Shown one piece after another: positions 1-64,000 of a DNA stretch of 64,000 nucleotides. Every line of letters starts with the position of its first letter. Within the stretch, counting starts at the first letter, position 1. This stretch comes from Thermoplasmata archaeon. Lineage in GTDB: Archaea; Thermoplasmatota; Thermoplasmata; RBG-16-68-12; JAGMCJ01. The stretch spans positions 1,914 through 65,913 of the forward strand of contig JBHIFI010000002.1 in assembly GCA_046761005.1 (NCBI GenBank). The letters are read 5' to 3'. Under the pieces are notes generated by a model. The model saw nothing but the letters and a program-made list of their open reading frames with translations, made no database searches and was not told the DNA's origin. The translations under genes and the position numbers were made by a program.

Positions 1-331
1 GACCAGAAATGACTCCAATCCCGTTTCGCAGTGCCTCTTTTATGGTGGGCCTGAACTCGCTCGGAAGAAAGCCGCCAATCGTAGCGACCCCTATTATCAA
101 CCAGTCTGGCTCCTTTCCCGCTTCAAGAGCATCTTTTAGTGAGGAATGAACATCTATACCTTTCGGTTTTCCATCCAAAACTACACCGGCATCCTCTCCG
201 GCATGACTGCTGTCTATCACTCCAATTATCTTGTACTTCTTGGAAAATCTCACAAGACCGTTTGCTGTTTTGCCCACGTTTTGACCGAAGCCTTCTTCGC
301 AGAGTATTATCGCTGTTTCCATCGCCATCAT
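1..331 (-). CDS. DUF1611-like (Rossmann/CoA-binding-type N-terminal domain) protein, 5' portion only; gene continues past the window start
   Basis: The minus-strand frame is open from ATG (reverse complement of 329-331) down to position 1. Translation MMAMETAIILCEEGFGQNVGKTANGLVRFSKKYKIIGVIDSSHAGEDAGVVLDGKP... resembles N-termini of DUF1611-family proteins. It is absent from the ORF track because the window edge truncates it. Divergent TATA-like boxes lie at 361-384. Confidence 0.5.
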   Translation of the reverse strand, partial: MMAMETAIILCEEGFGQNVGKTANGLVRFSKKYKIIGVIDSSHAGEDAGVVLDGKPKGIDVHSSLKDALEAGKEPDWLIIGVATIGGFLPSEFRPTIKEALRNGIGVISG

Positions 332-387
332 CGCTGGTTGGCTCAATAATGAGAGCGATAGATATTTAAGAAGCTATTTATAACTGC

Positions 388-1122
388 GTGGCGATTGAAG
401 TCAAAAGGGGGAGAATCAACAGCGTGTCCGCTAGTCGTAGGTTGAAGGTTGAAAGCAATCGCGCCGTCTCCTTGGGGAATGAGCTCTTTGCAAGAGGTCA
501 ATACGGAAAAGCGATGAAGGAATTCAACAGGGCTCTGAAGGCCAATCCAAAGAACGCCGTGGCATGGAATAACCGGGGAATCATACTCTGGAGAGCAGGA
601 AAACATCTCGAATCCATTCAATGTTTCAATAAGGCGATAAAGATTCATCCTAACTATTCCGATGCCTGGATGAACAAGGGTCTTGCGCTTTCCAAGATCG
701 CCAAGTATCAGAGAGCAATGAGATGTTATGACAGAGCCATGGAGATTGACCCTAATCATGAGATTGCCTGGAACAACAAAGGAAACATGCTGGCTAGGAG
801 AGGGAAATACAACGAAGCGCTGAAATGCTTTGACAAAGCACTCGACATAGACAGTGAGTACGTAGCGGCCTGGAACAATAGAGGCGCCACACTACTCAAG
901 GTAGGCAAATATCACGAGGCCCTGAGATGCTTCAATAGGGTTTTGAGAAGGCGGCCGAACTTCGCTGAAGTTTGGCTCCAAAAAGGCAGGGCTCTCATGC
1001 AACTTGGCCGTCCCAGGCACGCGATAATCTGTTTCGAGAAGGCTCTCTACTACCGAGAAACGTATCCCGCGGCTGAGAGGGCGCTGAAGGAGGCAATAGA
1101 AGCAAAGGAGGCAGTCGAATAG
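388..1122 (+). CDS. TPR-repeat protein (about 6 tandem TPR units); probably the N-terminal part of the downstream gene
   Basis: Repeated 34-aa TPR pattern (AWNNRGIILWRAGK..., AWMNKGLALSK..., AWNNKGNMLARRGK..., AWNNRGATLLKVGK..., VWLQKGRALMQLGR...). The GTG at 388 sits only about 4 nt after TATTTATAA (376-384), so the true start may be internal (for example GTG 424). The stop at 1120-1122 overlaps an open downstream frame (see findings). Confidence 0.7.
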   Translation: MAIEVKRGRINSVSASRRLKVESNRAVSLGNELFARGQYGKAMKEFNRALKANPKNAVAWNNRGIILWRAGKHLESIQCFNKAIKIHPNYSDAWMNKGLALSKIAKYQRAMRCYDRAMEIDPNHEIAWNNKGNMLARRGKYNEALKCFDKALDIDSEYVAAWNNRGATLLKVGKYHEALRCFNRVLRRRPNFAEVWLQKGRALMQLGRPRHAIICFEKALYYRETYPAAERALKEAIEAKEAVE

Positions 1123-1586
1123 TCGAGATAGAGCAGGACAGGTGCTCCCTGTGTGGGGCAACGATTCAACCCTATCTCAGATGCTCTCAGTGTGGATTCA
1201 CGTTAAGGAGAGACATCGAAGATCTAGTCGGGCCTTCCGAGACATGCCAGAGATGTAACCAAAGAGCTCGGATACAGTTCATTTGCTCCTCTTGCGGCTC
1301 GAAGTTCAGCTATAGTACGATAGTAAAAGAAGAGATTCAAGTCTGTCCTCTCTGTGGCTCCGAAGTCGAGAAGGGGGCGAAACAGTGCTCCTCTTGCGGA
1401 GCGATTCTCGTCAAGGAGAAGAAACCCAAGGAGATCATAATCGAGAAGACAAGGGAAAAGAGGAAGATTCTTGGAAGGATCTATGATGGGGATATCAAGG
1501 GGCTCAAAACCAGGCTCAAGATAGACGAGGATACCGCTGAGCTACTCTGTGGGAATGGGTACAATTCAGTTTGGAAGCTCAAACGT
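1077..1586 (+). other. Coding-like 5' extension of ORF 1587..5192: an array of about five CxxC...CxxC zinc ribbons with no in-frame ATG/GTG/TTG
   Basis: The frame of 1587..5192 is open back to the TGA at 1074-1076. It translates to ...DRCSLCGATIQPYLRCSQCGF...CQRCNQRARIQFICSSCGSKF...CPLCGSEVEKGAKQCSSCGAIL.... No canonical start codon occurs in these 170 codons. Confidence 0.6.
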
Positions 1587-4500
1587 GTGACTATATCCGA
1601 GCTGATGAAAACAGGACTCAGTAGGTCCGATGCGAGAAAGATAAAGGCGGCTGCGAAGAAGGTGCCAACCAAGCTGGCAGACGTGAAGAAGCGGATGGAG
1701 GAGATAGTTGAGCGGGAGTATGAGTGTCCCGTATGTTCCATGGTCGTGAGCGGTTTCGACGATTTCTGCTACAGCTGTGGGACACTCTTCATTACCGAGG
1801 TTGACGAGCGTATCATTCCCTATGATATCAGTAGGATAAGGGAGGGCATATCCACGCTCGCTTTCTTCGACGATAAGCTCCTCGCATATCCCGAAGATCC
1901 AATGCTCTGGTTCTCCAGAGGAGTTCTCCTCCGGTCAATGAGGAAGTATGAGAAGGCTCTCGATTCCATTGACAGGGCCCTTGAGCTTAATCCGTTTCTG
2001 AGGAATGCCTGGGTAATCAAGGCCGATATTCTCACAAAGATGAGAAGGTTCGACGAGGCGGCCTTCTGCTACAAGAAAGGAGTGGAGGAAGAGATTGGCA
2101 TAACCGATGAGGAACTTCGGGAGAGGAGGGAAGAGTTGAGAAGGTTCCTCAGCAGACTCAGCGAGGAAAGATGTCCTAATTGCGGTGCCACAGTTTTCGT
2201 TGGAACTGAAGTCTGTCCACTGTGCGGACAATCTCTCATCGAAGTTGAGAAGCTAGAGGTTCCAGAAGAGGAACTTCCCAAACTCCTTCCGCTCGAATAT
2301 AGAAAGGAATTTCCCAGATTGAAGCCTCTTGGCCTTGTCAATGGCCGTGGCCTCGTTAACGGAAGGGGGAAGGTAAACGGCCTAATCAATGGGAATGGTC
2401 TGATAAACGGTAGCGGCCTCACGAATCTCAGGGTGCTGAAACCTAGACCCGTCGTTTCCAGACTTTCTGCCATTGGAATCGCAGTCGTTATCCTACTCTC
2501 CGTTATATGGATGATGTATCCGGTTGAAAAGGTCGAAGTTGGAATAACCATAGATGGCAGTTTCGAGGACTGGTCTGGCGTTCGCTCATTCTCTGATCCA
2601 TTTCAGTCAGTGACGAATCCGAACATTAACATGTCCAAATACGCCATCGATCTTGAGGACGGAGTTCTCTCCTACCTCATCGAAGTTGAAGGCCTGCCTT
2701 TCCTTGATCCTTCAATCCCAGATTCATTCTTCGTTTTCATCGACAGTGATGCCAATCCTCAGACAGGCTACATCCTGCCAGAGCTTGGCGCAGACTACAT
2801 GGTAGACCTCTCAGGTTACAACGGCTCGCTCACGATGCACCGCCTCCTCAAGTTCAATATATCCCGCGAAAGGAATGATTGGGCTGGTTGGATCGGTGTG
2901 GGCGGTGCAAGAGCCGCCTTCAGAGATAACCGAATCGAACTCCAACTCAGCGGCCTAGTAATTGGCAACCTTTCCGACGACTTCCGCACCGTCCTATATG
3001 CAGATGACAACTCCGGAAATCTCACACATTCCTCGATAACCTTCGGAATGAGGGACAATCCCTCCCTTCTTGTCGTCCAGAGGGGATCTTCTGACGATGT
3101 AATCCCCCTGAGCCCAGAGGTTTCCGTTTTGAGGGTGGAACTCAAAGCAATTGAGAAGACAAGAGTGGGATCGATATCTCTCAGGGACTCCTTTTCAAAT
3201 CCCTATGAGTCAGTTTTGGAAACATCCCTTAATCTTGACAGTGGTGACAGACGCTCAATAAATGTTCCTGTGAATACTACACTTCTCGCTTCCCGTGTGG
3301 GCGAGCTTGTCACATTCTCTGTCTCAGGGCTTAGCGACAATCGTGGGAATGCAATCAAGTTCGACCTAACGGGTCGGCCCACCGTATGCTATATTGGCAA
3401 TCCACCCGCCGAAGAATTGATCGACGGGTGGTTCGGAAGTTGGAAAAACAAGACTCTAAGAGCGGATACCGATATGGTTGCGCCTAGGAACAGAAATCTA
3501 AACATTGAGAACTATTTTGCATTTCATAATCAGTCTGATAATTTTGCTTATTTCTACTTCAACGTCGAAGGAGAGGTCCTTGCAGGATTCGCCATTCCAC
3601 AGGTGAAAAAGAAGATAGTTCCCGCCGCACCGACGATTCCAGGGCCTCCTGGGATTCCCCCGCCGAACATGGGCGAAGACATAGCTAGAATCTATTTGGA
3701 CTCCAACTCCTCTATCCCATCTGAGTGTTTCATACACGAGATATATGCAGATGCACTGATTGACATCCGTGGGAAGTATGGGGAGATTACAAACCACACG
3801 GTTTATACGTGTCAGGGAGGTCTCTGGAGGCCCATCGATGATGCTGACTCTTACTCTGCGAACGATGAAACGCAAGTGGAAATCTCCTTGAGCCTTGCAT
3901 ACACACCCGATATAAGCAACACGAAGATATTTTTCACAATGACAGATTGGAAGAAAGATGTGGACAATGCAACCCTTGAGACGTCATGGGGGACTAAGAG
4001 CAGGACAAGAGCAATCTACACAATCGAGAGTACAACGAACTCGTTGACAACTACTGCGTTTTCCACGCAGAGGAAGCTTTTCTATGACGGAACGAACTTT
4101 TGGGCGATTTACTATGACGGAGGAGAAGGTGATACGCGCTATGAGTGGAGCGAGGACGGCGAAAGCTGGGATAATATCGCCTATAGCGTGTTCACTACCT
4201 CAGGAGTGATACACTCCTCGCTTTGGTATGATTACTCAAACCAGATCGTATATGTCGTCGGAGATGATTCTGCTTCTGACACTTCCGTGTTAGTGAGAAG
4301 GGGGACGGTATCACCCGGCACGAAAACGATCTCCTGGGGAACCGAGCAAACTGTTGTTATCTCAGCACTCGGTCTGCCAGCTAAGGTTCCCTTCATATGC
4401 AAGGTAGCTGATGAAAGGCTCTGGATTATTTCCAACACGAATGAGTCAGGGATACCCCCATTCAATGTCGCCGCCCGAAGGTCTACCAGTCCAGATGACA

Positions 4501-5192
4501 TACAAGAATGGGACGAGAGAACGGTTCTTAGAGACAGCGCGGTCGACGATAACTGGGTCTATCCAATAATATTGCCATTGTCTTCGAATGCCGAAGATGC
4601 GGATGCCTATGCGCTCTGGTACGCAGACGGGAATATAGAGGGAAAGAAATGGGAGAACAGCTCGAGTTCCTGGGAAAGCCAGGAGGACATTACAACGACG
4701 ACCGGTGATGTGGACTACAAGTCTCCATCTGCTGTTGTCGATGCGGATAATCAGGTTCATCTGATATATAGCGATTTGAGCGGTTACATGAGCTATATGT
4801 ACAGGGAGATCACGGGAACCTGGCAGACGGGACCGCAAATCGAAGGTACCGAAGCGGACAACCGGTATCCAACATTGACTCTACTGAATTCAACAGACCC
4901 AGAACAGCTCTATTCCTTCTATATAAGAAGCAATCAGATTTACTGCAAATACATGAGCATTGGCGGAGCGGAATGGTCATCAATAACTCTCACACAGAAC
5001 ACAGATACGAAGACGAATCTCACTTCAATATACTCTGTCTCATCGACAAGTCGTATTTCTTGGGAATGGCTCAACATTACTGGGTCCAATTACAATATCG
5101 ACTTTGAGAGGATCCCCGAGTTCCAAGACATCCTTGCACCCATTACTTTCGCCCTCCTGATACCCATAATTTTAAGGCGGAGAAAGAAGTAG
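1587..5192 (+). CDS. Large two-TM membrane protein with cytoplasmic TPR and zinc ribbons, an NG-repeat linker, a TM helix, an ~850-aa extracellular BNR/Asp-box beta-propeller-like region, and a C-terminal TM anchor with RRRKK tail
   Basis: The ORF track starts at GTG 1587. Elements seen: zinc ribbons CPVCS..CYSCG and CPNCG..CPLCG; TPR motifs at about residues 90-170; (L/I)VNG(R/N)G repeats at nt 2335-2430; TM helix AIGIAVVILLSVIWMMY (about 2464-2520); Asp-box motif WSEDGESWDN and related BNR-like S-x-D/G-x-T-W stretches; many N-x-S/T sequons; C-terminus IPEFQDILAPITFALLIPIILRRRKK. Confidence 0.75.
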   Translation: MTISELMKTGLSRSDARKIKAAAKKVPTKLADVKKRMEEIVEREYECPVCSMVVSGFDDFCYSCGTLFITEVDERIIPYDISRIREGISTLAFFDDKLLAYPEDPMLWFSRGVLLRSMRKYEKALDSIDRALELNPFLRNAWVIKADILTKMRRFDEAAFCYKKGVEEEIGITDEELRERREELRRFLSRLSEERCPNCGATVFVGTEVCPLCGQSLIEVEKLEVPEEELPKLLPLEYRKEFPRLKPLGLVNGRGLVNGRGKVNGLINGNGLINGSGLTNLRVLKPRPVVSRLSAIGIAVVILLSVIWMMYPVEKVEVGITIDGSFEDWSGVRSFSDPFQSVTNPNINMSKYAIDLEDGVLSYLIEVEGLPFLDPSIPDSFFVFIDSDANPQTGYILPELGADYMVDLSGYNGSLTMHRLLKFNISRERNDWAGWIGVGGARAAFRDNRIELQLSGLVIGNLSDDFRTVLYADDNSGNLTHSSITFGMRDNPSLLVVQRGSSDDVIPLSPEVSVLRVELKAIEKTRVGSISLRDSFSNPYESVLETSLNLDSGDRRSINVPVNTTLLASRVGELVTFSVSGLSDNRGNAIKFDLTGRPTVCYIGNPPAEELIDGWFGSWKNKTLRADTDMVAPRNRNLNIENYFAFHNQSDNFAYFYFNVEGEVLAGFAIPQVKKKIVPAAPTIPGPPGIPPPNMGEDIARIYLDSNSSIPSECFIHEIYADALIDIRGKYGEITNHTVYTCQGGLWRPIDDADSYSANDETQVEISLSLAYTPDISNTKIFFTMTDWKKDVDNATLETSWGTKSRTRAIYTIESTTNSLTTTAFSTQRKLFYDGTNFWAIYYDGGEGDTRYEWSEDGESWDNIAYSVFTTSGVIHSSLWYDYSNQIVYVVGDDSASDTSVLVRRGTVSPGTKTISWGTEQTVVISALGLPAKVPFICKVADERLWIISNTNESGIPPFNVAARRSTSPDDIQEWDERTVLRDSAVDDNWVYPIILPLSSNAEDADAYALWYADGNIEGKKWENSSSSWESQEDITTTTGDVDYKSPSAVVDADNQVHLIYSDLSGYMSYMYREITGTWQTGPQIEGTEADNRYPTLTLLNSTDPEQLYSFYIRSNQIYCKYMSIGGAEWSSITLTQNTDTKTNLTSIYSVSSTSRISWEWLNITGSNYNIDFERIPEFQDILAPITFALLIPIILRRRKK

Positions 5193-5197
5193 CGATA

Positions 5198-6394
5198 ATG
5201 CTAATGGAAATGGGCATCGTCGGGAAGCCAAACGTTGGGAAGAGCACCTTCTTTTGCGCAGCCACCCTAGCGCCCGCTGAAATTGCAGAGTATCCCTTTA
5301 CGACAATTGAAGCGAACAGAGGAATCACTTATGTGAGGGCCAAATGTCCTCACACGGAGCTAGGTGTCGAGTGCAATCCTAACAATGCGCCATGTGAGAA
5401 CGGAACCAGGCTTGTGCCAGTAGAAATGCTTGACGTTGCAGGTCTCGTTCCAGACGCTCACAAGGGAAGAGGACTCGGTAACAAGTTCTTGGACGACCTT
5501 AGGCAGGCCAAGGCCCTGATTCATATCGTAGATGCCAGCGGAGGGACGGACCACGAAGGAAACATCGTGGAGCTTGGAAGCCACGACCCTCTGTCGGATG
5601 TACAATTCCTCGATACCGAGATATCCCAATGGATGAAGGGCATTTTGGAGAAAGGATGGAAGAAGGTCGTCAGACAAATTCAATTGGAGGGGCTAAAGCT
5701 CGAGAAAGCAATTCAAGAGAGAATGACTGGCCTTGGATTCACTGATTCGATGGTTCTAGAAGCACTCAGGCAGACGGAGATAAATGAGAAGCCAATGAAC
5801 TGGTCAGAGGACGATGTGCTGCGGCTTGCGGATAGTCTGCGCAGGGTTGGCAAGCCCATGATAATTGCAGCAAACAAATGTGATATCACCCCAGATGAGA
5901 ACATAAGAAGACTGACGTCCTTGAAGGAAAAGATCGTGGTTCCGACGTCTGCAGAATCGGAGCTTGCGCTTCGGCGTGCAGCAAAGTCTAACCTCATATC
6001 ATACAATGTAGGGGACGATCATTTTGAGATTCTGGATGAGAGCAAGCTAAACGAGAAGCAGTTGAAGGGACTGAGATTCGTGAGCAATGTTCTGAAGAGA
6101 TTCGGAAACACCGGAATCCAGAAATGTGTAGAGGATGCCATTTTCAATCTTTTGAACATGATTGTCGTATATCCCGTTGAGGATGAGAACAAGTGGACCG
6201 ATAAGGACGGAAGAGTACTACCAGACGCCTACCTTCTCCCCAGGGGTAGCAATGCAAAGGATTTAGCCTACGAGGTGCATACCGAACTAGGAGACAACTT
6301 CATTCGTGCAATCGATGGTAGAACCAAGAGGGTCGTTGGTGCCGATCACGAGCTGAAGGATGAAGACATCATGACTATAGTGGCAAGGGCGTAA
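5198..6394 (+). CDS. Obg-like GTPase (YchF/OLA1/Ygr210-type) with C-terminal TGS domain
   Basis: G1 motif GKPNVGKST, G2 YPFTTIEANRG, G3 DVAGLV, G4 NKCD. The C-terminal ~75 aa (VVYPVEDE...RVVGADHELKDEDIMTIVA) look like a TGS domain. ATG 5198 lies 5 nt after the upstream stop. Confidence 0.75.
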   Translation: MLMEMGIVGKPNVGKSTFFCAATLAPAEIAEYPFTTIEANRGITYVRAKCPHTELGVECNPNNAPCENGTRLVPVEMLDVAGLVPDAHKGRGLGNKFLDDLRQAKALIHIVDASGGTDHEGNIVELGSHDPLSDVQFLDTEISQWMKGILEKGWKKVVRQIQLEGLKLEKAIQERMTGLGFTDSMVLEALRQTEINEKPMNWSEDDVLRLADSLRRVGKPMIIAANKCDITPDENIRRLTSLKEKIVVPTSAESELALRRAAKSNLISYNVGDDHFEILDESKLNEKQLKGLRFVSNVLKRFGNTGIQKCVEDAIFNLLNMIVVYPVEDENKWTDKDGRVLPDAYLLPRGSNAKDLAYEVHTELGDNFIRAIDGRTKRVVGADHELKDEDIMTIVARA

Positions 6395-6395
6395 G

Positions 6396-8765
6396 ATGGG
6401 AAGTTGGGATGTCAGATTGCTCAATGCCTCATACAAAGAGGAAAGCAAGGGTGTAGTCGTCGAACTCTTCGGCAAGACTCGTGATGATAGGTCCATCTCC
6501 ATAAGGTATGAGGGCTTCTATCCTTACTTCTATGTAGTCGACCCGCCCAAGATTCTTATAGATACGTTTGAGCATGACTCAGAGGTCAAAGAGATGCAAA
6601 GTGTCCAGCTCTGGGCGGATGGCGAGATGAGGAACTGCAAGCAGGTAATCCTGCATCATCCTTGGAAAACACCTGAGTATAGGGCACGTGCCAAGAGGTA
6701 TTGTGGTATTCTAGCCGCCGACATACCGTTTGCACTCCGCTTCATCTTTGACAAAGACCTGGGGTCATGTGTCAGGGTCGTGGGAGAAGAGGTGGAGGGT
6801 CCCTACAGCACAGAACTCGCTGTCAAGGCAGAGGGGTTTGAGCAGATAGAACCCTTCAATCCTTGGCTGAAGATCATGAGCTTTGACATTGAGAATAGCA
6901 TCAAGGATGGGAAAATATTCACGATATGTTGCGTCACAAGGGAGAACGGAGAGCTCCAAGATAAGTGCTTTGAGGGTTCAGAAAGGGAGATCATAGAGGG
7001 CTTCGTAGACTATGTAAAGGAAAAGGACCCTGACGTGATCACCGGATACAACATAGATGGATATGATATTCCCCTTCTTCGTGACAGGGCCAGAAAGAAC
7101 GCTATTCCCGAACTCTACCTTTCAAGAAACGATGTCCCCCTGCGGGAAGGTGGGGCGAGATTCTGGAGAATCTATGGGAGGATAGTCGCAGATGCATGGT
7201 GGAACGCCAAGAGAGAGCTCAGGCCGAAGCAAGAAACGCTGGATCACGTTGCAAGACTCGTTCTCGGCGAAGGCAAGAGGGACGTTGATCCAAGCAAGAT
7301 AGATGAGGAATGGGAGAAGGACAAAGAGAAGGTGATGAGATACTGCAAGAAGGATGCCCAGCTCGCATTGAGAATTCTGGAAAGCATTGGAGTTCTAGAG
7401 AAATCGATGGATTTGGCTATCGTTTCAAAGCTTCCAGTTGACTATGTTCTGAATGGCAGGACATCCACACTGATAGACTCCATACTCATCAGGACAGCCG
7501 ACCGCGCAAATGTCGGGGTCCCAATGACCCGCACAGGCCGCAGGGGCGAGTCCATAGAGGGAGGTTACGTTCACACTATTCCTTCTGGGCTCTACCATTG
7601 GGTCTGCGTTCTTGATTTCAAGGCGATGTATCCAAATCTCATAATCGCGAACAACATCTGTTTCACGACCCTTTCAGATGAGGGAACCATTTCCAGTCCT
7701 ACGGGGGCGAAATTCCTGAGCAAGGATGAAAAACTGGGGCTTCTGCCAAACATACTGAGTAACCTGATGAAGCAACGTGATGAGGCAAAGGCCCAGATGA
7801 GGGAGGCAGAGGGAGACAAAAGGAAGTACTATGACGGACTGCAGGATGCCATCAAGATATTGATGAACGCCTTCTACGGTGTCTTCGCCTCGAGCTTCTA
7901 CAGATTTACCAATCCCAAAATCGGAGCAACAATAACTGCAATCGCTAGAGAAAATACGAAAAGCGTTATCTCCCAACTAGAGGACGAGGGTCTGAGGGTG
8001 ATATACGGTGATACCGACAGCGTCTTTTTCCAATCACCTGAGGAAGGTGTGGATTCGTCCGTCAGAATCGGAGAGGGAATCGCGGAAAGATTTTCTAAGG
8101 GCGGGGCAATCCTGGAATTCGAGAAGGTCCTGGAGCCGTTCTTCTCTCACGGAAGGAAGAAGAGATACGTGGGCAAGGTTGTGTGGCCGGAGGAGGATCT
8201 TCTTGTTCGAGGCTATGAGTTGAGGAGAACGGATGCCTTTGATCTCCAGAGCGAAGGGCAGGCGATGCTGTTCGAGAGAATAATGGAAAACGACATAGAC
8301 GGTGCCATTCGCATCGCAAGAGATCTGGTTTCCGATGCTAGAGAGGGAAAGGTTCCTTTCGAGAAACTTGTCATATCCCGCACGGTGCGGGATGAGAAAA
8401 GCTACGTCAGTCCTGATGCACTTCCCAATGTTCAGGCGGCCCGCAAGTTGAGGGAGTGGGGGTATGAGGTCGTTCCCGGAATGAAGGTCTCCTGGATTGT
8501 GACAGATGGGAAGAAGGCTCCACAGCAAATCTCACCCTATGTCAGCGGAAGAGAGTTCGAGGATACGCCAGACTGGAACTACTACGCCCGCAGGTTGGCG
8601 CACACACTCGGCTACGTCACTGAGGTCTTCGGATGGGATGAGAAGAGTCTTTTGGCGGGAAGTCAGCAGGTCACTCTTTTCCACGAGGATTTCGGTACCA
8701 AGAGGAACACTGATGTGAAGGTCAAGAAGACAGAAAAGAAGCTCACTCTGGAAGATTTCATGTGA
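6396..8765 (+). CDS. polB: DNA polymerase, family B (archaeal PolB)
   Basis: Exonuclease motif FDIE (MSFDIENS), polymerase motif A DFKAMYPNLI, motif C YGDTDS (VIYGDTDSVFF), KKRY motif (GRKKRYVGK). 789 aa. Confidence 0.9.
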   Translation: MGSWDVRLLNASYKEESKGVVVELFGKTRDDRSISIRYEGFYPYFYVVDPPKILIDTFEHDSEVKEMQSVQLWADGEMRNCKQVILHHPWKTPEYRARAKRYCGILAADIPFALRFIFDKDLGSCVRVVGEEVEGPYSTELAVKAEGFEQIEPFNPWLKIMSFDIENSIKDGKIFTICCVTRENGELQDKCFEGSEREIIEGFVDYVKEKDPDVITGYNIDGYDIPLLRDRARKNAIPELYLSRNDVPLREGGARFWRIYGRIVADAWWNAKRELRPKQETLDHVARLVLGEGKRDVDPSKIDEEWEKDKEKVMRYCKKDAQLALRILESIGVLEKSMDLAIVSKLPVDYVLNGRTSTLIDSILIRTADRANVGVPMTRTGRRGESIEGGYVHTIPSGLYHWVCVLDFKAMYPNLIIANNICFTTLSDEGTISSPTGAKFLSKDEKLGLLPNILSNLMKQRDEAKAQMREAEGDKRKYYDGLQDAIKILMNAFYGVFASSFYRFTNPKIGATITAIARENTKSVISQLEDEGLRVIYGDTDSVFFQSPEEGVDSSVRIGEGIAERFSKGGAILEFEKVLEPFFSHGRKKRYVGKVVWPEEDLLVRGYELRRTDAFDLQSEGQAMLFERIMENDIDGAIRIARDLVSDAREGKVPFEKLVISRTVRDEKSYVSPDALPNVQAARKLREWGYEVVPGMKVSWIVTDGKKAPQQISPYVSGREFEDTPDWNYYARRLAHTLGYVTEVFGWDEKSLLAGSQQVTLFHEDFGTKRNTDVKVKKTEKKLTLEDFM

Positions 8766-8981
8766 GGCTCTGGAAGGCCAGTCATCATCTCGTTTCAAGA
8801 GAGTTCCATGCTCTACCTACATTCTTTTGGCAAAGCCATTTATATCCGACGAATACTTATGAGGGTCAAGTCGCGAGATCATATCTCGCTGGAGATGTGC
8901 CAAAGGTGAATCCACAAACGCCCGGGAGGGCTGCGAATGAACGAGGAAACAGAAGAGAAGAAATCGACTCGACACAGGAAC

Positions 8982-9560
8982 ATGTATCATTATGTTAGGG
9001 ATGCGTGGAAGAAACCCGATGAGGGATACCTCAAAGAATTACAGTGGCAGAGATTGATTGAGTGGAGGAGAGGGCCCTCGTTCCAGAGGGTTGAGAGACC
9101 CACGAGGATAGACCGCGCTCGAGCACTGGGATACAAGGCGAAGCAGGGCTACGTCATCGTAAGGGCAAGGGTGAGAAGAGGAGGCCTACGAAAACCAACG
9201 ATCAGAGGAGGCCGAAGAGCGAAGAGGAAGGGAATAAAGAAGATAACGATGGCAAAGAGCATTCAGAGAATCGCAGAAGAGAGAACCGCCAAGAGGTACC
9301 CTAACCTGGAGGTTCTCAACTCCTATTGGATTGGTGAGGATGGGAGGCACAAATACTACGAAGTCATACTCGTTGACCCGCATCATCCTGTGATAAAGAA
9401 CGATCCCAAGATTTCCTGGATAGGAGAAGGGTCCCACAAAAGAAGGGTTTATCGGGGACTGACGTCCGCTGGAAAGAAGAGTCGCGGTCTAAGGAAGAAA
9501 GGAAAGGGGGCGGAAAAGGTCCGACCGTCCGCAGGAACTCATGACCGTAAGGGGAAGTAG
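8982..9560 (+). CDS. rpl15e: 50S ribosomal protein L15e
   Basis: [68 protein letters not shown] is typical L15e. I start at the internal ATG 8982 (193 aa) rather than the ORF-track 8937, because L15e normally begins M-x-x-Y-(I/V)-R-(D/E)-A-W. Confidence 0.8.
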
Positions 9561-9561
9561 C

Positions 9562-10413
9562 TCACTCCCTTATTCTCTTCAGTAGATTATCTAATTCCTC
9601 TTTGCTCAGCCCGATTGTGGGGTAGAATACTGGAATCCCCTTCGCGGGTGTGTACTTATCCCGGTCCTCCCATGTCGTTACGAATCCTTGACAGCGGGAT
9701 TTATCAATGAGAGGATCTAGGTCAGACCAACTGTCCGGAGAATAGGCTTTCAGGCGGATGTCCCAATTCCTGAGCGGGTCAAAGGTCTCCGACTCGTCAA
9801 AACGCGAGATGTGAACCTTGCATCCCCTCTTCATCATCAGCCATGCTCCTACGAGACCCTCAGAAGAGTCTACAACCGCAAGCACCGCTCCCTGCGTGCC
9901 GAGCGGCATCCCGCCAGGTGCAGGAATTCTCTCGCTGAATACATAGGCGCCTTTTCCCCTCACTTCAATGAAGACCTCAATATCGGGCTGGCTCAAATCT
10001 ACCTCGAGATTCTCGATGCGGGACTGTATCGCCCTTCCTACATAGCTCGCAAGCTCCTGACTCGTGTACTTGTGATCTCCAGTCCTCCTCGTTCTAACGG
10101 CAAATTTCTTTCCCGGTTTCAATTCTGAGCGAAACCTCTTGATCGCGACTTGCGCTATGTCCTCCATGTCAGAACTCGTAGTTTCCGCAACGCTAAATGA
10201 CGTAATACCGAATATTCTGCTCAGAATCTCTGAGGCGTGTCGAATCTCATCTGTATCCAGATAGATTCTTCCATATTCGGACCTCATCATGCACTCCACG
10301 CCCCTATGAAGGAAATAATCCTGTATGTTTGTGACAAGCCTATCCTGAAATTTTCGCCTCACCCAGTTGCTTTTCAGAGCGATTTCACCATATCTTATCA
10401 GGAATCTTGGCAT
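9562..10413 (-). CDS. THUMP-domain protein, ThiI-like with degenerate PP-loop (short tRNA sulfurtransferase paralog)
   Basis: N-terminal ferredoxin-like + THUMP pattern (RYGEIALKSNWVRRKF... KKFAVRTRRTGDHKYTSQELASYVG). The region that aligns to the ThiI PP-loop (GG.P.G..G.VLLLSGGIDSPVAAYLMMKRG) reads GGMPLGTQGAVLAVVDSSEGLVGAWLMMKRG, so the SGGxDS motif is lost. The protein is only 283 aa versus about 380+ for ThiI. Confidence 0.6.
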   Translation of the reverse strand: MPRFLIRYGEIALKSNWVRRKFQDRLVTNIQDYFLHRGVECMMRSEYGRIYLDTDEIRHASEILSRIFGITSFSVAETTSSDMEDIAQVAIKRFRSELKPGKKFAVRTRRTGDHKYTSQELASYVGRAIQSRIENLEVDLSQPDIEVFIEVRGKGAYVFSERIPAPGGMPLGTQGAVLAVVDSSEGLVGAWLMMKRGCKVHISRFDESETFDPLRNWDIRLKAYSPDSWSDLDPLIDKSRCQGFVTTWEDRDKYTPAKGIPVFYPTIGLSKEELDNLLKRIRE

Positions 10414-10484
10414 GTGTCCTCCCCTATGCCATGCTTGGATAATATCTTTCTCGGTAGTTTAATAGTGCTCATATCTATTTCCGC

Positions 10485-11288
10485 GTGATGGAAACTTGGA
10501 CGGCGGCCATCCTTATCACGATGGTCTTCGGTGTAGCCTTCATTTATTCCAACCTAGGTCTAGGCGGAGGTCTTCTGTTCGTCCCCATCCTTCTCTCGCT
10601 CACAACCTATCCCAAGGAAGTCGTCGTGCCGATCTCACTGACCTTCACGATTGCAACATCACTTTCAGCCACGCTGAACCATCAAAGAAAGGGTCTGGTT
10701 GACTTCAATCTCGCTCTCGCTCTCCTTTCCGGAGCGCTTGTCGGTGCAGTTTTCGGAGTACTATTCAATCTCAATGTGCCAAAAGAGGTATTCTACGCGG
10801 TTTTCATTGCCGTCGTCCTTGTCATGGCGTCAAAGATGCTCAGAGACTGGATGCAGAAGGCGAGGGACGAGGATAGCGACGATGTATCCAAGGTGACGAG
10901 GCCTAGAAAGTTTCTGAGTTCCACTGGAACACTTGCCTCAGGATTCACATCAGGGAGTCTCGGCATCGGTGGCGGTCTTGTCAATGTTCCACTCATGGAA
11001 TATGTCTTGGGTTTGGGGGCGAGGAGGGCCATAGGAACGTCAAGCCTGATGATAATATTCACCGGAGCCTTTGGCTTCTTCACTTATCTTCTTCTTGGAA
11101 CTCCGGAGCCAATCGATTTGAATCTGGTGCTAATGCTATGGCCCTTTGTTTTCGTGGGCGCATTCGTCGGCTCCAGATGGGGTCTCGAAAAGCTGAAGAG
11201 CAGGGTCGTGGCTCTTATTTTCATAGTCGTGGTTTTCCTAGCCGCCCTCAAAATGGCACTCGATCTCTATTTCTTCCTTCTGCTGTGA
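10485..11288 (+). CDS. TauE/SafE (DUF81) family membrane transporter (sulfite/anion exporter-like)
   Basis: Two internal repeats, each with the glycine-rich signature (LGLGGGLLFVPILLSL; GSLGIGGGLVNVPLMEYVLGL). About 8 predicted TM helices. Confidence 0.75.
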   Translation: MMETWTAAILITMVFGVAFIYSNLGLGGGLLFVPILLSLTTYPKEVVVPISLTFTIATSLSATLNHQRKGLVDFNLALALLSGALVGAVFGVLFNLNVPKEVFYAVFIAVVLVMASKMLRDWMQKARDEDSDDVSKVTRPRKFLSSTGTLASGFTSGSLGIGGGLVNVPLMEYVLGLGARRAIGTSSLMIIFTGAFGFFTYLLLGTPEPIDLNLVLMLWPFVFVGAFVGSRWGLEKLKSRVVALIFIVVVFLAALKMALDLYFFLLL

Positions 11289-11371
11289 TGTTGGGAGAGT
11301 CAAGTCTTTCTGCCTTCCAGAACTCATGATTCCAAAGGATGTTAGAATGACACCTCTGAGCCTTGCCAGAA

Positions 11372-12034
11372 TCATGCGAACATGGTCCTCGGTGTTGCCG
11401 AAAAGGTCCACTTTTCCTTGTTTTTGTAAAGGTCGCGAAGAAGATTCGTGGCAACTTTTGTCTCCAACTTACTTAGGAGTCTTGCGACATGCTTGCACAT
11501 CAGCTTCTCCGACATCCAAGCTATCCAGTCACCGCAATCATGAGCGAATATTCTTGACTTGAGATCTACTTTAATGAGATACTCCTTGACTCTGGAAACG
11601 ATGTACTCGTCCGTTACCTTATCTATTCTCACTCTGTCATCGAGAATCTCTCTTGAACTCTGGATCCTCTTCCTTCCCACGAAATGGAGCAAGAGGTTAT
11701 CTAGCGAGAGGTTCTCAGGATCTGCATCTTCAGCAAATACAAGATCAGGCGTTCTCTCAGAACCGCCGATAGCCTCCTGAAACTCCTTCGGATCTATTCC
11801 GAATCTCTCAAGGGCCGAATCGATTCTTTGGTCGATGTATAGGCACTCCTCCTCAGTGTATTTCCTTCGGCTCCTGTCCATGCTGAAGAACCTCCGCGCG
11901 AGCTTCGCTCTTCTTGGAGTGTCCAACGGATACTTCCAGTTTTCAGGATCAGCGTACAGTTCTGGATCAGTGGGGAAGCCTGGAGGAGGCCTCATCCATG
12001 CACCTCCCCTTCGGACAGGCCTTTTCCCCTTCAT
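11372..12034 (-). CDS. Hypothetical protein (no recognisable domain); lies immediately downstream of the transposase
   Basis: Uninterrupted 220-codon ORF with plausible composition. The basic/proline-rich N-terminus (MKGKRPVRRGGAWMRPPPGFP) may precede the true start. Confidence 0.4.
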   Translation of the reverse strand: MKGKRPVRRGGAWMRPPPGFPTDPELYADPENWKYPLDTPRRAKLARRFFSMDRSRRKYTEEECLYIDQRIDSALERFGIDPKEFQEAIGGSERTPDLVFAEDADPENLSLDNLLLHFVGRKRIQSSREILDDRVRIDKVTDEYIVSRVKEYLIKVDLKSRIFAHDCGDWIAWMSEKLMCKHVARLLSKLETKVATNLLRDLYKNKEKWTFSATPRTMFA

Positions 12035-12102
12035 CAGAAATCAAACTGCCAACAACTATTCAAAACTTCTTGCAGAAAAGGCTTTGAGACGAAATTACCC
12101 TA

Positions 12103-12987
12103 TCATCCTAGCTGGGAGGAGAAGCCGGGCTTGATTCCGAATAGGTACCTCAGATAGCACAGTCTCTTCAGGTTGTGGCAGCAGGCCCTTGTGAAGGCCT
12201 CCGTGCGTCTTCTCCATCTCAATCTCCGACGAAGGGGGAGAGGGAAATCCCTCTTGAAGATGGAATACCCGCTTTCTGCAATGGATCGGGAGTGATACTC
12301 CCTCAACCATTCCTGAGTGTCACGAATGAAGGAATGAAGCATGTGAATCCACGCATCGCTCCCTTTCCTCTTGAGGGTTATTCCCCTCTTAGGGAAGAGC
12401 CTGGGAGCGGCTCCCAAATCCTCTATGGCAGTGCAGTTCTCTCTTGATAGGAATCCCGCATCCCCGCTGACGACCTCTAGGAAAGAATATCCCTTCGAGT
12501 CCTCCATCATGGAGGGAAGCATTGGAGACTCGTTCCCATCTGGGTTCTCCATCACATGAAAGGAGGAGAAGAGCTTGTATCTCCTTCCTATGGCCGTGAC
12601 TATCTTCTCATACCTTTTAGTCTTCTTTCCTCCCTTCTTGTCCGACTCGTAGTTCCTCTCCATGGACCTCGAGAGTCCTGTGCCGTCAACTGCAATCTCT
12701 TTCTCCACATCTCTGACTGCATCCTGAGTAAGGGAGAAGAGCATATCCAGGAGTTTCCTCACATCGTGATTCTCATACGCTCTTTCGACCGTCTTGTAGG
12801 AGAACACCCTCGATAGGTCAAGCTTCTCCTTGAAGAGAAGGAGGAGGCCCTCCGCCTTCCTGTTGGGCACACCGGAGCCCAAGCAGAGAAAACGAAGCTT
12901 TTCGTAGAGGCCACACGGTGCCAGCTTCCGGCATATACTAATATCCTCTTCTACGTCTGAAAGCCTCCTCAACGAGAACCTGATCAT
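12103..12987 (-). CDS. DDE transposase, IS4/IS5-superfamily-like (DDE_Tnp_1 type)
   Basis: Candidate DDE triad: AVDGTGLS (D1), SGDAGFLSREN (D2), and the C-terminal block YHSRSIAESGYSIFKRDFPLPLRRRLRWRRRTEAFTRACCHNLKRL, which matches the Y..R..IE..F..K ... R-rich ... YNL.R signature of IS5-like transposases. The annotated ATG 12987 overlaps the relE 3' end in another frame; the true start may be the internal TTG/GTG. Confidence 0.7.
   Translation of the reverse strand: MIRFSLRRLSDVEEDISICRKLAPCGLYEKLRFLCLGSGVPNRKAEGLLLLFKEKLDLSRVFSYKTVERAYENHDVRKLLDMLFSLTQDAVRDVEKEIAVDGTGLSRSMERNYESDKKGGKKTKRYEKIVTAIGRRYKLFSSFHVMENPDGNESPMLPSMMEDSKGYSFLEVVSGDAGFLSRENCTAIEDLGAAPRLFPKRGITLKRKGSDAWIHMLHSFIRDTQEWLREYHSRSIAESGYSIFKRDFPLPLRRRLRWRRRTEAFTRACCHNLKRLCYLRYLFGIKPGFSSQLG
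12103..12987 (-). mobile_element. Insertion sequence (transposase ORF span; terminal inverted repeats not identified, ends undetermined)
   Basis: Single DDE transposase ORF. I could not locate terminal IRs or a TSD by eye in 12035-12102 or 12988-13060. Confidence 0.45.
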
Positions 12988-13198
12988 CCTTTATTACGTA
13001 TAGGAATCTGTTATTCCCCAGACGGAGCCGATAGAACGGTTTCTTACCTCTCATCTTCTTGATATCACATCCAGACCGGGTTTTGTATGGGTCATCTGAC
13101 AGTCTTTTCAAACTCTCATAGCATCTTTTTCTCTCACCCTTAGGAAGGGAATCCAGATATTTTTCAACATCTGGATGAAGAAAAACAGAATAACTCAT
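12938..13198 (-). CDS. relE: RelE/ParE-family toxin (type II toxin-antitoxin mRNA interferase)
   Basis: 86 aa. ...KKPFYRLRLGNNRFLYVIKDDQVLVEEAFRRRRGY matches the archaeal RelE fold signature (YR.R.GdyR.iY.v..d..v.il.i..RgraY). It overlaps the upstream RHH gene by 4 nt. Confidence 0.7.
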   Translation of the reverse strand: MSYSVFLHPDVEKYLDSLPKGERKRCYESLKRLSDDPYKTRSGCDIKKMRGKKPFYRLRLGNNRFLYVIKDDQVLVEEAFRRRRGY

Positions 13199-13422
13199 TC
13201 CAAACCTCTAGATCTACCGTATTCTTCAAGAGAGATGTGCTTATCTCTATCCCTCTCCGCCTTTTCGTGCAAGTAGGAAGAAAAATCATCGAATTTCTCA
13301 CGTAATAGTTCTCGAATAAATTCCCCCTTAGAGGTATATTCTCCCCTTTCCACAAGTTCTTCTAGCTCCTCGTATTGAGTTTCCGTCACTCTAACGTTCA
13401 ATGTTCTTGTTTTCGCCGTCAC
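13195..13422 (-). CDS. Ribbon-helix-helix (CopG/ParD-like) antitoxin
   Basis: The translation from the internal GTG (VTAKTRTLNVRVTETQYEELEELVERGEYTSKGEFIRELLREKF...) is a typical RHH antitoxin N-terminus. The ORF-track start is 13452; I prefer GTG at 13422. Confidence 0.6.
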   Translation of the reverse strand: MTAKTRTLNVRVTETQYEELEELVERGEYTSKGEFIRELLREKFDDFSSYLHEKAERDRDKHISLEEYGRSRGLE

Positions 13423-13573
13423 GTGTACCACTGTGTTGCTAATGTAACACACGATTCATATAACTTTCGGTTAGCCAACCATTTACCGCCTACCAAGAAA
13501 ACGAGGGAGGTACGGCTAGGATTTCACTTAACGTTCTATGGGTATCAACTGCGTTGAATGATTCTTGATAGTC

Positions 13574-14455
13574 TCAACGATTCCGAACCGACCAACAGCA
13601 TTTCTTATATTTCTTCCCACTTCCACAAGGACACGGTTCGTTCCGACCTATCTTTTTTCGTTTGGATTTCTTTGGCGTGGTTCTTGACCTTACTTTCTTC
13701 TCGGGTTTAAAACATGCCCACCATTCCATGCAACGTATGGTATCGTCTATGAATTGGTAATGTTCATCGTCTTCAAGACGGATAAGATTTTCTTCCCATT
13801 CCATAGAGAGATGTTCGTTCACATCTTCTAAATTGATGAAGAACGGATCGACTAGACCTTCTTCATGGGCCTTCTTCATATCCTCAAAAACCTCTCTAGC
13901 GCATAGGTCCGAACTACATGCTACCAGTCCGGTCCAAACGAATGAGTATGTTCTTTCAAGTTTTCCTGTAAAGAGACTCTTGTAATAAGCAATTATTTCA
14001 TCCCGTGTTTTCTCACCATTGACTACCAACGTCAAAAGCGCTCTTAAGCCTGCATCTCTCACATATCCATCTGCGTCTCTGCTCTCTATGAGTTGTTCTA
14101 TCAAGGTTGTATCACCTTGGCATACGGATGCGAGAACACGCGGCAAGTCCTCACACACGAACTCCCCGGCAATGCTATCAGAAGTATCCCCCGGGTGAGA
14201 AAAAAGGTCAACTATTAGAGGGTAGGCACGTTTTTCCCTAAACTGTGCAAGCAGAAACATCGAATATATGTGTGCAAAGTAGTCAGGTCTCTCTTTGATG
14301 TAATCAATGTTCCTTTCGGCGTTTTCCAAAATCCTCAGAAGCTCAGGTATGATAACCTCTTTCTGTTTGATGGCCTCCTGGACGGCCTCATAGGGAAATG
14401 AACCTGTATTGTATTCCAATTTTGACAAGATTTCCTGGGTTTCCAGAATAACCAC
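13574..14455 (-). CDS. DUF1186-like protein with C-terminal SEC-C metal-binding motif (YecA/SecA-C-like)
   Basis: The C-terminus [18 protein letters not shown] is the SEC-C motif (the zinc-binding motif at the SecA C-terminus). The gene is about 40% GC versus about 50-55% for neighbouring core genes (hand-counted 60-nt samples). Confidence 0.6.
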
Positions 14456-14563
14456 CTCTTAAGTGCCGGATTCAGCGTAACGGGATGCAGAAGGAGATTG
14501 AATTGCTATACTAAGTAATTTCTCGGTCATGCGCGTTCCGCTGCCTTAGGAAGACACTGGGTA

Positions 14564-14648
14564 TGCGGAGGCGAGGATTCGAACCCCGGAACTCCTTCGA
14601 GACTAGACCCTGAATCTAGCGCCGTTGACCAGACTTGGCTACCTCCGC
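14564..14648 (-). tRNA. tRNA-Leu (anticodon CAG), 85 nt, no encoded CCA
   Basis: Cloverleaf derived by hand: acceptor GCGGAGG/CCTCCGC; D arm GCCA-AGTCTGGTCAA-CGGC; anticodon stem CTAGA/TCTAG with loop TTCAGGG; 14-nt variable arm (class II); T arm CGGGG-TTCGAAT-CCTCG; discriminator A. A TTTTTATT TATA-like box lies about 33 nt upstream. Confidence 0.85.
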
Positions 14649-14718
14649 ATCGAGCGTTTGCTCTAATACGGTGGCGAATAAAAAGCTTGTGAGCGGGAAT
14701 TGAAGAAAAGAAAGTGGT

Positions 14719-14943
14719 TTATCTCTTCCTCTTCATTATTTTCATCCAGCCGCCAGATTCATAGACCTGGAGCCTTCTTCTCTTAAGTGTCGACTCAAAC
14801 TCGTCCCAGGTTATGATTTCCAAGCGGGCATTCTTTCCCTTAGTGAACTGGATGCCGTCCGTTCCTTTTACTCTTCCCGGCTTCAGTCCCTTCTTCTTCG
14901 CTATCTCCATCGCCTTTTCGGGTGTTATTGGTTGCATCACCAT
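14719..14943 (-). CDS. Small basic hypothetical protein (74 aa)
   Basis: Compact ORF (MVMQPITPEKAMEIAKKKGLKPGRVKGTDGIQFTKGKNARLEIITWDEFESTLKRRRLQVYESGGWMKIMKRKR) with coding-like composition. No domain recognised. Confidence 0.4.
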   Translation of the reverse strand: MVMQPITPEKAMEIAKKKGLKPGRVKGTDGIQFTKGKNARLEIITWDEFESTLKRRRLQVYESGGWMKIMKRKR

Positions 14944-15098
14944 TTCTTTCCCTCCGATCTTTCGGTCCTATCTCTGGCTTATAGCCAGACGGTAATTATG
15001 TTATCCATATAAATACTTTTTCGAGCCAGGCTCTCACCAGAGGCAGTTTTAGGGAGCCAAATGAATAAAAATAACTATATGAAATATGATAGGGATTC

Positions 15099-16406
15099 AT
15101 GGGTCTATTCGGTACTTCTGGAATCCGCGGAAGGGTTGGCCGGGAGATCACTATCAATCTCTTCCAGGACGTTGGCCGTGCGGTCGGCACCGACTTCCAG
15201 GATTGCGTTGTGGGACATGACCCCAGGACTTCGAGCGAGATGCTAGAATGTGCTTTCATATCCGGTTTTCTTTCTGCAGGTGGTGATTGCTTTTTGGCGG
15301 GAATGGTTCCCACACCCACACTAGCTTGGGCGGCGAGAAACCACTCCTGCGGAGCAATGATAACCGCTTCGCATAACCCCCCTGAGTACAACGGAATCAA
15401 GCTCTGGAACCCAAACGGGCTTTCATTTGTATCCCGCCAGAGAGCGAGGATCGAGGAACTTATTGAGAAGGGCGACTTTGCCAAAGCCTCGTGGAAGAAT
15501 GTGGGAAGAACAGAGGCAGTAGAGAACGCCATCTCGGAACACGTCGAATCGATATTGAGGAAGGTCAGTGAGTGCACAATCCGAGTCGTCGTGGATTGTG
15601 GTGGGGGTGCAACGTCGGAAACCACGCCTCTGGTTTTGGAAAAAATGGGCTGCGATGTCATGCCATTGAATTGTGAGCCCGATGGGCACTTTCGCAATAG
15701 AAGCCCAGAGCCTATTGAGGAGAATCTGACATCGCTCAAGGAGGCGGTTCTTTCTAGGAAGGCCGATTTAGGAATCGCACACGATGGTGATGGGGACAGG
15801 ATGGTTGCAATCGACGAAAAGGGACACTATGTTGGAGGAGATGTCCTTCTATCAATCTTTGCGACGGAGGAAGTAGAAAACTCTCTTACCGTTCCCATAA
15901 ACGCCTCGATGGCCTTGGACGACATCCTACCTGACGCAAAGATATGGAGGACGAAGGTGGGCGATGTCTATGTCGGAGAGGAGGTGCAAAGGCGCGGGGC
16001 TGATTTTGGCGGGGAACCTTCGGGAACATGGATATTTCCAAAGCACTTCCTGTGTCCAGACGGTGTGTTCGCTGCCGCGAAGCTGGTTAATATCGTCGCT
16101 CGCAAACCATTGTCGGAACTGATAGAAAGCATTCCAAGATATCCCATGATCGAAAGATCGATCTCCTTTGAACCCTCAAGAAAGCAGGAGATAATCTCCA
16201 AACTCAAAGAGGGTATTGAGTGCATTGAATGTATCTCGACTGACACGATTGATGGTTGGCGGCTCGATTTTAAGGATGGTTGGGTTTTGATCAGACCAAG
16301 TGGTACGGAACCCAAGATAAGAATCACTGCTGAGGCCAGGGAAGAGAGTAGAGCAAAAGAAATATACGGCTCGATGATTTCTCTAGCAAGGGAAGTGATT
16401 TCTTGA
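15099..16406 (+). CDS. glmM: Phosphoglucosamine/phosphomannose mutase (alpha-D-phosphohexomutase family, archaeal GlmM-like)
   Basis: N-terminal MGLFGTSGIRG, catalytic TASHNPPEYNGIK (phosphoserine loop), metal-binding DGDGDR. A TATA-like ACTATATGAAATAT lies about 26 nt upstream (leaderless). Confidence 0.85.
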   Translation: MGLFGTSGIRGRVGREITINLFQDVGRAVGTDFQDCVVGHDPRTSSEMLECAFISGFLSAGGDCFLAGMVPTPTLAWAARNHSCGAMITASHNPPEYNGIKLWNPNGLSFVSRQRARIEELIEKGDFAKASWKNVGRTEAVENAISEHVESILRKVSECTIRVVVDCGGGATSETTPLVLEKMGCDVMPLNCEPDGHFRNRSPEPIEENLTSLKEAVLSRKADLGIAHDGDGDRMVAIDEKGHYVGGDVLLSIFATEEVENSLTVPINASMALDDILPDAKIWRTKVGDVYVGEEVQRRGADFGGEPSGTWIFPKHFLCPDGVFAAAKLVNIVARKPLSELIESIPRYPMIERSISFEPSRKQEIISKLKEGIECIECISTDTIDGWRLDFKDGWVLIRPSGTEPKIRITAEAREESRAKEIYGSMISLAREVIS

Positions 16407-17626
16407 AGGCGTTCATACTGGCTGCGGGTGAGGGAACGAGAATGAGACCACTCACGGCTAACATCCCCAAGCCCTTGTTGCCAGTGGCAGGGAAGCCATT
16501 CATTGTCCATATGATCGATGGACTCAGGGAGGCGGGAATCAAAGAAGCCACCATCCTCATAGGTTGGAGGGGAAGGAGGGTAAAGGAACACCTTAAGGAT
16601 GGAAAAAATCTTGGCATCAGGATAAGATACGAGGAGCAGGAGAAGAGGCTTGGGACAGCTCATGCAATAGGACTTGCCGAGAAGCACATGAAGCAGAAGT
16701 TCCTATGCATGAATGGTGACATAATTCTCCCCCCAGAACCGCTTCGAGATTTCATAGAATTCTCTCGAGGCAAAGGAAATGTTGTGGGCCTGACGAGGGT
16801 GGAGGATTCCCGCAGTTTTGGTGTGGTCGACCTTAAGGGAGACATCATTCAGGGAATAGAGGAAAAGCCTGAAAGGCCCAAATCCGATCTCATAAATGCT
16901 GGTATCTACGTTTTCCAGCGAGAAATCTTTGAGGTGATTTCGAAGACGAAAAAATCACCCCGCGGGGAGTATGAGATAACCGATTCTCTGAAGATACTTA
17001 TGAAGAAAAAGAAGGTTTATGGTTTTGTCGTTCCCAACGATTGGATCGATGTCGGAAGACCATGGGACCTTCTTAGTGCGAACTCCATTCTTATGAAAAG
17101 TATAGAGTCAAAAACGGACGGAGAATTGGAGAAGAATGTCATCGTTGAAGGTGAGGTCCGAATTGGAAAGGGAACGAGAGTGAGAAGTGGGACAATGATT
17201 CAAGGACCCGTGGTGATAGGGGAAGACTGCAGCATCGGTCCGAATTCTGTTATTAGGGGAAGCACCTACATAGGGAACGGATGCAAGGTGGGTGCTGGCT
17301 GTGAGGTGAAGAATTCAATCATCATGAACGACACCCACATTCCCCATCACAATTATGTTGGGGATAGCATCATCGCAGAAAGGTGCAACTTGGGCTCAGG
17401 AACGAAGATAGCCAATCTCCGACTGGATGAGGGTAACATCCGAGTCTTCATCAAGGGAAGGAAAATCGATACCGGCCTAAGAAAGCTCGGTACCATAATG
17501 GGCGATGATGTCAAGACAGGAATAAACGCCTCCATTGACGCAGGAACAATCATAGGCGAGGGATCTTTCGTCGGCCCTGGAGCTCTTGTGGGAGGCTTCA
17601 TATCTTCAAATAGCAGGATATACTGA
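16403..17626 (+). CDS. glmU: Bifunctional sugar-1-phosphate nucleotidyltransferase / acetyltransferase (archaeal GlmU-like)
   Basis: N-terminal nucleotidyltransferase motif ILAAGEGTRMRPLT...KPLLPVAGKP. The C-terminal half carries left-handed beta-helix hexapeptide repeats (IGEDCSIGPNSVIRGSTYIGNGCKVGAGCEV...). TTG start overlaps the glmM stop (TTGA). Confidence 0.8.
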   Translation: MKAFILAAGEGTRMRPLTANIPKPLLPVAGKPFIVHMIDGLREAGIKEATILIGWRGRRVKEHLKDGKNLGIRIRYEEQEKRLGTAHAIGLAEKHMKQKFLCMNGDIILPPEPLRDFIEFSRGKGNVVGLTRVEDSRSFGVVDLKGDIIQGIEEKPERPKSDLINAGIYVFQREIFEVISKTKKSPRGEYEITDSLKILMKKKKVYGFVVPNDWIDVGRPWDLLSANSILMKSIESKTDGELEKNVIVEGEVRIGKGTRVRSGTMIQGPVVIGEDCSIGPNSVIRGSTYIGNGCKVGAGCEVKNSIIMNDTHIPHHNYVGDSIIAERCNLGSGTKIANLRLDEGNIRVFIKGRKIDTGLRKLGTIMGDDVKTGINASIDAGTIIGEGSFVGPGALVGGFISSNSRIY

Positions 17627-17631
17627 GGGAA

Positions 17632-18753
17632 ATGAAAGTTCTGCAGGTTGCTCCATACTTCCATCCCCACGTCGGGGGAGTTGAGTCGCATGTTCTCGAC
17701 TTATCCAGAAAGCTTGCCGAGTTTGGTTTTCAAATCGAAATTGTTACGAGCATGTATGAGAGAATGAAGGAAAGGGAAAGGGTCTTCAGACTGGATGTCG
17801 TTAGACTAAAGCCTATCGCTATCCGATGGAAAACACCTATCACTTTCAAGCTGCGAAAGTACGTCGCCTCAAGTGACGCTGATATTGTTCATGCGCACAG
17901 TCCTCCTCCTCTAGACTCCTATTTCGCTGCGAGAGCGTGCGAGTCCTCAGGCAAACCTTTCGTCATCACGTATCACTGTGATCTCGAAATCCCAGGAATC
18001 CTGGGACCACTTATTGTATGGATGTATGAGAAGACCTTTGGCTCCTATACTGTGAGCTCTGCTGACAAGATCATAGTGACCACGGGCACCTATGCGGCAA
18101 CGTCAAGGACTGTCTGGAAATACCTCCCGGCGGTTATCCCGAATGCTGTGGACTCAAAGATGTTCAATCCATCTCTTGACGGGTCGGAAATCAGGGAAAT
18201 GCACAACATCGGAAATGATGAGAAGTTGGTCCTATTCGTGGGAAGGCTTGTGAGCCACAAAGGGATTGAGCACCTTCTGGATGCAGCAAAGCTCGTCTCG
18301 GATGCAAGATTCGTCATTGTGGGAGGAGGGGAATTCGCAGAGGAATTCACGAGAAGATCTCACCATCTAGGAACAGCTGGAAATGTGATATTCGCTGGGA
18401 GGGTTCCCTACTCTGATCTTCCGAAATACTATGCGGCTTGCGACCTCTCTGTCCTTCCATCTGTTTCCAGATTGGAGGCGTTTGGCATTGCGGCACTCGA
18501 GGCGATGTCCTCGGGAAGGCCTGTGGTCGTCAGTGACATCCCTGGTGTGAGAGAAGTTATTACAGACGGAGAGGAGGGATTGCTCTGTGAGCCAATGAAT
18601 CCTGAGGACCTGGCAAAGAAGATCTCTCTCCTTCTGGAGGACGATGCAACCCGCCTGAGGATGGGTTCAAAAGGCAGAGAGAAAATAGAGAAATGCTTTG
18701 ACATTGGGACGGTCGCCAAAAAGGTAGCAGAGGTCTACGAATCCCTGCTCTAA
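17632..18753 (+). CDS. Glycosyltransferase, GT4 family
   Basis: Starts MKVLQVAPYFHPHVGGVESHV. The C-terminal E(A/G)FG..LEAM..G.PVV motif (EAFGIAALEAMSSGRPVVVSDIPG) is typical of GT-B GT4 enzymes. Confidence 0.8.
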   Translation: MKVLQVAPYFHPHVGGVESHVLDLSRKLAEFGFQIEIVTSMYERMKERERVFRLDVVRLKPIAIRWKTPITFKLRKYVASSDADIVHAHSPPPLDSYFAARACESSGKPFVITYHCDLEIPGILGPLIVWMYEKTFGSYTVSSADKIIVTTGTYAATSRTVWKYLPAVIPNAVDSKMFNPSLDGSEIREMHNIGNDEKLVLFVGRLVSHKGIEHLLDAAKLVSDARFVIVGGGEFAEEFTRRSHHLGTAGNVIFAGRVPYSDLPKYYAACDLSVLPSVSRLEAFGIAALEAMSSGRPVVVSDIPGVREVITDGEEGLLCEPMNPEDLAKKISLLLEDDATRLRMGSKGREKIEKCFDIGTVAKKVAEVYESLL

Positions 18754-19136
18754 TCTATCACTTCAAGGTCCATGGGTTCTCCATAGAGATCGAAAGCCCG
18801 CCAAGAATTCTCATCGAATGGAACGCCTGTTATGATGTGAATGTATCCAAACTTCTGAAAGAGGAAGATATCTGCCCCAGAGGGTGTTATACTACCAGTG
18901 GGATGCGAATGGGCGGTCCCAACGACAGAGAAATCGATTGGGAGCATGTGCAATCGAAATATCGCAGATTTCGAACCTGAGAGGGTGCCTGGAAGCAGCA
19001 TTATCTCCATTATCACCCCCTCTTCAGCCCTGAGAATAGCTCCAAACTCGTTCGGATAGGTTTCCCGCGAAGCCTCCAATATCATTTGAAGAGTTTCCCT
19101 CTTTATCGCACTTGCCCTTTTCCTTTTGAATGGCAT
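18750..19136 (-). CDS. JAB/MPN (JAMM) metalloprotease-domain protein
   Basis: JAMM motif E-x(n)-H-S-H-P-x(7)-S-x(2)-D, seen as AHSHPTGSITPSGAD. The true start is possibly the internal Met (MILEASRE, about 19085). Confidence 0.7.
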   Translation of the reverse strand: MPFKRKRASAIKRETLQMILEASRETYPNEFGAILRAEEGVIMEIMLLPGTLSGSKSAIFRLHMLPIDFSVVGTAHSHPTGSITPSGADIFLFQKFGYIHIITGVPFDENSWRAFDLYGEPMDLEVID

Positions 19137-19143
19137 CTCCTCA

Positions 19144-19947
19144 CTATACCATCAGCTTCTCTCTGATTCTTTGATAGAAATCCTCGTGGAAACGAACGAA
19201 CCTCGCCTTCTTTTCCGAGACCCCAAGCTTGACCTCTTCCTTTCCATCGAGGTCGATCTCAACTTGACCGTCGAGGACCAGTTTGCACGGTTTTGGATCG
19301 GAGATTCTCAATGAAATCTCGCTCTGTACTGGAACAATCAGCGGTCTAGCCGAGAGCTTGAATGGGGCTATGGGAACCACGACGACAGCCTCGACCCTTG
19401 GGTCTATGATCGGTCCGCCAGCACTCATCGCGTAGCAGGTGGATCCTGTAGGTGTTGCAATTATCACCGCATCTGCTCTTATGCTCTCGGCGGGCTGTCC
19501 ATCGATCTCTATGTCAAAGGCTCTCATCTTTGCTATGTGTGCCGTATTGAGGACCGCCTCATTCGTGCAATCTGGAACCCTTTTTCCATTCACCGAAGCC
19601 TTCAATTTGAGCCTTTCGTCAATCGCGTAGTCTCCTCTGATTATCCTCTCGAGGGCGCTTTCTATTTCGTTGACCTGAATCTCTGTCAGGAAACCCAGAA
19701 CACCAGCATTTATCCCGAATATCGGAGAGGAATTTCTTTGAAGAGCGGAAAGGATTGTGCCGTCACCCCCAATTGTGATTAGAACATCTGTATCAACATC
19801 CTCCAAAGGAGACCCCTTCAATCCGATCTTTTTCGCAAGATTCTCCTCCAACAATATTTCGTGGTCTGGCTTCAAATATTCTGTGATGCGGCTAACTACG
19901 GTGATTCTCCCCTCCTTCTCAGTGCTGCAGAAAATCCCAAATTTCAT
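19144..19947 (-). CDS. nadK: NAD+ kinase
   Basis: GGDGT motif (ITIGGDGTILSAL) and NxGxLGFL (NAGVLGFLTE). The conserved C-terminal domain is present. Confidence 0.85.
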   Translation of the reverse strand: MKFGIFCSTEKEGRITVVSRITEYLKPDHEILLEENLAKKIGLKGSPLEDVDTDVLITIGGDGTILSALQRNSSPIFGINAGVLGFLTEIQVNEIESALERIIRGDYAIDERLKLKASVNGKRVPDCTNEAVLNTAHIAKMRAFDIEIDGQPAESIRADAVIIATPTGSTCYAMSAGGPIIDPRVEAVVVVPIAPFKLSARPLIVPVQSEISLRISDPKPCKLVLDGQVEIDLDGKEEVKLGVSEKKARFVRFHEDFYQRIREKLMV

Positions 19948-20705
19948 CTCAGAACCTCCAATACCCTCTTATCTCCTACGGCCATGAAGTTTGATCTTTC
20001 GGTAATGTCGAACTTCATCTCAAGTTCCTTGCCCTCCATATCCAGAACTTCCCCGCCAGCTTCTCTTACGATAAGTGTGCCTGCGGCGATATCGATGATT
20101 CTTAACATTGCCTCGCACTCCACATAGTATAGATCGGCCTGACCGCTGGCGACCATGCACATTTCGAGAGAGGCAGCACCATAGGAACGCGCTCGTCTAG
20201 CCCTAGAGGCAATTTCAAACGAGCGTGGACTTGCTAGTTTCCCCATGTAAACGATGAATAGCGATTTTTCTGGGTCGAAAACAGCAGTTCTTATTCTCCC
20301 GCCATTTTGGAAGGCACCTTTGCCCTTTTCAGCATAGCATACGTCACCGTTGGAGAGACTCTTGACCAGTCCGTATCTAACATTCGAGAGACAGCTCTCG
20401 CCAATTGCCATGGAAATCGCGTAGAAAGGCGTCCCCAACAAGGCATTGAACGTCCCGTCTACAGGATCTAGGACGAGCGTCAGATCCGATCCATTGTCGA
20501 TGAAATCTGCCTCTTCGCTCAATATGTTCAGGGGGACATCCTCCCGTTCGACCTTGTTGATGATAACGCTCTCAGCAATCTCATCAATTTTTGATGTCGG
20601 TGTACCGTCTGCACCAAGACCCACTTCTTCTGAGAAATTCTTTCGCAAGGATGAGTTGAGTGTCTTGTAGACTTCCTCAGCTGCCTCGAATAGGAACTTC
20701 TTCAC
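19944..20705 (-). CDS. suhB: Inositol monophosphatase / fructose-1,6-bisphosphatase family protein (archaeal IMPase/FBPase/NADP phosphatase-like)
   Basis: Metal-binding motifs ...DPVDGT (LVLDPVDGTFNA) and ...WD.AAG-like C-terminal block (IIDIAAGTLIVREAGG). It overlaps nadK by 4 nt. Confidence 0.8.
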   Translation of the reverse strand: MKKFLFEAAEEVYKTLNSSLRKNFSEEVGLGADGTPTSKIDEIAESVIINKVEREDVPLNILSEEADFIDNGSDLTLVLDPVDGTFNALLGTPFYAISMAIGESCLSNVRYGLVKSLSNGDVCYAEKGKGAFQNGGRIRTAVFDPEKSLFIVYMGKLASPRSFEIASRARRARSYGAASLEMCMVASGQADLYYVECEAMLRIIDIAAGTLIVREAGGEVLDMEGKELEMKFDITERSNFMAVGDKRVLEVLR

Positions 20706-20963
20706 ATTCTCAGTAATCGACTCCGTCCTTAAAGTTTTATTTAGTCCTGCAGTCGAGGTGCAACCTCAAGGGGCGAATCCTTTGCATATTGGTGATATGG
20801 ACTGTGTTTGTGGAAGCCATTCAGTAGCGGGCGTTCTTGCCGGGTGTACGGTGATGTAGAATGGATAGTCGATCCTGTCCCTTTGCCCCTTCTCCTAGAA
20901 ACTTTGACATGGTGCTGGCTTTGCTAGCTAACAAGGTCCAAAAGGTATCTCTTTGGCCACTTA

Positions 20964-21159
20964 GACCAACGATTCTACATCACCCGGGTGTACGGCCATG
21001 TAGAAAAAGAAGTGTAGAGACAGAAGTCGATTATTATAAGAGATTTCGAAATATAAAACTGAAAGAGTAGCAAGAAATCCGAGAATTCGGCGATTTTGAG
21101 ACAATACACCGACTTTTCTACACCGCCCGGGTGTACTTTCAGTAGGTTTATATAGAAGA
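20964..21159. repeat. MITE-like element copy A. It has a 20-nt conserved flank (20964-20983), the 11-nt CGGGTGTACGG, a 133-nt core (20995-21127) 100% identical to 55595-55727, the CGGGTGTAC direct repeat, and then TATA TTTATATAGAAGA (21147-21159)
   Basis: I aligned the two loci by hand and found the core identical over 133 nt. Core ends are GTAGAAAAAG ... CTTTTCTAC (an imperfect TIR). In this locus the core is flanked by a perfect 9-bp direct repeat (20984-20992 and 21128-21136). Confidence 0.8.
21147..21159 (+). promoter_or_regulatory. TATA box TTTATATAGAAGA for the thermosome gene (string)
   Basis: Consensus archaeal TATA about 46 nt upstream of ATG 21205, with a GGAGGTGA Shine-Dalgarno at 21191-21198. 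The same 13-mer precedes gene 55791. Confidence 0.6.
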
Positions 21160-21204
21160 ACAAACATAGCGATTAAGAACATATCAACCGGGAGGTGAGA
21201 GATT

Positions 21205-22836
21205 ATGATGACAGGAACGACACCTGTATTGGTGTTGAAGGAAGGAACGAGAAGAGAAAGGGGAAAAGGAGCGAAGGTAAACAACATCGCCGCTGCCAAG
21301 GCCGTCGCTGATGCAGTTCGTTCAAGCCTCGGACCACGAGGAATGGACAAGATGCTGGTGGATAGCATGGGAGATGTTGTCATCACCAATGATGGTGTGA
21401 CAATACTGAAAGAGATAGACATAGAGCATCCGGCGGCGAAGATGGTTGTGGAAGTAGCAAAGACGCAAGATGAAGAAGTCGGAGACGGAACAACCACCGC
21501 AGTAATTCTTGCAGGCGAGCTGCTGAAGAAATCAGAAGACCTGATAGAGCAGAACGTTCACCCAACAATAATAGCTGGCGGATACAGGATGGCTGCTGAC
21601 AAGTCGGTCGAGATACTGACAAAGATTGCGAAGAGGGTCAACATAAGAGATAAGAAGCTGCTGAGGGAGATAGCGGCTACGGCGATGATAAGTAAGGCCG
21701 TTGGATCGCACAGGGACCTTCTGGCCGACATCGCGGTTGAAGCAGTCACTACGGTTGCTGAAAAAGCCGAAGACGGAAGGCATGTAATTGATGAGGACAA
21801 TATCCAGGTTGTGAAGAAGCAGGGAGCGGGCATTGCCGACACCGAGCTGATTCCAGGAATAATCGTGGACAAGGAGAGAGTACATCCTGGCATGCCAAAG
21901 AATGTGAAGAAGGCAAAGATTGCACTAGTCGATTCCGCCATGGAAGTCAAGAAAACGGAGATAGACGCAAAGATTGAGATTACAGACCCGACGCAACTTC
22001 AGGCATTCCTAAAGGAAGAAGAAAGGATGCTGAAGGACATGGTGGACAGGGTCAATAAGTCAGGGGCAAACGTCCTCTTCTGCCAGAAGGGCATTGACGA
22101 TTTGGCACAGCACTATCTAGCTAAAGAGGGAGTCTATGCAGTTCGCAGGGTCAAGAAGTCAGACATGGAGAAATTGGCCAAGGCGACCGGAGCGACGATA
22201 ATCTCGAAGATCGACGAGCTGAGAAAGGTAGACCTGGGATCAGCGAGTGAGGTCTATGAGAAGAAGATAGGCGACGATGAGATGACATTCGTCACCGGGT
22301 GCAAGAACCCAAAGGCCGTGTCTGTACTTCTCAGAGGCGGAACAGAACACGTCGTCGATGAACTGGAGAGATCCTTTGAGGACGCCGTATGCGTCTCGAG
22401 TGTTACAATCGAGGACGGAAAGATGATAACTGGCGGAGGTTCCGCGGCAACGGAAATCGCGCTTGGACTCAGGGAATTTGCCGCTTCCGTTGGCGGAAGA
22501 GAACAGATAGCCATCGATGCTTTTGCTGATGCTATGGAGGTTATTCCAAGAACACTCGCAGAAAACGCAGGTATGGATCCGATAGATACCCTGATAAACC
22601 TCAGGAAAGAGCACAAGAAAGGAAAGAAGACAACCGGGGTAAATGTCTTTACTGGGAAGCTGTCGGATATGAGGAGAGGGAGCGTCCTTGAGCCAATACG
22701 CGTTGGGACGCAGGCAATCCAGTCAGCAACAGATGCCGCAGTAATGATTCTGAGAATCGATGATGTTATCGCATCGAAGGGAGTAGAACCAACGCCACCT
22801 GGTGAAGGACCCGGTGGAGAAGAGGAAGAGTTCTAG
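21205..22836 (+). CDS. ths: Thermosome subunit (group II chaperonin)
   Basis: [18 protein letters not shown] and GDGTTT motifs, and a GGGS...ATE-type C-terminal region. 543 aa. Confidence 0.92.
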
Positions 22837-22889
22837 CCTCCCGTTTCGAGCAAAGTCAACCGGCTCAACTACGATAGGGAGTAGCTTCG

Positions 22890-23414
22890 ATGCCGAATCC
22901 GACTAAGAAGACCAGGAAGCAGACTACGAAGACTCTGCAGTCGAAAATCAGAAAGCTCAAGAAAGATCTGAAAAAGCAAAAAGAGGAAGCTCATGATTGG
23001 CACTCAAAGCTGGTATATCTTCAAGCCGAGCTCGAGAACTTCAAGAAGCGGGCCGATAAGGAAAGAGAAGAATTCACAAGATATGCGAATCGACAACTAT
23101 TTGAAAAGCTTCTCCCAATATTGGATGACTTGGATTCCGCGGTCGAGTCGTTAAAGAATAGCGAGGGTGAGGCTAGCCAGGGCGTTGAGATGATAAGGAG
23201 TAATCTTCTTGAGCTACTTAAGAGTGAGGGACTCGAAGAAATTGAATGCCTGGGAGAGATCGTGGACCCATATAAGCATGAGGTTGTTCATACAATCTCA
23301 GATGATTCGGTTGAAGACAACACTGTGGCGGAAGTTGTCCAAAAAGGATATGTTTACAATCATCGGGTAATTAGGCCGTCTAGGGTCGTTGCCGTTAAGA
23401 ATACGGAGGAATGA
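22890..23414 (+). CDS. grpE: GrpE nucleotide exchange factor
   Basis: Coiled-coil N-terminus ([19 protein letters not shown]) followed by the GrpE beta-sheet domain ([22 protein letters not shown]). Confidence 0.85.
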
Positions 23415-23416
23415 GG

Positions 23417-25264
23417 ATGGCGAAAATCATCGGTATTGATTTGGGAACAACAAACTCGGAAGCAGCATATTTGGAAGCAGGAAGGCCCAAAATCATACCT
23501 AGTGCGGAGGGAAGTACCTTCGGTGGAAAGATGTTTCCCTCTGTCGTAGCCTTCACGAAGGAGGGCGAGAGAATCGTCGGTGAACCCGCCAAGAGACAGG
23601 CGGTTCTCAATCCTGAACGGACAATAATGAGAATCAAGAGGAAGATGGGGACCGATTACAGCGTCAAAATCGATGATAAAGAGTTCACAGCACAAGAGAT
23701 CTCAGCGATGATACTCCAGAAAATCAAGACAGATTCTGAAGCCTTTCTTGGCGAGGAGGTCAAGCGGGCAGTCATAACTGTTCCTGCATATTTCAATGAC
23801 AATCAGAGGACAGCTACAAAGGATGCAGGAAAGATCGCAGGTTTGGATGTGCTGAGGCTGATAAACGAGCCCACAGCTGCTTCTCTTGCCTACGGACTCG
23901 ATAAGGCTCAAGAACAGAAACTTCTAGTTCTGGACCTCGGTGGAGGAACGTTTGATGTGACAGTTATGGAGATGGGTGAAGGCGTTTTCGAGGTGGTGGC
24001 AACAAGCGGGGATACCCATCTTGGCGGAACTGATATGGACAACGAGTTGATAGATTGGGTTCTGAAGGAATTCAAGGAAAAGGAGGGCATTGATTTGTCT
24101 GATGACAGAAATGCCATGCAAAGGATTCGCGATGCGTGTGAGAGGGCCAAGATAGAATTGAGTAGCACTCTCTCAACAACGATAAATCTTCCTTTCATCG
24201 CTCAGAAAGATGACCAGCCCAGGCATTTGGAGATGAAACTAACGCGTGCCAAACTAGAAGAGCTGGTGGAACCTATTCTTAAGAGATGTGAGAATCCCAT
24301 TCATCAGGCTCTCAGTGATGCAAAGCTGAAGTTAGGGGAGATCGGCAAGGTCATTCTTGTGGGCGGTCCAACGAGAATGCCAATCGTCCGTGAGAGATTT
24401 GAGAAAATCCTGGGTAAGAAGGCGGAAAGGGGAGTGGATCCCATGCAGTGTGTTGCTATGGGAGCAGCCATACAGGCTGGAGTTCTCGCGGGCGAAGTCA
24501 AGGACCTCGTTCTCCTAGATGTTACTCCCCTCTCTCTCGGAGTGGAGACCCTCGGTGGCATTACAACACGATTAGTAGATCGAAACACGACCATTCCGAC
24601 GAAGAAAACACAAATATTCACGACGGCCGCCGACGGACAACCGAGCGTAGAAATCCATGTTCTTCAGGGAGAGAGGGAAATGGCAGTCGACAATACCACA
24701 CTGGGAAGATTCCATCTTGTGGGTATACCTCCCGCTCCAAGAGGCATTCCGCAGATTGAGGTTTCATTCGACATTGATGCTAACGGCATCCTTAATGTCT
24801 CAGCGAAGGACCTCGGAACTGGAAGGGAGCAGAAGATAACCATAACCGCAAGCACAAAGCTTTCGCAGGAGGAAATCGATAGAGCGATGAAGGAAGCCGA
24901 GAAATACGCTGAGGAGGATGTGAAGAAGAGGGAAGCAGTCGAGGCCAGGAATCAGGCCGATTCACTCATATATGCGACCGAGAAGACGCTCAAGGAGATG
25001 GGCGACAAGCTGAGTGAGGACACAAAGAAGGCCGTTCAAGCTGCTGTAGAGGATCTCAAGAAGGCCCTCGAAGGGGATGATATCTCCGAGATCAAGTCCA
25101 AAACGCAGAAACTGATCGAGGAATCCCAGAAGATTGGTGCGGAGGTATATCAACAGGCGGCGGCTCAACAAGCCACATCTGCTGAGACACCTCCCGAGGA
25201 TGAAAAGAAAGAAGAAGCGGACAATGTGGTGGACGCTGACTACAGGGTTGTGGACGAAGAATAA
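23417..25264 (+). CDS. dnaK: Chaperone DnaK (Hsp70)
   Basis: Starts [14 protein letters not shown] (ATG 23417, which sits 9 nt after GGAGG; the ORF track begins at 23411). Also DLGGGTFD and the EEVD-like acidic C-terminus. Confidence 0.92.
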
Positions 25265-25296
25265 GGTTTAATATTTTGGCCGTTCTTATGTAAACC

Positions 25297-26439
25297 GTGG
25301 CCAAGAGAGACTATTACGAGGTTCTCGGGGTCGATAGGTCAGCACCCAAAGAGGAGATCAAGAGAGCTTATAGAAGACTCGCAAAGAAATATCATCCAGA
25401 CATGAACAAGGACAACCCCAAGGCCGCAGAGGAAAAGTTTAAGGAAATATCGGAAGCTTACGAGGTCCTCGCGGATGAGCAAAAGAGGCTGGCATATGAT
25501 CAGTTTGGCTTCGCAGGAGTAGAATCCCAATTCACCAGAGGCGGATTTAGCTGGTCAGATTTCACGCATTTTAATGATATAGAAGACATTTTTGGAAGGG
25601 ACCTCTTTAGGGATTTTTTTGGTGAAGGCATATTCGACAGTTTCTTTGGCGGGCGACGGGTGAGAAGAGGGCCACGGAGGGGCCGGGACCTCAGAATAGA
25701 TGTGGAAATCGATTTGGAGGATGTGTTGAGTGGAGTTACCAAGAATCTGAGGGTTCCTCACACAACCAAATGCGGTGAGTGCAAGGGAACAGGGGCAGAA
25801 AGCGGGAAGACTAGAACGTGCAGCCTATGCAATGGTTCGGGTCAAATTCAGAATGTCTCGAGGCAAGGTTTCAGTCAGTTCATAAGGATAACGACATGTC
25901 AGCGATGCAATGGATCCGGATCGGTTTTTGAGAGGAAATGCAAGGAGTGTGGCGGAAGCGGGTTGGCTCATAAAACGAGTTCGATTGACATCAACATTCC
26001 GAAAGGCGCGTATACGGGCCTCAGGCTCAAAGTCCCAGGGGAGGGTGAGGCGGGGGATCATGGAGCGGCTCCCGGGAATCTCTATGTCGTTGTGCATTTG
26101 AAGCCTCATGAGATCTTTGAGAGGGAGGGGGATGACCTCTGGGTGCAAGTTCCCATAACCTTTTCGCAGGCAGCCCTGGGGGCTAAGATTAGAGTGCCAA
26201 CGTTGAATGGGAAGGCCGAGTTGAAGATTCCGAGCGGGACTCAGACTCACACGACATTCCGCCTAAGAGGAAAGGGCCTGCCCCGCATTGATGGATATGG
26301 CCGGGGAGATCAGCTAGTTCAAGTAGTCGTTGCGGTACCTGGTAAGCTCACATCAGAACAGAGAAAACTCTTGGAGGCCTTCCAGAAGCTGGCGGGAGAC
26401 TACACATTATCGCGAGGGTTTTTCAAGAGGAAAAAATAG
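25297..26439 (+). CDS. dnaJ: Chaperone DnaJ (Hsp40)
   Basis: J domain (DYYEVLGV...KKYHPD), G/F-rich linker, four CxxCxGxG zinc-finger repeats ([32 protein letters not shown]). GTG start. Confidence 0.9.
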
Positions 26440-26442
26440 ACC

Positions 26443-27549
26443 TCACCAAAGAAGATGGATGTTTCCGATGTTAACGTTGGAGAGTCCGGAGTTCTTTGCC
26501 GCCAAATAGCATTCATCGGCGATTTTTCTAGAAGTAGTGGGAATATCCATCATTTCATAGGCACCATAAAAGGCGAGAAGAGAGTACGGAATATCTGGGT
26601 TGAGCCCAGCCAGAAAGGAAGCAATCTTCTTCACTTCGTCCGACCCAACATAGCCAGGAATCATCAATGTACTGGCGATGAGAAAAGGAAAACCTCTCTC
26701 TCCTCTCTCCTTTTCGTAATTGACAAGCCATTTGAAATTCTTGAGCGTGTTTTTGTTGCTAGTCCCGCACAACGCAACATTGAGACCCTCATTCCAGGTT
26801 TTCAGATCAAATTTCATGCAGCCTCCGCTATCGTATGAGAGTTCGGCGACTTCCCTGAGATAGCGTCTCGACATTGAGCCATTTGTCTCAAAGCATATTC
26901 TCGTTATCGCATCCCGCTCCAAAGCGATTCTCGAAGTGCGAATTGCGTGCTCTATTTGCGGGGTTGGGTCTCCTCCGAAATAGCATATGCAGGATGTCTT
27001 TTTGTCGACCTTTGAGGCAAGGGTCTTGGCCGATATGACGGGTTTTTGATCGCGAGTCAAAGACCTATATGTCCAGTTCTGGCAAAAGAGACAATCATAG
27101 GAACAAGCACCATAGAAGACTGCGAGATTCTTGAAGCCATACTCAGGACCCTTCGCGTGGGCGAATTTCGGATAGCCAGCTCCAGTCCCGCCGGGACAAA
27201 CGAAGGTTGCTACGCAGTTTGTCGGGAGTGGATCATAATACCATTCAGCCACTGCTCCATCAACAAGGGCTCTAACCTCCTCGTCAATATTTCCTCGTAT
27301 TCCACAGAAGCCCCTTTCCCCGATGGGTATCTTGCACCTGTTGACGCAGTGGCCACATGACTTACCCTCCATCGGGATTTCGAGAGGAAGGTCAAATCGA
27401 GCCTTACTTCTTCTGTGGGCCTCAGCAATTCTCTCCTTTCCTCTTCCTTCAATTATGCACTCTCTACACACACCCAGAAAGGAGGATACGATTCTCGATC
27501 TGTTCTCGCATACTTCGCAAGTTCCGGTCTTTCTCGGTCCAAATATCAC
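26443..27549 (-). CDS. Radical SAM enzyme, AmmeMemoRadiSam-system-type / PFL-activase-like, with an extra N-terminal Cys cluster
   Basis: Radical SAM motif CSYDCLFCQN (CxxxCxxC). The N-terminal CEVCENR...CREC ribbon and CGHCVNRCKIPIGERGFCGIRGN match the characteristic N-terminus of AmmeMemoRadiSam radical SAM proteins. Confidence 0.6.
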   Translation of the reverse strand: MIFGPRKTGTCEVCENRSRIVSSFLGVCRECIIEGRGKERIAEAHRRSKARFDLPLEIPMEGKSCGHCVNRCKIPIGERGFCGIRGNIDEEVRALVDGAVAEWYYDPLPTNCVATFVCPGGTGAGYPKFAHAKGPEYGFKNLAVFYGACSYDCLFCQNWTYRSLTRDQKPVISAKTLASKVDKKTSCICYFGGDPTPQIEHAIRTSRIALERDAITRICFETNGSMSRRYLREVAELSYDSGGCMKFDLKTWNEGLNVALCGTSNKNTLKNFKWLVNYEKERGERGFPFLIASTLMIPGYVGSDEVKKIASFLAGLNPDIPYSLLAFYGAYEMMDIPTTSRKIADECYLAAKNSGLSNVNIGNIHLLW

Positions 27550-27660
27550 GAATTTGGATTGTTAGACCCGCTAGAAAAACTTTGGCATGAGCAAGCCAGG
27601 CAATTTTAATTCTCGAAAAACATTTTAATACCAGAATTCTATTGCGAATGGAGGGCCAAC

Positions 27661-28107
27661 ATGACTTATCAACCGCCACCAGGGACGGCACCGCCGCCAG
27701 CCCCGGAAGGATATCCACAGCAAGTCCCACCACCAGCCTACGCCCCTCCAGTCAAGCCAAGGAAAAAACGTGAGGAAATCATCAGCAACGGCCTCATCAT
27801 TGCAATGGTGATGCTAGCCGGCATCCTCATTTTGGTCAGTGCAATAATAGCACACTCTACGAGATTCTTGGACGATGCTGAGCTCATAAAGAATATGGGA
27901 ACCGTATCTCTCATATTGTTGGATGTTGCTATGTTCCTACTCGTCGTCTTCCTAGTGCTTGCGGCCGTTATGAGGAGCGATATTCATCACTGGGTTCGAG
28001 CCGCTCTCGTTGTTCTAGCAGCATTCATACTATCGTTCTATCTTGCAATCATATACTACGAGGTTATGGTTTCGTTGATAACTGGTATGCTTCCCTCGTA
28101 TCCCTAG
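27661..28107 (+). CDS. Small membrane protein with a proline-rich cytoplasmic N-terminus and 3 TM helices
   Basis: N-terminus MTYQPPPGTAPPPAPEGYPQQVPPPAYAPPVKPRKKR, then three hydrophobic helices. GGAGGG Shine-Dalgarno 6 nt upstream. Confidence 0.55.
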   Translation: MTYQPPPGTAPPPAPEGYPQQVPPPAYAPPVKPRKKREEIISNGLIIAMVMLAGILILVSAIIAHSTRFLDDAELIKNMGTVSLILLDVAMFLLVVFLVLAAVMRSDIHHWVRAALVVLAAFILSFYLAIIYYEVMVSLITGMLPSYP

Positions 28108-28188
28108 GGGCATCGAACACATAGCAAGGGATGAGCGACAGCTACCTCCCCAAAATCGTTATCTATAGCCACAGCCATCAACTTCAAC

Positions 28189-28938
28189 GTGCGAAAGCTG
28201 ATAGGCGTCTACACTAGAGACTTCAGATTTTTTCATGAAGCTCGAGAATTCCTGAAAGCCAAAGGAGTACCTTTTGTTGGCATTTCTGTGGGAGAGGAGA
28301 TCCCCGAGCGGGTTGGAGTCGTACTCACATCGAGCAATGAGATAGACGATATTGATTTCGAGCCTAAGGTCGCTTCCGAATCGATTGAGGAAGCGATTGG
28401 AAAGGCGCTCTGCATATTGGCGGGAAAGACAGAGTTTAGTTGGTTGACGATAGGGATAGATCCAGGACCAAAGCCAGGCCTCGTAGCTGTCGGGGACGGA
28501 GAGATTCTTGAGACCCGCACTGCCGAATCACCAGAACATGTCGTTGAATTGGTTGGGAAACTAGTTAGGATATATGCACCTCGTGATTCGAGAATTAGGA
28601 TCGGACATGGAGACCCGCTAAATAGGAACAGGATAATCAATTCCCTTCTTGACCAGAACTACCTGGTTGAAATAGTTGATGAAAAGGGAACGACGAGAAA
28701 AACCGGGAAGTCGGACTTGGAATCTGCCAAACAGATAGCTGCCTCCAAGGGAAACCGCATTAGAGAAAAACTCCGTGTTGTTCCCACAGCCAAACAGCTC
28801 AGGGAGATTCAGAGGCAAAGCAGGATTGCGAGTGAGAACAGAATCACAATCTCGACCGACTTGGCAAGAGAAGTCGCGATTGGAAAGATCACGTTAGCAG
28901 AGGCGTTGCAGAGGCAAGAGAGATTAAAGAAGACCTAG
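28189..28938 (+). CDS. RuvC/YqgF-like RNase H-fold (resolvase-like) domain protein with extra N- and C-terminal regions
   Basis: The central block IGIDPGPKPGLVAVGDGEIL...IVDEKGTTRKT follows the RuvC/YqgF pattern (IGID.G.k..G.Av.d...; ...DEr.TT). It is flanked by about 85 aa on the N side and about 70 aa on the C side. Confidence 0.4.
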   Translation: MRKLIGVYTRDFRFFHEAREFLKAKGVPFVGISVGEEIPERVGVVLTSSNEIDDIDFEPKVASESIEEAIGKALCILAGKTEFSWLTIGIDPGPKPGLVAVGDGEILETRTAESPEHVVELVGKLVRIYAPRDSRIRIGHGDPLNRNRIINSLLDQNYLVEIVDEKGTTRKTGKSDLESAKQIAASKGNRIREKLRVVPTAKQLREIQRQSRIASENRITISTDLAREVAIGKITLAEALQRQERLKKT

Positions 28939-29016
28939 AATCCTTCAGGTTACCCGCTCCTTCACTGATATTCTCAAGATAAGGTTTATAACCAAGCTTG
29001 TTCTATCAAGAAAGAT

Positions 29017-31242
29017 ATGCCAGAAAAGGTTATGTTGAAGGTTGCCGAGGCCCCCCAATCAGACGTTGGATTGGGAAGAGCGAGGGTTGACACTCAAACT
29101 AGAGCGGCTCTCGGCATAGATGTTGGAGAGATTGTCGAAATAGTCGGAAAGAAGAGGACAGGGGCCAAGCTGTTCCGTGTTATGCAGGAAGACGAGGGTA
29201 AGGGCATAGTTCGTATTGATGGTCTAGTCCGAAAGAACGCTGGAGTTTCCATAGGTGACAGGGTGGAAGTTGCCAAGGCTGACGTGCAACCCGCAGAGAG
29301 GGTCATGATCGCCCCCATAATATCCGAGGGACACAGGATTAGTTTTGGCGAAGGCATTGAGAGCTTTGTCAAGAGAGGACTTCTTAAGCGGCCCGTGACA
29401 AAGGGTGATGTCGTCATTGTGCCAGGCATTGCTCTGATGGGGGGTGCCCTTCCGTTCATGGTTGTTAAGGGTGTTCCTCGCGGTATCGTCCAGATAACGG
29501 ATGATACGTTTGTCGAGATTAAGGAAGAACCTGTTTCCGAAGCTGAAATGGTGGCTCCGACGGTAACGTACGATGATATAGGCGGGCTCCAGGAGGAACT
29601 CCTGAGGGTGAGGGAGATGATTGAGCTACCACTGAAGCACGCCGAACTCTTCGAGAGACTCGGAATCGACCCTCCGAAAGGGGTGCTTCTCTATGGACCT
29701 CCCGGAACCGGAAAGACGATGATTGCCAAGGCAGTGGCCAATGAGGCAGGCGCCCACTTCTCCTCGATTCAGGGTCCTGAAATCATGTCAAAATACTACG
29801 GCCAGAGCGAGGAGAGGCTGAGAGAGAAGTTTGAAGAGGCAGAGAAAAACGCGCCATCTGTTCTTTTCATCGATGAGCTGGATTCGATTGCCCCGAAGAG
29901 AGAAGAAGTCACGGGTGAAGTCGAAAGAAGGGTCGTCGCTCAGCTTCTGACATCGATGGACGGGTTGAGTGGCAGAGGAAATGTGATAGTCATTGCAGCC
30001 ACTAACAGAGAGGAGGCCATTGATCCGGCGCTGAGGAGGCCAGGCAGATTTGATAGAGAAATCGAGATAGGGGTTCCAGATAGAAAAGGAAGGAAGGAGA
30101 TTCTGCAGATTCACACTCGTGGTATGCCCATAGAGGGTTCGGACGAGGAAAGGGATGCCATTCTCACCGGTCTAGCCGATATCACCTACGGGTTCGTCGG
30201 AGCGGACCTGGCAGCACTGGCAAGAGAAGCAGCGATGAAGGCCCTGAGGAGGTATCTTCCAGAAATAGACCTCGAAAAGCCAATTCCTCCCGAGGTTCTG
30301 GAAAAGATGAAGGTTATCAAGGACGACTTCAAAGAAGCCCTCAAGGAAGTAGAGCCCAGTGCGATGAGGGAGGTTTTGGTGGAGATTCCAAAGATTACGT
30401 GGGAGGATGTTGGCGGCTTGGAAGACGTTAAGGAGGTATTGAGGGAGACGATAGAGCTTCCACTCAAGGACCCCGAGATGTTCAACAGAATGGCAATCAC
30501 TCCTCCTCGTGGGATACTTCTCTACGGTCCTCCCGGCTGCGGGAAGACTTTGCTTGCAAAGGCGGTGGCGAACGAGTCCCAGGCCAATTTTATCTCAATC
30601 AAGGGTCCTGAGGTCATGTCCAAGTGGGTAGGCGAAAGTGAAAAGGCCGTCAGGCAGATTTTCAAGAAAGCAAAGCAGGTTGCCCCTGCAATTGTCTTCC
30701 TCGATGAAATTGATGCTATTGCTCCCCGACGAGGAACATCAATGGCGGATTCTGGAGTCACAGAGAGACTTGTCAACCAGTTGCTCACTTCCATAGACGG
30801 TCTGGAATCCCTTGAAGGCGTTGTCGTTGTTGGCGCAACGAATCGACCTGACATCGTGGACCCAGCGCTTCTTCGGGCGGGAAGGTTTGGTAGACTCGTT
30901 CTGATTCCCGTTCCGGACAGGGATGCGCGCCTTGAGATATTCAAAGTCCATACGCGAGAGATGCCATTGAAAGATGTGGACCTCGAGACATTGGCCGATA
31001 GGACAGAGAACTTCTCTGGTGCTGACATAGAGTCTCTCTGCAAAGAAGCGGGACTTAATGCACTCAGAAAAGATCCGAACACCTCAGCGGTAACAATGGA
31101 GGAGTTCGAAGAAGCCTTGATGACCGTCCGTCCTTCTGTCGATAAGGAGACAATGGAATTCTACAAATTGGTTGGAGAAGTGCTTGAAAAGGGAGCGATG
31201 ACAAAGAAAGAGAGGCAAGACATTCAATCGATGTTCCGATAG
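29017..31242 (+). CDS. cdc48: CDC48/VCP-like AAA+ ATPase (VAT)
   Basis: N-terminal CDC48 double-psi barrel; two AAA modules, each with [11 protein letters not shown] or [11 protein letters not shown] Walker A and DELD/DEID Walker B. TATA GTTTATAA at 28984-28991, 26-33 nt upstream (leaderless). Confidence 0.92.
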
Positions 31243-31325
31243 GTGTCATTCCCGCGTTGGCCATCCTCTAATGCTAAATATTAGGAGGTAGATATAGGAA
31301 AGGCTTAAGCCCTAGGAGGTGTGGG

Positions 31326-31565
31326 ATGAAGAAATTTGCAACGGAGTTGAGGGGAAAGACTGTTATGACAAACGATGGTCAAATCCTTGGCATGATAGAG
31401 AATTTCATCATAGATACCAATACCGGGAAGTTGCACGATGTTCTCGTGATTCCAGCTGAGGAGATTGAAACTCGTCTCTTCAAAACGGATCCACAGGGAA
31501 GAATTGTTCTGCCCTTTACTGGGATGAAGGCTATCAAAGATGTCGTTGTGATGGATATCGAATAG
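31326..31565 (+). CDS. PRC-barrel domain protein
   Basis: 79 aa. L.GK.V....G..LG.I.....D...G....VL pattern typical of small archaeal PRC-barrel proteins. Confidence 0.7.
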   Translation: MKKFATELRGKTVMTNDGQILGMIENFIIDTNTGKLHDVLVIPAEEIETRLFKTDPQGRIVLPFTGMKAIKDVVVMDIE

Positions 31566-31669
31566 GTACTTCTCTTATCAACAGAGGAGCGCTTCCACCA
31601 CTTCTTTTCTCAACTTGCGCTCTATGAGCATACGGATTGGGGGATGTCTTGATAAGCGTTCTCTGATAG

Positions 31670-31679
31670 TTTATATATT
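31670..31679 (+). promoter_or_regulatory. TATA box TTTATATATT upstream of glnA
   Basis: Lies about 53-62 nt before TTG 31732. GGAGGG Shine-Dalgarno at 31719-31724. Confidence 0.5.
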
Positions 31680-31731
31680 CCTCTCCACATACTCCTCCTC
31701 ATTCCCAATTCCCTAAAGAGGAGGGCGGGTT

Positions 31732-33066
31732 TTGTCTGAAGAACAGAAGGATGTGATATTGAAGAAGGTGGAGAAAGAGGGCGTCAAATTCGTTCTGATG
31801 CAGTTTGTGGATATCTTGGGAGTCGTCAAGAACATCACACTCCCGAGTAATCAGCTGGAGAAGGCCTTGGATGATGGCGTCATATTTGATGGATCTTCCA
31901 TTGTTGGCTATGCGACAATCGAGGAATCTGATATGAGGGCCATTCCTGACATGTCCACATTTCGCATACTTCCATGGACCTCGGGCGATACGAAGTGCGC
32001 AGGTCTAGTGTGCAACATTCACGAGGCAGGAGGTGAGAGATTCAGTGGGGACCCAAGGTATATATTGGAGCTGATGATGAAAAAGGCTTTCGACAAAGGA
32101 TATGTCTTCAACACGGGTCCAGAGTATGAGTTTTTTCTCTTCAAGACAGATGAAGACGGTAACCCCACGACAACTCCGTGTGACGCTGGAGGATACTTTG
32201 ATCTGCTTCCTCTCGACGAGGGCGACATGGTCCGGAAGAAAACCACTCATTTACTTAATGCCCTAGGATTCGAGGTGGAAGCATCACACCATGAAGTCGC
32301 TCCGGGTCAGCATGAGATAGATTTGAGGTTCACCGATGCAACGACCTCAGCGGACAGGGTCCTGACCCTCAAGAACGCCATAAGGACAGTTTCTCTGGAA
32401 CACGGGCTTCACGCAACGTTCATGCCCAAGCCAATATTCGGAATCAATGGAAGTGGAATGCACACTCATCAGTCCCTTACAACGATGGATGGAAAGAATG
32501 CATTCTACGATCCCGACGGTGAATATCAGCTTAGCGATGTAGCGAGGTGGTTCATTGGTGGGGCTCTTGCACATGCGCGGGAGACATGTGCAATCCTAGC
32601 TTCCTGGGCAAATTCCTATAAGAGGCTCGTTCCAGGATATGAGGCTCCTGTTCACATCTCCTGGGCCAATAGGAATCGGAGCGCGCTCATACGCGTTCCA
32701 CCGGACAGAGAGATGAAGACAAGAATAGAGGTCAGAAATCCCGATCCTGCAGGCAATCCTTACTTGCAGTATGCAGTTATGCTCGCGGCGGGCTTTCATG
32801 GAGTTGAGAGGAAAATCGAACCTCCAGATCCTGTCGAGGTGGACATCTTCAAACTCCCTTCTAAGGAGAGGAAGAGACTAGGTATAGGGTCTCTGCCTGT
32901 AAGCCTGGAGGAAGCGCTAAACGAGCTTGAGGGCAGCGAACTGATGAGGGAGACCCTTGGCGCTCATATAATGACCCACTTTCTATACATAAAAAGGGAG
33001 GAGTGGGACAAGTACAGGACCCAAGTCACGAAGTGGGAAATAGAAAATTTCCTCAGAATTCTCTAG
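31732..33066 (+). CDS. glnA: Glutamine synthetase, type I
   Basis: GS beta-grasp and catalytic domains (GSSIVGYATIEESDM, NTGPEYEFFLF, the HxHxS region MHTHQSL, and the adenylylation-loop region). TTG start. Confidence 0.9.
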   Translation: MSEEQKDVILKKVEKEGVKFVLMQFVDILGVVKNITLPSNQLEKALDDGVIFDGSSIVGYATIEESDMRAIPDMSTFRILPWTSGDTKCAGLVCNIHEAGGERFSGDPRYILELMMKKAFDKGYVFNTGPEYEFFLFKTDEDGNPTTTPCDAGGYFDLLPLDEGDMVRKKTTHLLNALGFEVEASHHEVAPGQHEIDLRFTDATTSADRVLTLKNAIRTVSLEHGLHATFMPKPIFGINGSGMHTHQSLTTMDGKNAFYDPDGEYQLSDVARWFIGGALAHARETCAILASWANSYKRLVPGYEAPVHISWANRNRSALIRVPPDREMKTRIEVRNPDPAGNPYLQYAVMLAAGFHGVERKIEPPDPVEVDIFKLPSKERKRLGIGSLPVSLEEALNELEGSELMRETLGAHIMTHFLYIKREEWDKYRTQVTKWEIENFLRIL

Positions 33067-33938
33067 ATCTCCTTGGCGAGATCTTTCAGACGCTTTATTC
33101 TCTCCTTGGTAGGAGGATGCGTTGAAAAGATCGATGCGAGTCCGCCTCCCCTGAATGGATTAACGATGAAGAGCGATGAGGACGCAGGATTCCCCCTATC
33201 GATGGGCTTTCTTTTGTTTGCTCTTTCAAGCTTGTCCAGGGCACTTGCAAGTGCGAGCGGTTTCTTGATGGTCAAGCTTCCCACCCTATCAGCCTTGTAC
33301 TCCCTGCTTCTTGAAATTGCGAAGTGAATGAGCATCGCTGCGATAGGAGCAGTTATTGCTACGATGAGGAGGATTATCCAGTTGCCCTGTCCGCGCCCTC
33401 CTCTCCCGAAAAGAGCGTTGAACCAGAACATTCTAGCCATAAAGGCGATCGCACCCGCCATCGTGGCGGCAACAGTCATAACCAGAATATCCCTGTCCTT
33501 CACGTGAGCCATCTCGTGCGCCAGGACGCCCTCAAGCTCCGTCCTTGAGAGTGCATCCATTATCCCCTCCGTGACAGCAACTACCGCGTTTTTTGGGTTT
33601 CTCCCAGTAGCGAAGGCATTGGGTGTTTTTGTGGGAATGATTGCGACCTTGGGCTTGGGAACCCCAGCCTTTTCTGCAATCTTGGAAACCGTATCATGCA
33701 ACCACGGAAACTCCTGCTCTTTCAATATCCTGGCCTTGTATGACCACAGGATGATTTTGGAGCTGTAGAAGTAGCTTATCGCGTTGAATATCCCCGCTAG
33801 AATCAGAAAGAACATTGCACCGAGTATCCAGTTTCCGCCAGCGAAGAAGCCGCCAAGGACCCAGCCTATCACTGCGAACAAACCTGCAAGTAAGATAAAC
33901 AGGCCTATTACTGTCAGCTTTGGATGCATCTCTCCCAA
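33063..33938 (-). CDS. htpX: HtpX-like M48 zinc metalloprotease
   Basis: HEXXH motif (LAHEMAHVKDRD) plus the downstream E. Four TM helices. Starts 18 nt after the upstream NFACT gene stop. Confidence 0.85.
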   Translation of the reverse strand: MGEMHPKLTVIGLFILLAGLFAVIGWVLGGFFAGGNWILGAMFFLILAGIFNAISYFYSSKIILWSYKARILKEQEFPWLHDTVSKIAEKAGVPKPKVAIIPTKTPNAFATGRNPKNAVVAVTEGIMDALSRTELEGVLAHEMAHVKDRDILVMTVAATMAGAIAFMARMFWFNALFGRGGRGQGNWIILLIVAITAPIAAMLIHFAISRSREYKADRVGSLTIKKPLALASALDKLERANKRKPIDRGNPASSSLFIVNPFRGGGLASIFSTHPPTKERIKRLKDLAKEI

Positions 33939-33956
33939 TATGTACGTGAGGAGATA

Positions 33957-35816
33957 TTAAGCTTTACGCCGTGGAGGCTCGCCTTTCTCCAAGCCACCAG
34001 GTGGGAGTACCCTCAAGACCTCTTCCATAGGAACGTCAAAAACGTCGCCTAAATCCTTTGCCACTTTGTTCGGGTTCCCCTTCCCAGGCCTGAAAATAAT
34101 CGTTGTTTTTGAGTATCTGCTGAGCGCCTCTAGCGGTGCACAGACGATCTTCCTTGTTCCCTCATAGCTGATTTCTCCAACAGCGACCTCGAGAGGAAGC
34201 TTGTGACAGTAGTTCCTCTTCCCCCTAACCATGAATCCTCCTTTTGGAAGATACTCCCCACTCTCCGCCCGCTTGCTCACTTGTTCGGGAGTGACCCAGT
34301 AGGCCGATCCTGATGCCATACCCTTCGACCATGCCTTAGAGAAACAGAGGGCGAACTGACAAGCCTCTCTGAGCGTATCCTCACTCGCCTGAGAACCCTT
34401 TTTTATCACAACACTGGGGGCACCTGAGATCTCAGCATGGACATATCTATCGCCTGGCTCGAGATGCTTTTTGACGACCTTTTCATTGCTCTTGGCATCT
34501 CTTCCTCCCAAGACAAGAAAGCCTTCGCTTGAGAGAAACCATCGGAATCTGTCGAGCCACAGTTTCTTGGTTGGTACTCGTTTCTCTATCCTCTTCTTCT
34601 CCTTTTCCTCCACAAGTGCGAGTTCTCTCTCTGTCTCCTCAATAGCAATCTCAAGACTTTGAATTTTTGACCTCGCCGCCTTTTCCCTTTCATAGTATCT
34701 CTGAGCGTTCGCGTTCAAGCCCTCATCATATTGAATTTCGATTTCTCTATCCTCGATCTTGAGAATGGCGGTCTTTCTTTTCGGATCTTTCGAGACGACA
34801 TGAATTCCACTCGGAGCCTCGCCCGAACGTATGGTCCGGATAGCTCGATCGATTAACTCATAGTGGGTGTAGAAGAACTCTGCAAGTTCATGTGATTTTC
34901 TTGCCTTCTCTCCGTGCTTCTGCAAAGCCTCTTCCTGCTGCCTTTTTCTTCTTTCCAGTTTCCCGACCCGCTCATCTTTGACTTCCTTTGGCTGACTTCT
35001 GATATACTCAAGTAAGGCCTCACTGAAGGTGTCCCTCCCTTCTTGTTTGAGATTCTCGTACCTTTTCAGTTTGATTGGGACAACATCGGTGGGAATATTG
35101 TTGTCGAAGACGATTATCGGGCTCGGATGTGAAATCTCATCCATAAGCTCAGCTAAGGATGACAGCAGAGATTCCAGAACCTCCTCATCCAAATCCCTCG
35201 CAGGGGTATTCTTTTCCACGCCTGCCCGAAGACATATCTCTTCGGCATACAGGCCTCCAAGGTTCAGGTCAACCGCCAAGGCTCTGACAGCATCCCTCTC
35301 CGAAGAGGAAATAATGGAGAGAATCTCCTCTTTGCTCAACCTCGGTGCGTCCACCCTTTCTGGCGGGTAGCGATATTCCCTATGTGCCCGCAGTTCTCTC
35401 TCACTCCAAGACCTCGAATGGAGGGGCTGAAGTATTATTCCATCCTTTACGAGAATGATGTTGCCCTTGCCGAACATCTCAAAGATTAGATGAAACACAT
35501 CTCTTCTATCAATAACAACTTCAACTACTCTATCGAATCTATGTTGCTGGATGCGAAGGACCCTTCCATTTGTGAGATACTTCCTCAAGAACATACCATA
35601 TGAGAGGGCTTTCCCGGAAGGTTCCGCAGCGGGATCCAGGTAAACCCACTTTCCCACCTCGACAATCAAGTTTTCCTTGCCGCTACCAGGAACGTTGAAT
35701 CTGAAATGAAAGTGATTTGTCTTAGGCTGGTATATCTTATCGATATAGCCACCAATGAGCTTTTGGAGCTCGGCAGACATTGCCATGATATCGAAACTGG
35801 TTATCTCTCTCTTCAT
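33957..35816 (-). CDS. NFACT-family protein (archaeal Rqc2/NEMF/FbpA homolog; ribosome quality control)
   Basis: NFACT-N start (FDIMAMSAELQKLIGGYIDKIYQPKTNHFHFRF), central coiled coil (QQEEALQKHGEKARKSHELAEF...), NFACT-R/DUF814 region (WLDRFRWFLSSEGFLVLGGRDAKSNE), and a basic C-terminal extension. Confidence 0.8.
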   Translation of the reverse strand: MKREITSFDIMAMSAELQKLIGGYIDKIYQPKTNHFHFRFNVPGSGKENLIVEVGKWVYLDPAAEPSGKALSYGMFLRKYLTNGRVLRIQQHRFDRVVEVVIDRRDVFHLIFEMFGKGNIILVKDGIILQPLHSRSWSERELRAHREYRYPPERVDAPRLSKEEILSIISSSERDAVRALAVDLNLGGLYAEEICLRAGVEKNTPARDLDEEVLESLLSSLAELMDEISHPSPIIVFDNNIPTDVVPIKLKRYENLKQEGRDTFSEALLEYIRSQPKEVKDERVGKLERRKRQQEEALQKHGEKARKSHELAEFFYTHYELIDRAIRTIRSGEAPSGIHVVSKDPKRKTAILKIEDREIEIQYDEGLNANAQRYYEREKAARSKIQSLEIAIEETERELALVEEKEKKRIEKRVPTKKLWLDRFRWFLSSEGFLVLGGRDAKSNEKVVKKHLEPGDRYVHAEISGAPSVVIKKGSQASEDTLREACQFALCFSKAWSKGMASGSAYWVTPEQVSKRAESGEYLPKGGFMVRGKRNYCHKLPLEVAVGEISYEGTRKIVCAPLEALSRYSKTTIIFRPGKGNPNKVAKDLGDVFDVPMEEVLRVLPPGGLEKGEPPRRKA

Positions 35817-35888
35817 TACCGCTTAGAACAGGGAACCAGTACTTAAATATGGCATAGCTGATAACGAGAAAAAGATAGCAGAAGTTGT

Positions 35889-35960
35889 GCCGTTGTGGCT
35901 TAGCGGTATAGCGACACCTTGGTAAGGTGTAGGTCGGGGGTTCAATCCCCCCCAACGGCT
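35889..35960 (+). tRNA. tRNA-Thr (anticodon GGU), 72 nt, no encoded CCA
   Basis: Acceptor GCCGTTG/CAACGGC; D arm GCTT-AGCGGTA-TAGC; anticodon stem ACACC/GGTGT with loop TTGGTAA; T arm GGGGG-TTCAATC-CCCCC; discriminator U. TATA-like ACTTAAATATGG about 40 nt upstream. Confidence 0.85.
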
Positions 35961-36288
35961 CTTTGTTGACAATTTGAGGGACGACTAGAATGCAAAATGC
36001 GTTCTCCTATGCCAAAGGAAATTTCTCGAATCTCTCGCGGGGGGCCTTGCAAATAGGGCACACATTTGGTGGGTATTTCCTAGCACAGAGATAGCCGCGG
36101 ACGGAGCACTCAGCGCGTAGAGAATCACCTCATGACTCTTGTTATTTCCTTCGATGTGTAACATAGAATTCTTCACTCAGAAGAACACGTCCGTATAAGT
36201 CATTTTAGCTCGTGGAATCCTCATCTATCGCCCCCTCATCTGGCTACGCACATACTCACTTTCACTCGCCTCCCAAAACAAGTTATTT

Positions 36289-37320
36289 ATGATTGGAGGA
36301 CGTACTAAGAACGTGGATCTTCGAACATTGGCGAGGTATCCCTTCCTTAGGTATGCCTCAGAGCTCATTAGGGAAGAAGGACCGTCTCTGGAGGACCTCC
36401 TTCTGCATCCCGCATATGAGGAGTCCAGACTTCAGGGAGCGGAAAGAGTGAGGCAGGCCTTGGAAGAAGGCCTAATTTTTGAAGGGAAAATCCTTACAGA
36501 AGCTGACTATTGGCGGGAGCTTCTTTCCTATCCAATCGCCAGAATGATTGTTTCTGGTGTTGGTGATGCCTATCTCATACGTAGGTATTCGTTTGCAGAG
36601 GCTGAGAGAGCAACGAGAGAATTGCCCTCTATGGAGAATGATTTCATTTCACAAGTGGCAAATGATTTGAGAATGGACTTCGAGATGGATGGGCCGGTCT
36701 TCCTTCATTTTTCTGACTACCTAAGGTATTCCGCGCAGATGAAGAGCAAGGACTGGAAGCTCGTCAATCAACGACTCAGAAATGGATATGTTCAACTCAG
36801 CCGCGCAAGGTTTCTAAGAATCATCAAAGAAGCCATACAAAGAAAAACGGAATCTGAACTTCCCCTCGCCGTGAATGACCAGATACTGAGTGCACTTGGA
36901 GACCAGATAGAGGAAATAAGGGACCTTACAGAGAAGAAGAAAGAGAAGTACAAGATGGAGGATATGGGAAGGATTAGGATCACGCGGGTACCCCCCTGCA
37001 TGCGGGACCTTATCCGTGCTGTTCAGCTGGGAAAGCACATCCCACATACCGGAAGATTTGCTCTGACCGCTTTTCTTCACAACATTGGCCTCTCATCTGA
37101 CGATATCTTCAAGCTCTACTCGCTTTCTCCTGATTTTCAGGAGGGCAAGACAAAATATCAAATAGGCCACATAAGTGGTGAAATCTCTGGAACTGAGTAT
37201 ACGCCACCGGAATGCAGCACAATGCAGTCCTACGGACTCTGTCCTGGCCCTGATGAGCTCTGCAAGAAGGTAAAGCATCCCCTAAGCTATTATCGCATTA
37301 AGGGTAAGAAGAGGAGCTAG
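36289..37320 (+). CDS. priL: DNA primase large subunit PriL
   Basis: The C-terminal Fe-S domain has the PPCM motif (RVPPCMRDLIRAVQLGKHIPH) and conserved Cys residues (C..C...C). The N-terminal helical domain is also present. Confidence 0.8.
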   Translation: MIGGRTKNVDLRTLARYPFLRYASELIREEGPSLEDLLLHPAYEESRLQGAERVRQALEEGLIFEGKILTEADYWRELLSYPIARMIVSGVGDAYLIRRYSFAEAERATRELPSMENDFISQVANDLRMDFEMDGPVFLHFSDYLRYSAQMKSKDWKLVNQRLRNGYVQLSRARFLRIIKEAIQRKTESELPLAVNDQILSALGDQIEEIRDLTEKKKEKYKMEDMGRIRITRVPPCMRDLIRAVQLGKHIPHTGRFALTAFLHNIGLSSDDIFKLYSLSPDFQEGKTKYQIGHISGEISGTEYTPPECSTMQSYGLCPGPDELCKKVKHPLSYYRIKGKKRS

Positions 37321-37955
37321 ATTCTCTTCCAAGCTAGAACGGCTCTCTGCATAGCTGTTGCATGGCCGAGAATGGCGAAGATAATCATCGTGTATTCCAG
37401 AATGGTGAAGCCGAAATAGCCCTCAATCCCTATTCTGAAGGTGCCTATCGACAGAAAAACGATCTGAATAACGACAGCGACTACGAGTATGACAAGTCTG
37501 TCAGCCCTGCCCATAATTCCCGCATATATCCTTCCAGCGCCCGTTGCCTCTGCTTGAGTGCCCATATAGCTAGTCATCAGCACGCCAAGAAGGGCGAGAA
37601 ATCCTATGAATACATCACAGTACGGGGAGAGCGCTATCCCGCCAATCATAAAGATGTCGGCATATCTGTCCAAGAAATGATCGAGGAAGTCACCCCGCTT
37701 CGTCTCTTTCTTCCAGAGCTTCGCAACGCGTCCATCCAGTGCATCGAAAAGCGCATTGGAACAGAGGAAGACGAGGGCCACAAACATATAGGCAGGACGC
37801 AAGTTCTCTGGTTCATGCATGAAGAAGAACAACCCAGCGAGAACAGCGCAAAGGAATGCATAGAGGGTAAGGGTGTTCGGACTAATGTTCCTCATCTTTC
37901 TGGCCAACGGGAGGAGGACGAAATCTGCTCTGTCTCTCTTCGCGTCTAGTACCAC
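37317..37955 (-). CDS. CDP-alcohol phosphatidyltransferase family enzyme (archaetidyl-inositol-phosphate / -serine synthase-like)
   Basis: Signature D-G-x2-A-R-x8-G-x3-D-x3-D (DALDGRVAKLWKKETKRGDFLDHFLDRYAD). Six TM helices. Confidence 0.8.
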   Translation of the reverse strand: MVLDAKRDRADFVLLPLARKMRNISPNTLTLYAFLCAVLAGLFFFMHEPENLRPAYMFVALVFLCSNALFDALDGRVAKLWKKETKRGDFLDHFLDRYADIFMIGGIALSPYCDVFIGFLALLGVLMTSYMGTQAEATGAGRIYAGIMGRADRLVILVVAVVIQIVFLSIGTFRIGIEGYFGFTILEYTMIIFAILGHATAMQRAVLAWKRI

Positions 37956-38470
37956 CCCAGGATCACCTCACTCCAGTCAACACTTCCCGTCTGAAAATCT
38001 GAGACTTTTCCGTCGACTATGCTCAGGATGCTCCTTGCGACAGCCTCTGGTCCTTCATCTGTTGTATCGATTTCAAAGGTCTTGCGACCCATTTCAAGGG
38101 ACTCGACCAGGATATAGTCTATAGCCTCTGCTTCCACATTTTCTGAAATCTTTCGATCACTCCACCCTAAAGAAGCGAGTCGCTCCCTCAGCCTGTTAGG
38201 ATTGCATCTCAGAACAATCGAGACATCAACATCCAAAAGATGGGATATGTGCCCATCAAGAAACATCAAATCGCTCCCAAGAGACTTGACGAGGGTATTC
38301 ATTTGATAGGTGTCAATTATTGTTGCGTCTCTAACTTCATCCCTCCCTTGGATAAGACCTCGTTCGAGAGCAATCCTGTTGAGGTTGAGAACCCTGTATC
38401 CTCTCTTCTCTAGGATTTTGCATGCCGAACTCTTGCCAACTCCAGGGGTGCCTGTGATTGCTACTAGCAC
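37946..38470 (-). CDS. Fap7/adenylate-kinase-6-like NTPase (archaeal putative adenylate kinase)
   Basis: From GTG 38470 the protein reads MLVAITGTPGVGKSSACKILEKRGY... (P-loop; about 175 aa, the typical size). The ORF-track upstream extension (MVGFLHRKRHDRHE..., Arg-rich) is not coding-like. The AT-rich 38471-38529 region carries an AAATATATT TATA. Confidence 0.7.
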   Translation of the reverse strand: MLVAITGTPGVGKSSACKILEKRGYRVLNLNRIALERGLIQGRDEVRDATIIDTYQMNTLVKSLGSDLMFLDGHISHLLDVDVSIVLRCNPNRLRERLASLGWSDRKISENVEAEAIDYILVESLEMGRKTFEIDTTDEGPEAVARSILSIVDGKVSDFQTGSVDWSEVILGWY

Positions 38471-38529
38471 ATGGAAAGGATTGGTTTTTGGAATATATTT
38501 GTTGTGTAAAAAAGAAAAAAGATGGGAGA

Positions 38530-40806
38530 CTACTTCTCCCTTCTTCTGAAAGATGCTATCACTAGAACTGCCAGTAGGGTGACCGCAACTACTGCGAATG
38601 TGCCGATATCGGGAATAGGTTCGGTCGTGACTACTTCTTTTGGCACAACACCGCCCCAGCCCCTCACGGCGATGTTTGCGAATCCGCTTCCTTCCTGGTA
38701 TCCCTCCTTTTCTGCTGTCACCGTAACCCTGAAGTTCGTGTCGGTCGTGACGTTTCCGGTGAAGGAAGCCGACCATTCTCCATCAGATACCTCTGTGAGC
38801 GTTCCAAGTGTTGTGCCCGCCAAATCCACAGACATGTGAACTGTGCAATTGGCAACGGGAAGTAGGTCCTTATCCGTTATGACTACCGTGACTGTCGTTG
38901 TCTCACCAGAGTTGATTATTGGTGCCGTTCCAGTGACATCGACATCAAGGGGATTGACAGCTGGATGCACTGTTAGCTTGATACTGTCTGAGGCTCCTTC
39001 GTATGTCTGCAGGAATACTGTTGCCTCAATCTCAACATCTGTTGAATCCGAGACGTCTGGAGCAACGTATTTGGTTTCGAAAACGCCCAGTGAATCCGTC
39101 GTCCCACTCGGAGATTCGAAGATCCCGATATCAGCAGAGAGTTCGACATTCACCCCTTCCACACTTGATTCACTTTCGTCAAGCACAAGCACAGTCACAG
39201 TGACGTTGCCACCAGATTCCACGGAAGACTCGGATGTAGACAGCGTTTTTAGCACGAGCGGGCCCACTTGTATCTTGTGGAGGTTTGTGAAAGACCAGAA
39301 GTTGTTTATTCCTCCAGCCATGTCTACCCAGCCCCCATAGACCGTTCTGTTGTAGGCCTCGATTGCATCGTACGAAAGGACGGGAGCAAACAGAACTTTC
39401 TCTGAGATGAGCCCGAGGGCTTGATGAACGTATGTCTGCCTGGTTGCCATGTCTATTGCATCATCCGCCGCATCGAGTGCCGCCGTTATCTCAGGATCGC
39501 TGTAATCAGCAAGCATAGGAATTTCCCTAATGGTAGCGGGCTCGAGGGGAAGCCTTTCCATTGCTAGGTAGATGTCAAAGCCAGAGGGATCCGTGGCCGT
39601 TGTGTTTAGGGAGACGCTAAGCCCGAGCCTATTGAGGAGTCCACTGTAAGCGATTGCTATGTTGGATTTCGTTATGTCCTCTGCAATTGAGGGTCCTAAC
39701 ATTGTCATCTGAAGTGCACTGCCATCTGGTTTTTCTCTCCATCCATCTCCGTCCCTGTCACTATAGTTCAGCCTTTCAAGTTCGAGAAGGCTGGGCACAT
39801 AGTTGGTGTCAGTTTCTCCAGCAGGATTGAGGAATGACCCTGCATTATACTTCACTATGGATCGATTGTACCAGGGCTCATTTTGGGAACTCATCGGTGA
39901 GTGGACTATGATTGTATTTGGCTCCAAAGAGAGGAACAGCTCCTTGTTTATGGCCATGGCCAGAGCCTTCCTAAGTTCTGGGGTTGCCAACTCGTCGATT
40001 GGATTGAAACCAATGAAGAGGTATTCAAGTCCGTAAGTGTAGGAAATCGCGAGCTTTCCTACTTCTGCTTCAGTCATTATACTCTTGTTCTCATATCTGG
40101 CATCGGTCGTATCAGTAGGAGCGAGGGTCCAGCCTATGAAATCAACGGTCCCATTGATTAGCGCATTTGCCGCCGCATCGATGTCTTGATAGACCTTGAA
40201 TTCTATGGTGTCAAGATAGGGTCTGCCATGGAAGTACTCGCTGTAGGCACCAATGGTGACGCTTTCCGCCGTGGTGCCGATGAACTCGAAAGGACCGCAC
40301 CCCTCAGTGGGAGCGGCATCGTCGGACTTAACAAGGGGCTTCTGCAGGCCCTCCGTCATGAACTTCCCTCCGCCACCACCAGAGAAGTCAAAGCGAACCT
40401 CTGTCGGGGAGAGAATGCTCACGTCATAGCCGCCATAGTAAGTTCCGAAGGTGTATTCCACATCCGTCGCAGTAACTGGAGTGTCGTCATGCCAGAGGAC
40501 ATCGGTTCTCAAGACAACGGTCACCGTCTGATTCTCCTGATCCACTGACCAGCTTTCGGCAACCCAAGGCTTTACCTGAAGAGTGACCGGGTCGAGACGT
40601 CCAAGAGAGTCGTACAGAAGGTCAATCATGTGCAAACTAGCTTCATCTGATGCTGTCTTGGGATTCAAATCCAGTGCAGTATCCTTCACAGCAACCCGGA
40701 AGTCTCCTCCGTACAGTCCGGAGATCTCTTCTGGAGTGGCGGCAAAGGCAGAGACAGCGAAACTCAGGACGAAGAGCATCGTCAGTCCGAATGCTAGTGT
40801 TCTCAT
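38530..40806 (-). CDS. Extracellular solute-binding protein, family 5 (oligopeptide/dipeptide OppA/DppA-like), with two C-terminal Ig-like domains and a C-terminal TM anchor
   Basis: Signal peptide MRTLAFGLTMLFVLSFAVSAFA. SBP_bac_5 core (DFRVAVKDTALDLNP..., WHDDTPVTATDVEYTF). About 180 extra C-terminal residues of beta-rich repeats end in a TM plus RRREK. ATG overlaps the subtilase stop (ATGA). Confidence 0.8.
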   Translation of the reverse strand: MRTLAFGLTMLFVLSFAVSAFAATPEEISGLYGGDFRVAVKDTALDLNPKTASDEASLHMIDLLYDSLGRLDPVTLQVKPWVAESWSVDQENQTVTVVLRTDVLWHDDTPVTATDVEYTFGTYYGGYDVSILSPTEVRFDFSGGGGGKFMTEGLQKPLVKSDDAAPTEGCGPFEFIGTTAESVTIGAYSEYFHGRPYLDTIEFKVYQDIDAAANALINGTVDFIGWTLAPTDTTDARYENKSIMTEAEVGKLAISYTYGLEYLFIGFNPIDELATPELRKALAMAINKELFLSLEPNTIIVHSPMSSQNEPWYNRSIVKYNAGSFLNPAGETDTNYVPSLLELERLNYSDRDGDGWREKPDGSALQMTMLGPSIAEDITKSNIAIAYSGLLNRLGLSVSLNTTATDPSGFDIYLAMERLPLEPATIREIPMLADYSDPEITAALDAADDAIDMATRQTYVHQALGLISEKVLFAPVLSYDAIEAYNRTVYGGWVDMAGGINNFWSFTNLHKIQVGPLVLKTLSTSESSVESGGNVTVTVLVLDESESSVEGVNVELSADIGIFESPSGTTDSLGVFETKYVAPDVSDSTDVEIEATVFLQTYEGASDSIKLTVHPAVNPLDVDVTGTAPIINSGETTTVTVVITDKDLLPVANCTVHMSVDLAGTTLGTLTEVSDGEWSASFTGNVTTDTNFRVTVTAEKEGYQEGSGFANIAVRGWGGVVPKEVVTTEPIPDIGTFAVVAVTLLAVLVIASFRRREK

Positions 40807-43800
40807 GGCTCACCCTCCTCTGGTGGCGGGATTTCCTCAGTTGGCTCTTCAGGAGGGACCTCTTCGGCAGGAGGCTCTTCCGGAATCTCAATCTCCTCCA
40901 GTGCTTCCTCCTCTTCCGGAACCTCCTCAACGACCTCTTCTTCAACGGGTGGGATCTCTTCCTCCGGAACTTCCTCCTCAGGCACTGCAGGCTTCTTTCC
41001 CAACGTGAGGCCAATGACAAAGCCAATTACGAGGAGAACGATAGCAAGAGCAGTGAGTATCAATGTTGTCCATGTTTGCTTCGTAACCTTCATCTCCGGA
41101 GACCATGTAATGGATATAGCTTCCGAAGCAACATTTCCCGCCTCGTCCTTTGCTATGACTGTGATTTCGTTGGCGCCGTAGCTGAGGGTAACCTCTTTGC
41201 TGAAGGCTCCGTTCGACGGAACTACTGGAAGACCATTTACCGTCACGATTTCCACGTCGCCTGACACTGTTCCTGTAATGTTAATTCTTGAAACCAAAGC
41301 TTCCCCGGTTATCGGGTCAACGTTGTCCTCAGGAATAGAGACCGTCAGGGTAGGAATGACGGTGTCTCTAATCATGACTGTGTCATTACTGTAGAATGTA
41401 TGGCCTGCGGCGTCAACCGCCTCTATTTCAATAGTGTTCGTGCCTTCCTCCAGCGCTACGGTCGTTTCAAAGCTTCCGTCCTCGTTCACTGGAACAATCC
41501 TCCCAGCGATGGTCAACTCCACAGTCTCGTTGAACTTCCCAGAGATTATGATGGATTCTGCGTTTGTTGGCCGGGCCTGCGACTCAGATGTAATCAGGTA
41601 TTCCAGTACGGGCGGATTCGTGTCAACTGTTATGAGTCTTGTCACAACAGCGGTGTTGCCAGCTTGATCTTGGGCTTCAACGATAAGTGGATTGAGCCCC
41701 TCTGTCAATTGGTCAAACAGATAGGAGAAGGAACCGTCTGGGCTTACGGGCACCTCCTCAGTGCGAATTAGGACAGTCGCTTCAGGCTCGGTGGTTCCAG
41801 TTATCATAGTATAGTTTGTCGGAACGGTGATGTCCGTTGATGGGTAATCAATTTCAAGCAATGGCGCGGTCGTATCTACGTAGAAATGCCATGTCATTTC
41901 TTCTATATTGCCTGCGTAATCTCCAACCTGCGTCTTCACCGTATGCATTCCATCGGCAAGAGGTGCATTTGGAGCATAGCTGACTGTTCCTATTGCATAA
42001 CCACCGAGATCTGAATCGAAGGTTACTGTGACCAACGACATAGCAGTTATGTCAACACCATCCAACCACAAGCCTATCGTTGTTGAATCCATCTCTCCTT
42101 GGCTGTCAGAAAAGCCTGCGAGTATTGGAGGCATGTTATCCGACGTTACTGAACCATCTGGAGGAGTCATTTGGATAACCTCTGGAGGAGTGGTGTCGTA
42201 GTTCAGTTCGACGGGAACGAGAAGCGTCAACGAGAATGGCGTGTTCCCTGGTGATGCAAAGAAGGCTGCTTTAATCACTCCCTCAGGGGTATCCACTGGA
42301 AGGTCCCATTCAAGATTGAGGATTTCGCTGGAGTACCTCTGAATGATATCCGCAGTGTATGTAACTTGGAAGGGCGATGGTCCCACCTTAAGTTCTGTGA
42401 TTATCATGTCCGCAAGTGAGCCGACCCTCCAGATGTCGAAGCCAGCCATCTTGATAATGTATCTACCTGGCGTTGGAAGGACCAGGACTACAGTCTCATC
42501 TGCGTCTGCGTCGGCATCGTACTTGACAAATTCGTCTGCTTGAGCCTCATCATCGCCGTTCTCGTCGAGGAATATTCCGAGGTCCATATCTGGGCAGCAG
42601 TCGACATGTCCCATCAGATGGAACTCTATCGTTATGACTGAAGCATCGACGTCCCAAAGCATGGTGTTCTTTGAACTAGCAAGGTATTCCTGGAAAGTTA
42701 TTTCGCCGGACGTATAGGGCTCCGGGTCATCAAATTCAACTGGAATGTCGAGGAACTCGTGGGTTTCTGAACCAGCAACAGTGACGCCTATCGGCTTGCC
42801 AAAGAACTCGTGGAAAGGATCTGGATTGGGTAACCACGGTAGAGTCGTCGAAAAAATCATCTCGGTTGAGCCCTGCAACTGACTCGTAGCAACATCAATC
42901 GGATAGGGTGTCATGCTAAGAAGACCTGTTTCTCCGGAGATGACATCAGCGGCTTCCTCCCCTTCGACTGTGACTGTTTGCACGATTAGGACGTTAAGAC
43001 CTGCACTAACACTGAGACCCTTGAAGAGACCATTTCCGACTCCCGCCCAGTCTGGAGTCTTCTTGAAGTATCCTGGAGCTCCAACATCCGTTTCGACGGC
43101 CACGAACGGCCCATATCTGCTCTCATTCAGCTTAGAGAAGACAAGGTCGCCAAAAGCAGAAGAACCTTCCTCAGTCGCCTGAGCGAGATGCCGCATATCG
43201 CCATAGGTGTTGTTCCCATCCATACCTATGTCAATTGTGAACTTCATCCCCTCTCTGAATACGAATGTATCAGGAACGTCGAAGAAGTAGTACCTCAAGT
43301 CATACGCGCCTCCGTAACCTCTAAGAGCATTGTTATCGTACAGTGTATCGGAAATAGCGGTTCCTCCGAACTGGAAGTTTGTGGAACCCTCGTGAGCCAC
43401 ATTTATTACCACTGGAATGGTTGTGACATTGTTCTCGTTTGTTAGGCGGATTGCACCCTCATAGAGTCCTATGTCCGTACCTGGCAGCACAGTTGCAGTT
43501 GCTACGAAATCAAATGAGCCGCCTGCGGTTATGTCGATGGTCGGTCCAAGAGGTGTGACACCATCATCCTCATAAAGAGTAACCATCGGCCAGTTCTGGT
43601 GCTCGAAGAACTCAATTGTCACAGTGACGGGTCCGGGTACAGGGGCACCGGCGAGATGCCTCCACCAGATGATTAGTCCATCATGAGTTCTTGCTGCGGG
43701 ATCGTAGACTCTGACCTCGAAGGAGTTCTCACCCAAGTAGACTCCCATCCTGTTTCTTTCAAACCAAGCTCCTGTCACTCCGAAGGGCAGATCTGGATCG

Positions 43801-46800
43801 ACTAGCATCGCTCCTGTGGAGGTCCACCACAGGTCTATCTCACCTCCATAGCTCACCGCCCAGAACCAGTCATAACCAGGTGCGAAACCTACGTCTGTAA
43901 TTCCATAATCATATGTAGGAGTGACAGACGTTATGACTGAATCGGCTAGAATGTCCCAGATTGCCACATCCGTTGCATTGGCAACCGCCAGATACATGTT
44001 GGCCACATCAAAGTCTACACACATTGGATATTCCTGTAACATCGTATATGTTGGCGGGAGATAATCGTACTCAACCGTAACGTTTGCCCCCAACGCGAGT
44101 GTGCCAATGTAGAGCAATATGCCATTAGCGGTATACATGATATAGTCACCCATGCCACTCGCGATGTCAAGCTCGTAGACTGGCGAACCGTCCACCCAAA
44201 CCTGGTATGAGAATGGAACGACGCTCGTGTTCCCTAGGAAGAACACTGGGAAACCTGTGTAGTTGAAGGTGTCATTCCCCGTTGAAGGCGCCAGGGTCAT
44301 ATCCCAGACATTCACCGTTCCAGTGCCAGCCATGCTCCAGTCAGATCCCAATCCTACCGAAGCGAGCCACATGCTGTCAGAGCTGAACCTAAGGTCCATG
44401 ACTCCGTCAGCGTCAGCAGACCAATCGCCATCCTCATGGCCACTAAATCCTCCAATGTATGCACTTGTGGTCGGATCCCAGAGCATTATGTAGTTATCCC
44501 AGATACCGAAGGCGCCGCCGGAACCCGTTGCGATGACGGACCCATCTGGGCTCCATGCAATGGTGTTGACGACTTCAAGATGGCCGCACATCGTTGAAAG
44601 CACATTCCCTGCGAGGTCCATGACAAAGACGTCTCCCAAGAATCCGGGGAGGCAAAAGTCTCGCGGGAGTCCATTTAACCATCTGATGGCTGAGTTGAGA
44701 CTCGAGACATACGCTATCTGACTCTCATTCGCCGGATTGAACTCCACTCCATTGATCGAGTAGCCGAAGAGGAGGTCATCCGAGACTACGATTCGTGAGC
44801 GGGTAGGTACATCCCAGACTGCAACTGCGCCAGAATCGATGGGCCACCCACCCGAAGAGGCCGCTAGCATGCTGCAGTTGGATGAGAAGTCTATGTCATT
44901 GATCATCGTGCCTTCCAACCCTCTTAGCCTGTCAATCGGATAACCGGTTGCATTGTCCCATAGAATGATGATGCCATCCTCCGCACCGGTTGCGAAAATC
45001 GTGCCATCGGAGCAGAAATCCATGGCGGTAACGTTCGCGGAATGCCCAAAGAACCGTTCATTCATGTTGACATCGGTCCAGTCATGCGGTTCTACGTATA
45101 TCATCTGGTTGGTCAGCAGGTCGATATCGAAATGGGCGGTAATTCTGAGAAGGTCCGCATTGTTCCATCTTGTAGCATCCATGTTGGGTCCAAACTTCCT
45201 TCCTAAGAAGTCGTAGAATCCTGTCTCGTTGATGATAGTCCAGTTGTTACCCACGGGCTCTGGCGGTGCTTGAATGGAGGGCTCGAATGCATATTCTATG
45301 GTGCCCATCCTCTTCAGGTAGTCAGCAGAAACTCCAACGTTGGTCAAGTCTGCCGGTCCGCGATTCTCCACCGTAATCATTTCGGAATCAGACTCACCAA
45401 CCGTAAGGAAGTGGACGAAGGCCACATAGTCCTCTCCCCTGTAGTCGCCTGGATACCAGACCTCAGGATCGGCGAGAATACCTCCTCTGTTGCCAGCTAG
45501 ATCAGTGGCGCGCAGGGCATTACCGTACCCATGACCCTGAGTGAAGACATCATAGTTCATATCATCAGCACTTGACAGCAGAATCTTCTGAGCTTCAAAA
45601 GCATCCATGTAATATCCGTGCTCCTGCTCATATGCATCCTGCATGAGTGCGATTACGGCTGTTGCGTGCGGTGCAGCCATACTTGTGCCTGCATCTATGT
45701 CCCATGCAGCAGTCCCATCACGGAATGGGTTCAACGGATAAGCATCATAGACCCAACCACCAGCAAAGCAGATATCAGGACCTAGTTGACCAGTTGCGGA
45801 GGGTCCCCAAGAGGAGAGATAGGCTATCCCGCCGTAGTGGGGATTCGGTCCTCCATCGTATTCAAACTCTGGTTGCACCCTGTAGAAGAGGTCCCACGCC
45901 GCGCAAGCGCTGATGGTTCCTGGTGTGACCGAGTTTCCGGAGGTCCCATAGCCGGTACCCTCATTTCCAGCGGCTTTCACATGGATTGTCTTGCCCTCTG
46001 CGTACTGGGTTGTGACCCAATCTCCATATCTCTCGCCAAGAGTCCATCCTGTTTCAATCGGATTGGAACCGAAACTCCAACTCAATACGAGGCCTTCATC
46101 GCCGGTCCCTGGCACTCCATCATAACCCTCTACACCGAAGAGGAATCCGTGATACTGGGTGAATGCGCCATGCGAAGTCCCCCCGGGTATCGAAATAACC
46201 TTCGCATCAGGTGCCAATCCCATCAGCTTCGGTATACCACCGATAGGAGTCACGCCCTGACCCACGATACTCGTGGCTACAGCTGTTCCATGCGAGCCGT
46301 ATATCGCACCGCTGAAGGCAACCATATCACCGGCGCCCCAGTAGTAGTTGTCCACTCCCAGGCGTCCTGCGACGATATCCGAATAGGGTATTGGTACAAC
46401 ACCGTAGGAATAATTCACAGTGATGACATCGAAGCTTTCAAGTGGATATGTGAATGTGAAGTTCCCCGTCACCCTGTTCAGAATCCATGGGTGGTACTCG
46501 TAGGTCGCTCTGGCAATACCGCCAGGCGGCAGTCCATTGGACAAAGTAATGAGACCTTCTGTGTAGTCAACTGTGTAATCATCTCCCGTCACCAATTTGC
46601 CCTCAGCATCGTTCCAATCATTTCCTTCAATAAGAACTCCATCGTAACTGTAGTTAGCCCAGAAGGTATCTCCTGGCATATTGACTATGAGGGGGTCCGG
46701 ACTACTCAGAAGTTCAGCTCCAAGCACGACCTCGCCCGTTCCTGCATCAGCGGCGTAATTGCCGGGATCGATTTCTGTAATCACAGGTCCAAACCAGTCC

Positions 46801-49061
46801 TGCTCTTCATCGCCATCAAAGTCAGTAAGACGGACTCTGTAGAGAACAATATCAGTGAATCCCGTATGCGTGAGATTGAAACGGTCATCGGTGGCGGGAT
46901 CGACGACCACGAATTGTTTGGTCATGTCGGTTGGGTCTCTTCCAGTCTCATTTAGCACAGCGCCTGTTACAGTGAGCACAATGGTATCTTCAACGACATT
47001 CTTGTTCGCAAGTTGCAGTTCCTTAGTCAGTTCTGTGGCGTCGAGAACCAACTCATCGACGATGGGTATCGTATTCCATGGTATGGAATTCTTACTCACA
47101 TCCACAACGTCGCTTACGGTCACATTTCCGTTGGCTAGTTGACCCCAAGTCTCACCGCCGATTGCAGTGGTGCCTGTAATGTTGGTTTCATTGCCTAGAA
47201 CGAGCTGTTCGCCTGTGATATTTGTGGCATTACTTATGAAGTAGAGAAGACCGCCAGAAACGTCCGCGAGACCATCAAGGTCCAGGTCCTTCCATAAGTT
47301 CGGGCTAGCCTTCGTGGCAGCCATCTCATTTGTGAAATTGAAGTCATTGTCCAGGTCTACATATACTGTGTCGTATACTCCATTCCATGTCGAGTCAACC
47401 ACAAGCACCGCAGGCGCCATGAAGTATGCAGCTTTCAAGCTAGAATCCCAGTGAAGACCTACATGGTACTTTCCACTTACGCTCGCAATTCCTGTCACAT
47501 CGTAGTCGGTATCCTGCATGACAATGCTGACGAAATCGATGTAGATATCGGCAAGTGTTGGGTTGGAGGTCGCGTATCCAAGAATCACCAGTATGTAGTC
47601 GTTCTCTGTTTCTGGATTGTATATCGGTGAGAACACCTCAGGATTGGCTCCAGTGCTTGTTTCTTGGTAAGAAACCAGTTCCGACTGGTCTATGTCATTG
47701 TCTCCGTTTGCATCGTAGTAAAGTGCCAGGTCCAAGTCATCACCGGGCGTGAATGCGACCAAAATATTCATCTGGACTGTTCCGACAGGAACCGCGAATG
47801 GTAGTCTATATCCAGCGGTCAAGAACACATCTGGAAATCCAGCACTCAGATCATCATCATATATCTCCACGCCAAGATAGGAGGTCGGTGTCAGGAGAGG
47901 AGCATCCCTGTAGTAAGTGATTATGTCCCCCACGGCCTGGAGTTCTGTTGAAGTATCGACAAACATACCTGATAGTTTGCCCTCCTCGGAGAGATAGGTA
48001 TCAATCGCCGGCGGTTCGAACGAAATGGGCCATCCGGCGTACGGTGAGCTGTACTTGTAGGTGGCAGTTACAACATCATTGAGTACCAAGGGCGTCACAA
48101 AGGTTATCACGCCAGTCGCTGAATCAAAGGTGTAGTTAGCAGGGGGCATCAGATTGCCGTTCAGATAGAAGGAATAGTCAGTAACATCCATATGCATGAG
48201 GGTGGCATTCGTCTCACCACCAACAGCTTTGATGACAGTTATGTTATCTATCGTGGTATTATCGGGCTGGACGGCCCAAGTCCCCTGGAGGTCAGAATGT
48301 CCGAAATCTATTCCCTGATCGAGGACTACGACGACCTCTCCAGCTCCCGTGTACCCATTGGCCCAGGCTTGATCCGCCATATGAGTTACCACGGAGATCC
48401 AATCATTTGTTGTCGGAGGATCTTCTCCCATTGGCTGAGGTCCCTCCGAACCACGCATCGAACCCATCGGTTGGGATGGAGAGTCAATGACAACAGGATC
48501 CAGTTTTATGCCCTTTTCCCTTGCCTTTCTTTCTATCCATCGATTCTGGTCCAGTGGTTGGCGGTTGAGTGGAACGTCTCCACCAACAACCTCTTCTTGC
48601 ACCTCCAACATGTCAGGGGTGTAGACTTCCTGCCGTCCTATCAACAGAACCTCATCAATCGCGCTCAGTACTGGGAGAACGTAAGCGGGAACCTCAAGAA
48701 TTATCGGTGTTGGTATCGTCTTTATTGTCGCTTTCTCACCAATCAATCCCCGATATTCATACTTCTCGAGAGCCCTAGCTACTGCGGAGACATCCGAGAC
48801 TATGAGGACCACGCCTACCATCTCTTTGCCTCCGCTCTTCGCCAAATCTAGCAGAGCAGGATCGATTTTCCCTAGTGCGAGCTCCTCCGGCTGAGGAAAT
48901 GAAGGTTCCTCCGCTAAGAGAAATTCTTCACCTTGCCCGACGGGCTTCTCGTCGAACGCCTCACCACCTGAAGATGTTGCGAGTGTGGTGCTGACGAAAA
49001 GCGATAGGGCAAGCAGCCCTACAACGATTCCACTAATCCACTTGACACTTTTTTTGGACAT
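40803..49061 (-). CDS. Giant (2752 aa) secreted/membrane-anchored S8 subtilisin-like serine protease with WD40 beta-propeller repeats, multiple Ig-like/beta-sandwich domains, a C-terminal TM helix and an acidic (PEE)n tail
   Basis: Signal peptide MSKKSVKWISGIVVGLLALSLFVSTTLATSS. Catalytic motifs in D-H-S order: VVVLDQGIDFGHSDL, HGTAVATSIVGQG, GTSMAAPHATAVIALM. WD40-like units (FGHSANVTAMDFCSDGTIFATGAEDGIIILWD; CGHLEVVNTIAWSPDGSVIATGS). C-terminus ...LILTALAIVLLVIGFVIGLTLGKK followed by PEEEVPEEEIPP.... Promoter TATA at 49118-49125 and a GGAGG Shine-Dalgarno. Confidence 0.85.
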   Translation of the reverse strand: MSKKSVKWISGIVVGLLALSLFVSTTLATSSGGEAFDEKPVGQGEEFLLAEEPSFPQPEELALGKIDPALLDLAKSGGKEMVGVVLIVSDVSAVARALEKYEYRGLIGEKATIKTIPTPIILEVPAYVLPVLSAIDEVLLIGRQEVYTPDMLEVQEEVVGGDVPLNRQPLDQNRWIERKAREKGIKLDPVVIDSPSQPMGSMRGSEGPQPMGEDPPTTNDWISVVTHMADQAWANGYTGAGEVVVVLDQGIDFGHSDLQGTWAVQPDNTTIDNITVIKAVGGETNATLMHMDVTDYSFYLNGNLMPPANYTFDSATGVITFVTPLVLNDVVTATYKYSSPYAGWPISFEPPAIDTYLSEEGKLSGMFVDTSTELQAVGDIITYYRDAPLLTPTSYLGVEIYDDDLSAGFPDVFLTAGYRLPFAVPVGTVQMNILVAFTPGDDLDLALYYDANGDNDIDQSELVSYQETSTGANPEVFSPIYNPETENDYILVILGYATSNPTLADIYIDFVSIVMQDTDYDVTGIASVSGKYHVGLHWDSSLKAAYFMAPAVLVVDSTWNGVYDTVYVDLDNDFNFTNEMAATKASPNLWKDLDLDGLADVSGGLLYFISNATNITGEQLVLGNETNITGTTAIGGETWGQLANGNVTVSDVVDVSKNSIPWNTIPIVDELVLDATELTKELQLANKNVVEDTIVLTVTGAVLNETGRDPTDMTKQFVVVDPATDDRFNLTHTGFTDIVLYRVRLTDFDGDEEQDWFGPVITEIDPGNYAADAGTGEVVLGAELLSSPDPLIVNMPGDTFWANYSYDGVLIEGNDWNDAEGKLVTGDDYTVDYTEGLITLSNGLPPGGIARATYEYHPWILNRVTGNFTFTYPLESFDVITVNYSYGVVPIPYSDIVAGRLGVDNYYWGAGDMVAFSGAIYGSHGTAVATSIVGQGVTPIGGIPKLMGLAPDAKVISIPGGTSHGAFTQYHGFLFGVEGYDGVPGTGDEGLVLSWSFGSNPIETGWTLGERYGDWVTTQYAEGKTIHVKAAGNEGTGYGTSGNSVTPGTISACAAWDLFYRVQPEFEYDGGPNPHYGGIAYLSSWGPSATGQLGPDICFAGGWVYDAYPLNPFRDGTAAWDIDAGTSMAAPHATAVIALMQDAYEQEHGYYMDAFEAQKILLSSADDMNYDVFTQGHGYGNALRATDLAGNRGGILADPEVWYPGDYRGEDYVAFVHFLTVGESDSEMITVENRGPADLTNVGVSADYLKRMGTIEYAFEPSIQAPPEPVGNNWTIINETGFYDFLGRKFGPNMDATRWNNADLLRITAHFDIDLLTNQMIYVEPHDWTDVNMNERFFGHSANVTAMDFCSDGTIFATGAEDGIIILWDNATGYPIDRLRGLEGTMINDIDFSSNCSMLAASSGGWPIDSGAVAVWDVPTRSRIVVSDDLLFGYSINGVEFNPANESQIAYVSSLNSAIRWLNGLPRDFCLPGFLGDVFVMDLAGNVLSTMCGHLEVVNTIAWSPDGSVIATGSGGAFGIWDNYIMLWDPTTSAYIGGFSGHEDGDWSADADGVMDLRFSSDSMWLASVGLGSDWSMAGTGTVNVWDMTLAPSTGNDTFNYTGFPVFFLGNTSVVPFSYQVWVDGSPVYELDIASGMGDYIMYTANGILLYIGTLALGANVTVEYDYLPPTYTMLQEYPMCVDFDVANMYLAVANATDVAIWDILADSVITSVTPTYDYGITDVGFAPGYDWFWAVSYGGEIDLWWTSTGAMLVDPDLPFGVTGAWFERNRMGVYLGENSFEVRVYDPAARTHDGLIIWWRHLAGAPVPGPVTVTIEFFEHQNWPMVTLYEDDGVTPLGPTIDITAGGSFDFVATATVLPGTDIGLYEGAIRLTNENNVTTIPVVINVAHEGSTNFQFGGTAISDTLYDNNALRGYGGAYDLRYYFFDVPDTFVFREGMKFTIDIGMDGNNTYGDMRHLAQATEEGSSAFGDLVFSKLNESRYGPFVAVETDVGAPGYFKKTPDWAGVGNGLFKGLSVSAGLNVLIVQTVTVEGEEAADVISGETGLLSMTPYPIDVATSQLQGSTEMIFSTTLPWLPNPDPFHEFFGKPIGVTVAGSETHEFLDIPVEFDDPEPYTSGEITFQEYLASSKNTMLWDVDASVITIEFHLMGHVDCCPDMDLGIFLDENGDDEAQADEFVKYDADADADETVVLVLPTPGRYIIKMAGFDIWRVGSLADMIITELKVGPSPFQVTYTADIIQRYSSEILNLEWDLPVDTPEGVIKAAFFASPGNTPFSLTLLVPVELNYDTTPPEVIQMTPPDGSVTSDNMPPILAGFSDSQGEMDSTTIGLWLDGVDITAMSLVTVTFDSDLGGYAIGTVSYAPNAPLADGMHTVKTQVGDYAGNIEEMTWHFYVDTTAPLLEIDYPSTDITVPTNYTMITGTTEPEATVLIRTEEVPVSPDGSFSYLFDQLTEGLNPLIVEAQDQAGNTAVVTRLITVDTNPPVLEYLITSESQARPTNAESIIISGKFNETVELTIAGRIVPVNEDGSFETTVALEEGTNTIEIEAVDAAGHTFYSNDTVMIRDTVIPTLTVSIPEDNVDPITGEALVSRINITGTVSGDVEIVTVNGLPVVPSNGAFSKEVTLSYGANEITVIAKDEAGNVASEAISITWSPEMKVTKQTWTTLILTALAIVLLVIGFVIGLTLGKKPAVPEEEVPEEEIPPVEEEVVEEVPEEEEALEEIEIPEEPPAEEVPPEEPTEEIPPPEEGEP

Positions 49062-49117
49062 TCCCGTTCCTCCTATCCAAATAGAAATTCAAAGCTGTCG
49101 CAGGCATAGGATTGCCA

Positions 49118-49125
49118 TTATAAAT
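49118..49125 (-). promoter_or_regulatory. TATA box (reads ATTTATAA on the minus strand) for the giant subtilase operon
   Basis: Lies 57 nt upstream of ATG 49061. GGAGG (forward CCTCC, about 49069-49073) is 8 nt before the ATG. Confidence 0.5.
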
Positions 49126-49179
49126 GATTTTCGACATTGCAAATTTAGTCAGCATAGGGTCTTTTGGGGTGTGATAATC

Positions 49180-49992
49180 TCACCCGATACTTCGAATCCG
49201 ATTCTGCAGACTTCGGCTGAGAATAACCGATAGAATCTCTTGAGAGAGCCTGCGTTCCCATATTCTTTTCTCGAGTTGAAGGGCAAGCGTCTCCTTTATC
49301 TTGGGAGGAACTATGAAGTCGAAACCATACCTCACATCCATTAGGACGGTGGGTTCTGAAGGAGCGGTGCCGAAGCCTCCTCCTTTGCCCCTGAGCGCCC
49401 TCTCAACCTCCCTCATTGTCAACAGCCCAGAGGCAAGGTGCTCCATAGCCCATGCAATCTTGCGAATCATTCCCCTCAGAAAGCTCTCGCCTACGATATC
49501 CAAAATGGTGAAGTTTCCATTCTTTGTCACTTCAATCGTATCTATTCTTCGGATCGTTGACCTTTCATCCCGCTGTGCAAAGAGAGCGAAATTGTGCTCA
49601 CCAATGAATTGACGGGATGCACCCCTCAAAGCCTCCGAGTCAACCTCTGAAGAAAAGTAATACCTGTACCACCTCTGAGTCGCATGTCTCGGATTGAAAT
49701 CCTCTGACACAGGGGCGTAACCCCAGACCCAGATATCTTGAACTTTAGAGTTCAAAGCTTGAGGAAGAACTTCTGGCCTGAACTCCGTGTTAAGGGCGAA
49801 CACATTTCCAATCGCACTGACTCCCGAATCTGTTCTGCTGCTACTTCTGAATATGGAATTCTGGGTGGAGTCAATCGCACCGAGAGAGATGAGAGCCTTT
49901 ACCAGCTCTCCCTCCACGGTTCTCACGTCTGGCTGCCTCTGATATCCATGAAAAGACGTTCCATCGTATGCGAACTTGACGGCTACGCGCAT
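49180..49992 (-). CDS. truA: tRNA pseudouridine synthase A (TruA/Pus1-like; positions 38-40)
   Basis: From ATG 49992 the protein reads MRVAVKFAYDGTSFHGYQRQP... (the TruA motif with the catalytic Asp region RTDSGVSAIGNVFAL). The first 112 codons of the ORF-track entry are antisense to the neighbouring gene and are rejected. Confidence 0.75.
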   Translation of the reverse strand: MRVAVKFAYDGTSFHGYQRQPDVRTVEGELVKALISLGAIDSTQNSIFRSSSRTDSGVSAIGNVFALNTEFRPEVLPQALNSKVQDIWVWGYAPVSEDFNPRHATQRWYRYYFSSEVDSEALRGASRQFIGEHNFALFAQRDERSTIRRIDTIEVTKNGNFTILDIVGESFLRGMIRKIAWAMEHLASGLLTMREVERALRGKGGGFGTAPSEPTVLMDVRYGFDFIVPPKIKETLALQLEKRIWERRLSQEILSVILSRSLQNRIRSIG

Positions 49993-50029
49993 CGCAACAA
50001 TATTAGTCAGCCGATATATACCTATAATC

Positions 50030-50725
50030 ATGCCCAATTTTGAGGTAATTCTCGTTGAGCCAAAAATCGAGGGTAACATCGGAGCGGTAGCTCGTGCGAT
50101 GAAGAATTTTGGAATGGAGAAGCTTGTTCTCGTCAATCCCTGCCGCATCGGGGAGGAGGCGGTCAAACGCGCCAAGTGGGGGAAAGAAGTATTGGACTCT
50201 GCCACAATAGTTGACTCCCTCGACGAGGCACTTTCCTCAGTGGATTTTGTTATTGGGTCCTCCTCTGTCGACACGGAAAGCGAGAAGAAGTTCGCTAGAA
50301 TTTCTGTGAGCCCAGGAGAATCGATCAAGAAAATCGAAGACCTCGATGGTCTTGTTGCCCTCCTCTTTGGAAGAGAGGACTACGGGCTTCTGAAAGAGGA
50401 GATAGCCAAATGCGATCTTCTTGTCAAGATTCCCGCCAATGAGGAATACCCAGTTCTGAACATCTCACATGCTGTAGCCATAATTCTCTATGAGATATAC
50501 CGACTGAAAGCAATAAGAAAAGGAACAAGGAAAGCTTCCGGAAGGGAGAAGGAATTGCTATACAGCCATTTCAGGCAACTTCTGGATGAGATCGACTATC
50601 CAGAGCATAAGAAAGAAAGGACTTCAATAATGTTCAGAAGAATAATGGGGAGGGCGGTCCCCTCGAAATGGGAATACCACGCCCTCATGGGTGTTTTCTC
50701 GAGAACTCTGAACAACCTGAAGTGA
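50030..50725 (+). CDS. SpoU/TrmH-family (SPOUT) RNA 2'-O-methyltransferase, TrmJ-like
   Basis: MPNFEVILVEPKIEGNIGAVARAMKNFGMEKLVLVNP is the typical SPOUT N-terminal motif; the C-terminal region supplies the knot motifs. Start is either ATG 50030 or the ORF-track 49976. ATATATACCTATAAT lies just upstream. Confidence 0.65.
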   Translation: MPNFEVILVEPKIEGNIGAVARAMKNFGMEKLVLVNPCRIGEEAVKRAKWGKEVLDSATIVDSLDEALSSVDFVIGSSSVDTESEKKFARISVSPGESIKKIEDLDGLVALLFGREDYGLLKEEIAKCDLLVKIPANEEYPVLNISHAVAIILYEIYRLKAIRKGTRKASGREKELLYSHFRQLLDEIDYPEHKKERTSIMFRRIMGRAVPSKWEYHALMGVFSRTLNNLK

Positions 50726-51736
50726 TTAGCACTTTATGCCTAACGCGAGATCCGTTTTCTTGATACTTTCTATCTTGTCGCTTTCGATTCCAGTCATGGC
50801 TCTGATCGCATCAATATTTTCTGGGACGACATCGGATTCCTGATGAATCGCTTGGTAGTAGTACAGGGTATCGCCCACAACATGAGTTCCGTCTCTCCAC
50901 ACCGCTATCTCGTAAAGGTCCGTCCTGTTTCTGCACATGTCCTTTGCCATCTCCATTATCTGAGCCGTGGATTTGATTCCTTCCTCGCCATCGACGATAA
51001 GAATTCTGGGCGACTCCTCCCACAGAGTGAGGATATCTTCCCTCCTAACCTCCCGCTTGAGCTTGACCATGAGGGAATGAAGGTGCATTATCGTCGTAGG
51101 AACCTTCACAGCGGTAGTCTGAATGTTCAGGTAGGGCATGACAGTTTGAACGTCAGGACCATGATGGGAGGGCACCTTAAGAACAGGCTCTATGGCATTG
51201 ATCGGACCCCTCTTTGTGTCCCAGGGATCCGCTCCCCGCCTAACCATCACAGCCATGACATACTCGATTCCGTACTCTCGATGAAGAGGGAAAAGCGTTC
51301 TTATCAGCCCAGTTGTGTTGCACGATACCACCCTGAGGAAGTCAGCGCCGATTGCATCTTCATAGTTCGCAAGCGCGTTGAATGAGAGATTCGTCAGCTC
51401 GTGCTTCTCGCCACCTTGCCAGATGGCCTTGACGCCAGCTTTCTCATAGAGCTCCTTGTAGCCGCTTTTCTTGGGAGTTCCGTCCACGATTAAGTCGGCT
51501 TCTTGGAGAAGGTCTTGGAGAGTTCCATGAACATCGATACCCTTATCCTTGAATCTTCCAACGAATTCCTGGGATGCCGCATAGAACGGAAAACCTCTCA
51601 AGATTGCCATCTTGGCCTCATAAGTCGGCCTCGTTTTTGTCACTCCGACTATTTCCATATCATCTTGTGAGGCAACGGCATCCGCAATCCTCTTGCCTAT
51701 CGTCCCATAACCATTGATTGCAACCTTGATGGCCAT
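50726..51736 (-). CDS. gap: Glyceraldehyde-3-phosphate dehydrogenase, archaeal type (phosphorylating, type II)
   Basis: MAIKVAINGYGTIGKRIADAV, catalytic VSCNTT, PSHHGPD. 336 aa. Confidence 0.9.
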   Translation of the reverse strand: MAIKVAINGYGTIGKRIADAVASQDDMEIVGVTKTRPTYEAKMAILRGFPFYAASQEFVGRFKDKGIDVHGTLQDLLQEADLIVDGTPKKSGYKELYEKAGVKAIWQGGEKHELTNLSFNALANYEDAIGADFLRVVSCNTTGLIRTLFPLHREYGIEYVMAVMVRRGADPWDTKRGPINAIEPVLKVPSHHGPDVQTVMPYLNIQTTAVKVPTTIMHLHSLMVKLKREVRREDILTLWEESPRILIVDGEEGIKSTAQIMEMAKDMCRNRTDLYEIAVWRDGTHVVGDTLYYYQAIHQESDVVPENIDAIRAMTGIESDKIESIKKTDLALGIKC

Positions 51737-51781
51737 TCAAACTCCCGGTCATTTAAGGGCAAAAATCATATAAAGGTTTGT

Positions 51782-52762
51782 TCAGAGCGGAAAATAGAGC
51801 TCCTTGCGAATCCGCGGAATCATCGCCATCAGGACTGCGGACTCACAGAGATTTGAGCGGGTTACAATTTCATCGGAGAGATAGCCAATAGCTCCCTTGT
51901 TCTCTTTGATTCGGGCGGTCTCGAGGTCCGCCAAAGCGCCTGCGAGATCGCTCCCCATCTCTAGCTTTTCTATAATCTTGGCGGGAAGCATAAATCCCGC
52001 GCTATGTCCTACCGTAACTTTCTCAAGCTTGTCAACGACCGCACAGAATTGAATGCAGAAATGGGATTTCGACTCCTCATCCCAAACGACTCCCGACTCA
52101 ATCCCGACTCCGAAATCCGCCTCCTCCAGACTTTCGCGGGCACGGTTTGCAGCACCTTGAAGAGCCTCTTTGTTCATGGGTTGCCTGGGAACATCGGAGG
52201 GCACGGAAACTCCGTGAACCTCTACTTTACCAAAGAGCTTGAGGAATACGTCCCTGACCGCCCATATCTTGGTCTTGTTTCTTGAACCAACATTAACAAT
52301 CAGCTGACGGATCATCTTTCCATTCTCGTCTATCTCCTCGAGCCTTATTCTTCTGCAAGATATAGGGACGCAGTCCTCAGCAAGAACCATATCCACCTTA
52401 ACGATCTTCAAGGGCCTCAGACCTGCCGCCATCCTTTCTTCATTTATCTCCTCCGCAGTTCTCCTTGTTTCATGGGAAACCACGATCGCGTCAAGTGGCT
52501 CAGTCTTCGCCGGTCCAAATCTGTCCTCTATCTTGACAATTTCGAAGTTCGAATGTCCACTAGCCGTGAGGTAGTTGCTCAGAGCCGCTTTTCTCGCCTC
52601 GTAGGGGGAAACAGGATAGCTCTTCTCTGACTGGGCCATTTCATTCGAGGTGAGACCGATAAGCACCCCCTCTCCGACCTCAAATGCATTTGCCAGAAGA
52701 GCCTTGTGACCCTTGTGAATTCTATCGAACGTCCCGCCCAAACATACCTTCAGACCTGCCAC
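51782..52762 (-). CDS. Fusion protein: archaeal phosphopantetheine adenylyltransferase (PPAT, COG1019) + DUF84/YjjX/MJ0226-type non-canonical NTP pyrophosphatase
   Basis: N-terminal half: GGTFDRIHKGHKALL (HxGH nucleotidyltransferase) ... VLAEDCVPISCRRIR, typical of archaeal PPAT. C-terminal half: VNVGSRNKTKIWAVRDVF...QPMNKEALQGAANRA...GVGIESG...GYLSDEIVTRSNL matches DUF84 ITPase/XTPase. The reading frame is uninterrupted. Likely start is GTG 52762 or TTG 52768 (ORF-track 52924). Confidence 0.7.
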   Translation of the reverse strand: MAGLKVCLGGTFDRIHKGHKALLANAFEVGEGVLIGLTSNEMAQSEKSYPVSPYEARKAALSNYLTASGHSNFEIVKIEDRFGPAKTEPLDAIVVSHETRRTAEEINEERMAAGLRPLKIVKVDMVLAEDCVPISCRRIRLEEIDENGKMIRQLIVNVGSRNKTKIWAVRDVFLKLFGKVEVHGVSVPSDVPRQPMNKEALQGAANRARESLEEADFGVGIESGVVWDEESKSHFCIQFCAVVDKLEKVTVGHSAGFMLPAKIIEKLEMGSDLAGALADLETARIKENKGAIGYLSDEIVTRSNLCESAVLMAMIPRIRKELYFPL

Positions 52763-52971
52763 CCCCAACTGAGGAGGAGAATAAGGATAAGAATGATGAT
52801 GCTGCCAACATACAAGAAAAGAAGCTGGTTCTTCTTCCTCTTCAATCTTCTCTTGTGATCGTTCTCGCACTCTTTTGAACAGAAAATATCCTTTGTGGGT
52901 ATTGCCCGTCCACATCCTAGACAATGCTTGTGCTGGATTAATCTTTCGACCATTGCCTGTTCAATCATCAC
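52750..52971 (-). CDS. Small zinc-ribbon protein with C-terminal TM helix (DUF2116-like)
   Basis: 73 aa. CLGCGRAIP...FCSKEC zinc ribbon, then a KRRLKRKK basic stretch and a hydrophobic tail. Overlaps the downstream fusion-gene start. Confidence 0.5.
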   Translation of the reverse strand: MMIEQAMVERLIQHKHCLGCGRAIPTKDIFCSKECENDHKRRLKRKKNQLLFLYVGSIIILILILLLSWGWQV

Positions 52972-53109
52972 TCCGTATTAAATAATTGTCTTTGCACTCT
53001 GAGCTCAGGGTGGCGAGTTCAGCTTCTAACAGTAAAGATTTGCGAAAATATTAAATAGGGCGAGGGGTATCTAAACGTAACCAGTCAGGTTTCTCATGTC
53101 GGAGAGCAG

Positions 53110-53373
53110 ATGAAACGTTTGGGAATTGTGGCAGACGTCTCTTATCGAGGAACGCTGGTCATACGTGCTGAAACCGCTCCCAGAACGGGAGAGGAGGTCT
53201 TCACCAGTGAAGGAATGCATATCGGCAGGGTCGAAAAGGTGTTTGGCCCGGTTTCCCGCCCCTACGTTTCTGTGAGACCGACATCGAGAAAGCAGAAGCT
53301 GATCGGGATAATAGGTAAGGAACTCTACCTAGAGGAATGGGGGCGAGATATTGCCGAAGAAGAAGAAGGTTGA
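53110..53373 (+). CDS. gar1: H/ACA ribonucleoprotein complex subunit Gar1
   Basis: 87 aa. Gar1 barrel ([18 protein letters not shown]...[20 protein letters not shown]) and acidic tail. Confidence 0.8.
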
Positions 53374-54289
53374 GACGACAGCCGAGGTTACGAGGTGTCC
53401 TGAGTGTGGGAGTTCTCACCTCACAAGGGATTACGAAAGGGGAGAACTCGTTTGTGAGGAATGTGGTCTTGTTCTCGACGATCAGATGATTGATCAGGGG
53501 CCCGAGTGGCGGGCATTTGATGTTGAACAAGGTGAGAAGCGGGCGAGGACAGGGGCTCCCATGACTTATACGATGCATGACAAGGGCCTGTCAACCACGA
53601 TTGGATGGAAGAACAAGGATTCCTATGGCAAGAGCATCCCCACAAGGAACAGAGCCCAGCTGTACCGACTCAGAAAGTGGCAGAGGAGGATTCGCGTTTC
53701 CAATGCCACAGAGAGAAATCTTGCCTTCGCTTTGAGTGAGTTGGACCGTATGGCAAGCGGTATGGGTCTTCCCAGGAATGTCAGGGAGACCGCCGCGATG
53801 ATATATAGGAAAGCGGTGTCAAAGAACCTCATCCGTGGGAGGAGTATAGAGGGAGTTGTAGCCGCCTCCCTATATGCAGCATGCAGACAGTGCAATGTTC
53901 CCAGAACGCTGGACGAGATCGCTGGGTCTTCGAGAGTGGGAAGGAAAGAGATTGGAAGGACATACCGCTTTATGACGCGAGAGCTCAAACTCAAACTCAT
54001 GCCCACAAGACCTCAGGATTATGTCTCAAGATTCTGCAGTAAGCTCAGGCTGAGCGGTGAGGTCCAATCAAAGGCTGTCGAAATCTTGAAGGACGCGGCC
54101 GATAGAGAACTCACCTCGGGCCGAGGGCCGACTGGAGTTGCAGCTGCTGCTATCTACGTAGCATCCATACTTGCCAACGAAAGAAGAACGCAGAGAGAAG
54201 TTGCGGATGTAGCCGGAGTCACAGAAGTAACCATAAGAAACAGATACAAAGAGCTGACCGACAAGCTGGGAATAGAGGTAGAACTCTAG
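53351..54289 (+). CDS. tfb: Transcription initiation factor IIB (TFB)
   Basis: N-terminal zinc ribbon CPECGSS...CEECGLV, B-reader/linker, and two cyclin-fold repeats. Overlaps the gar1 3' end by 23 nt. Confidence 0.9.
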
Positions 54290-55338
54290 GGCCTTATTCG
54301 ATAGAGTCGAAGGTAATCGATTTTTCTTCCAACGCGACCGAACAGGATGTCCTTTTTCACCCCATGAGCCAGCCTGACCGCCCTACTCACCTCAGGCCAC
54401 ATGCCCTTGTAGTTGGCGGGGAGGGAATGGATTAGATACTTCGCATGGTGAGTCTCCGTATCTCCTTTATAAGCGCGAAAATGTGAACCATACTTGAATC
54501 CCGTTTTCACAACGATTCCCCTTTCTTTTAGGTCCTCGTAGACCCTAAGCCTCATTCGGAAATCGGACTGCACCTTTAGAGCTTCCTTGATGAACGTGAC
54601 ATGGGAAATCCTTCTCCCGGTTCTTCCATTCACGACTTGTATATCTCCCCTCTTCATCAGAAAGGCGGTTTCTATGAGAGAGAGCTGGAGCCTGCTGCCA
54701 ATCATTCTTCCGAAGAACTCGCTCTCGTGGATCCTCCTCGCTTTTCCTGGATCTAATACCATGGTCCTGTCGCCCAGAAAGATGGCTTCTGCGGGAGGCT
54801 TCGTCTTTTTCTTCACCGTCCGTCCCTTCGGGCTGACCTTCGATATATTGTAATAGGTCAGATCACCCTCCTCGTCCACGACAGCTGCAAGAAGCTTTTT
54901 TCGAGCCGCCGTGGCCCTCTCCAAGAGGTTGAGCAAGCCATTCAAGTCGAAAACCGTTCTTTCGGAGATTGCAGCCACCCAGTATTTCGATGGTGCACTA
55001 GCAGGACCACCTCCTCTTGGGTAAACCCGGAAATCGAGAGGCCTAACGCCTGTCTTGATAACATATCCTCTCATCCTCAGGTCTCTGTAAACAAGATACC
55101 TGATCTCGAAATTATCCTCCCTCTTGTGAGCGAGGCGGATGAGATCGTCAGCACCGACCTTCTTCCCCCTGGTCTCAACTTCAATCCTTCCGTTTTCAAT
55201 TAGGTAGAGCCCCTCAATGAGTTCCAACTTGAGGGAACCCCCGGGCTGGGGCTTGCCGAAATAACCCTTGCTGTGTATCTGGCTGGCCTCTGATTCATCA
55301 AGGATTTCTATCTCTTCATTCCTGAGAATGGCAATCAT
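54286..55338 (-). CDS. endA: tRNA-splicing endonuclease EndA, long two-repeat (alpha2 dimer) form
   Basis: 350 aa with duplicated endonuclease domains. The C-terminal catalytic unit has the Y/H/K triad context ([10 protein letters not shown]...HHAKYL). Confidence 0.8.
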
Positions 55339-55563
55339 CTTGGTCTCGATAGTGTCAGTCCTCTATAAATCTTCCCGGAGCGAGATCATCGATATCTCTA
55401 CTCAATTGGAGAACACGAGGTTTCAGGTTTGGTGTTGGTTCAGTAGCAGGTGGTGCAGAATGAATGGTTGATGCTGCTCATTTCAGAGTCCTCTCAAGAG
55501 ATCTAGCGTATTGCTGGCTTCGGTAGCTAATGAGGCTCGAAAGGTCTCTTCTTAGCCTCCCAA

Positions 55564-55758
55564 ACCATCGATTCTACATCACCTCAGTAGCAGGCCATGT
55601 AGAAAAAGAAGTGTAGAGACAGAAGTCGATTATTATAAGAGATTTCGAAATATAAAACTGAAAGAGTAGCAAGAAATCCGAGAATTCGGCGATTTTGAGA
55701 CAATACACCGACTTTTCTACACCGCCCCAGTTGCAGCGAATTATCTTTATATAGAAGA
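55564..55758. repeat. MITE-like element copy B. It has the conserved flank (55564-55583), the 11-nt TCAGTAGCAGG, the 133-nt core (55595-55727, identical to copy A), then CCAGTTGCAGCG and TATA TTTATATAGAAGA (55746-55758)
   Basis: Hand alignment with 20964-21159. In this locus the core is flanked by CAGTAGCAG / CAGTTGCAG (9 bp, 1 mismatch). Confidence 0.8.
55746..55758 (+). promoter_or_regulatory. TATA box TTTATATAGAAGA for the COG1395 regulator gene
   Basis: Identical 13-mer to 21147-21159. ATG 55791 lies 33 nt downstream of the TATA end, consistent with a leaderless transcript. Confidence 0.55.
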
Positions 55759-55790
55759 GTTTACCTATTGAAATTCGTGAATCGCCAGCA

Positions 55791-56718
55791 GATGATTGGT
55801 GAGGCTCGCGAGATTCTGGCGAAAACCGGATTCTATCTCTCACAAGAATTGGATACGAGGAGTATCAGCTTTGACTTCGTCGCTAGGCGAGACGATATGC
55901 TCTTGGTCGCGAAAGTGTTCCTGAACATAGACTCGCTGGGAAGGAAGTGCTCTCAGGAACTCAAGATTATAGCCTCCTGCTTGGAGGGAAGCCCACTCCT
56001 ATTGGGCAAGAGAAGCGGGTCGGGACAGCTCGAGGATGGTGCTATCTATTCTCGTTTTGGAATTCCAATCCTCTCCATAGGAACCCTCAGAGACTTCCTC
56101 GTCGAAGGTGTCCCCCCGTTCATGTTCTCCGCCCCTGGTGGTCTCTATGTGAAGCTTGATAGCTCTGTGATAAGAAAGGCCCGGGAAAAGAAGAACATAT
56201 CTCTGGGAACTCTCGCAGAAATGGCAGGCGTTTCTAGGCGAGCCATACAGATGTATGAGGATGGGATGGGAGCGACCATTGAGGTCGCTCTCAAACTCGA
56301 GGAATTCTTGAAAGAGCCCATAGTTCAAGCTGTCAATCCTTTCCGCATGATTCCGGATGCCGATCAGATACTGATGTCCTGGGACCAGCTCAACGCGTTC
56401 GAGAGGGACGTTTTCGAACATCTCTCCATGCTGGGGTATAGCATTATCCCAACCATCAGATGCCCATTCGATGCACTGACAAGGGATAAGAAGGTCATTC
56501 TATTGACGGGACTGGAAAGAAGGCAGGGAGACCTTTCGACGAAAGCAAAGGTAGTTGCAGACATATCCAGCGTTGTGGAAAAGGACTCCGTCATATTCGT
56601 TAGGCGTTTGACAATGAAACAAAATATCGAGGGAACACCAATTATCCGGAAAGAGGAACTCAAGAAGCTAAGAGACAGAGAGGAGATGCTGGATATGATT
56701 TCCGAGCGGAAGAAGTGA
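55791..56718 (+). CDS. HTH (XRE-type) domain transcriptional regulator, archaeal COG1395-like
   Basis: Central HTH ISLGTLAEMAGVSRRAIQMYEDG. Archaeal-specific N- and C-terminal domains. I prefer ATG 55791 over the ORF-track TTG 55768, which would sit only about 10 nt after the TATA. Confidence 0.65.
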
Positions 56719-56722
56719 TTCG

Positions 56723-57346
56723 ATGGACTCCGTGAGGAGGGGCGGTTCCTGTATTTTCGTAATGCCTGTGATAAGGGGCCTCGTCAGTGAGGCGAGGGAG
56801 GTAGATCGGGCGGTTCAGGAGACGAAACCGGATGCGCTTGGTATTTGCGTATCAAAAGAGGAACTCAAGACGTTGGACGCCCTTGGAGGTCAAAGGACAG
56901 AGCCCTCAAGCTCTCACGAGGAGGCCTATATGAGGGGACTGGAAAGATTCGGAGAGGTGAGGAAGCCACCGCCATGCTACTCTGAGGGGTTATCAATGGC
57001 AAAACGTCTGAGAATACCGTGCATCGCCTTGGACATGGATGAGAGTCTATATAGTGAGGCATACTGCACTTTCGTTTCTGTCGTTGATGTGATGAGGCAA
57101 ACGAGGGATTCTCGTGTAGTTCTGGAGAAGGAATTCCAGGCTCAGTCGCCCGAGGAATTCGTTTTGGAACTCGATGCGTACGTCAATAGGCACAAGGGTT
57201 TTGAGAGGCTGGAGCGGGAAAGGGAGAGATATATAGCTCTGAGACTGTCCAAAATGCAAGGCAAATGGTCAAGAATTCTTGCCCTTGTTGAAGTAGAAAG
57301 GGCAAATGGTGTCATCGAGAACTTGGAACGACTACTCCCTCTCTAG
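56723..57346 (+). CDS. Hypothetical protein, possibly TraB/PrgY-like; co-operonic with the upstream regulator
   Basis: 207 aa; starts 5 nt after the previous stop. A weak N-terminal resemblance to TraB-family proteins (....EVDRAVQETKPDALGICVSKEELKTL) is the only basis for the product call. Confidence 0.4.
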   Translation: MDSVRRGGSCIFVMPVIRGLVSEAREVDRAVQETKPDALGICVSKEELKTLDALGGQRTEPSSSHEEAYMRGLERFGEVRKPPPCYSEGLSMAKRLRIPCIALDMDESLYSEAYCTFVSVVDVMRQTRDSRVVLEKEFQAQSPEEFVLELDAYVNRHKGFERLERERERYIALRLSKMQGKWSRILALVEVERANGVIENLERLLPL

Positions 57347-60300
57347 CTCTATTGTCACTCCTCTGTCTACGTCACCTATGTCCAGATCGTAGATTATCGT
57401 ATCGCGACTGTCTACAATGTCCGATTTCCAGCCTGGCTGCTCATTCTTGTACCAGACGGTCTTTCCTGTGGATGTCCCTATTACGACGTCATCCCAATAG
57501 TCGCCATCAACATCGCCGGCCCTCAGCGCGTTGACATCACCATCAGTGTCCGCCACCTTGGTGCTGTTCCATGCCGTGCCGGGAAGTTCGTTCTCAAACC
57601 AGTATACCTTGTCGTCATCCGTACCTGCGACAACATCGAGGTCATCATCACCATCTATATAGGCAAGATCTACGGCGAGGACGGAACCAGTTGCTTCGAG
57701 AGTATCCCCTGAGGGGAGTTCGCCCGTGCCATCATTGTATCTCATATGGACATTCCCGCTTGAAGTGGCTAATGCTACGTCCAGGTCATCATCATCATCA
57801 ACGTCACCGATGGCGATATCGTTCACAGTGCTAACAGCGTTCCAAGCATAGTGTTCGGCGACCACTACATATCTTCTGATGAACATGTGGTCGATATAGA
57901 CAGTATCATTGTTCATGTTGCCGTTGGTGCTGTCCGTGTCTATGACCCTAACGTATATGTTACCGCTAATAGTCGTGGGAAGGCTAGCACCCGTGTATGT
58001 GTTCGGGTCTGAGGTGTAAGCGACAGTCACCATATCCGACCACGGGCCGCTCGAACTCGTCGAATACTGGAACAGAAAGTCGTCTTGCTCGCTGTTATCT
58101 GTGTGGTAGGCCTCAACAAAGAACTTGTATGCATCTCCGCCAGCAGCGATAGATTCAATTCTCCAGATGTGGTCGAGAGTGCTTGTCGTTCCGTTTTCCG
58201 TGGAGGACTCCACAAACATATAATCGATCGAGAGTGTAGTCGCCATTCCATCGGTATTACCATCATTCTTGCTGCTGTCGCTATCTCTTATCCAAATGTA
58301 GAGCTGTCCTCCATTGAATCCGGCTGTCTTCAGGTCAAACACATCCGTTCCCTTTGTCGTCCTGCTGATTGCCCACACGAAGGATGGATTTGAATCCGTT
58401 GACCATCCCACCTCGAAGGGCTCAGTGCCTGTGCTTATGTAGCTTGTAACTGAGAGCTCAATACTGTCTCCGGACGAAACATTTCCGAAGTTGTACATGT
58501 GCCCACCGGCGCCCCCAGATTCGTTCCTCAAACACCACCATTTGTTTACACCTGCTTCAGCGCACAAGTCTTCAGTCAGCGTTTCGTATGTCCCATCATT
58601 CGAATGGGTATCTTGATAATCTCCGACCACGATGTCATATACAGCCGCCTGCTCTCCATCCGCCAGATACGTGCTAACGTCATATGCAGTTCCATTCACT
58701 TCCTCTATAGATTCGTAGGTATCATCAGTGTACCAGGTATCTGTGTACTCTCCGGAAACAGTTCCGTTTCCGGATATGTCCTGATCTGCAAGATAATCGG
58801 TTGTTGTGACTGTGCCAAACATACCATCCGTGTTCGTGTATATCCAGACCTCAGTTCCTGTGGCCACAACGAGGTCATCATCATCATCGCCATCCATGTC
58901 AGCAAGCCTTATCGCCTTTATTTCTGAGCCAGTATCATCTATAGGCATGGGTGTCCAGGCATTGTCATTTGCGTACCACCACAGGTCCCCGTCCTGTGTT
59001 CCAGCAACTATGTCCAGCAGGCTATCCTTATCGACATAACCTACGTCTACGGCTGTTACAGCCACGCCTAGGTCGTCCACTTCTCTTCGCTGCCAGTAAT
59101 GACCCTCTCCGCCCTGATTTCTATACACGAATATCTTTCCGACTTCGATTCCCTCAACCAGGTCGAGGTCAGTATCATCATCAATGTCTCCATAGACTAT
59201 GGATAAGAAACCTCCTGCTCCCCATGGGGGGTCTTGGTGACCTGGGAACGGAACATAGGATTCCACCTCATACTGCTCCCATCTGAATACGAGGTTCTCG
59301 AAAAATAGCGAGTAGATTTTCAAATCGAATACCGGGTGCGAATAGTCTTCGATGGCGGTGGCTATGTCCAAGTACCATCGTGGTCCCCGGATGGTGACGA
59401 GCCTGTTGAGGGATACTTTGTATTCCTCATTGATATCCTTGAGATAGAGAATCCTCAGGGTGTAGGCGTTCTCACCAAAAAGCCAGGGATCAAAGTTTGG
59501 CTTTGACAAATCTATGCTGAATTTGTAACTGACGGAGTTGTTTACGCTTGCCTCACTGATCGGGGGATTGCCTGGCTTTGCCCAAATCTGAATACCGCCA
59601 CCGAAATCCTGAATCTTGATATTTCCAAATTCGAACGTAGCATCAGTGTCTTGGACAATAACCTTCACATACATCGTGTCTGTGTAGTTGAAGATGTCCG
59701 AGGGATGCTCATGATCAGGATCGAGGAAGGTCAGAACCTGGGGATAGTTCGTAACGTTTCCTTCCTCATCTGTGACGGTAATGAAGTCTTGAACCTCAAA
59801 CAGGTTGTCAGGTGGAGGATAGTAGCTTGATCTCAGTTTTATCCTGAGAGAATAGTGACCATAGTCTAGCAACCCATCAGTATAGCCATGGCCCGCGCTA
59901 GACGTGTTCCATCTATATTCCCATATGTAGAACTTGCCCACGTAGTCGACGAGCTCAAAGGCCTCGGTTGAAGAGGGAATCGAAGTTCGGTTCATTGGCC
60001 CGCCGCCGTAGACTATGGGTTGTGGGGAGAGACCAGACTCAGCCTTGAAGAGCCAGAACTTATTGTCCAGATCGCAGTCGGGAAGAAAGTGGCTCGCGAT
60101 GACGATAACGATTCTCTCACCTTTCACGAATGTTCTTGTTGCGTTGCCCTCCCATCTTCTCTTGTCCCACTCCGTCTCATTGAATATCTGATAGTGTTGC
60201 AGGCCGCTTCCAGGAAGGAGCTCAGGACCGAATCTCGGAGTGGTTATGTTTTCTGGATATTCATAGTAATAGTGGTAGGCGGCGCCAAGTTCCTCAATCT

Positions 60301-61144
60301 TGAGGATGAGCCTCGCGCTCGTATTGTGACCAGCATCATCCTCGGCGGTCATAATCACAAGAGCGCCATCAAAGGTTTCATCGGCAACGAATTCTGGATA
60401 GACGGCACTCCAAATGCCATCGTCTGCTTCCTCGTCACCCATTGAACCGTTGTCGTACATCTTGAAGCAGCCGTAGTCATCATAGAGAATCGTTATATTT
60501 ACATAGACGTCATTGTCGCTGTCGAAATCCCCATCCTTATCCTCAATTTTGGCGAATATTCCGAAGGACTCATTCCCACGCAAATCCTCTTTGGCGATAG
60601 TCTCGAGATTACCATCGAACCATTTCTGGACGAAAAGTGGCGGATACTCGCCTCCTGCTCCCAAAATAGTGGAACTCCAGATCACCTCACCTCTTATGGA
60701 TTCAATGACACCAACTTCGACTACATCATCCGCCTCGATTGTGTGATTCACAATACTCCAAACCTCATCTATCGTCCAGTTCTCATCATCTCTTAATCCG
60801 TAGGGATCTCCAGAATTGGGTCCATACTCAATGGTCCCCTGAGTTTTGAGAAGCTCAAAGTCCTCGTTCACTCTTATGAACACTTTCGTCCTAAAGCCAT
60901 ATAGTTTCTCTCCACCTTGGTGTGTGATGTTGATAATAGCTCCGTCCCAGACACCTTGTTCATAGATTGGAGTGAGGGCTCCCTCCATCTGTAGTTTCAC
61001 TGAAGCCTCTGGTGTTGGAATAGAGTACACCCAGATAAATATGGCCGAGAAGATGACCACTGTAATGAGCAGTATCAGTATCGTTCCCACAACTTCCGAC
61101 ACACCTTTACCATCGCGGGAGAAACGTTTCTTATAGAGTGACAT
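57332..61144 (-). CDS. Giant (1270 aa) surface protein with an archaeal class III (type IV pilin-like) signal peptide and FG-GAP/integrin-alpha-like beta-propeller repeats
   Basis: N-terminus MSLYKKRFSRDGKG|VSEVVGTILILLITVVIFSAIFIWVY matches the archaeal pilin N-terminal (Pilin_N) consensus [KR]G-VSxVIG.ILL.ITVV. Repeated Ca-binding-like DxDxDG..D..V units follow (DVDGDGDDDLVV, DIDDDTDLDLVEG, DMDGDDDDDLVVATG, DVDDDDDLDVAL, DGDDDLDVVAG, DVDGDYWDDVVIG). Many N-glyc sequons. TATA at 61182-61190 and a GGAGGA Shine-Dalgarno. Confidence 0.8.
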   Translation of the reverse strand: MSLYKKRFSRDGKGVSEVVGTILILLITVVIFSAIFIWVYSIPTPEASVKLQMEGALTPIYEQGVWDGAIINITHQGGEKLYGFRTKVFIRVNEDFELLKTQGTIEYGPNSGDPYGLRDDENWTIDEVWSIVNHTIEADDVVEVGVIESIRGEVIWSSTILGAGGEYPPLFVQKWFDGNLETIAKEDLRGNESFGIFAKIEDKDGDFDSDNDVYVNITILYDDYGCFKMYDNGSMGDEEADDGIWSAVYPEFVADETFDGALVIMTAEDDAGHNTSARLILKIEELGAAYHYYYEYPENITTPRFGPELLPGSGLQHYQIFNETEWDKRRWEGNATRTFVKGERIVIVIASHFLPDCDLDNKFWLFKAESGLSPQPIVYGGGPMNRTSIPSSTEAFELVDYVGKFYIWEYRWNTSSAGHGYTDGLLDYGHYSLRIKLRSSYYPPPDNLFEVQDFITVTDEEGNVTNYPQVLTFLDPDHEHPSDIFNYTDTMYVKVIVQDTDATFEFGNIKIQDFGGGIQIWAKPGNPPISEASVNNSVSYKFSIDLSKPNFDPWLFGENAYTLRILYLKDINEEYKVSLNRLVTIRGPRWYLDIATAIEDYSHPVFDLKIYSLFFENLVFRWEQYEVESYVPFPGHQDPPWGAGGFLSIVYGDIDDDTDLDLVEGIEVGKIFVYRNQGGEGHYWQRREVDDLGVAVTAVDVGYVDKDSLLDIVAGTQDGDLWWYANDNAWTPMPIDDTGSEIKAIRLADMDGDDDDDLVVATGTEVWIYTNTDGMFGTVTTTDYLADQDISGNGTVSGEYTDTWYTDDTYESIEEVNGTAYDVSTYLADGEQAAVYDIVVGDYQDTHSNDGTYETLTEDLCAEAGVNKWWCLRNESGGAGGHMYNFGNVSSGDSIELSVTSYISTGTEPFEVGWSTDSNPSFVWAISRTTKGTDVFDLKTAGFNGGQLYIWIRDSDSSKNDGNTDGMATTLSIDYMFVESSTENGTTSTLDHIWRIESIAAGGDAYKFFVEAYHTDNSEQDDFLFQYSTSSSGPWSDMVTVAYTSDPNTYTGASLPTTISGNIYVRVIDTDSTNGNMNNDTVYIDHMFIRRYVVVAEHYAWNAVSTVNDIAIGDVDDDDDLDVALATSSGNVHMRYNDGTGELPSGDTLEATGSVLAVDLAYIDGDDDLDVVAGTDDDKVYWFENELPGTAWNSTKVADTDGDVNALRAGDVDGDYWDDVVIGTSTGKTVWYKNEQPGWKSDIVDSRDTIIYDLDIGDVDRGVTIELERE

Positions 61145-61181
61145 CCTTCGTCCTCCTGTGCTACAGAAAGAAGCATCTGAG

Positions 61182-61190
61182 TTTATATAA
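61182..61190 (-). promoter_or_regulatory. TATA box (TTATATAAAC on the minus strand) for the pilin-like giant gene
   Basis: Lies about 40-46 nt upstream of ATG 61144. Shine-Dalgarno GGAGGA is the reverse complement of 61151-61156. Confidence 0.5.
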
Positions 61191-61278
61191 GTCTTATGTG
61201 GTAGTTACCATGTTTTGCACCATCCAATAGTCGGATGCGCACCGTCATGATTAAATAACGACTGCTCGATGATATCGC

Positions 61279-62430
61279 ATGGCAAAACTCACAGTCAACG
61301 ACAGGATACTGCTTCATCTTTTTGATTACAGGAAGATTCGGAATGACTTTCCCCCAGACATCACTCAGGCTGGGATGGCCTCTGCGATAGGTATTCAGAG
61401 AAGCCATATTCCTCGGTCTGTGAAGAAGCTTGAGGAAGAGGAGGCCATTGAGGAGAAAAGGGAGCGGATTCACGGTGCGGGAAGGCGGCTCAAGATGTAT
61501 TTTCTCACTGAGAGAGGGTATAGACGAGCAGCAATGATAAGAAGGAGGGTCGGTCGAAAGAGGATTCGAGTCCAATCTAGTGGAGGGGAGACAGAGCTTC
61601 CCATCTCGGAAGCCTCAAGACTTTACGAAATGAGCTATTCAGAGATCCTCGCAAATCTTGACCGTGAGGACGTGCTTGATATTCAAGGAATTCTTCGAAA
61701 GACACTGCTGGAGAAGAAGGAATTCGTAAACAGACAGACCGAGCTTCTTCGTGTCCGCGAGTGGCTCGCCAGCAAGAAGCCAGTTCTCGCCCTCTATGGT
61801 CATGTCGGCTACGGAAAGACCTCGCTCGTAAGGGGATTCCTCGAAATGACTGAAGGTTGGAGAGTTTTCTGGAAGGATCTTACTGAGGATGATGAAACAA
61901 CGGATGTTCTTAGACCGCTTGTGCGCTTCGTAGCAAAGAAGCGTGGTGACAGGGCCAGAAAGTGGCTCGAGGAAGGAAACATAGATAGTACGATATCCTC
62001 GCTCGGGAAGGATCTGAACGATTCTTGTTCGTTACTCATATTCGATAACTATAACATCGTTGGCGAGGACTTAGTCGACGCTTTTAACACACTTACTCAT
62101 CTGCTTTCTGGAATACAGAGGGCGAAAATGATAGTGATAGCGCAAGAGGCAACTCCCGCCTACTGTCGCTTCTATGATAGGAAAATGGTTGAGCGCGGAA
62201 TGGTCGACGAAATCCATCTCAAGGGTCTGAGCCAGGAGGATTCCAAGAGGCTATTGGGGAACCCTCGAATAGAGGACGAAGCGATGCGGCGTATATATCT
62301 TTTGACGAAGGGAAATCCACTATTCCTGACCCTCATACGGGAAGGCAAGGCGGACGAACTCAAGAAGAGATCTAGATTCACAACCCCAGAAATACAACTC
62401 CTTATGTTCTCAAAGACGGTGGAAGGCTAG
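61279..62430 (+). CDS. Winged-HTH DNA-binding domain fused to an AAA/archaeal-ATPase (PF01637-like) domain - putative transcriptional regulator
   Basis: N-terminus DRILLHLFDY...TQAGMASAIGIQRSHIPRSVKKLEEEEAIEE (wHTH). Then P-loop ALYGHVGYGKTSL and Walker B LLIFDNYN. Confidence 0.65.
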   Translation: MAKLTVNDRILLHLFDYRKIRNDFPPDITQAGMASAIGIQRSHIPRSVKKLEEEEAIEEKRERIHGAGRRLKMYFLTERGYRRAAMIRRRVGRKRIRVQSSGGETELPISEASRLYEMSYSEILANLDREDVLDIQGILRKTLLEKKEFVNRQTELLRVREWLASKKPVLALYGHVGYGKTSLVRGFLEMTEGWRVFWKDLTEDDETTDVLRPLVRFVAKKRGDRARKWLEEGNIDSTISSLGKDLNDSCSLLIFDNYNIVGEDLVDAFNTLTHLLSGIQRAKMIVIAQEATPAYCRFYDRKMVERGMVDEIHLKGLSQEDSKRLLGNPRIEDEAMRRIYLLTKGNPLFLTLIREGKADELKKRSRFTTPEIQLLMFSKTVEG

Positions 62431-62957
62431 AAGTCCACTCCCAGTCTTGAATGCATCCCCCTCTTAAATGGATGTTTGACCTCCCTTATCTCACTGACTA
62501 GGTCCGCCATATCAATGATCTCCTTTCTTGCATATCTCCCCGTGAGAATGATCTCCACGTTCTTGGGCTTTCTATTCAGGAGGTCGATAACATCTCCAAG
62601 CTCGACGAGATTCCATTCTATTGCCACGTTGATCTCATCCAGGATTACTATGTCGTATTCTCCGCTCAGTATGACCTCTTTCGATTTCTGAAGAGCCTTT
62701 CTTGCCAGCTTGACATCCTCCTCGGCCGGATTGTCTTTGTCCACGAACTCTGGTCTTCCGAACTGCTCGATGGTCAAACCCTCTATCTTTTCCGCAGCTC
62801 TTAACTCTCCATAGTCTATCTTTCCCTTCATGAACTGAATCATATAGACCTTCAAGCCATGACCGCATGCCCTCATTGCTAGACCCAGTGAGGCCGTTGT
62901 CTTGCCTTTTCCGGTACCAGTGTAAACCTGTATTAACCCAAGATCGCTCACGTGCAT
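62427..62957 (-). CDS. cobA: Corrinoid (cob(I)alamin) adenosyltransferase CobA/CobO/BtuR type
   Basis: IQVYTGTGKGKTTASLGLAMRA P-loop and VILDEINVAIEW motif. 176 aa. Confidence 0.85.
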   Translation of the reverse strand: MHVSDLGLIQVYTGTGKGKTTASLGLAMRACGHGLKVYMIQFMKGKIDYGELRAAEKIEGLTIEQFGRPEFVDKDNPAEEDVKLARKALQKSKEVILSGEYDIVILDEINVAIEWNLVELGDVIDLLNRKPKNVEIILTGRYARKEIIDMADLVSEIREVKHPFKRGMHSRLGVDF

Positions 62958-63006
62958 CCAATCCCAATGTCATTATTTAATCTTCTGCGAATTGTCCGAG
63001 GGTCTA

Positions 63007-64000
63007 TTATCTCAACGGAAAGATGGGATCCAACTTCCTCAATCTCCGATTCGGAATCACTGCCATTACGTCAGTGTAACCAGGAAGGCCCCCGCTCTTG
63101 GCCATGAATCTCTCTTCGTTTCCTCCTAGGGCATACTGAATGTAAGCGATCCTGCATTCTCTTCTGTATTTTCTCTTCGCGAAGTCTATCAAATCGTAAC
63201 AAGCCATTTCCTCTCCTGGAACATAAGAGAGATCGGAGAGGTCAAGAATCTTCAGAAGAGAACCCTCCCTTATTCCCAGTCGAAAAAAAAGGTTGGCGAG
63301 TTTCACTTTCCAGGAAAGTCTCGTGATAATCATCTTGGTGATATACCATTGTCTCACAGCTCTCAATGTTGCGACTATTCCTTCATTTCTCTCTGCAACG
63401 TAGAAGCTACCAAGCGACCTCTTCTTAATCTTGTAACGACTCATGAGCCACTTCTCTGTCACTTCGGGTTTGAAGTTATGTTTATCGTAGAATGATGAGA
63501 TAATCTCGGTCATATCTTCAAGGTCGTTCTCTGTGGCCTCTCTCAGCAATGCGCCAGAGGCCATCTTGCGCCTTCTCATTGTCAGGATCCTGAATCCGAA
63601 CCCACCCACTCTGGAGAAACCGCACTTCTGGAATGTTCTGAGTGAAGCCAGGTTCTTCCCAATAACAACAGCCCAGAAGATTTCTGCCCCCTCCTCCATT
63701 CCCCTGTCGATGGCGCGAGATATGAGAGAACTCCCAATCCCCTTTTTTCTGTATTGCGGATGGACTCGTAGGCTTGAGATGTAACCACACCTGCGATGGT
63801 TCCCGTTCACATATAGATTGTCGAGAGTGCAAAAAACCGCTCCCACTACCCTACCGTCTTCTTCTGCCACATAGGGGAAGAAATTCTCCGAGTCAGGGCG
63901 GCGTATGTAGGTCGGCCTCCTGTCAACGTAATATGAAACTAGACCCTCCTCAGGAGCTATTCTATCAAGCTCAATGAGTTCCTCATTGTCTTCTGGTTTA
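63007..64000 (-). CDS. GNAT-family N-acetyltransferase with a second GNAT-like C-terminal half; 5' end lies beyond the window
   Basis: Motif A RRCGYISSLRVHPQYRKKGIGSSLISRAI. The frame remains open upstream of the ORF-track GTG (63870) through to nt 64000 (...KPEDNEELIELDRIAPEEGLVSYYVDRRPTYIRRPDSENFFPYVAEEDGRVVG...), which supplies the expected N-terminal beta-strands. Confidence 0.65.
   Translation of the reverse strand, partial: KPEDNEELIELDRIAPEEGLVSYYVDRRPTYIRRPDSENFFPYVAEEDGRVVGAVFCTLDNLYVNGNHRRCGYISSLRVHPQYRKKGIGSSLISRAIDRGMEEGAEIFWAVVIGKNLASLRTFQKCGFSRVGGFGFRILTMRRRKMASGALLREATENDLEDMTEIISSFYDKHNFKPEVTEKWLMSRYKIKKRSLGSFYVAERNEGIVATLRAVRQWYITKMIITRLSWKVKLANLFFRLGIREGSLLKILDLSDLSYVPGEEMACYDLIDFAKRKYRRECRIAYIQYALGGNEERFMAKSGGLPGYTDVMAVIPNRRLRKLDPIFPLR

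Follow-up and report, generated by a model that had tools for sequence, protein, structure and literature searches.

The gene for a large zinc-ribbon (ZnR) membrane protein on a 64,000-nucleotide stretch of Thermoplasmata DNA (contig JBHIFI010000002.1; the window hereafter) appears, from alignment with its orthologues, to carry ATA where its ATG start codon belongs, the result of one G-to-A substitution at position 1130 with no frameshift or indel. The same comparison indicates that this gene (1128-5192) and the gene for a TPR protein that precedes it (424-1122) are two separate co-directional genes which form a conserved pair, and that codons 1128-1586 (n = 153), which at first sight lack a start codon, are the normal N-terminus of the ZnR gene. 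The case falls in the class of start-codon substitutions in otherwise intact genes, and both this kind of lesion and near-cognate initiation are already well known.

Results

A reading frame without a start codon

The frame of the 1201-aa ORF at 1587..5192 is closed upstream by the TGA at 1074-1076 and is open from 1077 into that ORF. Between 1077 and 1586 it contains not one in-frame ATG, GTG or TTG, and its near-cognate codons are ATA, ATT, ATC and CTG only. The open frame and its missing start had both been described in an earlier reading made from the letters of the DNA (the sequence-only reading), and both are confirmed on the sequence, as are the TAG at 1120-1122 which ends the TPR ORF in a different frame and the resulting 46-nt overlap of the two frames (1077-1122). 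When stop-to-stop frames of at least 200 codons within the window are compared, the start-less stretch is a clear outlier: its first canonical start lies 170 codons past the upstream stop, against at most 33 in the 46 other frames. With the window's own coding usage, in which ATG, GTG and TTG together amount to 5.1%, a run of 152 codons without a start-type codon has p ~3.5e-4. The block appears start-less because, by coincidence, the 152 codons that follow the ATA at 1128 include no other ATG, GTG or TTG.

The junction in related genomes

A scan of one genome per species provided two Thermoplasmata MAG contigs, L002 (JAGMCJ010000022) and L003 (JBHIFJ010000020), to which the conceptual protein aligns over its full length (1119-5189 query, residues 1-1357) with 69-71% identity; their N-terminal block is ~80% identical in protein to that of the window. 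In the window, L002 and L003 alike, a divergent upstream gene is followed by the TPR gene and then by the ZnR gene, and L003 additionally shares the GTPase and PolB. In both relatives a TAG at 6598-6600 ends the TPR gene and an ATG at 6606 opens the next gene, the product of which begins MERDRCSLCG in L002 and MEMDRCSLCG in L003. The DNA of the junction aligns without gaps between the window (GGAGGCAGTCGAATAGTCGAGATAGAG), L002 (GGAGGCAGTCGAATAGTCGAGATGGAA) and L003 (GGAGGCAATCGAATAGTCGAGATGGAG). The TPR stop occupies the identical aligned position in the relatives, and the ATA at 1128-1130 aligns exactly with their start ATG between identical flanks. Since the coordinate offset is constant on both sides of the junction (L002 - 5478 = window), no base has been gained or lost there. 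Two genes are again seen with the more distant orthologue P0001 (38% identity, contig L001): a separate TPR gene lies immediately upstream of it, and the two overlap as ATGA (-4 nt). No TPR partner was found upstream of the distant homologue P0006.

The proposal that the whole of 1077-1586 is coding stands for 1128-1586, which is conserved and gives Pfam matches above cut-offs, and fails for 1077-1127, which in the ZnR frame is non-coding and lies outside the ZnR gene. The coordinates of these and the other features discussed are collected in Table 1.

Table 1. Features of the TPR/ZnR locus, in window coordinates.
Feature	Position	Strand	Evidence or remark
TATA-like box TTTATAA	376..383	+	putative promoter of TPR/ZnR two-gene unit
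SD-like GGGGGAG	407..413	+	10 nt ahead of GTG 424; kept in all three genomes
TPR-repeat protein gene, 232 aa, six TPR units, stop TAG 1120-1122	424..1122	+	a separate gene
Open codons ahead of the true start, n = 17	1077..1127	+	TPR-gene 3' end out of frame, plus spacer
GGAGG within TPR-gene 3' end	1107..1111	+	16 nt before ATA 1128; 7 nt before ATA 1119
Intergenic spacer TCGAG, 5 nt, TPR stop to ZnR start	1123..1127	+	identical in window, L002 and L003
ATA at ancestral ATG start position, G-to-A at 1130	1128..1130	+	window GAATAGTCGAGATAGAG vs L002/L003 GAATAGTCGAGATGGA
Complete gene for 1354-aa membrane protein	1128..5192	+	full-length orthologue match; no internal stops
Three C4 zinc ribbons, six CxxC	1143..1400	+	motifs, Pfam; 12/12 Cys kept in L002 and L003
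Helical helix-hairpin-helix (HhH) domain, residues 120-178	1485..1661	+	AF2 block pLDDT 80-90
GTG, Val154, internal codon in HhH domain	1587..1589	+	first canonical start-type codon in frame

Constraint on the N-terminal block

A codon alignment of the three orthologues, with branch lengths taken from pairwise dN values, gives for codons 2-153 a dN of 0.060 on the window branch, 0.068 on that of L002 and 0.114 on that of L003. Pairwise dN/dS is 0.04-0.10, values which are rough because dS is saturated (1.7-3.1). The 12 cysteines are all retained, and stops and indels are absent throughout the 1354 codons. These observations point to purifying selection on the N-terminal block for essentially the whole history of the window lineage. 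Three readings agree with this: a recent change, a block that is still translated, or an erroneous A. The absence of decay is explained equally well by continued translation, by a very recent null mutation and by a base-call error.

The zinc-ribbon membrane protein and its family

Read from 1128, the protein presents three Zn ribbons, an HhH domain, a further Zn ribbon, two TPR units, another Zn ribbon, (V/I)NG repeats and a TM helix, followed by an extracellular domain of ~870 aa and a C-terminal PEF motif, helix and RRRKK tail. The zinc-ribbon block had been taken as translated sequence belonging to the downstream 1201-aa ORF, and the Pfam ribbons and the orthologue match uphold this; the further TPR units and ribbons that had been noticed in the downstream protein are likewise borne out by the domain order. 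The count of about five ribbons in 1077-1586 has to be lowered to three C4 ribbons, the rest being a linker and the first half of the HhH domain. The CxxC motifs begin at nt 1143, 1182, 1245, 1284, 1344 and 1386. With scores above the gathering cut-offs of Pfam DZR (PF12773; 29.3 bits, cut-off 27.3) and Zn_Ribbon_1 (PF13240; 28.1 bits, cut-off 25) and with their CxxC motifs paired, the ribbons belong to the zinc-ribbon domains. The Pfam HHH_5 match on nt 1518-1661 is weak (E=0.0025), and the same domain is recorded for homologues P0001-P0006. Residues 1-453 were modelled with AlphaFold from 8 sequences (mean pLDDT 62.7). The model places the beta-rich ribbons at residues 1-95, then a disordered linker and a confident helical domain at 120-178; beyond 178 come the fourth ribbon, the TPR helices (229-343), the fifth ribbon, the disordered (V/I)NG region and the TM helix.

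An exhaustive HMMER search with the ribbon-HhH block returned 278 proteins at E<=1e-3. Among the 26 homologues examined, the first CxxC is found at residue 6-18 in 25 and at residue 35 in one, which is probably called too long, and an N-terminal TPR block is found in none. Full-length homologues have 1076-1319 aa, which agrees with the 1354 codons counted from 1128. The ZnR protein is thereby placed, on sequence and domain comparison, in an uncharacterised Thermoplasmata/Thermoplasmatota family of ZnR-HhH-TPR-TM surface proteins, some members of which are annotated 'tetratricopeptide repeat protein' or 'helix-hairpin-helix domain-containing protein'. With this family, of which P0021, P0022, P0026 and P0027 are examples, it shares domain order, length, the short leader before the first CxxC, the (V/I)NG repeats ahead of the TM helix and the PEF, helix and basic tail, but the window copy differs from the family in having no ATG.

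The extracellular domain had been labelled a BNR domain, a label that finds no backing in a strict Asp-box (BNR) regular expression, which matched nowhere. The domain has no Pfam match at E<=5, and against NCBIfam it gives only a far-sub-threshold 'beta propeller lectin' match, no curated family covering it. Judged by eye, the examined full-length homologue closest to the window in this domain is P0030 (1310 aa), whose first residue is V and whose alignment starts only at the third ribbon; it may have a mis-called or truncated N-terminus, or may be a variant without two of the ribbons.

The C-terminal tail (window 5100-5189, ERIPEFQDILAPITFALLIPIILRRRKK) is made up of a PEF motif, a hydrophobic helix and a basic end, a tripartite arrangement (IPEFQDILAPITFALLIPIILRRRKK) found in 10 of 12 full-length homologues. 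We take this tail to resemble the archaeosortase-type PEF-CTERM sorting signal; an NCBIfam scan at E<=1 lists no CTERM model for the ZnR protein. Directly ahead of the TM helix, at ~2330-2430 (aa ~402-433), lie G-x-(V/I)-N-G repeats (GLVNGRGLVNGRGKVNGLINGNGLINGSGLTN) that are conserved across the examined homologues and that also end an otherwise different zinc-ribbon protein, P0012. We know of no described function for these repeats.

The TPR gene and its upstream region

Pfam TPR_1 matches the TPR protein in 6 stretches (E=1.5e-55), in agreement with the six units originally proposed. Its gene had been drawn from the GTG at 388, which alignment with the relatives suggests is probably too far upstream. 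This codon, 12 codons ahead of the GTG at 424, is unconserved and reads ATC in both L002 and L003; GTG 424 aligns with the starts of the relatives (GTG in L002, ATG in L003) and is most likely the TPR start. The sequence ahead of the TPR gene is conserved at 92% between the window and its relatives (alignment of window 330-440, L002 and L003), and the TTTATAA within it may serve as promoter of the TPR/ZnR unit. The two genes stand too close for a promoter to fit between them, so that co-transcription is most likely. A scan for bacterial promoters and terminators was uninformative, the source being archaeal. Elsewhere in the window, the survey records two very long ORFs on the - strand, at 40803-49061 (~2750 aa) and 57332-61144 (~1270 aa).

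Discussion

How the ZnR gene may now be translated

On balance we favour a real and recent substitution at 1130, as a consequence of which the expression of the ZnR gene would be strongly reduced or nearly lost. A strong reduction is to be expected where the ATG is lost and near-cognate initiation is all that is left. Full-length protein would then be made only through inefficient near-cognate initiation, from AUA 1128 or from AUA 1119 in the same frame, and the ZnR gene may be an incipient pseudogene; any product from GTG 1587 would be without the ribbons and half of the HhH domain. In E. coli, initiation at AUA reaches 0.02-3% of that at AUG (bioRxiv 10.1101/063800), and in ribosome profiling of Haloferax volcanii ~30% of alternative initiation sites were near-cognate (PMC7261190).

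The surroundings of the two AUA codons differ. In a survey of upstream regions, other genes of the window have their GGAGG-type motifs starting at -13/-12, and the nearest GGAGG to the ZnR start, which begins at -21, is too far away, so that 1128 has no well-placed SD. AUA 1119 overlaps the TPR stop as ATAG and has the GGAGG at the genome-typical spacing of 7 nt. Ribosomes that terminate at the TPR stop 5 nt upstream may aid initiation at the AUA by termination-reinitiation coupling. The distance between the TPR and ZnR genes is +5 nt in the window, L002 and L003 and -4 nt in L001, inside the intergenic range of -8 to +10 nt that predicts termination-reinitiation in H. volcanii as well as in E. 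coli, and in which subunits of one complex are enriched (PMC10666635, PMC6728339). Translational coupling is probable for the pair: it resembles the coupled pairs already described (Huber et al. 2019, PMC6728339; PMC10666635) in being co-directional and tightly spaced, with a downstream start that lacks a well-placed SD, although the classic cases restart on canonical codons. That the tight spacing is conserved suggests that the products of the two genes probably work together. Both AUA initiation and reinitiation at the ZnR gene would follow by analogy with these systems. The analogy is drawn from other organisms; in Thermoplasmata archaea AUA is not known to be used as a start codon.

Alternative explanations

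The sequence-only reading had listed sequencing error, a recent pseudogenising mutation and non-AUG initiation as fallbacks to its own proposal, and the explanations that survive are found in this list. Next in probability to a real, damaging substitution, at a considerable distance and on the whole unlikely, comes an artefact, in which the codon at 1128-1130 is ATG in the organism itself, the A at 1130 being a miscall or a minority allele carried into the consensus. In keeping with such an origin, only one base differs within a 30-nt context that is otherwise perfectly conserved, the gene remains intact along its 4 kb and shows no relaxed constraint at its N-terminus, and the relatives are metagenome-assembled genomes, as the window may be too. 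However, substitution errors are rare in consensus assemblies, start codons make up ~0.3% of a genome (a rough estimate, uncomputed), and start-loss alleles that are real should be no less common than the artefact. Informally, moreover, no other broken gene was noticed, the 46 other long frames all having a canonical start no more than 33 codons from the upstream stop.

What keeps a base-call error in play is that same-species sequence was not found. Neither the 1201-aa ORF nor the neighbouring GTPase had an exact protein match on record, and a degenerate DNA pattern of the junction had 0 matches in metagenome contigs. Scanned with a protein profile, metagenome contigs yielded only an unrelated TPR match (L004), and a protein search with the C-terminal domain yielded only fragments on short contigs. 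The search with the N-terminal block for same-species sequence returned P0016 only, a 178-aa gene call made from the contig L005 (JGI Ga0115863_1196281). This contig is a chimera at ~1540-2228, where a molybdopterin-oxidoreductase-like ORF is abruptly joined to a fragment of a ZnR homologue; the fragment, at 80% identity, begins downstream of the start codon and diverges again at its 3' end.

Less probable still is a real ATA that is tolerated, with AUA reinitiation 5 nt past the TPR stop supplying the full-length protein. If true, this would be a natural archaeal near-cognate restart codon working through translational coupling, and the coupled AUA restart would possibly set a low ratio of the membrane protein to its TPR partner. 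Natural non-canonical starts exist, such as the AUU of infC and pcnB in E. coli, and the locus resembles known start-loss and near-cognate starts in that a conserved ATG position is one base off in an ORF that is otherwise intact. The AUU of infC, however, is conserved and regulatory, whereas the ATA occurs in the window sequence only; as the two nearest relatives keep ATG, there is no sign of a selected feature.

We regard as improbable the adoption of GTG 1587 as a working start, which would yield a 1201-aa protein without the three ribbons and leave 1128-1586 as an untranslated leader. The codon does have the merit of being the first canonical start-type codon of the frame, but as Val154 it is predicted to sit in the middle of the HhH domain, which is confidently modelled as helical; L002 has Ala at this position and no SD-like motif precedes 1587. 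Furthermore 1128-1586 is stop-free, with every Cys conserved and a low dN on the window branch, whereas stops and indels would be expected there had the untranslated state lasted long. As the true start of the gene, GTG 1587 is ruled out by its place inside a domain and its lack of conservation.

The original proposal was a single TPR-ZnR fusion, its frame broken by an indel or bridged by programmed -1 frameshifting within 1077-1122, and this we hold to be scarcely credible: the 46-nt overlap of the frames, the TPR units and ribbons of the downstream protein itself and the conserved, tightly spaced pair with its probably cooperating products speak for it, but L001, L002 and L003 each have two genes, with a stop and an ATG start of their own and the downstream ATG of L002 and L003 aligned at window 1128, no base is inserted or deleted relative to orthologues before or after the junction, and an N-terminal TPR domain occurs in 0 of 26 homologues. 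These comparisons, alignment with orthologues and a homologue search with the ribbon-HhH block, are among the checks suggested alongside the proposal; the former found no continuous ORF and the latter no TPR-fused N-terminus in the 26 homologues examined. Separate genes in the orthologues, with a canonical downstream start aligned within 1077-1586, are the very outcome that the sequence-only reading had named as refuting the fusion. Programmed -1 ribosomal frameshifting is known from dnaX and from IS elements, and the locus is like it in geometry only, with overlapping frames of which the downstream one is at -1. It differs in that its orthologues are separate genes and in having neither a slippery heptamer nor a stimulatory structure: the absence of a heptamer from the overlap, already stated in the sequence-only reading, is confirmed by a scan of 1060-1122 that found neither X XXY YYZ in the TPR frame nor a homopolymer of at least 4, and RNA 1095-1215 folds no better than shuffled sequence (z = 0.22). 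The class of split genes and programmed frameshifts is excluded because its defining features were looked for and are missing. Pyrrolysine at the TPR stop, or read-through of its TAG, was also considered and rejected, a second TAG following two codons later in a frame without ribbons.

Implications for annotation and for the TPR/ZnR pair

A gene caller limited to ATG, GTG and TTG would start the ZnR gene at GTG 1587 and so lose three ribbons and half of the HhH domain, and the start-less look of the block also tempts one to merge the ZnR gene with the TPR gene. The corrected annotation suggested by the alignment has a ZnR gene at 1128-5192 of 1354 codons, with a non-canonical or mutated start, and a TPR gene at 424-1122. 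In this Thermoplasmata lineage the TPR protein and the ZnR membrane protein form a pair that is conserved and tightly spaced, and should the A at 1130 be real, it would make the locus well suited as a natural test case for archaeal near-cognate reinitiation.

Follow-up and report, generated by a model that had tools for sequence, protein, structure and literature searches.

The window analysed here, a 64,000-nucleotide stretch of DNA from an uncultured Thermoplasmatota archaeon, carries two closely spaced genes on the same strand, one for a soluble protein composed of TPR repeats and one for a large membrane protein (Table 1). The earlier note had equated the latter with the ORF 1587..5192 (1201 aa), and this frame is indeed uninterrupted. 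Its 5' boundary proved too short, however, as the frame is open back to 1077, upstream of GTG 1587, and coding extends to about 1128. The added 1128-1586 stretch is stop-free, encodes three extra Cys4 zinc ribbons and a helix-hairpin-helix (HhH)-like segment, aligns with the N-termini of homologs and is under strong purifying selection, with dN/dS of 0.04-0.10 against five orthologs and 12 of 12 zinc-ribbon cysteines kept in all six aligned orthologs. No in-frame ATG, GTG or TTG occurs between 1077 and 1587, and translation probably starts at the near-cognate ATA 1128, a position occupied by ATG in orthologs L005-L008 and L011 and by ATT in L001; lying only 5 nt past the TAG stop of the upstream gene, this codon suits reinitiation. 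The run of 170 in-frame codons 5' of 1587 devoid of a canonical start, together with a public gene call for L001 that places the start at an internal ATG (locus position 10001), some 66 codons 3' of the homologous one, could be taken as signs of a decaying gene, in which the ATG start was lost, leaving either a pseudogene or a protein that is truncated at its N-terminus and initiated at GTG 1587. We regard such decay as highly improbable: beyond the open frame, the low dN/dS and the preserved cysteines, two independent assemblies have a near-cognate codon at the homologous start (ATA here, ATT in L001), ATA 1128 is placed directly behind the upstream stop, and GTG 1587 falls within a conserved domain, the HhH-like segment.

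Table 1. Coordinates of the two genes and of the segments of the membrane protein, counted from the first nucleotide of the window.
Feature	Position	Strand	Basis or remarks
Upstream partner gene (soluble 244-aa protein, six TPR repeats)	388..1122	+	TPR_1 E=1.5e-55, 6 stretches
Start region	1107..1130	+	GGAGG 1107-1111; ATA 1119-1121 overlaps TAG 1120-1122; ATA 1128-1130, probable near-cognate start
Revised CDS of the membrane protein	1128..5192	+	Approximate limits; 1354 aa + stop; ORF 1587..5192 is its 3' 89%
Three Cys4 zinc ribbons	1143..1397 (1143-1193, 1245-1295, 1344-1397)	+	C-x2-C-x9-11-C-x2-C patterns
Degenerate HhH-like segment	1524..1661	+	Within continuous alignment to P0002
Fourth zinc ribbon (CPVC...CYSC)	1725..1778	+	Cys pattern
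TPR module, 2-3 repeats	1869..2081	+	TPR_1 46.8 bits (cutoff 27.8)
Fifth zinc ribbon (CPNC...CPLC), double-zinc-ribbon type	2172..2225	+	DZR match
Cytoplasmic juxtamembrane (h-x-N-G-x-G)n hexapeptide repeat	2331..2429	+	GLVNGRGLVNGRGKVNGLINGNGLINGSGLTNL; 4 full + 2 partial units
TM1, type-II signal anchor (N-in)	2463..2519	+	KD 2.46
Ectodomain module 1, CBM9/DOMON-like beta-sandwich	2544..3038	+	Begins ITIDGSFEDW
Ectodomain module 2, Ig-like beta-sandwich	3060..3398	+	Inferred boundaries
Ectodomain module 3, second CBM9-like sandwich	3411..3992	+	Model A; ELIDGWFGSW ... D-x-D...G...ADY, Pro-rich loop
Distal seven-bladed beta-propeller	4074..5111	+	Closest to PLL/BP39L lectins
Single degenerate Asp-box-like hairpin (SEDGESW)	4149..4169	+	First blade; one residue short of motif
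PEF-CTERM-like tripartite tail	5112..5189	+	IPEF-x-D-x3-P, short Pro-containing hydrophobic segment, RRRKK; IPEFQDILAPITFALLIPIILRRRKK

The revised protein opens with a cytoplasmic region of 445 aa before TM1, made up of five Cys4 zinc ribbons, a degenerate HhH-like segment, two to three TPRs and a juxtamembrane NG hexapeptide repeat. The TPR and zinc-ribbon modules proposed earlier are borne out by CxxC...CxxC ribbons and by a TPR_1 (PF00515) match at aa 107-136 of the 1201-aa ORF (E=1.9e-11), and PDB sequence matches to consensus TPR proteins span the TPR module. The N-terminal ribbons score above cutoff with Zn_Ribbon_1 (29.0 bits) and Zn_ribbon_15 (29.8 bits), and DZR (PF12773) matches the extended protein at 46.7 bits against a cutoff of 27.3; the three ribbons at 1143..1397 had been overlooked in the earlier note. 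No Pfam HhH family, PF14520/PF12826 included, matches the window protein at E<=0.01; the homolog P0002, which aligns continuously over the whole protein at 37% identity and carries PF14520/PF12826/PF00633, reads LLKVPGIGRFRAEILCEAGFNSIRKL, typical of HhH, opposite the degenerate segment. The juxtamembrane repeat was initially described as a sixfold (L/I)VNG(R/N)G linker; the repeat exists, yet as four full and two partial units rather than a clean series of six. In a 73-sequence alignment its N and G positions show at least 90% invariance, and at least three NG pairs lie within the 80 aa N-terminal of TM1 in 157 of 226 family members. TRF finds no DNA tandem repeat at 2331-2429, so the pattern is maintained at the protein level, and no counterpart was found in Pfam, the PDB or the literature.

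Several features support the previously suggested topology, N-in with a large middle portion outside the cell. A strong transmembrane segment precedes the ectodomain, as claimed, and across 86 family members its flanks carry on average 4.13 K+R on the N side versus 0.77 on the C side, with the reverse asymmetry around the tail helix (0.44 versus 5.31). The 869 aa between TM1 and the tail hold 16 N-x-S/T sequons, in line with the many sequons noted for a segment of some 850 residues and enriched over composition shuffles (9.6 +/- 2.6), compared to a single sequon in the cytoplasmic part; in the family statistics, the ectodomain has a 3-fold higher sequon density (1.14 versus 0.39 per 100 aa). 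Cysteines of the window protein are split in the opposite sense, 22 being N-terminal and 5 extracellular. The gene at about 1128..5192 is best read as coding for a membrane glycoprotein of type II (N-in) with a mass of roughly 150 kDa.

The ectodomain follows the order CBM9/DOMON-like sandwich, Ig-like sandwich, CBM9-like sandwich and seven-bladed lectin-like propeller. The stalk has the CBM9/DOMON-like beta-sandwich fold. Its closest known counterparts are CBM9 (1i82, from Xyn10A of T. maritima), the DOMON-like fold and the accessory domains of glucodextranase (1ulv/1ug9), but aa 305-815 give zero Pfam or NCBIfam matches. The motifs IDGxFxDW, DxDxxxxTGY and GADY recur internally in the family consensus, which is the basis for module 3, and as sequence signatures they define an undescribed CBM9/DOMON-like subfamily; unlike CBM9-type systems, the window protein has no attached glycoside hydrolase. 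The extracellular propeller of the earlier note does exist, but as a distal fold with the seven blades of the PLL/BP39L type rather than as a BNR/sialidase-like one. It most resembles the propellers of PLL/BP39L lectins, CylK and integrin alpha, with 9-12% identity to the seven-bladed lectins PLL, BP39L and CV39L (PDB 5c9o, 6gxr, 6gxs), themselves small soluble bacterial proteins in contrast to the protein described here; against curated cutoffs of 200 and 400 bits, the corresponding HMMs score far lower, NF052348 at 20.5 bits (E=2e-4) and NF052349 at 12.7 bits. With BNR/Asp-box sialidase-type propellers (PF02012) it shares the propeller fold and one Asp-box-like hairpin in the first blade. 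Of the Asp-box read into WSEDGESWDN, there remains a single variant, SEDGESW, one residue short and with no canonical S-x-D-x-G-x-T-W box anywhere in the protein; 12 of 21 propeller-bearing homologs contain one Asp-box-like match each ([ST]-x-D-x-G-x-x-[WFY]), 10 of them at the equivalent position. The proposed BNR-like repeats did not survive an HMM search, which was empty for PF02012 at E<=1, and a sialidase-type propeller was rejected on the combined grounds of seven blades instead of six, zero canonical Asp-boxes and the missing BNR match.

At the C-terminus, the arrangement of motif, hydrophobic helix and basic cluster pointed out from the sequence is a conserved tripartite element, present in 110 of 120 homologs and in 190 of the 226 members of the family, and comprising all three parts of a PEF-CTERM. 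P-E is invariant and F is conserved in at least 90%; the uncharged span of the tail helix has a median of 17 residues versus 24 for TM1, and 93% of tail helices contain Pro. Its proposed identity as a PEF-CTERM-type sorting signal stood only in part: TIGR03024 matches 33 of 62 homolog tails at E<=10, weakly but most among NCBIfam models, while the window's own tail gives no match at that threshold, and ten tails scored singly against the curated cutoff of 23 bits gave one score of 25.4 bits, six of 9-15 bits and three without a match, the window's included. No archaeosortase was found among the multi-TM ORFs of the 64-kb window, and neither an archaeosortase nor an exosortase-like ORF turned up in 42 related loci (0.67 Mb, a small fraction of each genome), where the C-[ST]-G screen used is a weak heuristic. 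PEF-type tails on long ORFs in 0.74 Mb fall on family members in 29 of 29 cases, and the other surface proteins of the window have different C-terminal anchors.

Archaeosortase substrates bear a temporary C-terminal TM, and the known ones are Sec substrates with signal peptides (PMC6098224); ArtC is paired with PEF-CTERM, which has been described for Methanosarcinales and ANME-2 and not for Thermoplasmatota (PMC5244752; PMC9723798). As far as PEF-CTERM/ArtC substrates (TIGR03024; Haft et al. 2012) are portrayed in the latter two sources, they share with the window protein a tripartite extreme C-terminus on a large, glycosylation-rich surface protein. In the present family the motif is longer (I-P-E-F-x-[DE]-x3-P), no ArtC was found in the window or the 0.67 Mb of related loci, and instead of an N-terminal signal peptide, 445 cytoplasmic residues precede a signal anchor that is the sole N-terminal hydrophobic segment. 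The S-layer glycoprotein of Haloferax volcanii (PGF-CTERM/ArtA; PMC6098224), a large N-glycosylated protein of the envelope with a C-terminal helix that anchors it temporarily and is then cleaved and lipid-replaced, serves as a working model for the tail, even though it has a PGF motif, is a Sec substrate whose signal peptide is cleaved, lacks a cytoplasmic domain, and shares no sequence or domain homology with the CBM9-like stalk or propeller. By this model the short C-terminal helix would be a temporary anchor, its invariant I-P-E-F motif would be recognised by a sortase-type enzyme, and the helix would probably be cleaved or replaced by lipid. Because all PEF-type tails seen belong to family members, the tail could also be a permanent, family-specific second helix with its own interfacial motif, making the protein a hairpin of two TM helices whose ends both lie in the cytoplasm. 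We consider this quite possible, though short of an even chance: the lack of a TIGR03024 match for the window's tail, the nine of ten singly tested tails below 23 bits or unmatched, the differing anchors of neighbouring surface proteins and the lack of a nearby archaeosortase all favour it, whereas the invariant P-E-F bordering the helix, its short span and the frequent Pro are typical of cleaved sortase-type signals and not of stable helices, PEF-CTERM is the NCBIfam model matching most tails, and the DNA inspected amounts to a small fraction of each genome.

The architecture had been thought to lack a described archaeal counterpart, but it is no one-off: it belongs to a large, widespread and uncharacterised family of 780 clusters at 50% identity, restricted to Thermoplasmatota, all from MAGs and all unannotated. 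The NG repeat, TM, double-CBM9 stalk and PEF tail stay constant, while the cytoplasmic modules (zinc ribbons, HhH, TPR arrays, once an ArsR wHTH) and the distal heads (propeller, LTD, FG-GAP, beta-helix, subtilase) vary, the propeller being present in only 21 of 120 homologs, with other heads on the remaining members. In 20 of 20 ortholog-group loci the family gene is directly adjoined by a homologous TPR gene at 36-87% identity, and conservation is higher in the TPR partner (81-87%) than in the membrane protein (64-68%). The conserved synteny (TPR gene, membrane-protein gene, YchF, PolB, L15e), along with two family loci per genome in 12 MAGs, is the behaviour of a core gene and speaks for the best explanation proposed here. 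The adjacency of the two genes suggests a possible interaction between the membrane protein and its TPR partner.

Taken together, fold and architecture lead us to propose, at about an even chance, a surface scaffold or adhesin that is anchored twice, with a constant stalk, a variable head, a TPR partner docked inside and a sortase-type tail. The protein would act in cell-surface display or adhesion, the stalk holding a putative glycan- or ligand-binding head at the cell surface while the N-terminal domain remains in the cytoplasm, where the translationally coupled six-TPR partner may dock on it, so that the surface coat would be physically tied to cytoplasmic partners. Against this stands the conserved and elaborate cytoplasmic domain, which exceeds the needs of a passive anchor. 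Of the two roles first suggested, transmembrane sensor or scaffold, the scaffold fits better, and we hold it unlikely that the protein is a sensor or a regulator tethered to the membrane, either ToxR/CadC-like or set free by intramembrane proteolysis, in which a ligand bound to the ectodomain alters the activity or release of a nucleic-acid-binding zinc-ribbon/HhH module. ToxR-like regulators do have the same order of N-in DNA-binding-type module, TM and extracellular domain, about 40% of top homologs have PF14520/PF12826 in their cytoplasmic part, and this long region (median 359 aa) is under purifying selection. The likeness to ToxR/CadC-type bitopic regulators is nevertheless one of analogy only, with no ToxR wHTH homology and a sole exception, P0225, where a real ArsR-type wHTH (E=3.5e-13) in cytoplasmic position is fused to the same family core, in 1 of 244 proteins. 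HMM searches of the window protein reveal no output domain, be it a kinase, a cyclase, a receiver or another type, DNA binding by HhH is non-specific and the segment here is too degenerate for Pfam, and the housekeeping gene context gives no pointer to a regulon. Furthermore, cytoplasmic modules are freely swapped across the family while stalk and tail stay constant, which suits a scaffold better than a sensor. More improbable still is a membrane-anchored carbohydrate-active enzyme, with the propeller as lyase, hydrolase or transferase, targeted to a polysaccharide by the CBM9-like modules: no catalytic family matches in Pfam or NCBIfam, lectins without catalytic function are the best matches in both structure and sequence, most of the family does without the propeller, and the cytoplasmic domain would be left unexplained.

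Finally, and more tentatively, the protein might be the founding example of a so far undescribed, Thermoplasmatota-wide class of double-anchored envelope proteins whose signal-anchored ectodomain, made of a CBM9-like stalk and an exchangeable head, ends in a new variant of the archaeosortase-type signal, and in which the NG repeat, itself new, the ZnR/HhH/TPR modules and the dedicated TPR partner couple surface to cytoplasm, a view we rate as possible but rather unlikely. If true, these would be the first sortase-type substrates to keep a large cytoplasmic domain, and would imply mechanical or informational coupling of the surface to cytoplasmic protein or DNA partners. Such coupling would amount to a ToxR-like or integrin-like link (by analogy only; integrin alpha subunits have the opposite orientation to the window protein, which has a second, C-terminal anchor) in uncultured archaeal lineages whose cell envelope remains undescribed.

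The open reading frame that an earlier note had taken as the gene is uninterrupted (1201 aa in the ORF listing) and lies in DNA of flat G+C (about 0.49 throughout the window), and every coordinate in that note was recovered to within 3 nt. The proposed GTG start at 1587 falls inside an HhH-like segment and places the 5' end wrongly: the frame stays open back to nt 1077, and nt 1128-1586 also code, for three further Cys4 zinc ribbons and the HhH-like segment, with all twelve zinc-ribbon cysteines conserved and dN/dS of 0.04-0.10 against five orthologs. The N-termini of many homologs align to this stretch, residues 15-23 of the extended frame matching residues 1-10 of homologs P0006 and P0017. 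No ATG, GTG or TTG occurs in frame between 1077 and 1587. Because orthologs carry an ATG at the position of nt 1128, with the TAG stop of the upstream six-TPR gene 5 nt earlier and a GGAGG upstream, both features shared by the window and the close-ortholog loci L001, L005-L008 and L011, the revised gene begins at about nt 1128 and encodes 1354 aa (see table).

An ATA at 1119, better spaced from the Shine-Dalgarno sequence than the codon at 1128, is a possible alternative start. Neither a fusion to the TPR gene by frameshifting nor read-through of its TAG is accepted, there being no slippery site and a plain TGATG overlap in the L004 ortholog, and read-through would meet another TAG after two codons; a sequencing error is dismissed because L001, from a different sample, also lacks an ATG at the same place. 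Termination-reinitiation at a near-cognate codon is probably how the membrane-protein gene is expressed. Such ATA or ATT starts lead gene callers to truncate these genes, as seen for the L001 ortholog P0001, whose public call begins well downstream of the homologous start, and for the ORF lister in the window.

Coordinates of the membrane-protein gene, its neighbours and related features
Sequence	Position	Strand	Feature	Remark
Window	388-1122	+	six-TPR partner gene	244 aa
Window	1107-1130		start region	ATA at position of nt 1128
L001	9781-9805		start region	ATT at position of nt 1128
L005-L008, L011			start region	ATG at position of nt 1128
Window	about 1128-5192	+	membrane-protein gene, revised	
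Window	1587-5192	+	ORF as first called	
Window	2331-2429		NG repeat	
Window	5198-6394		YchF-type GTPase	595.8 bits
Window	38530-40806	-	Opp-type substrate-binding protein	start overlaps stop of 2752-aa gene
Window	40803-49061	-	2752-aa surface protein	
Window	57332-61144	-	1270-aa protein	
L021	13593-14570	-	FlaK-like prepilin peptidase	convergent, immediately downstream of paralog
L024	13598-14701	-	FlaK-like prepilin peptidase	as L021
L025	13778-14824	-	FlaK-like prepilin peptidase	as L021
L027	13662-14618	-	FlaK-like prepilin peptidase	as L021
L035	13663-14601	-	FlaK-like prepilin peptidase	as L021
L028	13597-14703	-	multi-TM ORF	same size and place as FlaK-like genes; by position only
L037	5522-11254		tandem family member	1910 aa
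L037	11255-15934		tandem family member	1559 aa

The receptor-like architecture described earlier is real but not unique, the window protein belonging to a large Thermoplasmatota family that has yet to be characterised. A protein search of 5.8 billion sequences gave 167 matches, with P0001 64% identical over its full length. When the segment comprising NG repeat, TM and stalk was run by phmmer against 1.84 billion cluster representatives, it retrieved 780 proteins at E<=1e-3 (780 clusters at 50% identity), of which 563 reached E<=1e-10 and 175 reached E<=1e-30. All named sources are Thermoplasmata, Thermoplasmatota, Methanomassiliicoccales, 'Methanobacteriota' or 'Euryarchaeota' MAGs, save for one recorded simply as 'archaeon', and none is cultured; a search for a cultured host starting from homolog P0033 likewise returned MAGs alone among entries carrying a source name. 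The proteins are annotated as 'hypothetical', 'TPR' or 'zinc ribbon'. Members follow a fixed order of variable cytoplasmic modules, NG repeat, basic stretch, TM1, stalk, variable distal domain and tail, where the cytoplasmic modules comprise zinc ribbons, HhH domains (roughly 40% of top matches), TPR arrays as long as about 1000 aa and, in one case, an ArsR-type wHTH. The last is homolog P0225 (709 aa), a membrane-tethered HTH version in which an ArsR/SmtB-type winged-helix domain (E=3.5e-13) precedes a TM and the family's CBM9-like core. Each of the two tandem members at L037 combines NG repeats with the double IDGxFxDW core and a PEF tail.

In the cytoplasmic part, the claimed TPR is confirmed by Pfam TPR_1 at aa 107-136 (E=1.9e-11), and the zinc ribbons by four CxxC pairs in ORF 1587..5192, with near-threshold Pfam double-zinc-ribbon matches at aa 190-215; a PDB sequence search with this part matched the TPRs alone, and a literature search combining Thermoplasmata, S-layer, zinc ribbon and TPR yielded nothing relevant. 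The linker previously written as six copies of (L/I)VNG(R/N)G is indeed a repeat, but its units read LVNGRG, LVNGRG, KVNG, LINGNG, LINGSG and LTN. This NG repeat, (h-x-N-G-x-G)n, is invariant across the family, reaches 13 units and lies on the cytoplasmic face beside TM1. It is maintained at the protein level, is not a DNA tandem repeat, and has no match in Pfam, PDB sequences or the literature searched. In a few members the called protein amounts to hardly more than Met, NG repeats, TM, ectodomain and tail, and these gene calls may be truncated.

Hydropathy identifies two helices, aa 289-311 with a strong signal (KD 2.46) and the C-terminus with a weaker one (1.7), and their orientation was assessed by the positive-inside rule in 86 family members, counting K+R in the 15 residues flanking each helix. 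The mean is 4.13 on the N side of TM1 versus 0.77 on the C side, and 0.44 versus 5.31 for the tail helix; sequons per 100 aa number 0.39 in the N-terminal part versus 1.14 in the middle, and the window protein has 22 cysteines in the former versus 5 in the latter. These asymmetries bear out the N-in, ectodomain-out topology suggested earlier, with the C-terminus also inside, and the N-terminal 445 aa are assigned to the cytoplasm because they are full of zinc ribbons and lack a signal peptide. Abundant N-glycosylation sequons had likewise been noted, and we count 17 in ORF 1587..5192, 16 of them between the two helices, where composition shuffles give 9.6 +/- 2.6.

Foldseek ranked glucodextranase 1ug9 first for the ectodomain (E=1e-5), followed by multi-Ig adhesins, alpha-2-macroglobulins, RbmA and one S-layer protein, and further structural likeness was seen to the putative carbohydrate-binding protein 4jpq, the DOMON-like ethylbenzene dehydrogenase gamma subunit 2ivf_C, 7uwu (Sas6) and 1i82, a CBM9. 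Since the motif set IDGxFxDW, DxDxxxxTGY and GADY occurs twice in the family consensus, the conserved stalk (about 490 aa, beginning IDGxFxDW) is read as CBM9-like, Ig-like and CBM9-like modules, with domain limits inferred from DSSP. For the distal domain, the proposed propeller stands but its BNR label does not: BNR/sialidase identity is ruled out by Pfam (no BNR match in the window ORF at E<=1), by motif and by fold, and the absence of sialidases from the top 60 fold matches agrees with weak sequence matches to NF052348 and NF052349; the weak NCBIfam beta-propeller-lectin match lies at aa 1014-1139. The noted Asp-box, WSEDGESWDN, is a single hairpin in blade 1, one residue short in the window protein; an Asp-box-like match occurs in 12 of 21 propeller-bearing homologs, at the equivalent position in ten of the twelve. 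The window's distal domain is common to 21 of 120 homologs, other heads being LTD, FG-GAP, beta-helix and subtilase.

The C-terminus had been compared with a sorting signal, and a conserved tripartite PEF-like element is indeed present (I-P-E-F-x-[DE]-x3-P followed by a hydrophobic segment and RRRR), carried by 190 of 226 family proteins; an alignment of 62 tails shows no variation at P and E and at least 90% conservation of F. The uncharged span has a median of 17 residues versus 24 for TM1 and contains Pro in 93% of members, a pattern in keeping with a cleavable sorting signal. In one-by-one scans the PEF-CTERM model TIGR03024 matches 33 of the 62 tails (best E 1.2e-5), more than any other model does, but its 23-bit cutoff is passed by only one of ten individually scored tails, at 25.4 bits. 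Against a sorting signal, the window's own tail has no TIGR03024 match and the window ORF no PEF-CTERM or PGF-CTERM match in NCBIfam; the 29 PEF-type tails matched on long ORFs across 0.74 Mb (window plus loci) all belong to family members; other surface proteins of the window bear different C-terminal anchors; and no archaeosortase-like ORF was found in the window or related loci. Four multi-TM window ORFs proved to be MamO-C-terminal-like (TauE-type), archaetidylinositol phosphate synthase, HtpX and one unassigned; those beside the paralog subgroup, at first sight sortase candidates, are FlaK-like prepilin peptidases; others in the loci were read by eye as CcmC/CcmB, EamA, TauE, glycosyltransferase and similar; and the four extra N-terminal helices of homolog P0100 were rejected as a CPBP protease (E=0.05, no catalytic motifs visible). 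The motif C-[ST]-G, used as a heuristic mark of archaeosortases, is absent from multi-TM ORFs in the 0.74 Mb, a weak test. ArtC is paired with PEF-CTERM in Methanosarcinales and ANME-2 (PMC9723798, PMC5244752), and archaeosortase substrates are described as Sec substrates whose C-terminal helix is temporary (PMC6098224). In view of these two descriptions and the points against, we call the tail a PEF-CTERM-like variant, its membership being unproven.

The window's 2752-aa surface protein has a signal peptide and repeats of subtilase-like and Ca-tandemer type; behind its C-terminal TM comes an acidic, PEEE-rich tail of about 70 aa, which is unusual. The adjoining Opp-type protein ends in PIPDIGTF-(hydrophobic)-RRREK, a tripartite-looking anchor with a motif unlike PEF, and the 1270-aa protein opens with a type IV pilin-like (archaeal class III) signal, scoring 17.6 bits on TIGR02537 versus a 20-bit cutoff, and has an Asp/Gly-rich C-terminus (GDVDGDYWDDVV).

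The six-TPR gene adjoins the family gene in 20 of 20 ortholog-group loci and is apparently a conserved, translationally coupled operon partner; among near relatives its product is 81-87% identical, versus 64-68% for the membrane protein. The paralog subgroup (1455-1543 aa) lacks it. Downstream of the family gene in the window lies the archaeal housekeeping gene for YchF, after which ORFs correspond, by position and size against annotated syntenic loci, to family-B DNA polymerase and ribosomal protein L15e, and the order TPR gene, family gene, YchF, PolB, L15e, ThiI, TauE is common to the window, L001 and L004. The Methanomassiliicoccales-type P0033 has a different context, with MttB genes nearby.

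Beyond the gene limits, domain order, topology, folds, family syntax and operon partner established here, the membrane protein may act as a scaffold for surface display or adhesion whose constant stalk presents an exchangeable head, lectin-like in the window; its C-terminal signal would be processed by a sortase-type enzyme, and the TPR partner would dock on its cytoplasmic domain. The protein could also be a sensor or a regulator tethered to the membrane, as HhH domains in the family and the one wHTH member would suit, but any output domain is lacking. The earlier note was largely right except for the gene start and the BNR label, and the scaffold candidate falls, as a variant, among archaeal surface glycoproteins with sortase-type C-terminal signals.

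To our knowledge, little is known of the envelopes of uncultured Thermoplasmatota. A double membrane is reported for the cultured relative Methanomassiliicoccus luminyensis (PMC6098224). The family has features of a major envelope component: 780 clusters, two loci in each of twelve MAGs, a conserved housekeeping neighbourhood, a core that neither Pfam nor NCBIfam models, and the absence of any characterised member. Processing of the PEF-like tail, if it occurs, would carry archaeosortase-type sorting into a new lineage and a new class of substrate, namely type-II anchored proteins whose cytoplasmic domain is large. The NG repeat, being invariant, and the dedicated TPR partner offer concrete handles on how surface and cytoplasm are connected in such cells.

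Follow-up and report, generated by a model that had tools for sequence, protein, structure and literature searches.

In the genome of an uncultured Thermoplasmata archaeon, the ancestral short spacer between the 3' end of a tRNA-Leu gene and the promoter of a conserved neighbour (hyp220) has probably received a mosaic, lineage-specific insertion of 2.48 kb. The window, that is, the whole 64,000-nt stretch analysed here, comes from a metagenome-assembled genome (MAG), and by sequence the insertion appears to span ~12080-14563 (table 1). Two pieces make it up: a 1.6-kb low-GC segment holding a DUF1186/SEC-C gene and a putative RHH-RelE type II toxin-antitoxin (TA) operon, and a 798-bp 3' part of an IS5-like element (~1.45 kb in full), which borders the hyp220 promoter with its intact right end. 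The original prediction, made from the same DNA, described one horizontally acquired, low-GC islet of five minus-strand genes inserted at the tRNA gene. Its five ORFs match the ORF calls, and DNA of foreign composition, specific to this lineage, does lie beside the tRNA-Leu 3' end. The proposed extent, however, was too large, since hyp220 is inherited, and neither a single block nor an integrase-type insertion is borne out.

Table 1. Features of the tRNA-Leu/hyp220 locus (window coordinates), with base composition where calculated.
Feature	Coordinates	Strand	GC	GC3	Remarks
TauE-hyp220 spacer, 83 nt	11289..11371	.			between TauE and hyp220
hyp220, 220 aa	11372..12034	-	48.7%	0.552 (z = +0.05, host-like)	orthologues in place in L005, L006, L007
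hyp220 upstream region	12035..12079	-			kept in relatives (alignment); left boundary of insertion, adjoined by IS end
IS5-like 3' remnant, 798 bp	12080..12877	-			86% nt identity to L085 654-1451
Right terminal inverted repeat, 18 nt, GGCTTTGAGACGAAATTA	12080-12097	-			end placed by alignment to full copy
Transposase CDS remnant	~12103-12870	-			codons 94-349 of 350-aa DDE transposase
Transposase ORF			51.8%	0.658	GC3 above 37/37 reference genes
Junction, 60 nt	12878..12937	.			toxin stop codon to onset of IS homology (blastn vs L085 ends at 12877)
Putative archaeal-type RelE toxin (relE), full length, 86 aa	12938..13198	-	40.6%	0.391	1wmi_A, 3bpq_B matches; GC3 below 37/37 reference genes
RHH (CopG/Arc/MetJ-type) antitoxin, 85 aa (rhh)	13195..13452	-	41.9%	0.419	PF01402 31.6 bits; GC3 below 37/37 reference genes
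DUF1186 + SEC-C protein, 293 aa	13574..14455	-	43.3%	0.435 (z -4.5)	PF06685 298.1 bits (cutoff 22), PF02810 38.9 bits (cutoff 20.4); GC3 below 37/37 reference genes
DUF1186 upstream spacer	14456..14563	-	48.6%		tRNA 3' end to DUF1186 start codon
tRNA-Leu(CAG), intact	14564..14648	-			Rfam RF00005 49.1 bits; ARAGORN 14563-14649; 3' end = right boundary of insertion
37 reference genes			49.4 +/- 1.4%	0.551 +/- 0.025	GC3 minimum 0.497

The boundaries of the insertion emerge from comparison with the three nearest genomes covering the site (L005, L006 and L007), whose GlmM is 74-80% identical to that of the window. All three share one gene order (hyp220, a spacer of 90-520 nt, tRNA-Leu, s74, glmM, glmU) and lack the transposase, RelE, RHH and DUF1186 genes at the site; the distance from hyp220 to the tRNA is 281 nt in L005, 90 nt in L006 and 520 nt in L007. 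In alignments, similarity to the relatives breaks off exactly at the tRNA 3' end and, on the other side, ~45 nt upstream of hyp220. The outer flanks, TauE/hyp220 and s74/glmM, keep synteny with these relatives, at comparable identity on both sides, and Pfam identifies the housekeeping neighbours as TauE on the left and glmM/glmU on the right. More widely, the four cargo genes occupy the tRNA-Leu/hyp220 position in 0 of 80 Thermoplasmata/Methanomassiliicoccales loci. The closest comparison genomes share ~82% protein identity with the window, and the gain is polarised only by three relatives from two clades; in L004, the closest of its trio, the sequence stops 65 nt beyond the tRNA, so the site is not covered. 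The spacer upstream of the DUF1186 gene shows no similarity when aligned to the relatives' spacers, and presumably carries the DUF1186 promoter.

First taken for an orphan passenger, hyp220 is a clade-specific core gene with a conserved position and host-like composition. Because it adjoins tRNA-Leu in the three nearest genomes, we regard it as inherited. Its orthologues there are 67-77% identical, and its dN/dS against L005 is 0.13. The protein joins a DUF6582-like N-terminal part to a C-terminal domain, each also occurring separately in other proteins; PF20223 reaches 23.9 bits on it, under the 27.3 cutoff. A hyp220 domain is present in 341 clusters, with near-full-length alignment in ~8-10 of the clusters listed, and a search of metagenomes with hyp220, aimed at closer relatives or empty sites, returned only homologues of 30-44% identity in unrelated contexts. 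Uniform GC together with conserved synteny, named in the prediction as refuting acquisition, is found for hyp220 and not for the other four genes. On the far side of hyp220 the window is shorter than its relatives: the TauE-hyp220 interval of L005 (437-1818) and L007 (6885-8233) spans ~1.5 kb and holds nitroreductase and TPR genes (ORFs, Pfam). Outgroup logic on a GlmM+GlmU identity matrix suggests that these two genes were lost in the window lineage; alignment of the TauE/hyp220 spacer to the relatives, in search of a deletion scar, gave no information.

The five genes fall into three compositional classes: host-like hyp220, the low-GC3 TA and DUF1186 genes, and the high-GC3 IS fragment. The low GC first ascribed to the whole islet thus holds for relE, rhh and DUF1186 (GC3 0.39-0.44, or 4.5-6.3 SD under the host), but not for hyp220 or the transposase ORF, and the uniform islet gives way to a low-GC TA+DUF1186 piece joined to a high-GC3 dead IS fragment. 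The low-GC stretch is confined to 12938-14562 (43.0% GC against 49.1% for the window), with GC steps at ~12.9 kb and ~14.5 kb that limit the dip to ~12.94-14.56 kb. Within it, the 1-kb window 13001-14000 has the lowest GC in the 64 kb (41.4%; runner-up 45.6%). Since the GC3 of the transposase (0.66) lies above that of every reference gene, its origin would differ from that of the low-GC piece.

The call of a DDE transposase domain is supported (Pfam DDE_Tnp_1, 36.7 bits, cutoff 23); its reading as an intact gene is not. The 294-aa ORF is a truncated fragment with read-through into the toxin gene, its upstream part being without homology and running into relE. Full-length transposase homologues have ~348-350 aa; for the window locus the NCBI call is of 255 aa. 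A full-length relative, on L085, is a 1451-bp element with perfect 18-nt inverted repeats (IRs) at both ends; the window copy is missing the left ~650 bp, that is, the left IR, a 98-aa ORF and ~92 codons. No left IS sequence was found in the whole window (pattern search, blastn word size 7), nor any left IS part by tblastn of the window with the 98-aa ORF or the complete transposase as query, nor a second copy of the right IR near the locus at <=3 mismatches. With its left third deleted, the remnant would be unable to transpose and is, by its sequence, to be considered dead. Its likeness to the IS5 family (DDE_Tnp_1/DUF772 transposases) lies in the DDE_Tnp_1 domain, in the top NCBIfam model, an IS5 family transposase (NF033579), and in the length and perfect 18-nt terminal IRs of the full-length relative. 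Against its cutoff of 140 bits, this model scores 64.4 on the window copy and 74.6 on the full-length P0122, which places the subgroup outside those curated. Unlike the family, the full copy carries its 98-aa ORF, itself without family, on the opposite strand, and the window copy is one-ended. An inverted repeat (I3) pairs 12067-12091 with 12954-12978. The 12-mer CGTCTGAAAGCC at 12954-12965, an 11/12 inverted match to the IS tip, was rejected as an IS end because it falls among the conserved codons for the toxin's C-terminus (AFRR) and because nothing homologous to the IS left end is present from there to 12877.

RelE systems pair a ribosome-dependent, mRNA-cleaving toxin with an antitoxin that neutralises it. 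In the low-GC piece, rhh lies upstream of relE on the same strand with a 4-nt overlap. The antitoxin call of the prediction is upheld by RHH_1 (31.6 bits). By phmmer against the sequences of solved structures the toxin matches 1wmi_A (Pyrococcus horikoshii aRelE; E 1e-5) and 3bpq_B (RelE3; E 0.011); its Pfam match, ParE_toxin, is sub-threshold (18.7 bits, under 23). On this sequence similarity the toxin is putatively an archaeal RelE, and its NCBI annotation is RelE/ParE family toxin. Nearly all of its 76 homologues have 86-87 aa and span the entire query, and its C-terminus agrees with the family consensus. The true start of the antitoxin is probably the GTG at 13431, giving 78 aa: Logan gene calls include both 85 and 78 aa, and related toxins elsewhere have homologous RHH partners of 72-76 aa upstream. 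The RHH-toxin pairing recurs in L094-L098, and the aRelE pair is found alone in other archaeal genomes. PADLOC returned no match for the TA proteins or hyp220. With archaeal RelE-RelB (P. horikoshii aRelE/aRelB, PDB 1WMI; Methanocaldococcus jannaschii RelE3, PDB 3BPQ) the pair shares detectable toxin sequence similarity, similar toxin size (86 versus 88-90 aa) and a two-gene operon with the antitoxin first. Here the N-terminal domain of the antitoxin is a ribbon-helix-helix (PF01402); for aRelB of P. horikoshii, an antitoxin review (PMC4803016) lists the DNA-binding fold as unknown. From what is typical of the family, the RHH protein would be expected to neutralise the toxin and to auto-repress, and the pair would help retain the segment in the genome.

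The third gene of the low-GC piece encodes a protein matching the DUF1186 and SEC-C models of Pfam over its full length, both above their gathering scores, as predicted. An AF2 model (pLDDT 91.8) predicts an all-alpha HEAT/ARM-like solenoid followed by a disordered linker rich in Lys (residues 254-265) and then a predicted C-terminal CxC...CC zinc knuckle, whose residues are invariant across a 49-sequence alignment. Foldseek of the model against the PDB gave no match at E<=1e-3 and only generic HEAT/ARM/TOG repeats; PADLOC matches were limited to the 24-39 aa SEC-C motif, with none to the DUF1186 domain; and a literature search on the family's function found no paper. Archaea are not known to possess SecA or SecB, which rules out a SecA-type role of the SEC-C motif here. 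The label 'bacterial-type' does not fit: the closest named relatives of the protein are from Thermoplasmata (71%) and Methanophagales (70%), and those of the toxin are likewise archaeal. The gene is absent from L004-L083. Close homologues have 35-39% GC, even in a Thermoplasmata locus of 48.7% GC (L087); the window gene (43% GC) is less AT-rich than these.

Close homologues of the DUF1186 gene adjoin TA modules, an integrase-core (rve_3) fragment, restriction-modification genes and plasmid transfer genes, and the cargo genes look mobile elsewhere. We inspected 15 distinct DUF1186/SEC-C neighbourhoods, on bacterial plasmids and in archaeal MAGs: five have a RelE/ParE-family TA pair as immediate neighbour, eight have some TA module within three genes, and two have an adjoining MmeI-type restriction-modification gene. 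Gene order and TA family differ between them, making a fixed DUF1186-TA operon unlikely. It is doubtful that the protein is a functional companion of TA, restriction-modification or plasmid-maintenance modules; possible roles would be a defence, anti-defence or TA-accessory factor binding a partner through its helical-repeat scaffold and zinc knuckle. Mere co-residence in accessory islands is the default reading.

The position beside the tRNA raises the question of an integrase. ARAGORN and Rfam agree on the predicted minus-strand tRNA-Leu(CAG), which folds as an intact cloverleaf and is near-identical in L004-L007; an Rfam scan of 10000-16000 found this tRNA only. The prediction itself had seen neither an integrase nor a direct repeat of the tRNA 3' end, and our searches agree. 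Pfam and NCBIfam scans revealed no integrase domain in the five ORFs, and no further ORF of >=40 aa in 11289-14563 has an integrase match. A 22-mer of the tRNA 3' end, allowed <=3 mismatches, finds no site in the whole window other than the tRNA itself; a 24-mer finds nothing better than 17/24 within 9001-14562, whichever the orientation; and blastn at word size 9 found no repeat. With tRNA-adjacent, integrase-mediated archaeal islets the insertion shares its tRNA 3' position, absence in relatives, partly deviant composition and TA plus IS genes, but it has neither an integrase nor a duplicated tRNA segment (the att in the tRNA 3' end), measures only 2.5 kb and consists of two pieces of unlike composition. 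It does not appear to be a classical tRNA-integrating element and behaves like an entry into a permissive spacer rather than a site-specific integration. It could still be what is left of a plasmid or virus integrated in the tRNA-Leu 3' end, having lost its integrase, most genes and the distal att. The cargo does begin at the tRNA 3' end, where similarity to the relatives stops, elements of this kind typically carry TA modules and ISs, and the DNA immediately 3' of the tRNA differs in every relative examined, suggesting a recombination-prone spot. Nevertheless, the missing integrase and repeat, the lack of a match of the DUF1186 protein to a phage collection, and a composition deviating in opposite directions in the two pieces, which a single element leaves unexplained, render this origin quite unlikely.

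The relatives, rather than the window, may have changed: the TA pair, DUF1186 gene and IS would then be ancestral, and the L005 and L006/L007 lineages would each have deleted them on their own. Just three comparison genomes cover the site, and deletions do occur here, as the nitroreductase and TPR genes of L005 and L007 illustrate. Such a history is nonetheless very unlikely, as it needs at least two independent clean losses leaving unrelated short spacers, the 80 loci without these genes at this position speak against it, and long residents should have drifted to host composition instead of remaining so far below host GC3. We also considered an assembly or binning artefact, in which the low-GC piece stems from another organism and was attached by way of the conserved tRNA and the repetitive IS. 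In its favour, the sequence derives from a MAG, chimeras classically form at tRNA and IS sequences, and Logan contigs from three runs begin exactly 30 nt (k-1) inside the tRNA and finish inside the IS, so the assembly graph branches at both places. Branching is expected anyway at a tRNA common to co-occurring relatives, however, and the three independent Logan assemblies repeat the fragment from the tRNA 3' end through DUF1186, RHH and RelE to the IS at 100% identity, low-GC/IS junction included. With both outer flanks syntenic with the same relatives, two compensating false joins would be required, and an artefact is extremely unlikely.

For the favoured mosaic insertion, we infer a route that did not involve a tRNA-targeting integrase. 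The IS would first have landed in the permissive intergenic spacer; a deletion or illegitimate recombination with one endpoint within the IS would then have fused it to the TA+DUF1186 DNA. Alternatively, a ready-made mosaic may have arrived from a related archaeon by homologous recombination via the conserved tRNA and hyp220 flanks.

Altogether, this is a real yet ordinary acquired islet, one of the small genomic islets of a common kind, and its significance beyond annotation hygiene is small. It serves as an example of archaeal genome flux, in which an interval of 3 kb shows a gain of 2.5 kb and a loss of 1.5 kb, yet no integrase signature. The wider lead is the repeated occurrence of DUF1186/SEC-C genes near TA and restriction-modification genes, in archaea and on bacterial plasmids.

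The gene order tRNA-Leu(CAG)-s74-glmM-glmU is kept in most of the 80 Thermoplasmata/Methanomassiliicoccales loci recovered by a GlmM scan of the genome collection, and of the four nearest genomes, three extend across the site itself: L005 (80% GlmM identity), L006 and L007 (both 74%). In all three, an orthologue of hyp220, the 220-aa 'hypothetical' gene beside TauE, adjoins the tRNA (67–77% identical; spacers of 281, 90 and 520 nt, respectively), and none of them has the transposase, RelE, RHH or DUF1186 genes at the site. DNA similarity to these relatives ends exactly at the 3' end of the tRNA and, on the other side, some 45 nt short of where hyp220 starts. Since hyp220 holds a conserved position beside the tRNA and is under purifying selection (dN/dS 0.13 against L005, like glmM), it was inherited and does not belong to the cargo. 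The original prediction had placed the acquired islet at 11372–14563 and called hyp220 an orphan. Its orthologues remove that label, the left part of the interval is inherited, and the lineage-specific DNA, as delimited by the alignments, spans about 12080–14563. What stands is the core claim, that acquired DNA lies beside tRNA-Leu.

The five minus-strand ORFs and the minus-strand tRNA-Leu(CAG) were reproduced by the ORF listing, ARAGORN and Rfam, and the domain labels DDE_Tnp_1, RHH_1, DUF1186/SEC-C, TauE (left flank) and GlmM/GlmU (right flank) were upheld by Pfam and NCBIfam.

Features of the tRNA-Leu region, with third-position GC compared with the 37 other long ORFs of the window
Feature	Coordinates	Strand	GC3	Annotation
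hyp220	11372–12034	-	0.552 (z = +0.05, ordinary)	ORF listing
Transposase ORF (294 aa)	12103–12987	-	0.658 (exceeds all 37)	ORF listing; DDE_Tnp_1 (Pfam); best NCBIfam model an IS5-family transposase
relE toxin	12938–13198	-	0.391 (under all 37)	ORF listing; matches solved archaeal RelE
rhh antitoxin	13195–13452	-	0.419 (under all 37)	ORF listing; RHH_1 (Pfam)
DUF1186/SEC-C gene	13574–14455	-	0.435 (under all 37)	ORF listing; DUF1186 (298 bits) and SEC-C (Pfam)
tRNA-Leu(CAG)	14563–14649 (ARAGORN); 14564–14648 (Rfam, 49 bits)	-		cloverleaf intact
s74 (74 aa)	14719–14943			between tRNA-Leu and glmM; no family match in Pfam or NCBIfam
2752-aa ORF	40803–49061	-		one ORF in the window's ORF partition

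The small gene s74 lies beside glmM in almost all 80 loci (60–93% identity). The hyp220 protein has two domains, a DUF6582-like region (residues ~1–90, below threshold) and a second domain (~105–213), with a Cys...CxH pattern in the C-terminal half (HDCGDW...MCKH). Each half is found alone or fused elsewhere in hundreds of protein clusters, and about 8–10 clusters among those listed align over nearly the full length. When metagenomes were scanned with hyp220 for closer relatives, all hits were homologues of 30–44% identity in unrelated contexts.

By concatenated GlmM and GlmU identity, the window, L004 (the fourth near relative) and L005 form one group (mutually ~82%), and L006 and L007 another (94%), with ~78% between the two. 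Because the cargo is absent from both identity groups, the difference is best read as DNA gained by the lineage of the window. The same outgroup logic applies to the gap between TauE and hyp220, where L005 (437–1818) and L007 (6885–8233) have two genes, one for a nitroreductase-family protein (189 aa) and one for a TPR protein (258–269 aa); in the window, the gap is only 83 nt (11289–11371) and has neither. Since both nearest clades carry the pair, about 1.5 kb with these two genes was apparently lost in the window's lineage. The DNA directly 3' of tRNA-Leu is different in every relative, and this spot tolerates change. L007, for instance, has a Cys-rich 86-aa DUF2769 ORF on the opposite strand (9124–9384) between its hyp220 and tRNA-Leu genes.

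Compositionally, the 37 reference ORFs have a GC content of 49.4 ± 1.4% and a GC3 of 0.551 ± 0.025 (minimum 0.497), against which relE, rhh and the DUF1186 gene reach z = -4.5 to -6.3; the worst codon-usage fit is that of rhh and the DUF1186 gene. At 1-kb resolution, 13001–14000 has the lowest GC of the 64 kb (41.4%), and at 300-nt resolution GC steps lie at ~12.9 kb and ~14.5 kb. Because the GC3 values and the GC steps separate hyp220, the transposase ORF and the low-GC trio, the interval comprises three compositional classes, not one. The low GC ascribed to the whole islet therefore holds for relE, rhh and the DUF1186 gene (~12.9–14.5 kb), but not for hyp220, which is host-like, or the transposase ORF, whose GC3 is high.

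Homologues of the 294-aa transposase ORF are ~348–350 aa long and align only to its final ~255 residues; NCBI annotates 255 aa at this locus. Its 86% identical relative, P0122, is located in contig L085 on a 1451-bp element with perfect 18-nt terminal inverted repeats (GGCTTTGGGACAAAATTA), which contains a 98-aa opposite-strand ORF and a 350-aa transposase. The 98-aa ORF (L085 28–324, minus strand) sits between the left inverted repeat and the transposase gene and has no match in Pfam or NCBIfam. Window positions 12877–12080 correspond to L085 654–1451 at 86% identity, with the right inverted repeat kept at 12080–12097, and the left ~650 bp were not found anywhere in the 64-kb window. The ORF is thus an IS remnant; its first 39 codons extend it upstream by chance only, reaching into the toxin gene at its 3' end. 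The fragment has no frameshift, and given its dN/dS of 0.16 against L085 (dS 0.47), most of the divergence arose while the element was still functional. Between the IS end and the start codon of hyp220 there are 45 nt, and the conserved upstream block is undamaged. A 12-mer at 12954–12965 (CGTCTGAAAGCC) matches the tip of the IS terminal repeat at 11 of 12 positions, inverted; we regard this as a coincidence, as it encodes the toxin's conserved AFRR in its last codons.

How the mosaic came together can be considered from its anatomy. Domain scans of the five ORFs with Pfam and NCBIfam found no integrase, and neither a copy of the tRNA 3' end nor a phage relative was found, so integrase-type integration at tRNA-Leu is not supported. 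On the truncated side of the IS, a 60-nt stretch (12878–12937) separates it from the toxin-antitoxin module. The IS may have inserted into the spacer between tRNA-Leu and hyp220; a later deletion, or illegitimate recombination, that had one of its endpoints within the IS would then have linked the IS to low-GC DNA. Alternatively, the assembled mosaic may have been imported by homologous recombination via the conserved tRNA and hyp220 flanks. Both routes are compatible with what is seen.

Gene order on either side of the cargo is shared with one and the same set of relatives, so a chimeric assembly would have to involve two false joins that compensate each other. The Logan contigs of three runs (L001–L003) start within the tRNA, precisely k-1 = 30 nt from its 3' end (window 14592 downwards), and stop within the IS, L001 at window ~12278, which means that the assembly graph branches at two repeated or conserved sequences; the branch points could also mean strain variation at the site. 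Against a chimera, the Logan assemblies of the three runs match the window at 100% identity over DUF1186, RHH, RelE, the IS fragment and the final 30 nt of the tRNA, although this agreement alone does not prove continuity. The accessory insertion is real, lineage-specific and ordinary.

In the toxin-antitoxin pair, the antitoxin gene precedes the toxin gene, with a 4-nt overlap. The toxin does not reach the cutoff of Pfam ParE_toxin; its matches among solved structures include archaeal RelE (1wmi_A of Pyrococcus horikoshii, E 1e-5) and RelE3 of M. jannaschii (3bpq_B), and an identical protein at NCBI, from a Thermoplasmata archaeon MAG, is named RelE/ParE family toxin. Nearly all of its 76 homologues are 86–87 aa long and cover the whole query, and its C-terminus (VLVEEAFRRRRGY) agrees with the family consensus; the gene is undamaged by the IS. 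The named homologues are all archaeal (Thermoplasmata, Candidatus Saliniplasma, Methanomicrobia, Euryarchaeota), and the RHH-aRelE pair is a stand-alone module in two other loci (L097, L098). RelE toxins cleave mRNA in a ribosome-dependent manner, are neutralised by their antitoxin and are auto-regulated through it. By analogy, the window's pair would be expected to act as these systems do. The DNA-binding fold of the P. horikoshii aRelB antitoxin is listed as unknown in a review (PMC4803016); the antitoxin of the window's pair is of the ribbon-helix-helix type.

The DUF1186/SEC-C protein has 4247 relatives at E ≤ 1e-3 among 8000 candidates scored. The closest (69–76%) are unnamed metagenome proteins, and the closest named ones come from Thermoplasmata (71%) and Methanophagales (70%), then Poribacteria and Chloroflexi, so that 'bacterial-type', as it had been described, is not supported. 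In an AlphaFold2 model (pLDDT 91.8), an all-alpha solenoid of helical repeats is followed by a Lys-rich, disordered linker and the C-terminal zinc knuckle. A Foldseek search with the model gave no match at E ≤ 1e-3, only generic HEAT/ARM/TOG repeats, and a literature search for DUF1186 found no paper. On its own, the SEC-C motif is also present in Rugutis, a validated antiphage gene of lactococci (PMC11381338), and in a PADLOC candidate.

We compared 15 distinct DUF1186 neighbourhoods, a small sample biased towards accessory regions. A RelE/ParE-family pair is the immediate neighbour in five (the window, L094–96, L092, L093 and a Legionella conjugative plasmid), some toxin-antitoxin module lies within three genes in eight, and MmeI-type restriction-modification genes adjoin in two. 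The modules beside DUF1186/SEC-C genes (window; L087–L096, L126–L134) are of the RelE/ParE, HicAB, MazEF and MNT/HEPN types; other neighbours are transposase or integrase-core (rve_3) fragments and plasmid transfer genes. Such contexts occur in archaeal MAGs and bacterial plasmids alike, and toxin-antitoxin family and gene order differ between them. The association of DUF1186 with toxin-antitoxin and restriction-modification genes is thus a lead, not a finding. Close DUF1186 homologues are uniformly 35–39% GC, even inside a Thermoplasmata locus of 48.7% GC, which fits repeated transfer of these genes from a low-GC pool.

What the first reader, a model, noticed from the sequence alone, without database searches (positions are those of the whole stretch)
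20964..21159. 133-bp perfectly duplicated element with TIR-like ends and flanking direct repeats (MITE-like), inserted 18-19 bp upstream of the TATA box of the thermosome gene (copy A) and of a COG1395 regulator (copy B, 55564-55758)
By hand alignment, 20995-21127 and 55595-55727 are 133/133 identical, in genes-poor divergent promoter regions about 34.5 kb apart. The core begins cCATGTAGAAAAAG and ends CTTTTCTACACCGCC, so the ends form an imperfect inverted repeat (GTAGAAAAG). In copy A the core is flanked by a perfect 9-bp direct repeat, CGGGTGTAC (20984-20992 and 21128-21136). In copy B it is flanked by CAGTAGCAG / CAGTTGCAG (1 mismatch). These look like target-site duplications that differ between loci, as expected for transposition rather than segmental duplication. 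A further 20-nt block, CCA(A/T)CGATTCTACATCACC, precedes each left flank and resembles the element's own right end (TTCTACAYCRCC). Copy A also has an inverted solo end plus CGGGTGTACGG at 20838-20864, which suggests repeated visits to the same site. 100% identity implies recent mobility. The parent autonomous element is not in this window, because the IS at 12103-12987 has different ends. Both copies sit directly upstream of the identical TATA 13-mer TTTATATAGAAGA, so the element may carry or modulate promoter activity for chaperone and regulator genes.
Basis: seen in the sequence. Interest (0 to 1): 0.75.

Follow-up and report, generated by a model that had tools for sequence, protein, structure and literature searches.

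The report
Two stacked archaeal MITEs upstream of TATA boxes
The duplicated 133-bp block is a real, recently mobile miniature transposon in an uncultured Thermoplasmata archaeon, and at both promoters it sits directly behind a second, older miniature transposon in the same 9-bp target, which lies exactly 10 bp upstream of the gene's TATA box, suggesting that this transposon family uses the promoter to choose its landing site.

Summary
Window 20994-21128 and 55593-55727 are identical over 135 nt, with inverted ends and locus-specific flanking repeats.

The anatomy is richer than reported. Each locus carries two about 135-bp non-coding elements in tandem:
- E1: 70% identical between the two loci.
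- E2: 100% identical between the two loci.

Their ends are related (GGnnnTGTAGAA). They are separated and flanked by three copies of one locus-specific 9-mer.

Evidence for mobility:
- An independent metagenome contig shows the empty thermosome site with a single 9-mer.
- Relatives lack both elements at both orthologous promoters.
- Solo E1 copies with perfect, different 9-bp duplications occur in another Thermoplasmata MAG.

So these are MITEs, an ordinary kind. The TATA 13-mer belongs to the host promoters, not to the element.

The unusual point is position. In six insertion events at four of five fully resolved E1 sites, the target ends 10 bp (once 11 bp) upstream of a strong TATA box. This explains why E2 re-used E1's exact target at both loci. 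It points to promoter-guided targeting, as known for bacterial TnGBS/ISLre2 elements but not, to my knowledge, for archaea. The sample is small. The parent transposase was not found.

The parts
20841..20849 (.). Locus A, copy 1 of the 9-bp target duplication CGGGTGTAC
   Evidence: A single copy is present in the empty allele L001.
20850..20984 (+). E1_A: 135-bp MITE. TIRs are GGTGATGTAGAAT...ATTCTACATCACC.
   Evidence: (I23). It is 80% identical to the E1 copies in MAG JBHIFJ01 and 70% identical to E1_B. No Pfam hit for ORFs that overlap it.
20985..20993 (.). Locus A, copy 2 of CGGGTGTAC. It is shared between E1 and E2.
20994..21127 (+). E2_A: 134-bp MITE (135 bp if the terminal C at 21128 belongs to it). 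TIRs are GGCCATGTAGAAAA / GGCGGTGTAGAAAA.
   Evidence: It is 100% identical to E2_B.
21128..21136 (.). Locus A, copy 3 of CGGGTGTAC
21147..21159 (+). Host thermosome promoter TATA region TTTATATAGAAGA. It starts 10 bp after the target 9-mer. The thermosome ATG is at 21205.
   Evidence: It is conserved in relatives that lack the elements (L004, L006, L007).
55440..55448 (.). Locus B, copy 1 of the 9-bp target duplication TCAGTAGCA
55449..55583 (+). E1_B: 135-bp MITE. The left TIR is GGTGGTGCAGAAT (2 mismatches). The right TIR is ATTCTACATCACC.
55584..55592 (.). Locus B, copy 2 of TCAGTAGCA
55593..55726 (+). E2_B: identical to E2_A
   Evidence: The right junction is reproduced in L008-L010.
55727..55735 (.). 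Locus B, copy 3 of the target, CCAGTTGCA (7/9). It reads CCAGTAGCA in the population variant L008.
55746..55758 (+). Host promoter TATA region TTTATATAGAAGA of the PDDEXK_19+HTH_3 (COG1395-type) regulator gene. It starts 10 bp after the target 9-mer. The ATG is at 55792.
   Evidence: It is conserved in relatives that lack the elements (L060-L062). Pfam result.
21051..21058 (-). TATA-like octamer inside E2 (TTTTATAT on the minus strand). The same octamer lies at 55650-55657.
   Evidence: It is one of only 8 strict TATA matches in 115 kb. Function is untested.

Best explanation

Shown:
- E1 (135 bp) and E2 (134-135 bp) have no coding capacity.
- Their terminal inverted repeats are related (GGnnnTGTAGAA, then RGT at positions 18-20).
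- They are bracketed by locus-specific 9-bp target-site duplications.
- They are absent from an allele in the same population and from the orthologous promoters of related species.
- E1 occurs as solo copies with other 9-bp duplications in another Thermoplasmata genome.

Inferred:
- Both are mobilised in trans by a DDE transposase that binds these ends and makes 9-bp staggered target cuts. That transposase is encoded by an autonomous insertion sequence elsewhere in the genome, which was not found.
- The end signature GGnnnTG plus a 9-bp duplication fits the IS1 family best. A Mutator-like (IS256/ISLre2/ISKra4) parent or an archaeal IS6-like parent is not excluded.
- Target choice is positional. 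The promoter-proximal cut falls 10 bp upstream of a strong TATA box, just beyond the BRE. This is presumably because the transposase senses the TATA sequence or DNA bound and bent by TBP/TFB.
- After E1 inserted, the promoter-proximal copy of the 9-mer still lay 10 bp from the TATA box. The next element to arrive (E2, identical at both loci and therefore recent) cut the same 9-mer and created the third repeat copy. This stacks the elements with the youngest nearest the promoter.
- The core promoters stay intact. Everything upstream of them is displaced by 288 bp.
For: Identity and ends:
- 135-nt identity between the loci, and the TIRs.
- E1 is a complete element at both loci, with three copies of the 9-mer.

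Absence elsewhere:
- Logan contig L001 reads window 20820-20849 joined directly to 21137 onward, with one CGGGTGTAC. This is an empty allele. The start points of L001 and L003 fit a branch between filled and empty alleles.
- Orthologous thermosome promoters (L004-L007) and regulator promoters (L060-L062) lack both elements but keep the TATA region.

Other E1 copies:
- In MAG JBHIFJ01, solo E1 copies have perfect, different 9-bp duplications: AGCCCTCTT (L013), CGCTGGTTG (L021) and CTGGCTGGA (L017 + L020, two sides of one insertion). Those copies are 99-100% identical to each other.
- Further copies lie at contig ends, and one lies in MAG JBHIBK01.

Coding and RNA:
- No Pfam domain in ORFs that overlap the elements.
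- No Rfam family.

Position relative to the TATA box:
- The TATA box starts 10 bp after the target at A, B and L017, and 11 bp after it at L013. It always points away from the element and toward a plausible gene start.
- The strict TATA octamer occurs only 8 times in 115 kb. Four are these sites and two lie inside E2.
- P(at least 4 of 5 complete sites) is about 1e-5 to 1e-7 even if insertions are confined to intergenic regions. The motif and the offset were defined after seeing the data.
- E2 lies on the TATA side of E1 at both loci.

Literature:
- GGnnnTG ends are reported for IS1 and IS6/IS26 (PMC6807381).
- Mutator-like prokaryotic elements make 8-9-bp duplications, and some insert at a fixed distance upstream of promoters (PMC3942029).
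Against: - No autonomous element with these ends was found in the window, in 70 fetched loci or in the collection scans. The transposase family and trans-mobilisation are inferred only.
- Only two E2 copies are known.
- The TATA rule rests on five fully resolved E1 sites plus two E2 events. One complete site (L021) has no clear TATA box at 10 bp, and one half-site (L016) has it at 19 bp.
- No allele with E1 alone was seen at locus A. The order of events is inferred from copy identity.
- At locus B the third repeat copy is imperfect: 7/9 in the window, and 8/9 (or 8/8 in the 8-bp register) in L008.
Confidence: 0.72

Rival explanations
1. End-targeting (homing to a resident element). E2's transposase recognises the terminal repeat of a resident E1, which resembles E2's own ends. 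It uses the E1/flank junction as the target and so cuts the same 9 bp again. On this reading the TATA box is irrelevant to E2.
For: Both known E2 copies abut the right end of an E1, in the same relative orientation, separated by exactly the 9-mer. The E1 and E2 ends share GGnnnTGTAGAA. Targeting of resident inverted repeats is known for IS30, and insertion next to a resident copy is known for IS26 (own knowledge; the targeted conservative reaction of IS26 is mentioned in PMC6807381).
Against: - It does not explain why solo E1 copies in another genome also sit 10-11 bp from TATA boxes, nor why E1 itself chose that position at A and B.
- E2 lies on the TATA side both times.
- Positional targeting alone already predicts the stacking.
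Confidence: 0.17
2. These are ordinary MITEs with no positional targeting. Insertions are near-random, and selection keeps only those that leave genes and core promoters intact. The repeated 10-bp spacing and the re-use of the same 9-mer are coincidence, or reflect a weak local sequence preference.
For: MITEs are mostly intergenic: 88.9% in archaea (PMC11602168). The sample is small and the motif and offset were defined after looking. L021 and L016 do not fit the rule.
Against: Selection would give a spread of distances, not 10, 10, 10 and 11 bp, nor two further insertions into the identical 9-mer. The probability is about 1e-5 or below under an intergenic-only null. The target 9-mers and the 10-bp spacers share no sequence.
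Confidence: 0.08
3. A conserved regulatory module or a segmental duplication / gene conversion shared by two co-regulated promoters, or an assembly artefact, rather than a mobile element.
For: Both loci share the order E1-E2-TATA and an identical 13-mer TATA region. The 8-mer TTCAGTAG recurs at both promoters.
Against: - Relatives keep the TATA region at both promoters but lack E1 and E2.
- The repeats between and around the elements are locus-specific. Copying from one locus to the other would have carried them along.
- E1_A and E1_B are only 70% identical, while E2 is 100% identical.
- An empty allele exists.
- The junctions are reproduced in independent assemblies.
Confidence: 0.02

Closest known systems
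Prokaryotic MITEs (for example Sulfolobus SM1-SM4, haloarchaeal MITEs, MITEAba12 of Acinetobacter)
   Same: Size of about 100-300 bp, no coding capacity, terminal inverted repeats, fixed-length locus-specific target duplications, intergenic location, several copies and presence/absence polymorphism. MITEs were found in 20% of 8,220 archaeal genomes (PMC11602168).
   Different: No sequence match to anything annotated: plasmids and phages and Rfam. No paper in the held library combines MITEs with Thermoplasmata. Two distinct family members are stacked in one re-used target, at a fixed distance from a TATA box. The parent IS is unknown.
TnGBS / ISLre2 / ISKra4 elements with Mutator-like DDE transposases (PMC3942029)
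   Same: They make 8-9-bp duplications and their terminal residues are G...C. They insert at a fixed distance upstream of a core promoter element: 15-17 bp upstream of the -35 box, or 13-17 bp from the IR junction. The ISKra4 group, whose IRs are nearly perfect, inserts in both orientations, as E1 does.
   Different: Those elements are bacterial, autonomous (ISs or ICEs) and read sigma-A promoters. Here the elements are non-autonomous and archaeal, and the reference point is the TATA box (19 bp from the element end, 10 bp from the duplicated 9-mer). No Mutator-like transposase was found, so homology is untested. That paper notes for archaea only that ISH6 prefers an AT-rich duplicated motif.
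IS1 family (ends GGnnnTG, 8-9-bp duplication)
   Same: The ends GGTGATG, GGCCATG and GGCGGTG fit GGnnnTG (this signature is cited for IS1 and IS6/IS26 in PMC6807381). E1 made a 9-bp duplication at all five complete sites.
   Different: No IS1-type transposase or autonomous copy was identified. The same end signature occurs in IS6/IS26-like elements, which mostly make 8-bp duplications.
Yeast Ty3 (integration at Pol III start sites through TFIIIB)
   Same: Works alike only in concept. The integration position is set by a TBP- and TFIIB-like initiation complex, and the gene stays intact (the analogy is drawn for TnGBS in PMC3942029).
   Different: Ty3 is an LTR retrotransposon with an integrase. 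It is not related. Any interaction with archaeal TBP/TFB is speculation here.
IS30 inverted-repeat targeting and IS26 insertion next to a resident copy
   Same: A new copy lands directly beside the end of a resident related element.
   Different: IS30 junctions have a 2-bp spacer, and the IS26 targeted reaction makes no new duplication (own knowledge). Here the spacer is the full 9-bp target, and a new duplication is made.

Membership tests
MITE (non-autonomous IS derivative) | Small size and no coding capacity | tested here: met
   135 and 134 bp. The ORFs that overlap them have no Pfam hit. No Rfam family matches.
MITE (non-autonomous IS derivative) | Terminal inverted repeats | tested here: met
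   E1: 13/13 terminal bases, about 17/20 overall. E2: 12/14. The end motif occurs only at the 8 element ends in the window, against 0.9 expected by chance.
MITE (non-autonomous IS derivative) | Target-site duplication of fixed length that differs between loci | tested here: met
   E1 has perfect 9-bp duplications at five sites: CGGGTGTAC, TCAGTAGCA, AGCCCTCTT, CGCTGGTTG and CTGGCTGGA. E2 has 9/9 at A. At B it has 7/9 in the window and 8/9 in L008.
MITE (non-autonomous IS derivative) | Several copies at unrelated loci | tested here: met
   E1: 2 copies in the window, at least 5 insertions in MAG JBHIFJ01 and 1 in JBHIBK01. E2: only 2 copies are known.
MITE (non-autonomous IS derivative) | Empty sites / presence-absence polymorphism | tested here: met
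   Empty allele L001 with a single 9-mer. Orthologous promoters in relatives lack the elements.
MITE (non-autonomous IS derivative) | A cognate autonomous IS with matching ends that supplies the transposase | tested here: inconclusive
   None was found in the window, in the fetched loci or in the collection scans. The full genomes of the host MAGs could not be searched.
IS1-family derivative | Ends GGnnnTG and an 8-9-bp duplication | tested here: met
   Ends are GGTGATG, GGCCATG and GGCGGTG, with 9-bp duplications. The signature is as cited in PMC6807381. It is not unique to IS1.
IS1-family derivative | Mobilised by an IS1-type (InsAB') transposase | not testable with these tools
   No candidate transposase is available.
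Archaeal IS6-like derivative | GG ends with G at position 7, and an 8-bp duplication | tested here: not met
   The ends fit, but E1 duplicates 9 bp at 5 of 5 sites. In Table 5 of PMC6807381 most archaeal members duplicate 8 bp and two duplicate 9 bp. E2 could be read in an 8-bp register.
Promoter-targeting Mutator-like elements (TnGBS/ISLre2/ISKra4) | Insertion at a fixed distance upstream of a core promoter element | tested here: met
   The TATA box starts 10-11 bp after the target at 4 of 5 complete E1 sites, and at both E2 events. The promoter type is archaeal rather than sigma-A. The sample is small.
Promoter-targeting Mutator-like elements (TnGBS/ISLre2/ISKra4) | Mutator-like DDE transposase with the targeting signature motif | not testable with these tools
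   No transposase was found.
Conserved promoter/regulatory module | Conservation at the orthologous promoters of related genomes | tested here: not met
   E1 and E2 are absent from L004-L007 and L060-L062. Only the TATA region is conserved.

The most novel reading that the evidence does not exclude
This would be the first archaeal transposon family whose integration site is set by the core promoter. The transposase would place its 9-bp staggered cut one helical turn upstream of the TATA box, by reading TBP/TFB-bent DNA or the initiation factors themselves. Successive family members would then pile up in tandem upstream of strong promoters, including those of the thermosome and of a widespread regulator. 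That would be an archaeal counterpart of bacterial TnGBS/ISLre2 and of yeast Ty3.
Probability: 0.5. Interest if true: 0.7.

Novelty: new variant of a known kind. Interest (0 to 1): 0.5.

Why it matters
On its own this is one more archaeal MITE family, which is routine.

If the positional rule holds, three things follow:
- It gives a natural reporter of where the archaeal pre-initiation complex sits.
- It gives a 'safe-haven' integration strategy in archaea that parallels sigma-A-promoter targeting in bacteria and Pol III targeting in yeast.
- It gives a mechanism that repeatedly remodels the region upstream of strong promoters (here a chaperonin gene and a transcription-regulator gene) within a natural population in which filled and empty alleles coexist.

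It also gives a concrete handle, the ends GGnnnTGTAGAA, for finding the responsible transposase.

Tried and rejected
**RNA gene.** No Rfam family matched, at gathering thresholds or at E up to 10. Single-strand folds are unremarkable apart from the TIR stem: z = -1.4 for E2 and -2.6 for E1.

**More E2 copies.** An exact 24-mer in 185,579 species genomes gave 0 hits. A degenerate pattern covering both ends gave 0 hits in JGI metagenomes and 0 in viral contigs.

**More E1 copies.** The metagenome and viral scans gave only chance hits, with no partner repeat and no extension. A low-stringency blastn of E1 and E2 against the window and all Thermoplasmata loci found no relic copies. Plasmid and phage collections gave no match.

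**Parent IS.**
- The IS5-like ORF at 12103-12987 scores below the NCBIfam cut-off. Its imperfect repeats are TTCTTGCAGAAAAGG..., not GGnnnTGTAGAA, so it was rejected as the parent.
- A relaxed search for TIR pairs up to 3.5 kb apart in all loci found only the MITEs and two chance pairs without duplications.

**Other strong-TATA promoters in the window (31670, 61182).** Logan contigs show no insertion polymorphism at the first, and an uninformative contig break at the second.

**Failed look-ups.** The regulator with a TTG start and the inositol monophosphatase with a GTG start were not on record. The NCBI contig itself could not be retrieved, so the 4.4 kb of the source contig outside the window was not seen.

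**Transposition of E1+E2 as one composite unit, or gene conversion between the loci.** Rejected, because the internal 9-mer matches the local target at each locus.

**IS family tables.** The 2014 Siguier review and the 2007 Filee review are not held. Parts of the family comparison therefore rest on my own knowledge.

Full report
**Observation**

Reading and aligning the two regions confirms the duplicated block. Window 20994-21128 equals 55593-55727 over 135 nt without a mismatch. It is the only long repeat in the 64-kb window.

The block has imperfect inverted ends: GGCCATGTAGAAAA on the left, and GGCGGTGTAGAAAA as the reverse complement of the right end. At locus A it is flanked by CGGGTGTAC on both sides. 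At locus B it is flanked by TCAGTAGCA on the left and CCAGTTGCA on the right.

**Full anatomy**

Similarity between the loci continues about 145 bp to the left at lower identity.
- E1_A is 20850-20984.
- E1_B is 55449-55583.
- Both are 135 bp, with ends GGTGATGTAGAAT...ATTCTACATCACC.
- E1_A and E1_B are 70% identical to each other.

Each locus therefore reads: 9-mer | E1 | same 9-mer | E2 | same 9-mer. The 9-mer is locus-specific:
- A: CGGGTGTAC at 20841-49, 20985-93 and 21128-36.
- B: TCAGTAGCA at 55440-48 and 55584-92, then CCAGTTGCA at 55727-35.

E1 and E2 differ internally (about 56% identity, which is background level). They share the terminal signature GGnnnTGTAGAA and nearly the same length. 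The motif GGYSRTGTAGAAW, with up to one mismatch, occurs eight times in the window. All eight are the ends of these four elements, against 0.9 expected by chance.

**Host and gene context**

- The thermosome protein is 100% identical to one from an NCBI 'Thermoplasmata archaeon' MAG.
- Locus A lies between an inositol-monophosphatase gene (minus strand) and a thermosome-GrpE-DnaK-DnaJ cluster.
- Locus B lies between the tRNA-splicing endonuclease gene (minus strand) and a PDDEXK_19+HTH_3 regulator gene whose ATG is at 55792.

**Evidence for mobility**

1. *Empty allele.* Logan contig L001 (run SRR29324583) encodes the identical thermosome. Upstream it reads TTCAGTAGCGGGCGTTCTTGCCGGGTGTAC|TTTCAGTAGGTTTATATAGAAGA. 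This is window 20820-20849 joined directly to 21137, with one copy of the 9-mer and neither element. L001 starts 30 nt left of that junction. L003 starts at the first base shared by the filled and empty alleles. This is what a k=31 assembly graph gives when both alleles are present, so the insertion is polymorphic in the population.
2. *Independent junctions.* Assemblies of other runs reproduce the E2-right junctions at A (L002) and B (L008-L010). This rules out an assembly artefact. L008 has CAGTAGCA where the window has CAGTTGCA, so one of the two mismatches in the third repeat at B is a recent point mutation.
3. *Orthologous promoters.* In relatives with 87-90% identical thermosome proteins (L004-L007) and 81-86% identical regulator proteins (L060-L062), the intergenic regions are about 160-175 bp and lack E1 and E2. 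They keep TAGGTTTATATAGAAGAACAAACATAG at the thermosome promoter and ATCTTTATATAGAAGAGT at the regulator promoter. The TATA 13-mer is therefore host promoter sequence, not part of the element.
4. *Solo copies elsewhere.* A scan of 185,579 species genomes with the E1 end found E1 in two other Thermoplasmata MAGs.
   - JBHIFJ01 carries complete solo copies flanked by perfect, different 9-bp duplications: AGCCCTCTT (L013) and CGCTGGTTG (L021).
   - It also carries four copies cut by contig ends. L017 and L020 are the two sides of a single insertion with duplication CTGGCTGGA.
   - The copies in that MAG are 99-100% identical to each other.
5. *No coding or RNA signal.* ORFs that overlap the elements have no Pfam hit, and no Rfam family matches.

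Together these meet the usual criteria for MITEs. Archaeal MITEs are common (PMC11602168).

**The unexpected regularity**

With the elements removed, the target 9-mer ends exactly 10 bp upstream of TTTATATA at both window loci (21136 to 21147; 55735 to 55746). The same holds in the other MAG:
- L017/L020: 10 bp to TTTTTATAG, followed by a 1,726-aa ORF.
- L013: 11 bp to TTTTATAT on the other strand, followed by a small ORF.

In every case the TATA box points away from the element. One complete site (L021) has no clear TATA box at that offset. One half-site (L016) has it at 19 bp. Two half-sites (L011, L031) show none on the single visible flank.

The strict octamer (TTTWTATA or TTTTATAT) occurs only eight times on both strands of 115 kb. 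Four are these sites, two lie inside E2, and two are other window promoters. The probability that at least four of five complete sites show it at offset 10-11 is about 1e-13 under a genome-wide null. It is 1e-5 to 1e-7 if insertions are confined to short intergenic regions. The motif and offset were chosen after seeing the data, so these values are indicative only. The 9-mers and the 10-bp spacers share no sequence, so the TATA box is the only common feature.

**Mechanism proposed**

The elements are mobilised in trans by a DDE transposase that binds the GGnnnTGTAGAA ends and makes 9-bp staggered cuts. The promoter-proximal cut is placed 10 bp upstream of a strong TATA box, just beyond the BRE. 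This could work by recognising the TATA sequence or by recognising DNA bent and occupied by TBP/TFB.

This rule explains the three-repeat structure at both loci. After E1 inserted, the proximal copy of the 9-mer still lay 10 bp from the TATA box. The next arrival, E2, therefore cut the same 9-mer again. The model predicts that the youngest element lies nearest the promoter. E2, identical at both loci, does.

If E2 is taken as 135 bp including C21128, its duplications are 8 bp (GGGTGTAC; CAGTAGCA) and are perfect in L008. The promoter-proximal cut is the same in either register.

The steps that are shown are mobility, the duplications, the empty site and the positional regularity. The steps that are inferred are the transposase, how the TATA box is read and the order of insertion.

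**Rivals**

- *Homing of E2 to the end of a resident E1.* This also predicts the shared 9-mer. It does not explain why solo E1 copies sit at TATA-10, nor why E2 is on the promoter side both times.
- *Random insertion plus selection.* This would give a spread of distances, not a single offset.
- *A conserved regulatory module, gene conversion between the loci, transposition of E1+E2 as one unit, or an assembly artefact.* All are contradicted by the locus-specific internal 9-mer, the 70% versus 100% identities, the empty allele, the relatives and the independent assemblies.

**Comparison with known systems**

- *Element type.* The elements are members of the MITE class.
- *Parent family.* The parent family is undetermined.
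  - GGnnnTG ends are reported for IS1 and IS6/IS26 (PMC6807381).
  - The 9-bp duplication fits IS1 better than the mostly 8-bp archaeal IS6-like elements.
  - Mutator-like prokaryotic transposons also make 8-9-bp duplications.
- *Closest functional precedent.* In the TnGBS, ISLre2 and ISKra4 groups, elements insert 15-17 bp upstream of the -35 box of sigma-A promoters, and those with near-perfect repeats insert in both orientations (PMC3942029). I found no report of such fixed-offset promoter targeting in archaea, and no report of MITEs in Thermoplasmata, in the held literature.

**What was not achieved**

- No autonomous partner was found.
- No further E2 copy was found.
- The rest of the host genomes could not be searched.
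- The IS5-like relic at 12067-12978 has different ends and is not the parent.

**Verdict**

The observation and the MITE interpretation are sound, and on their own ordinary. The tandem stacking in a re-used target and the constant 10-bp distance to the TATA box are real in these data. They suggest promoter-guided integration in an archaeon. This is moderately interesting, and a junction census in the existing read sets would test it.

Noticed in passing
window 12067-12978 and 12938-13452: An IS5-family-like transposase relic: ORF 12103-12987 on the minus strand, Pfam DDE_Tnp_1 at 4.8e-9, NCBIfam IS5_2 at 64 bits against a cut-off of 140. Its imperfect inverted repeats are at 12067-12091 and 12954-12978. 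Its 5' end overlaps a pair of small minus-strand ORFs (86 and 85 aa) arranged like a toxin-antitoxin pair.
   Followed up: partly
window 21051-21058 and 55650-55657 (inside E2): E2 contains a strict TATA-like octamer: TTTTATAT on the minus strand, or ATATAAAA on the plus strand preceded by CGAA. It is one of only 8 such matches in 115 kb. It could be an element-borne promoter firing toward the divergent gene or toward the downstream gene. The direction and any activity are unknown.
   Followed up: no
window 21138-21159, 55439-55446, 55746-55758, 20820-20827: The thermosome and PDDEXK_19+HTH_3 regulator promoters share the exact 13-mer TTTATATAGAAGA, which is conserved in relatives of both genes. 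The 8-mer TTCAGTAG occurs 5 times in the window against 1.7 expected, and three of those are at these two promoters. This may be a common operator or regulon signature.
   Followed up: partly
window 20703-20726 (minus strand): In relatives the inositol-monophosphatase gene starts ATGGAGCCGATTACTCAG. In the window that ATG is ACG, so the ORF now begins at GTG 20705, seven codons shorter.
   Followed up: no
L017:1-64 and L020:1-63 (MAG JBHIFJ01 contigs 000005 and 000003): The two contig starts are the two sides of one E1 insertion: duplication CTGGCTGGA and its reverse complement TCCAGCCAG. These contigs are therefore adjacent in that genome.
   Followed up: yes
window 55732; L008:32 region: The third repeat copy at locus B is polymorphic in the population: CAGTAGCAG in run SRR29324585, against CAGTTGCAG in the window, L009 and L010.
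   Followed up: yes
L061 (SRR29324587) against L010 (same run): The same sample series holds a second, related Thermoplasmata population. Its regulator protein is 84% identical, and its orthologous promoter is empty.
   Followed up: partly
window 61196 (start of Logan contig L070): A 9.3-kb Logan contig ends 7 bp downstream of the strong TATA box at 61182-61189. The position does not fit the TATA-10 rule, and the cause of the break was not determined.
   Followed up: no
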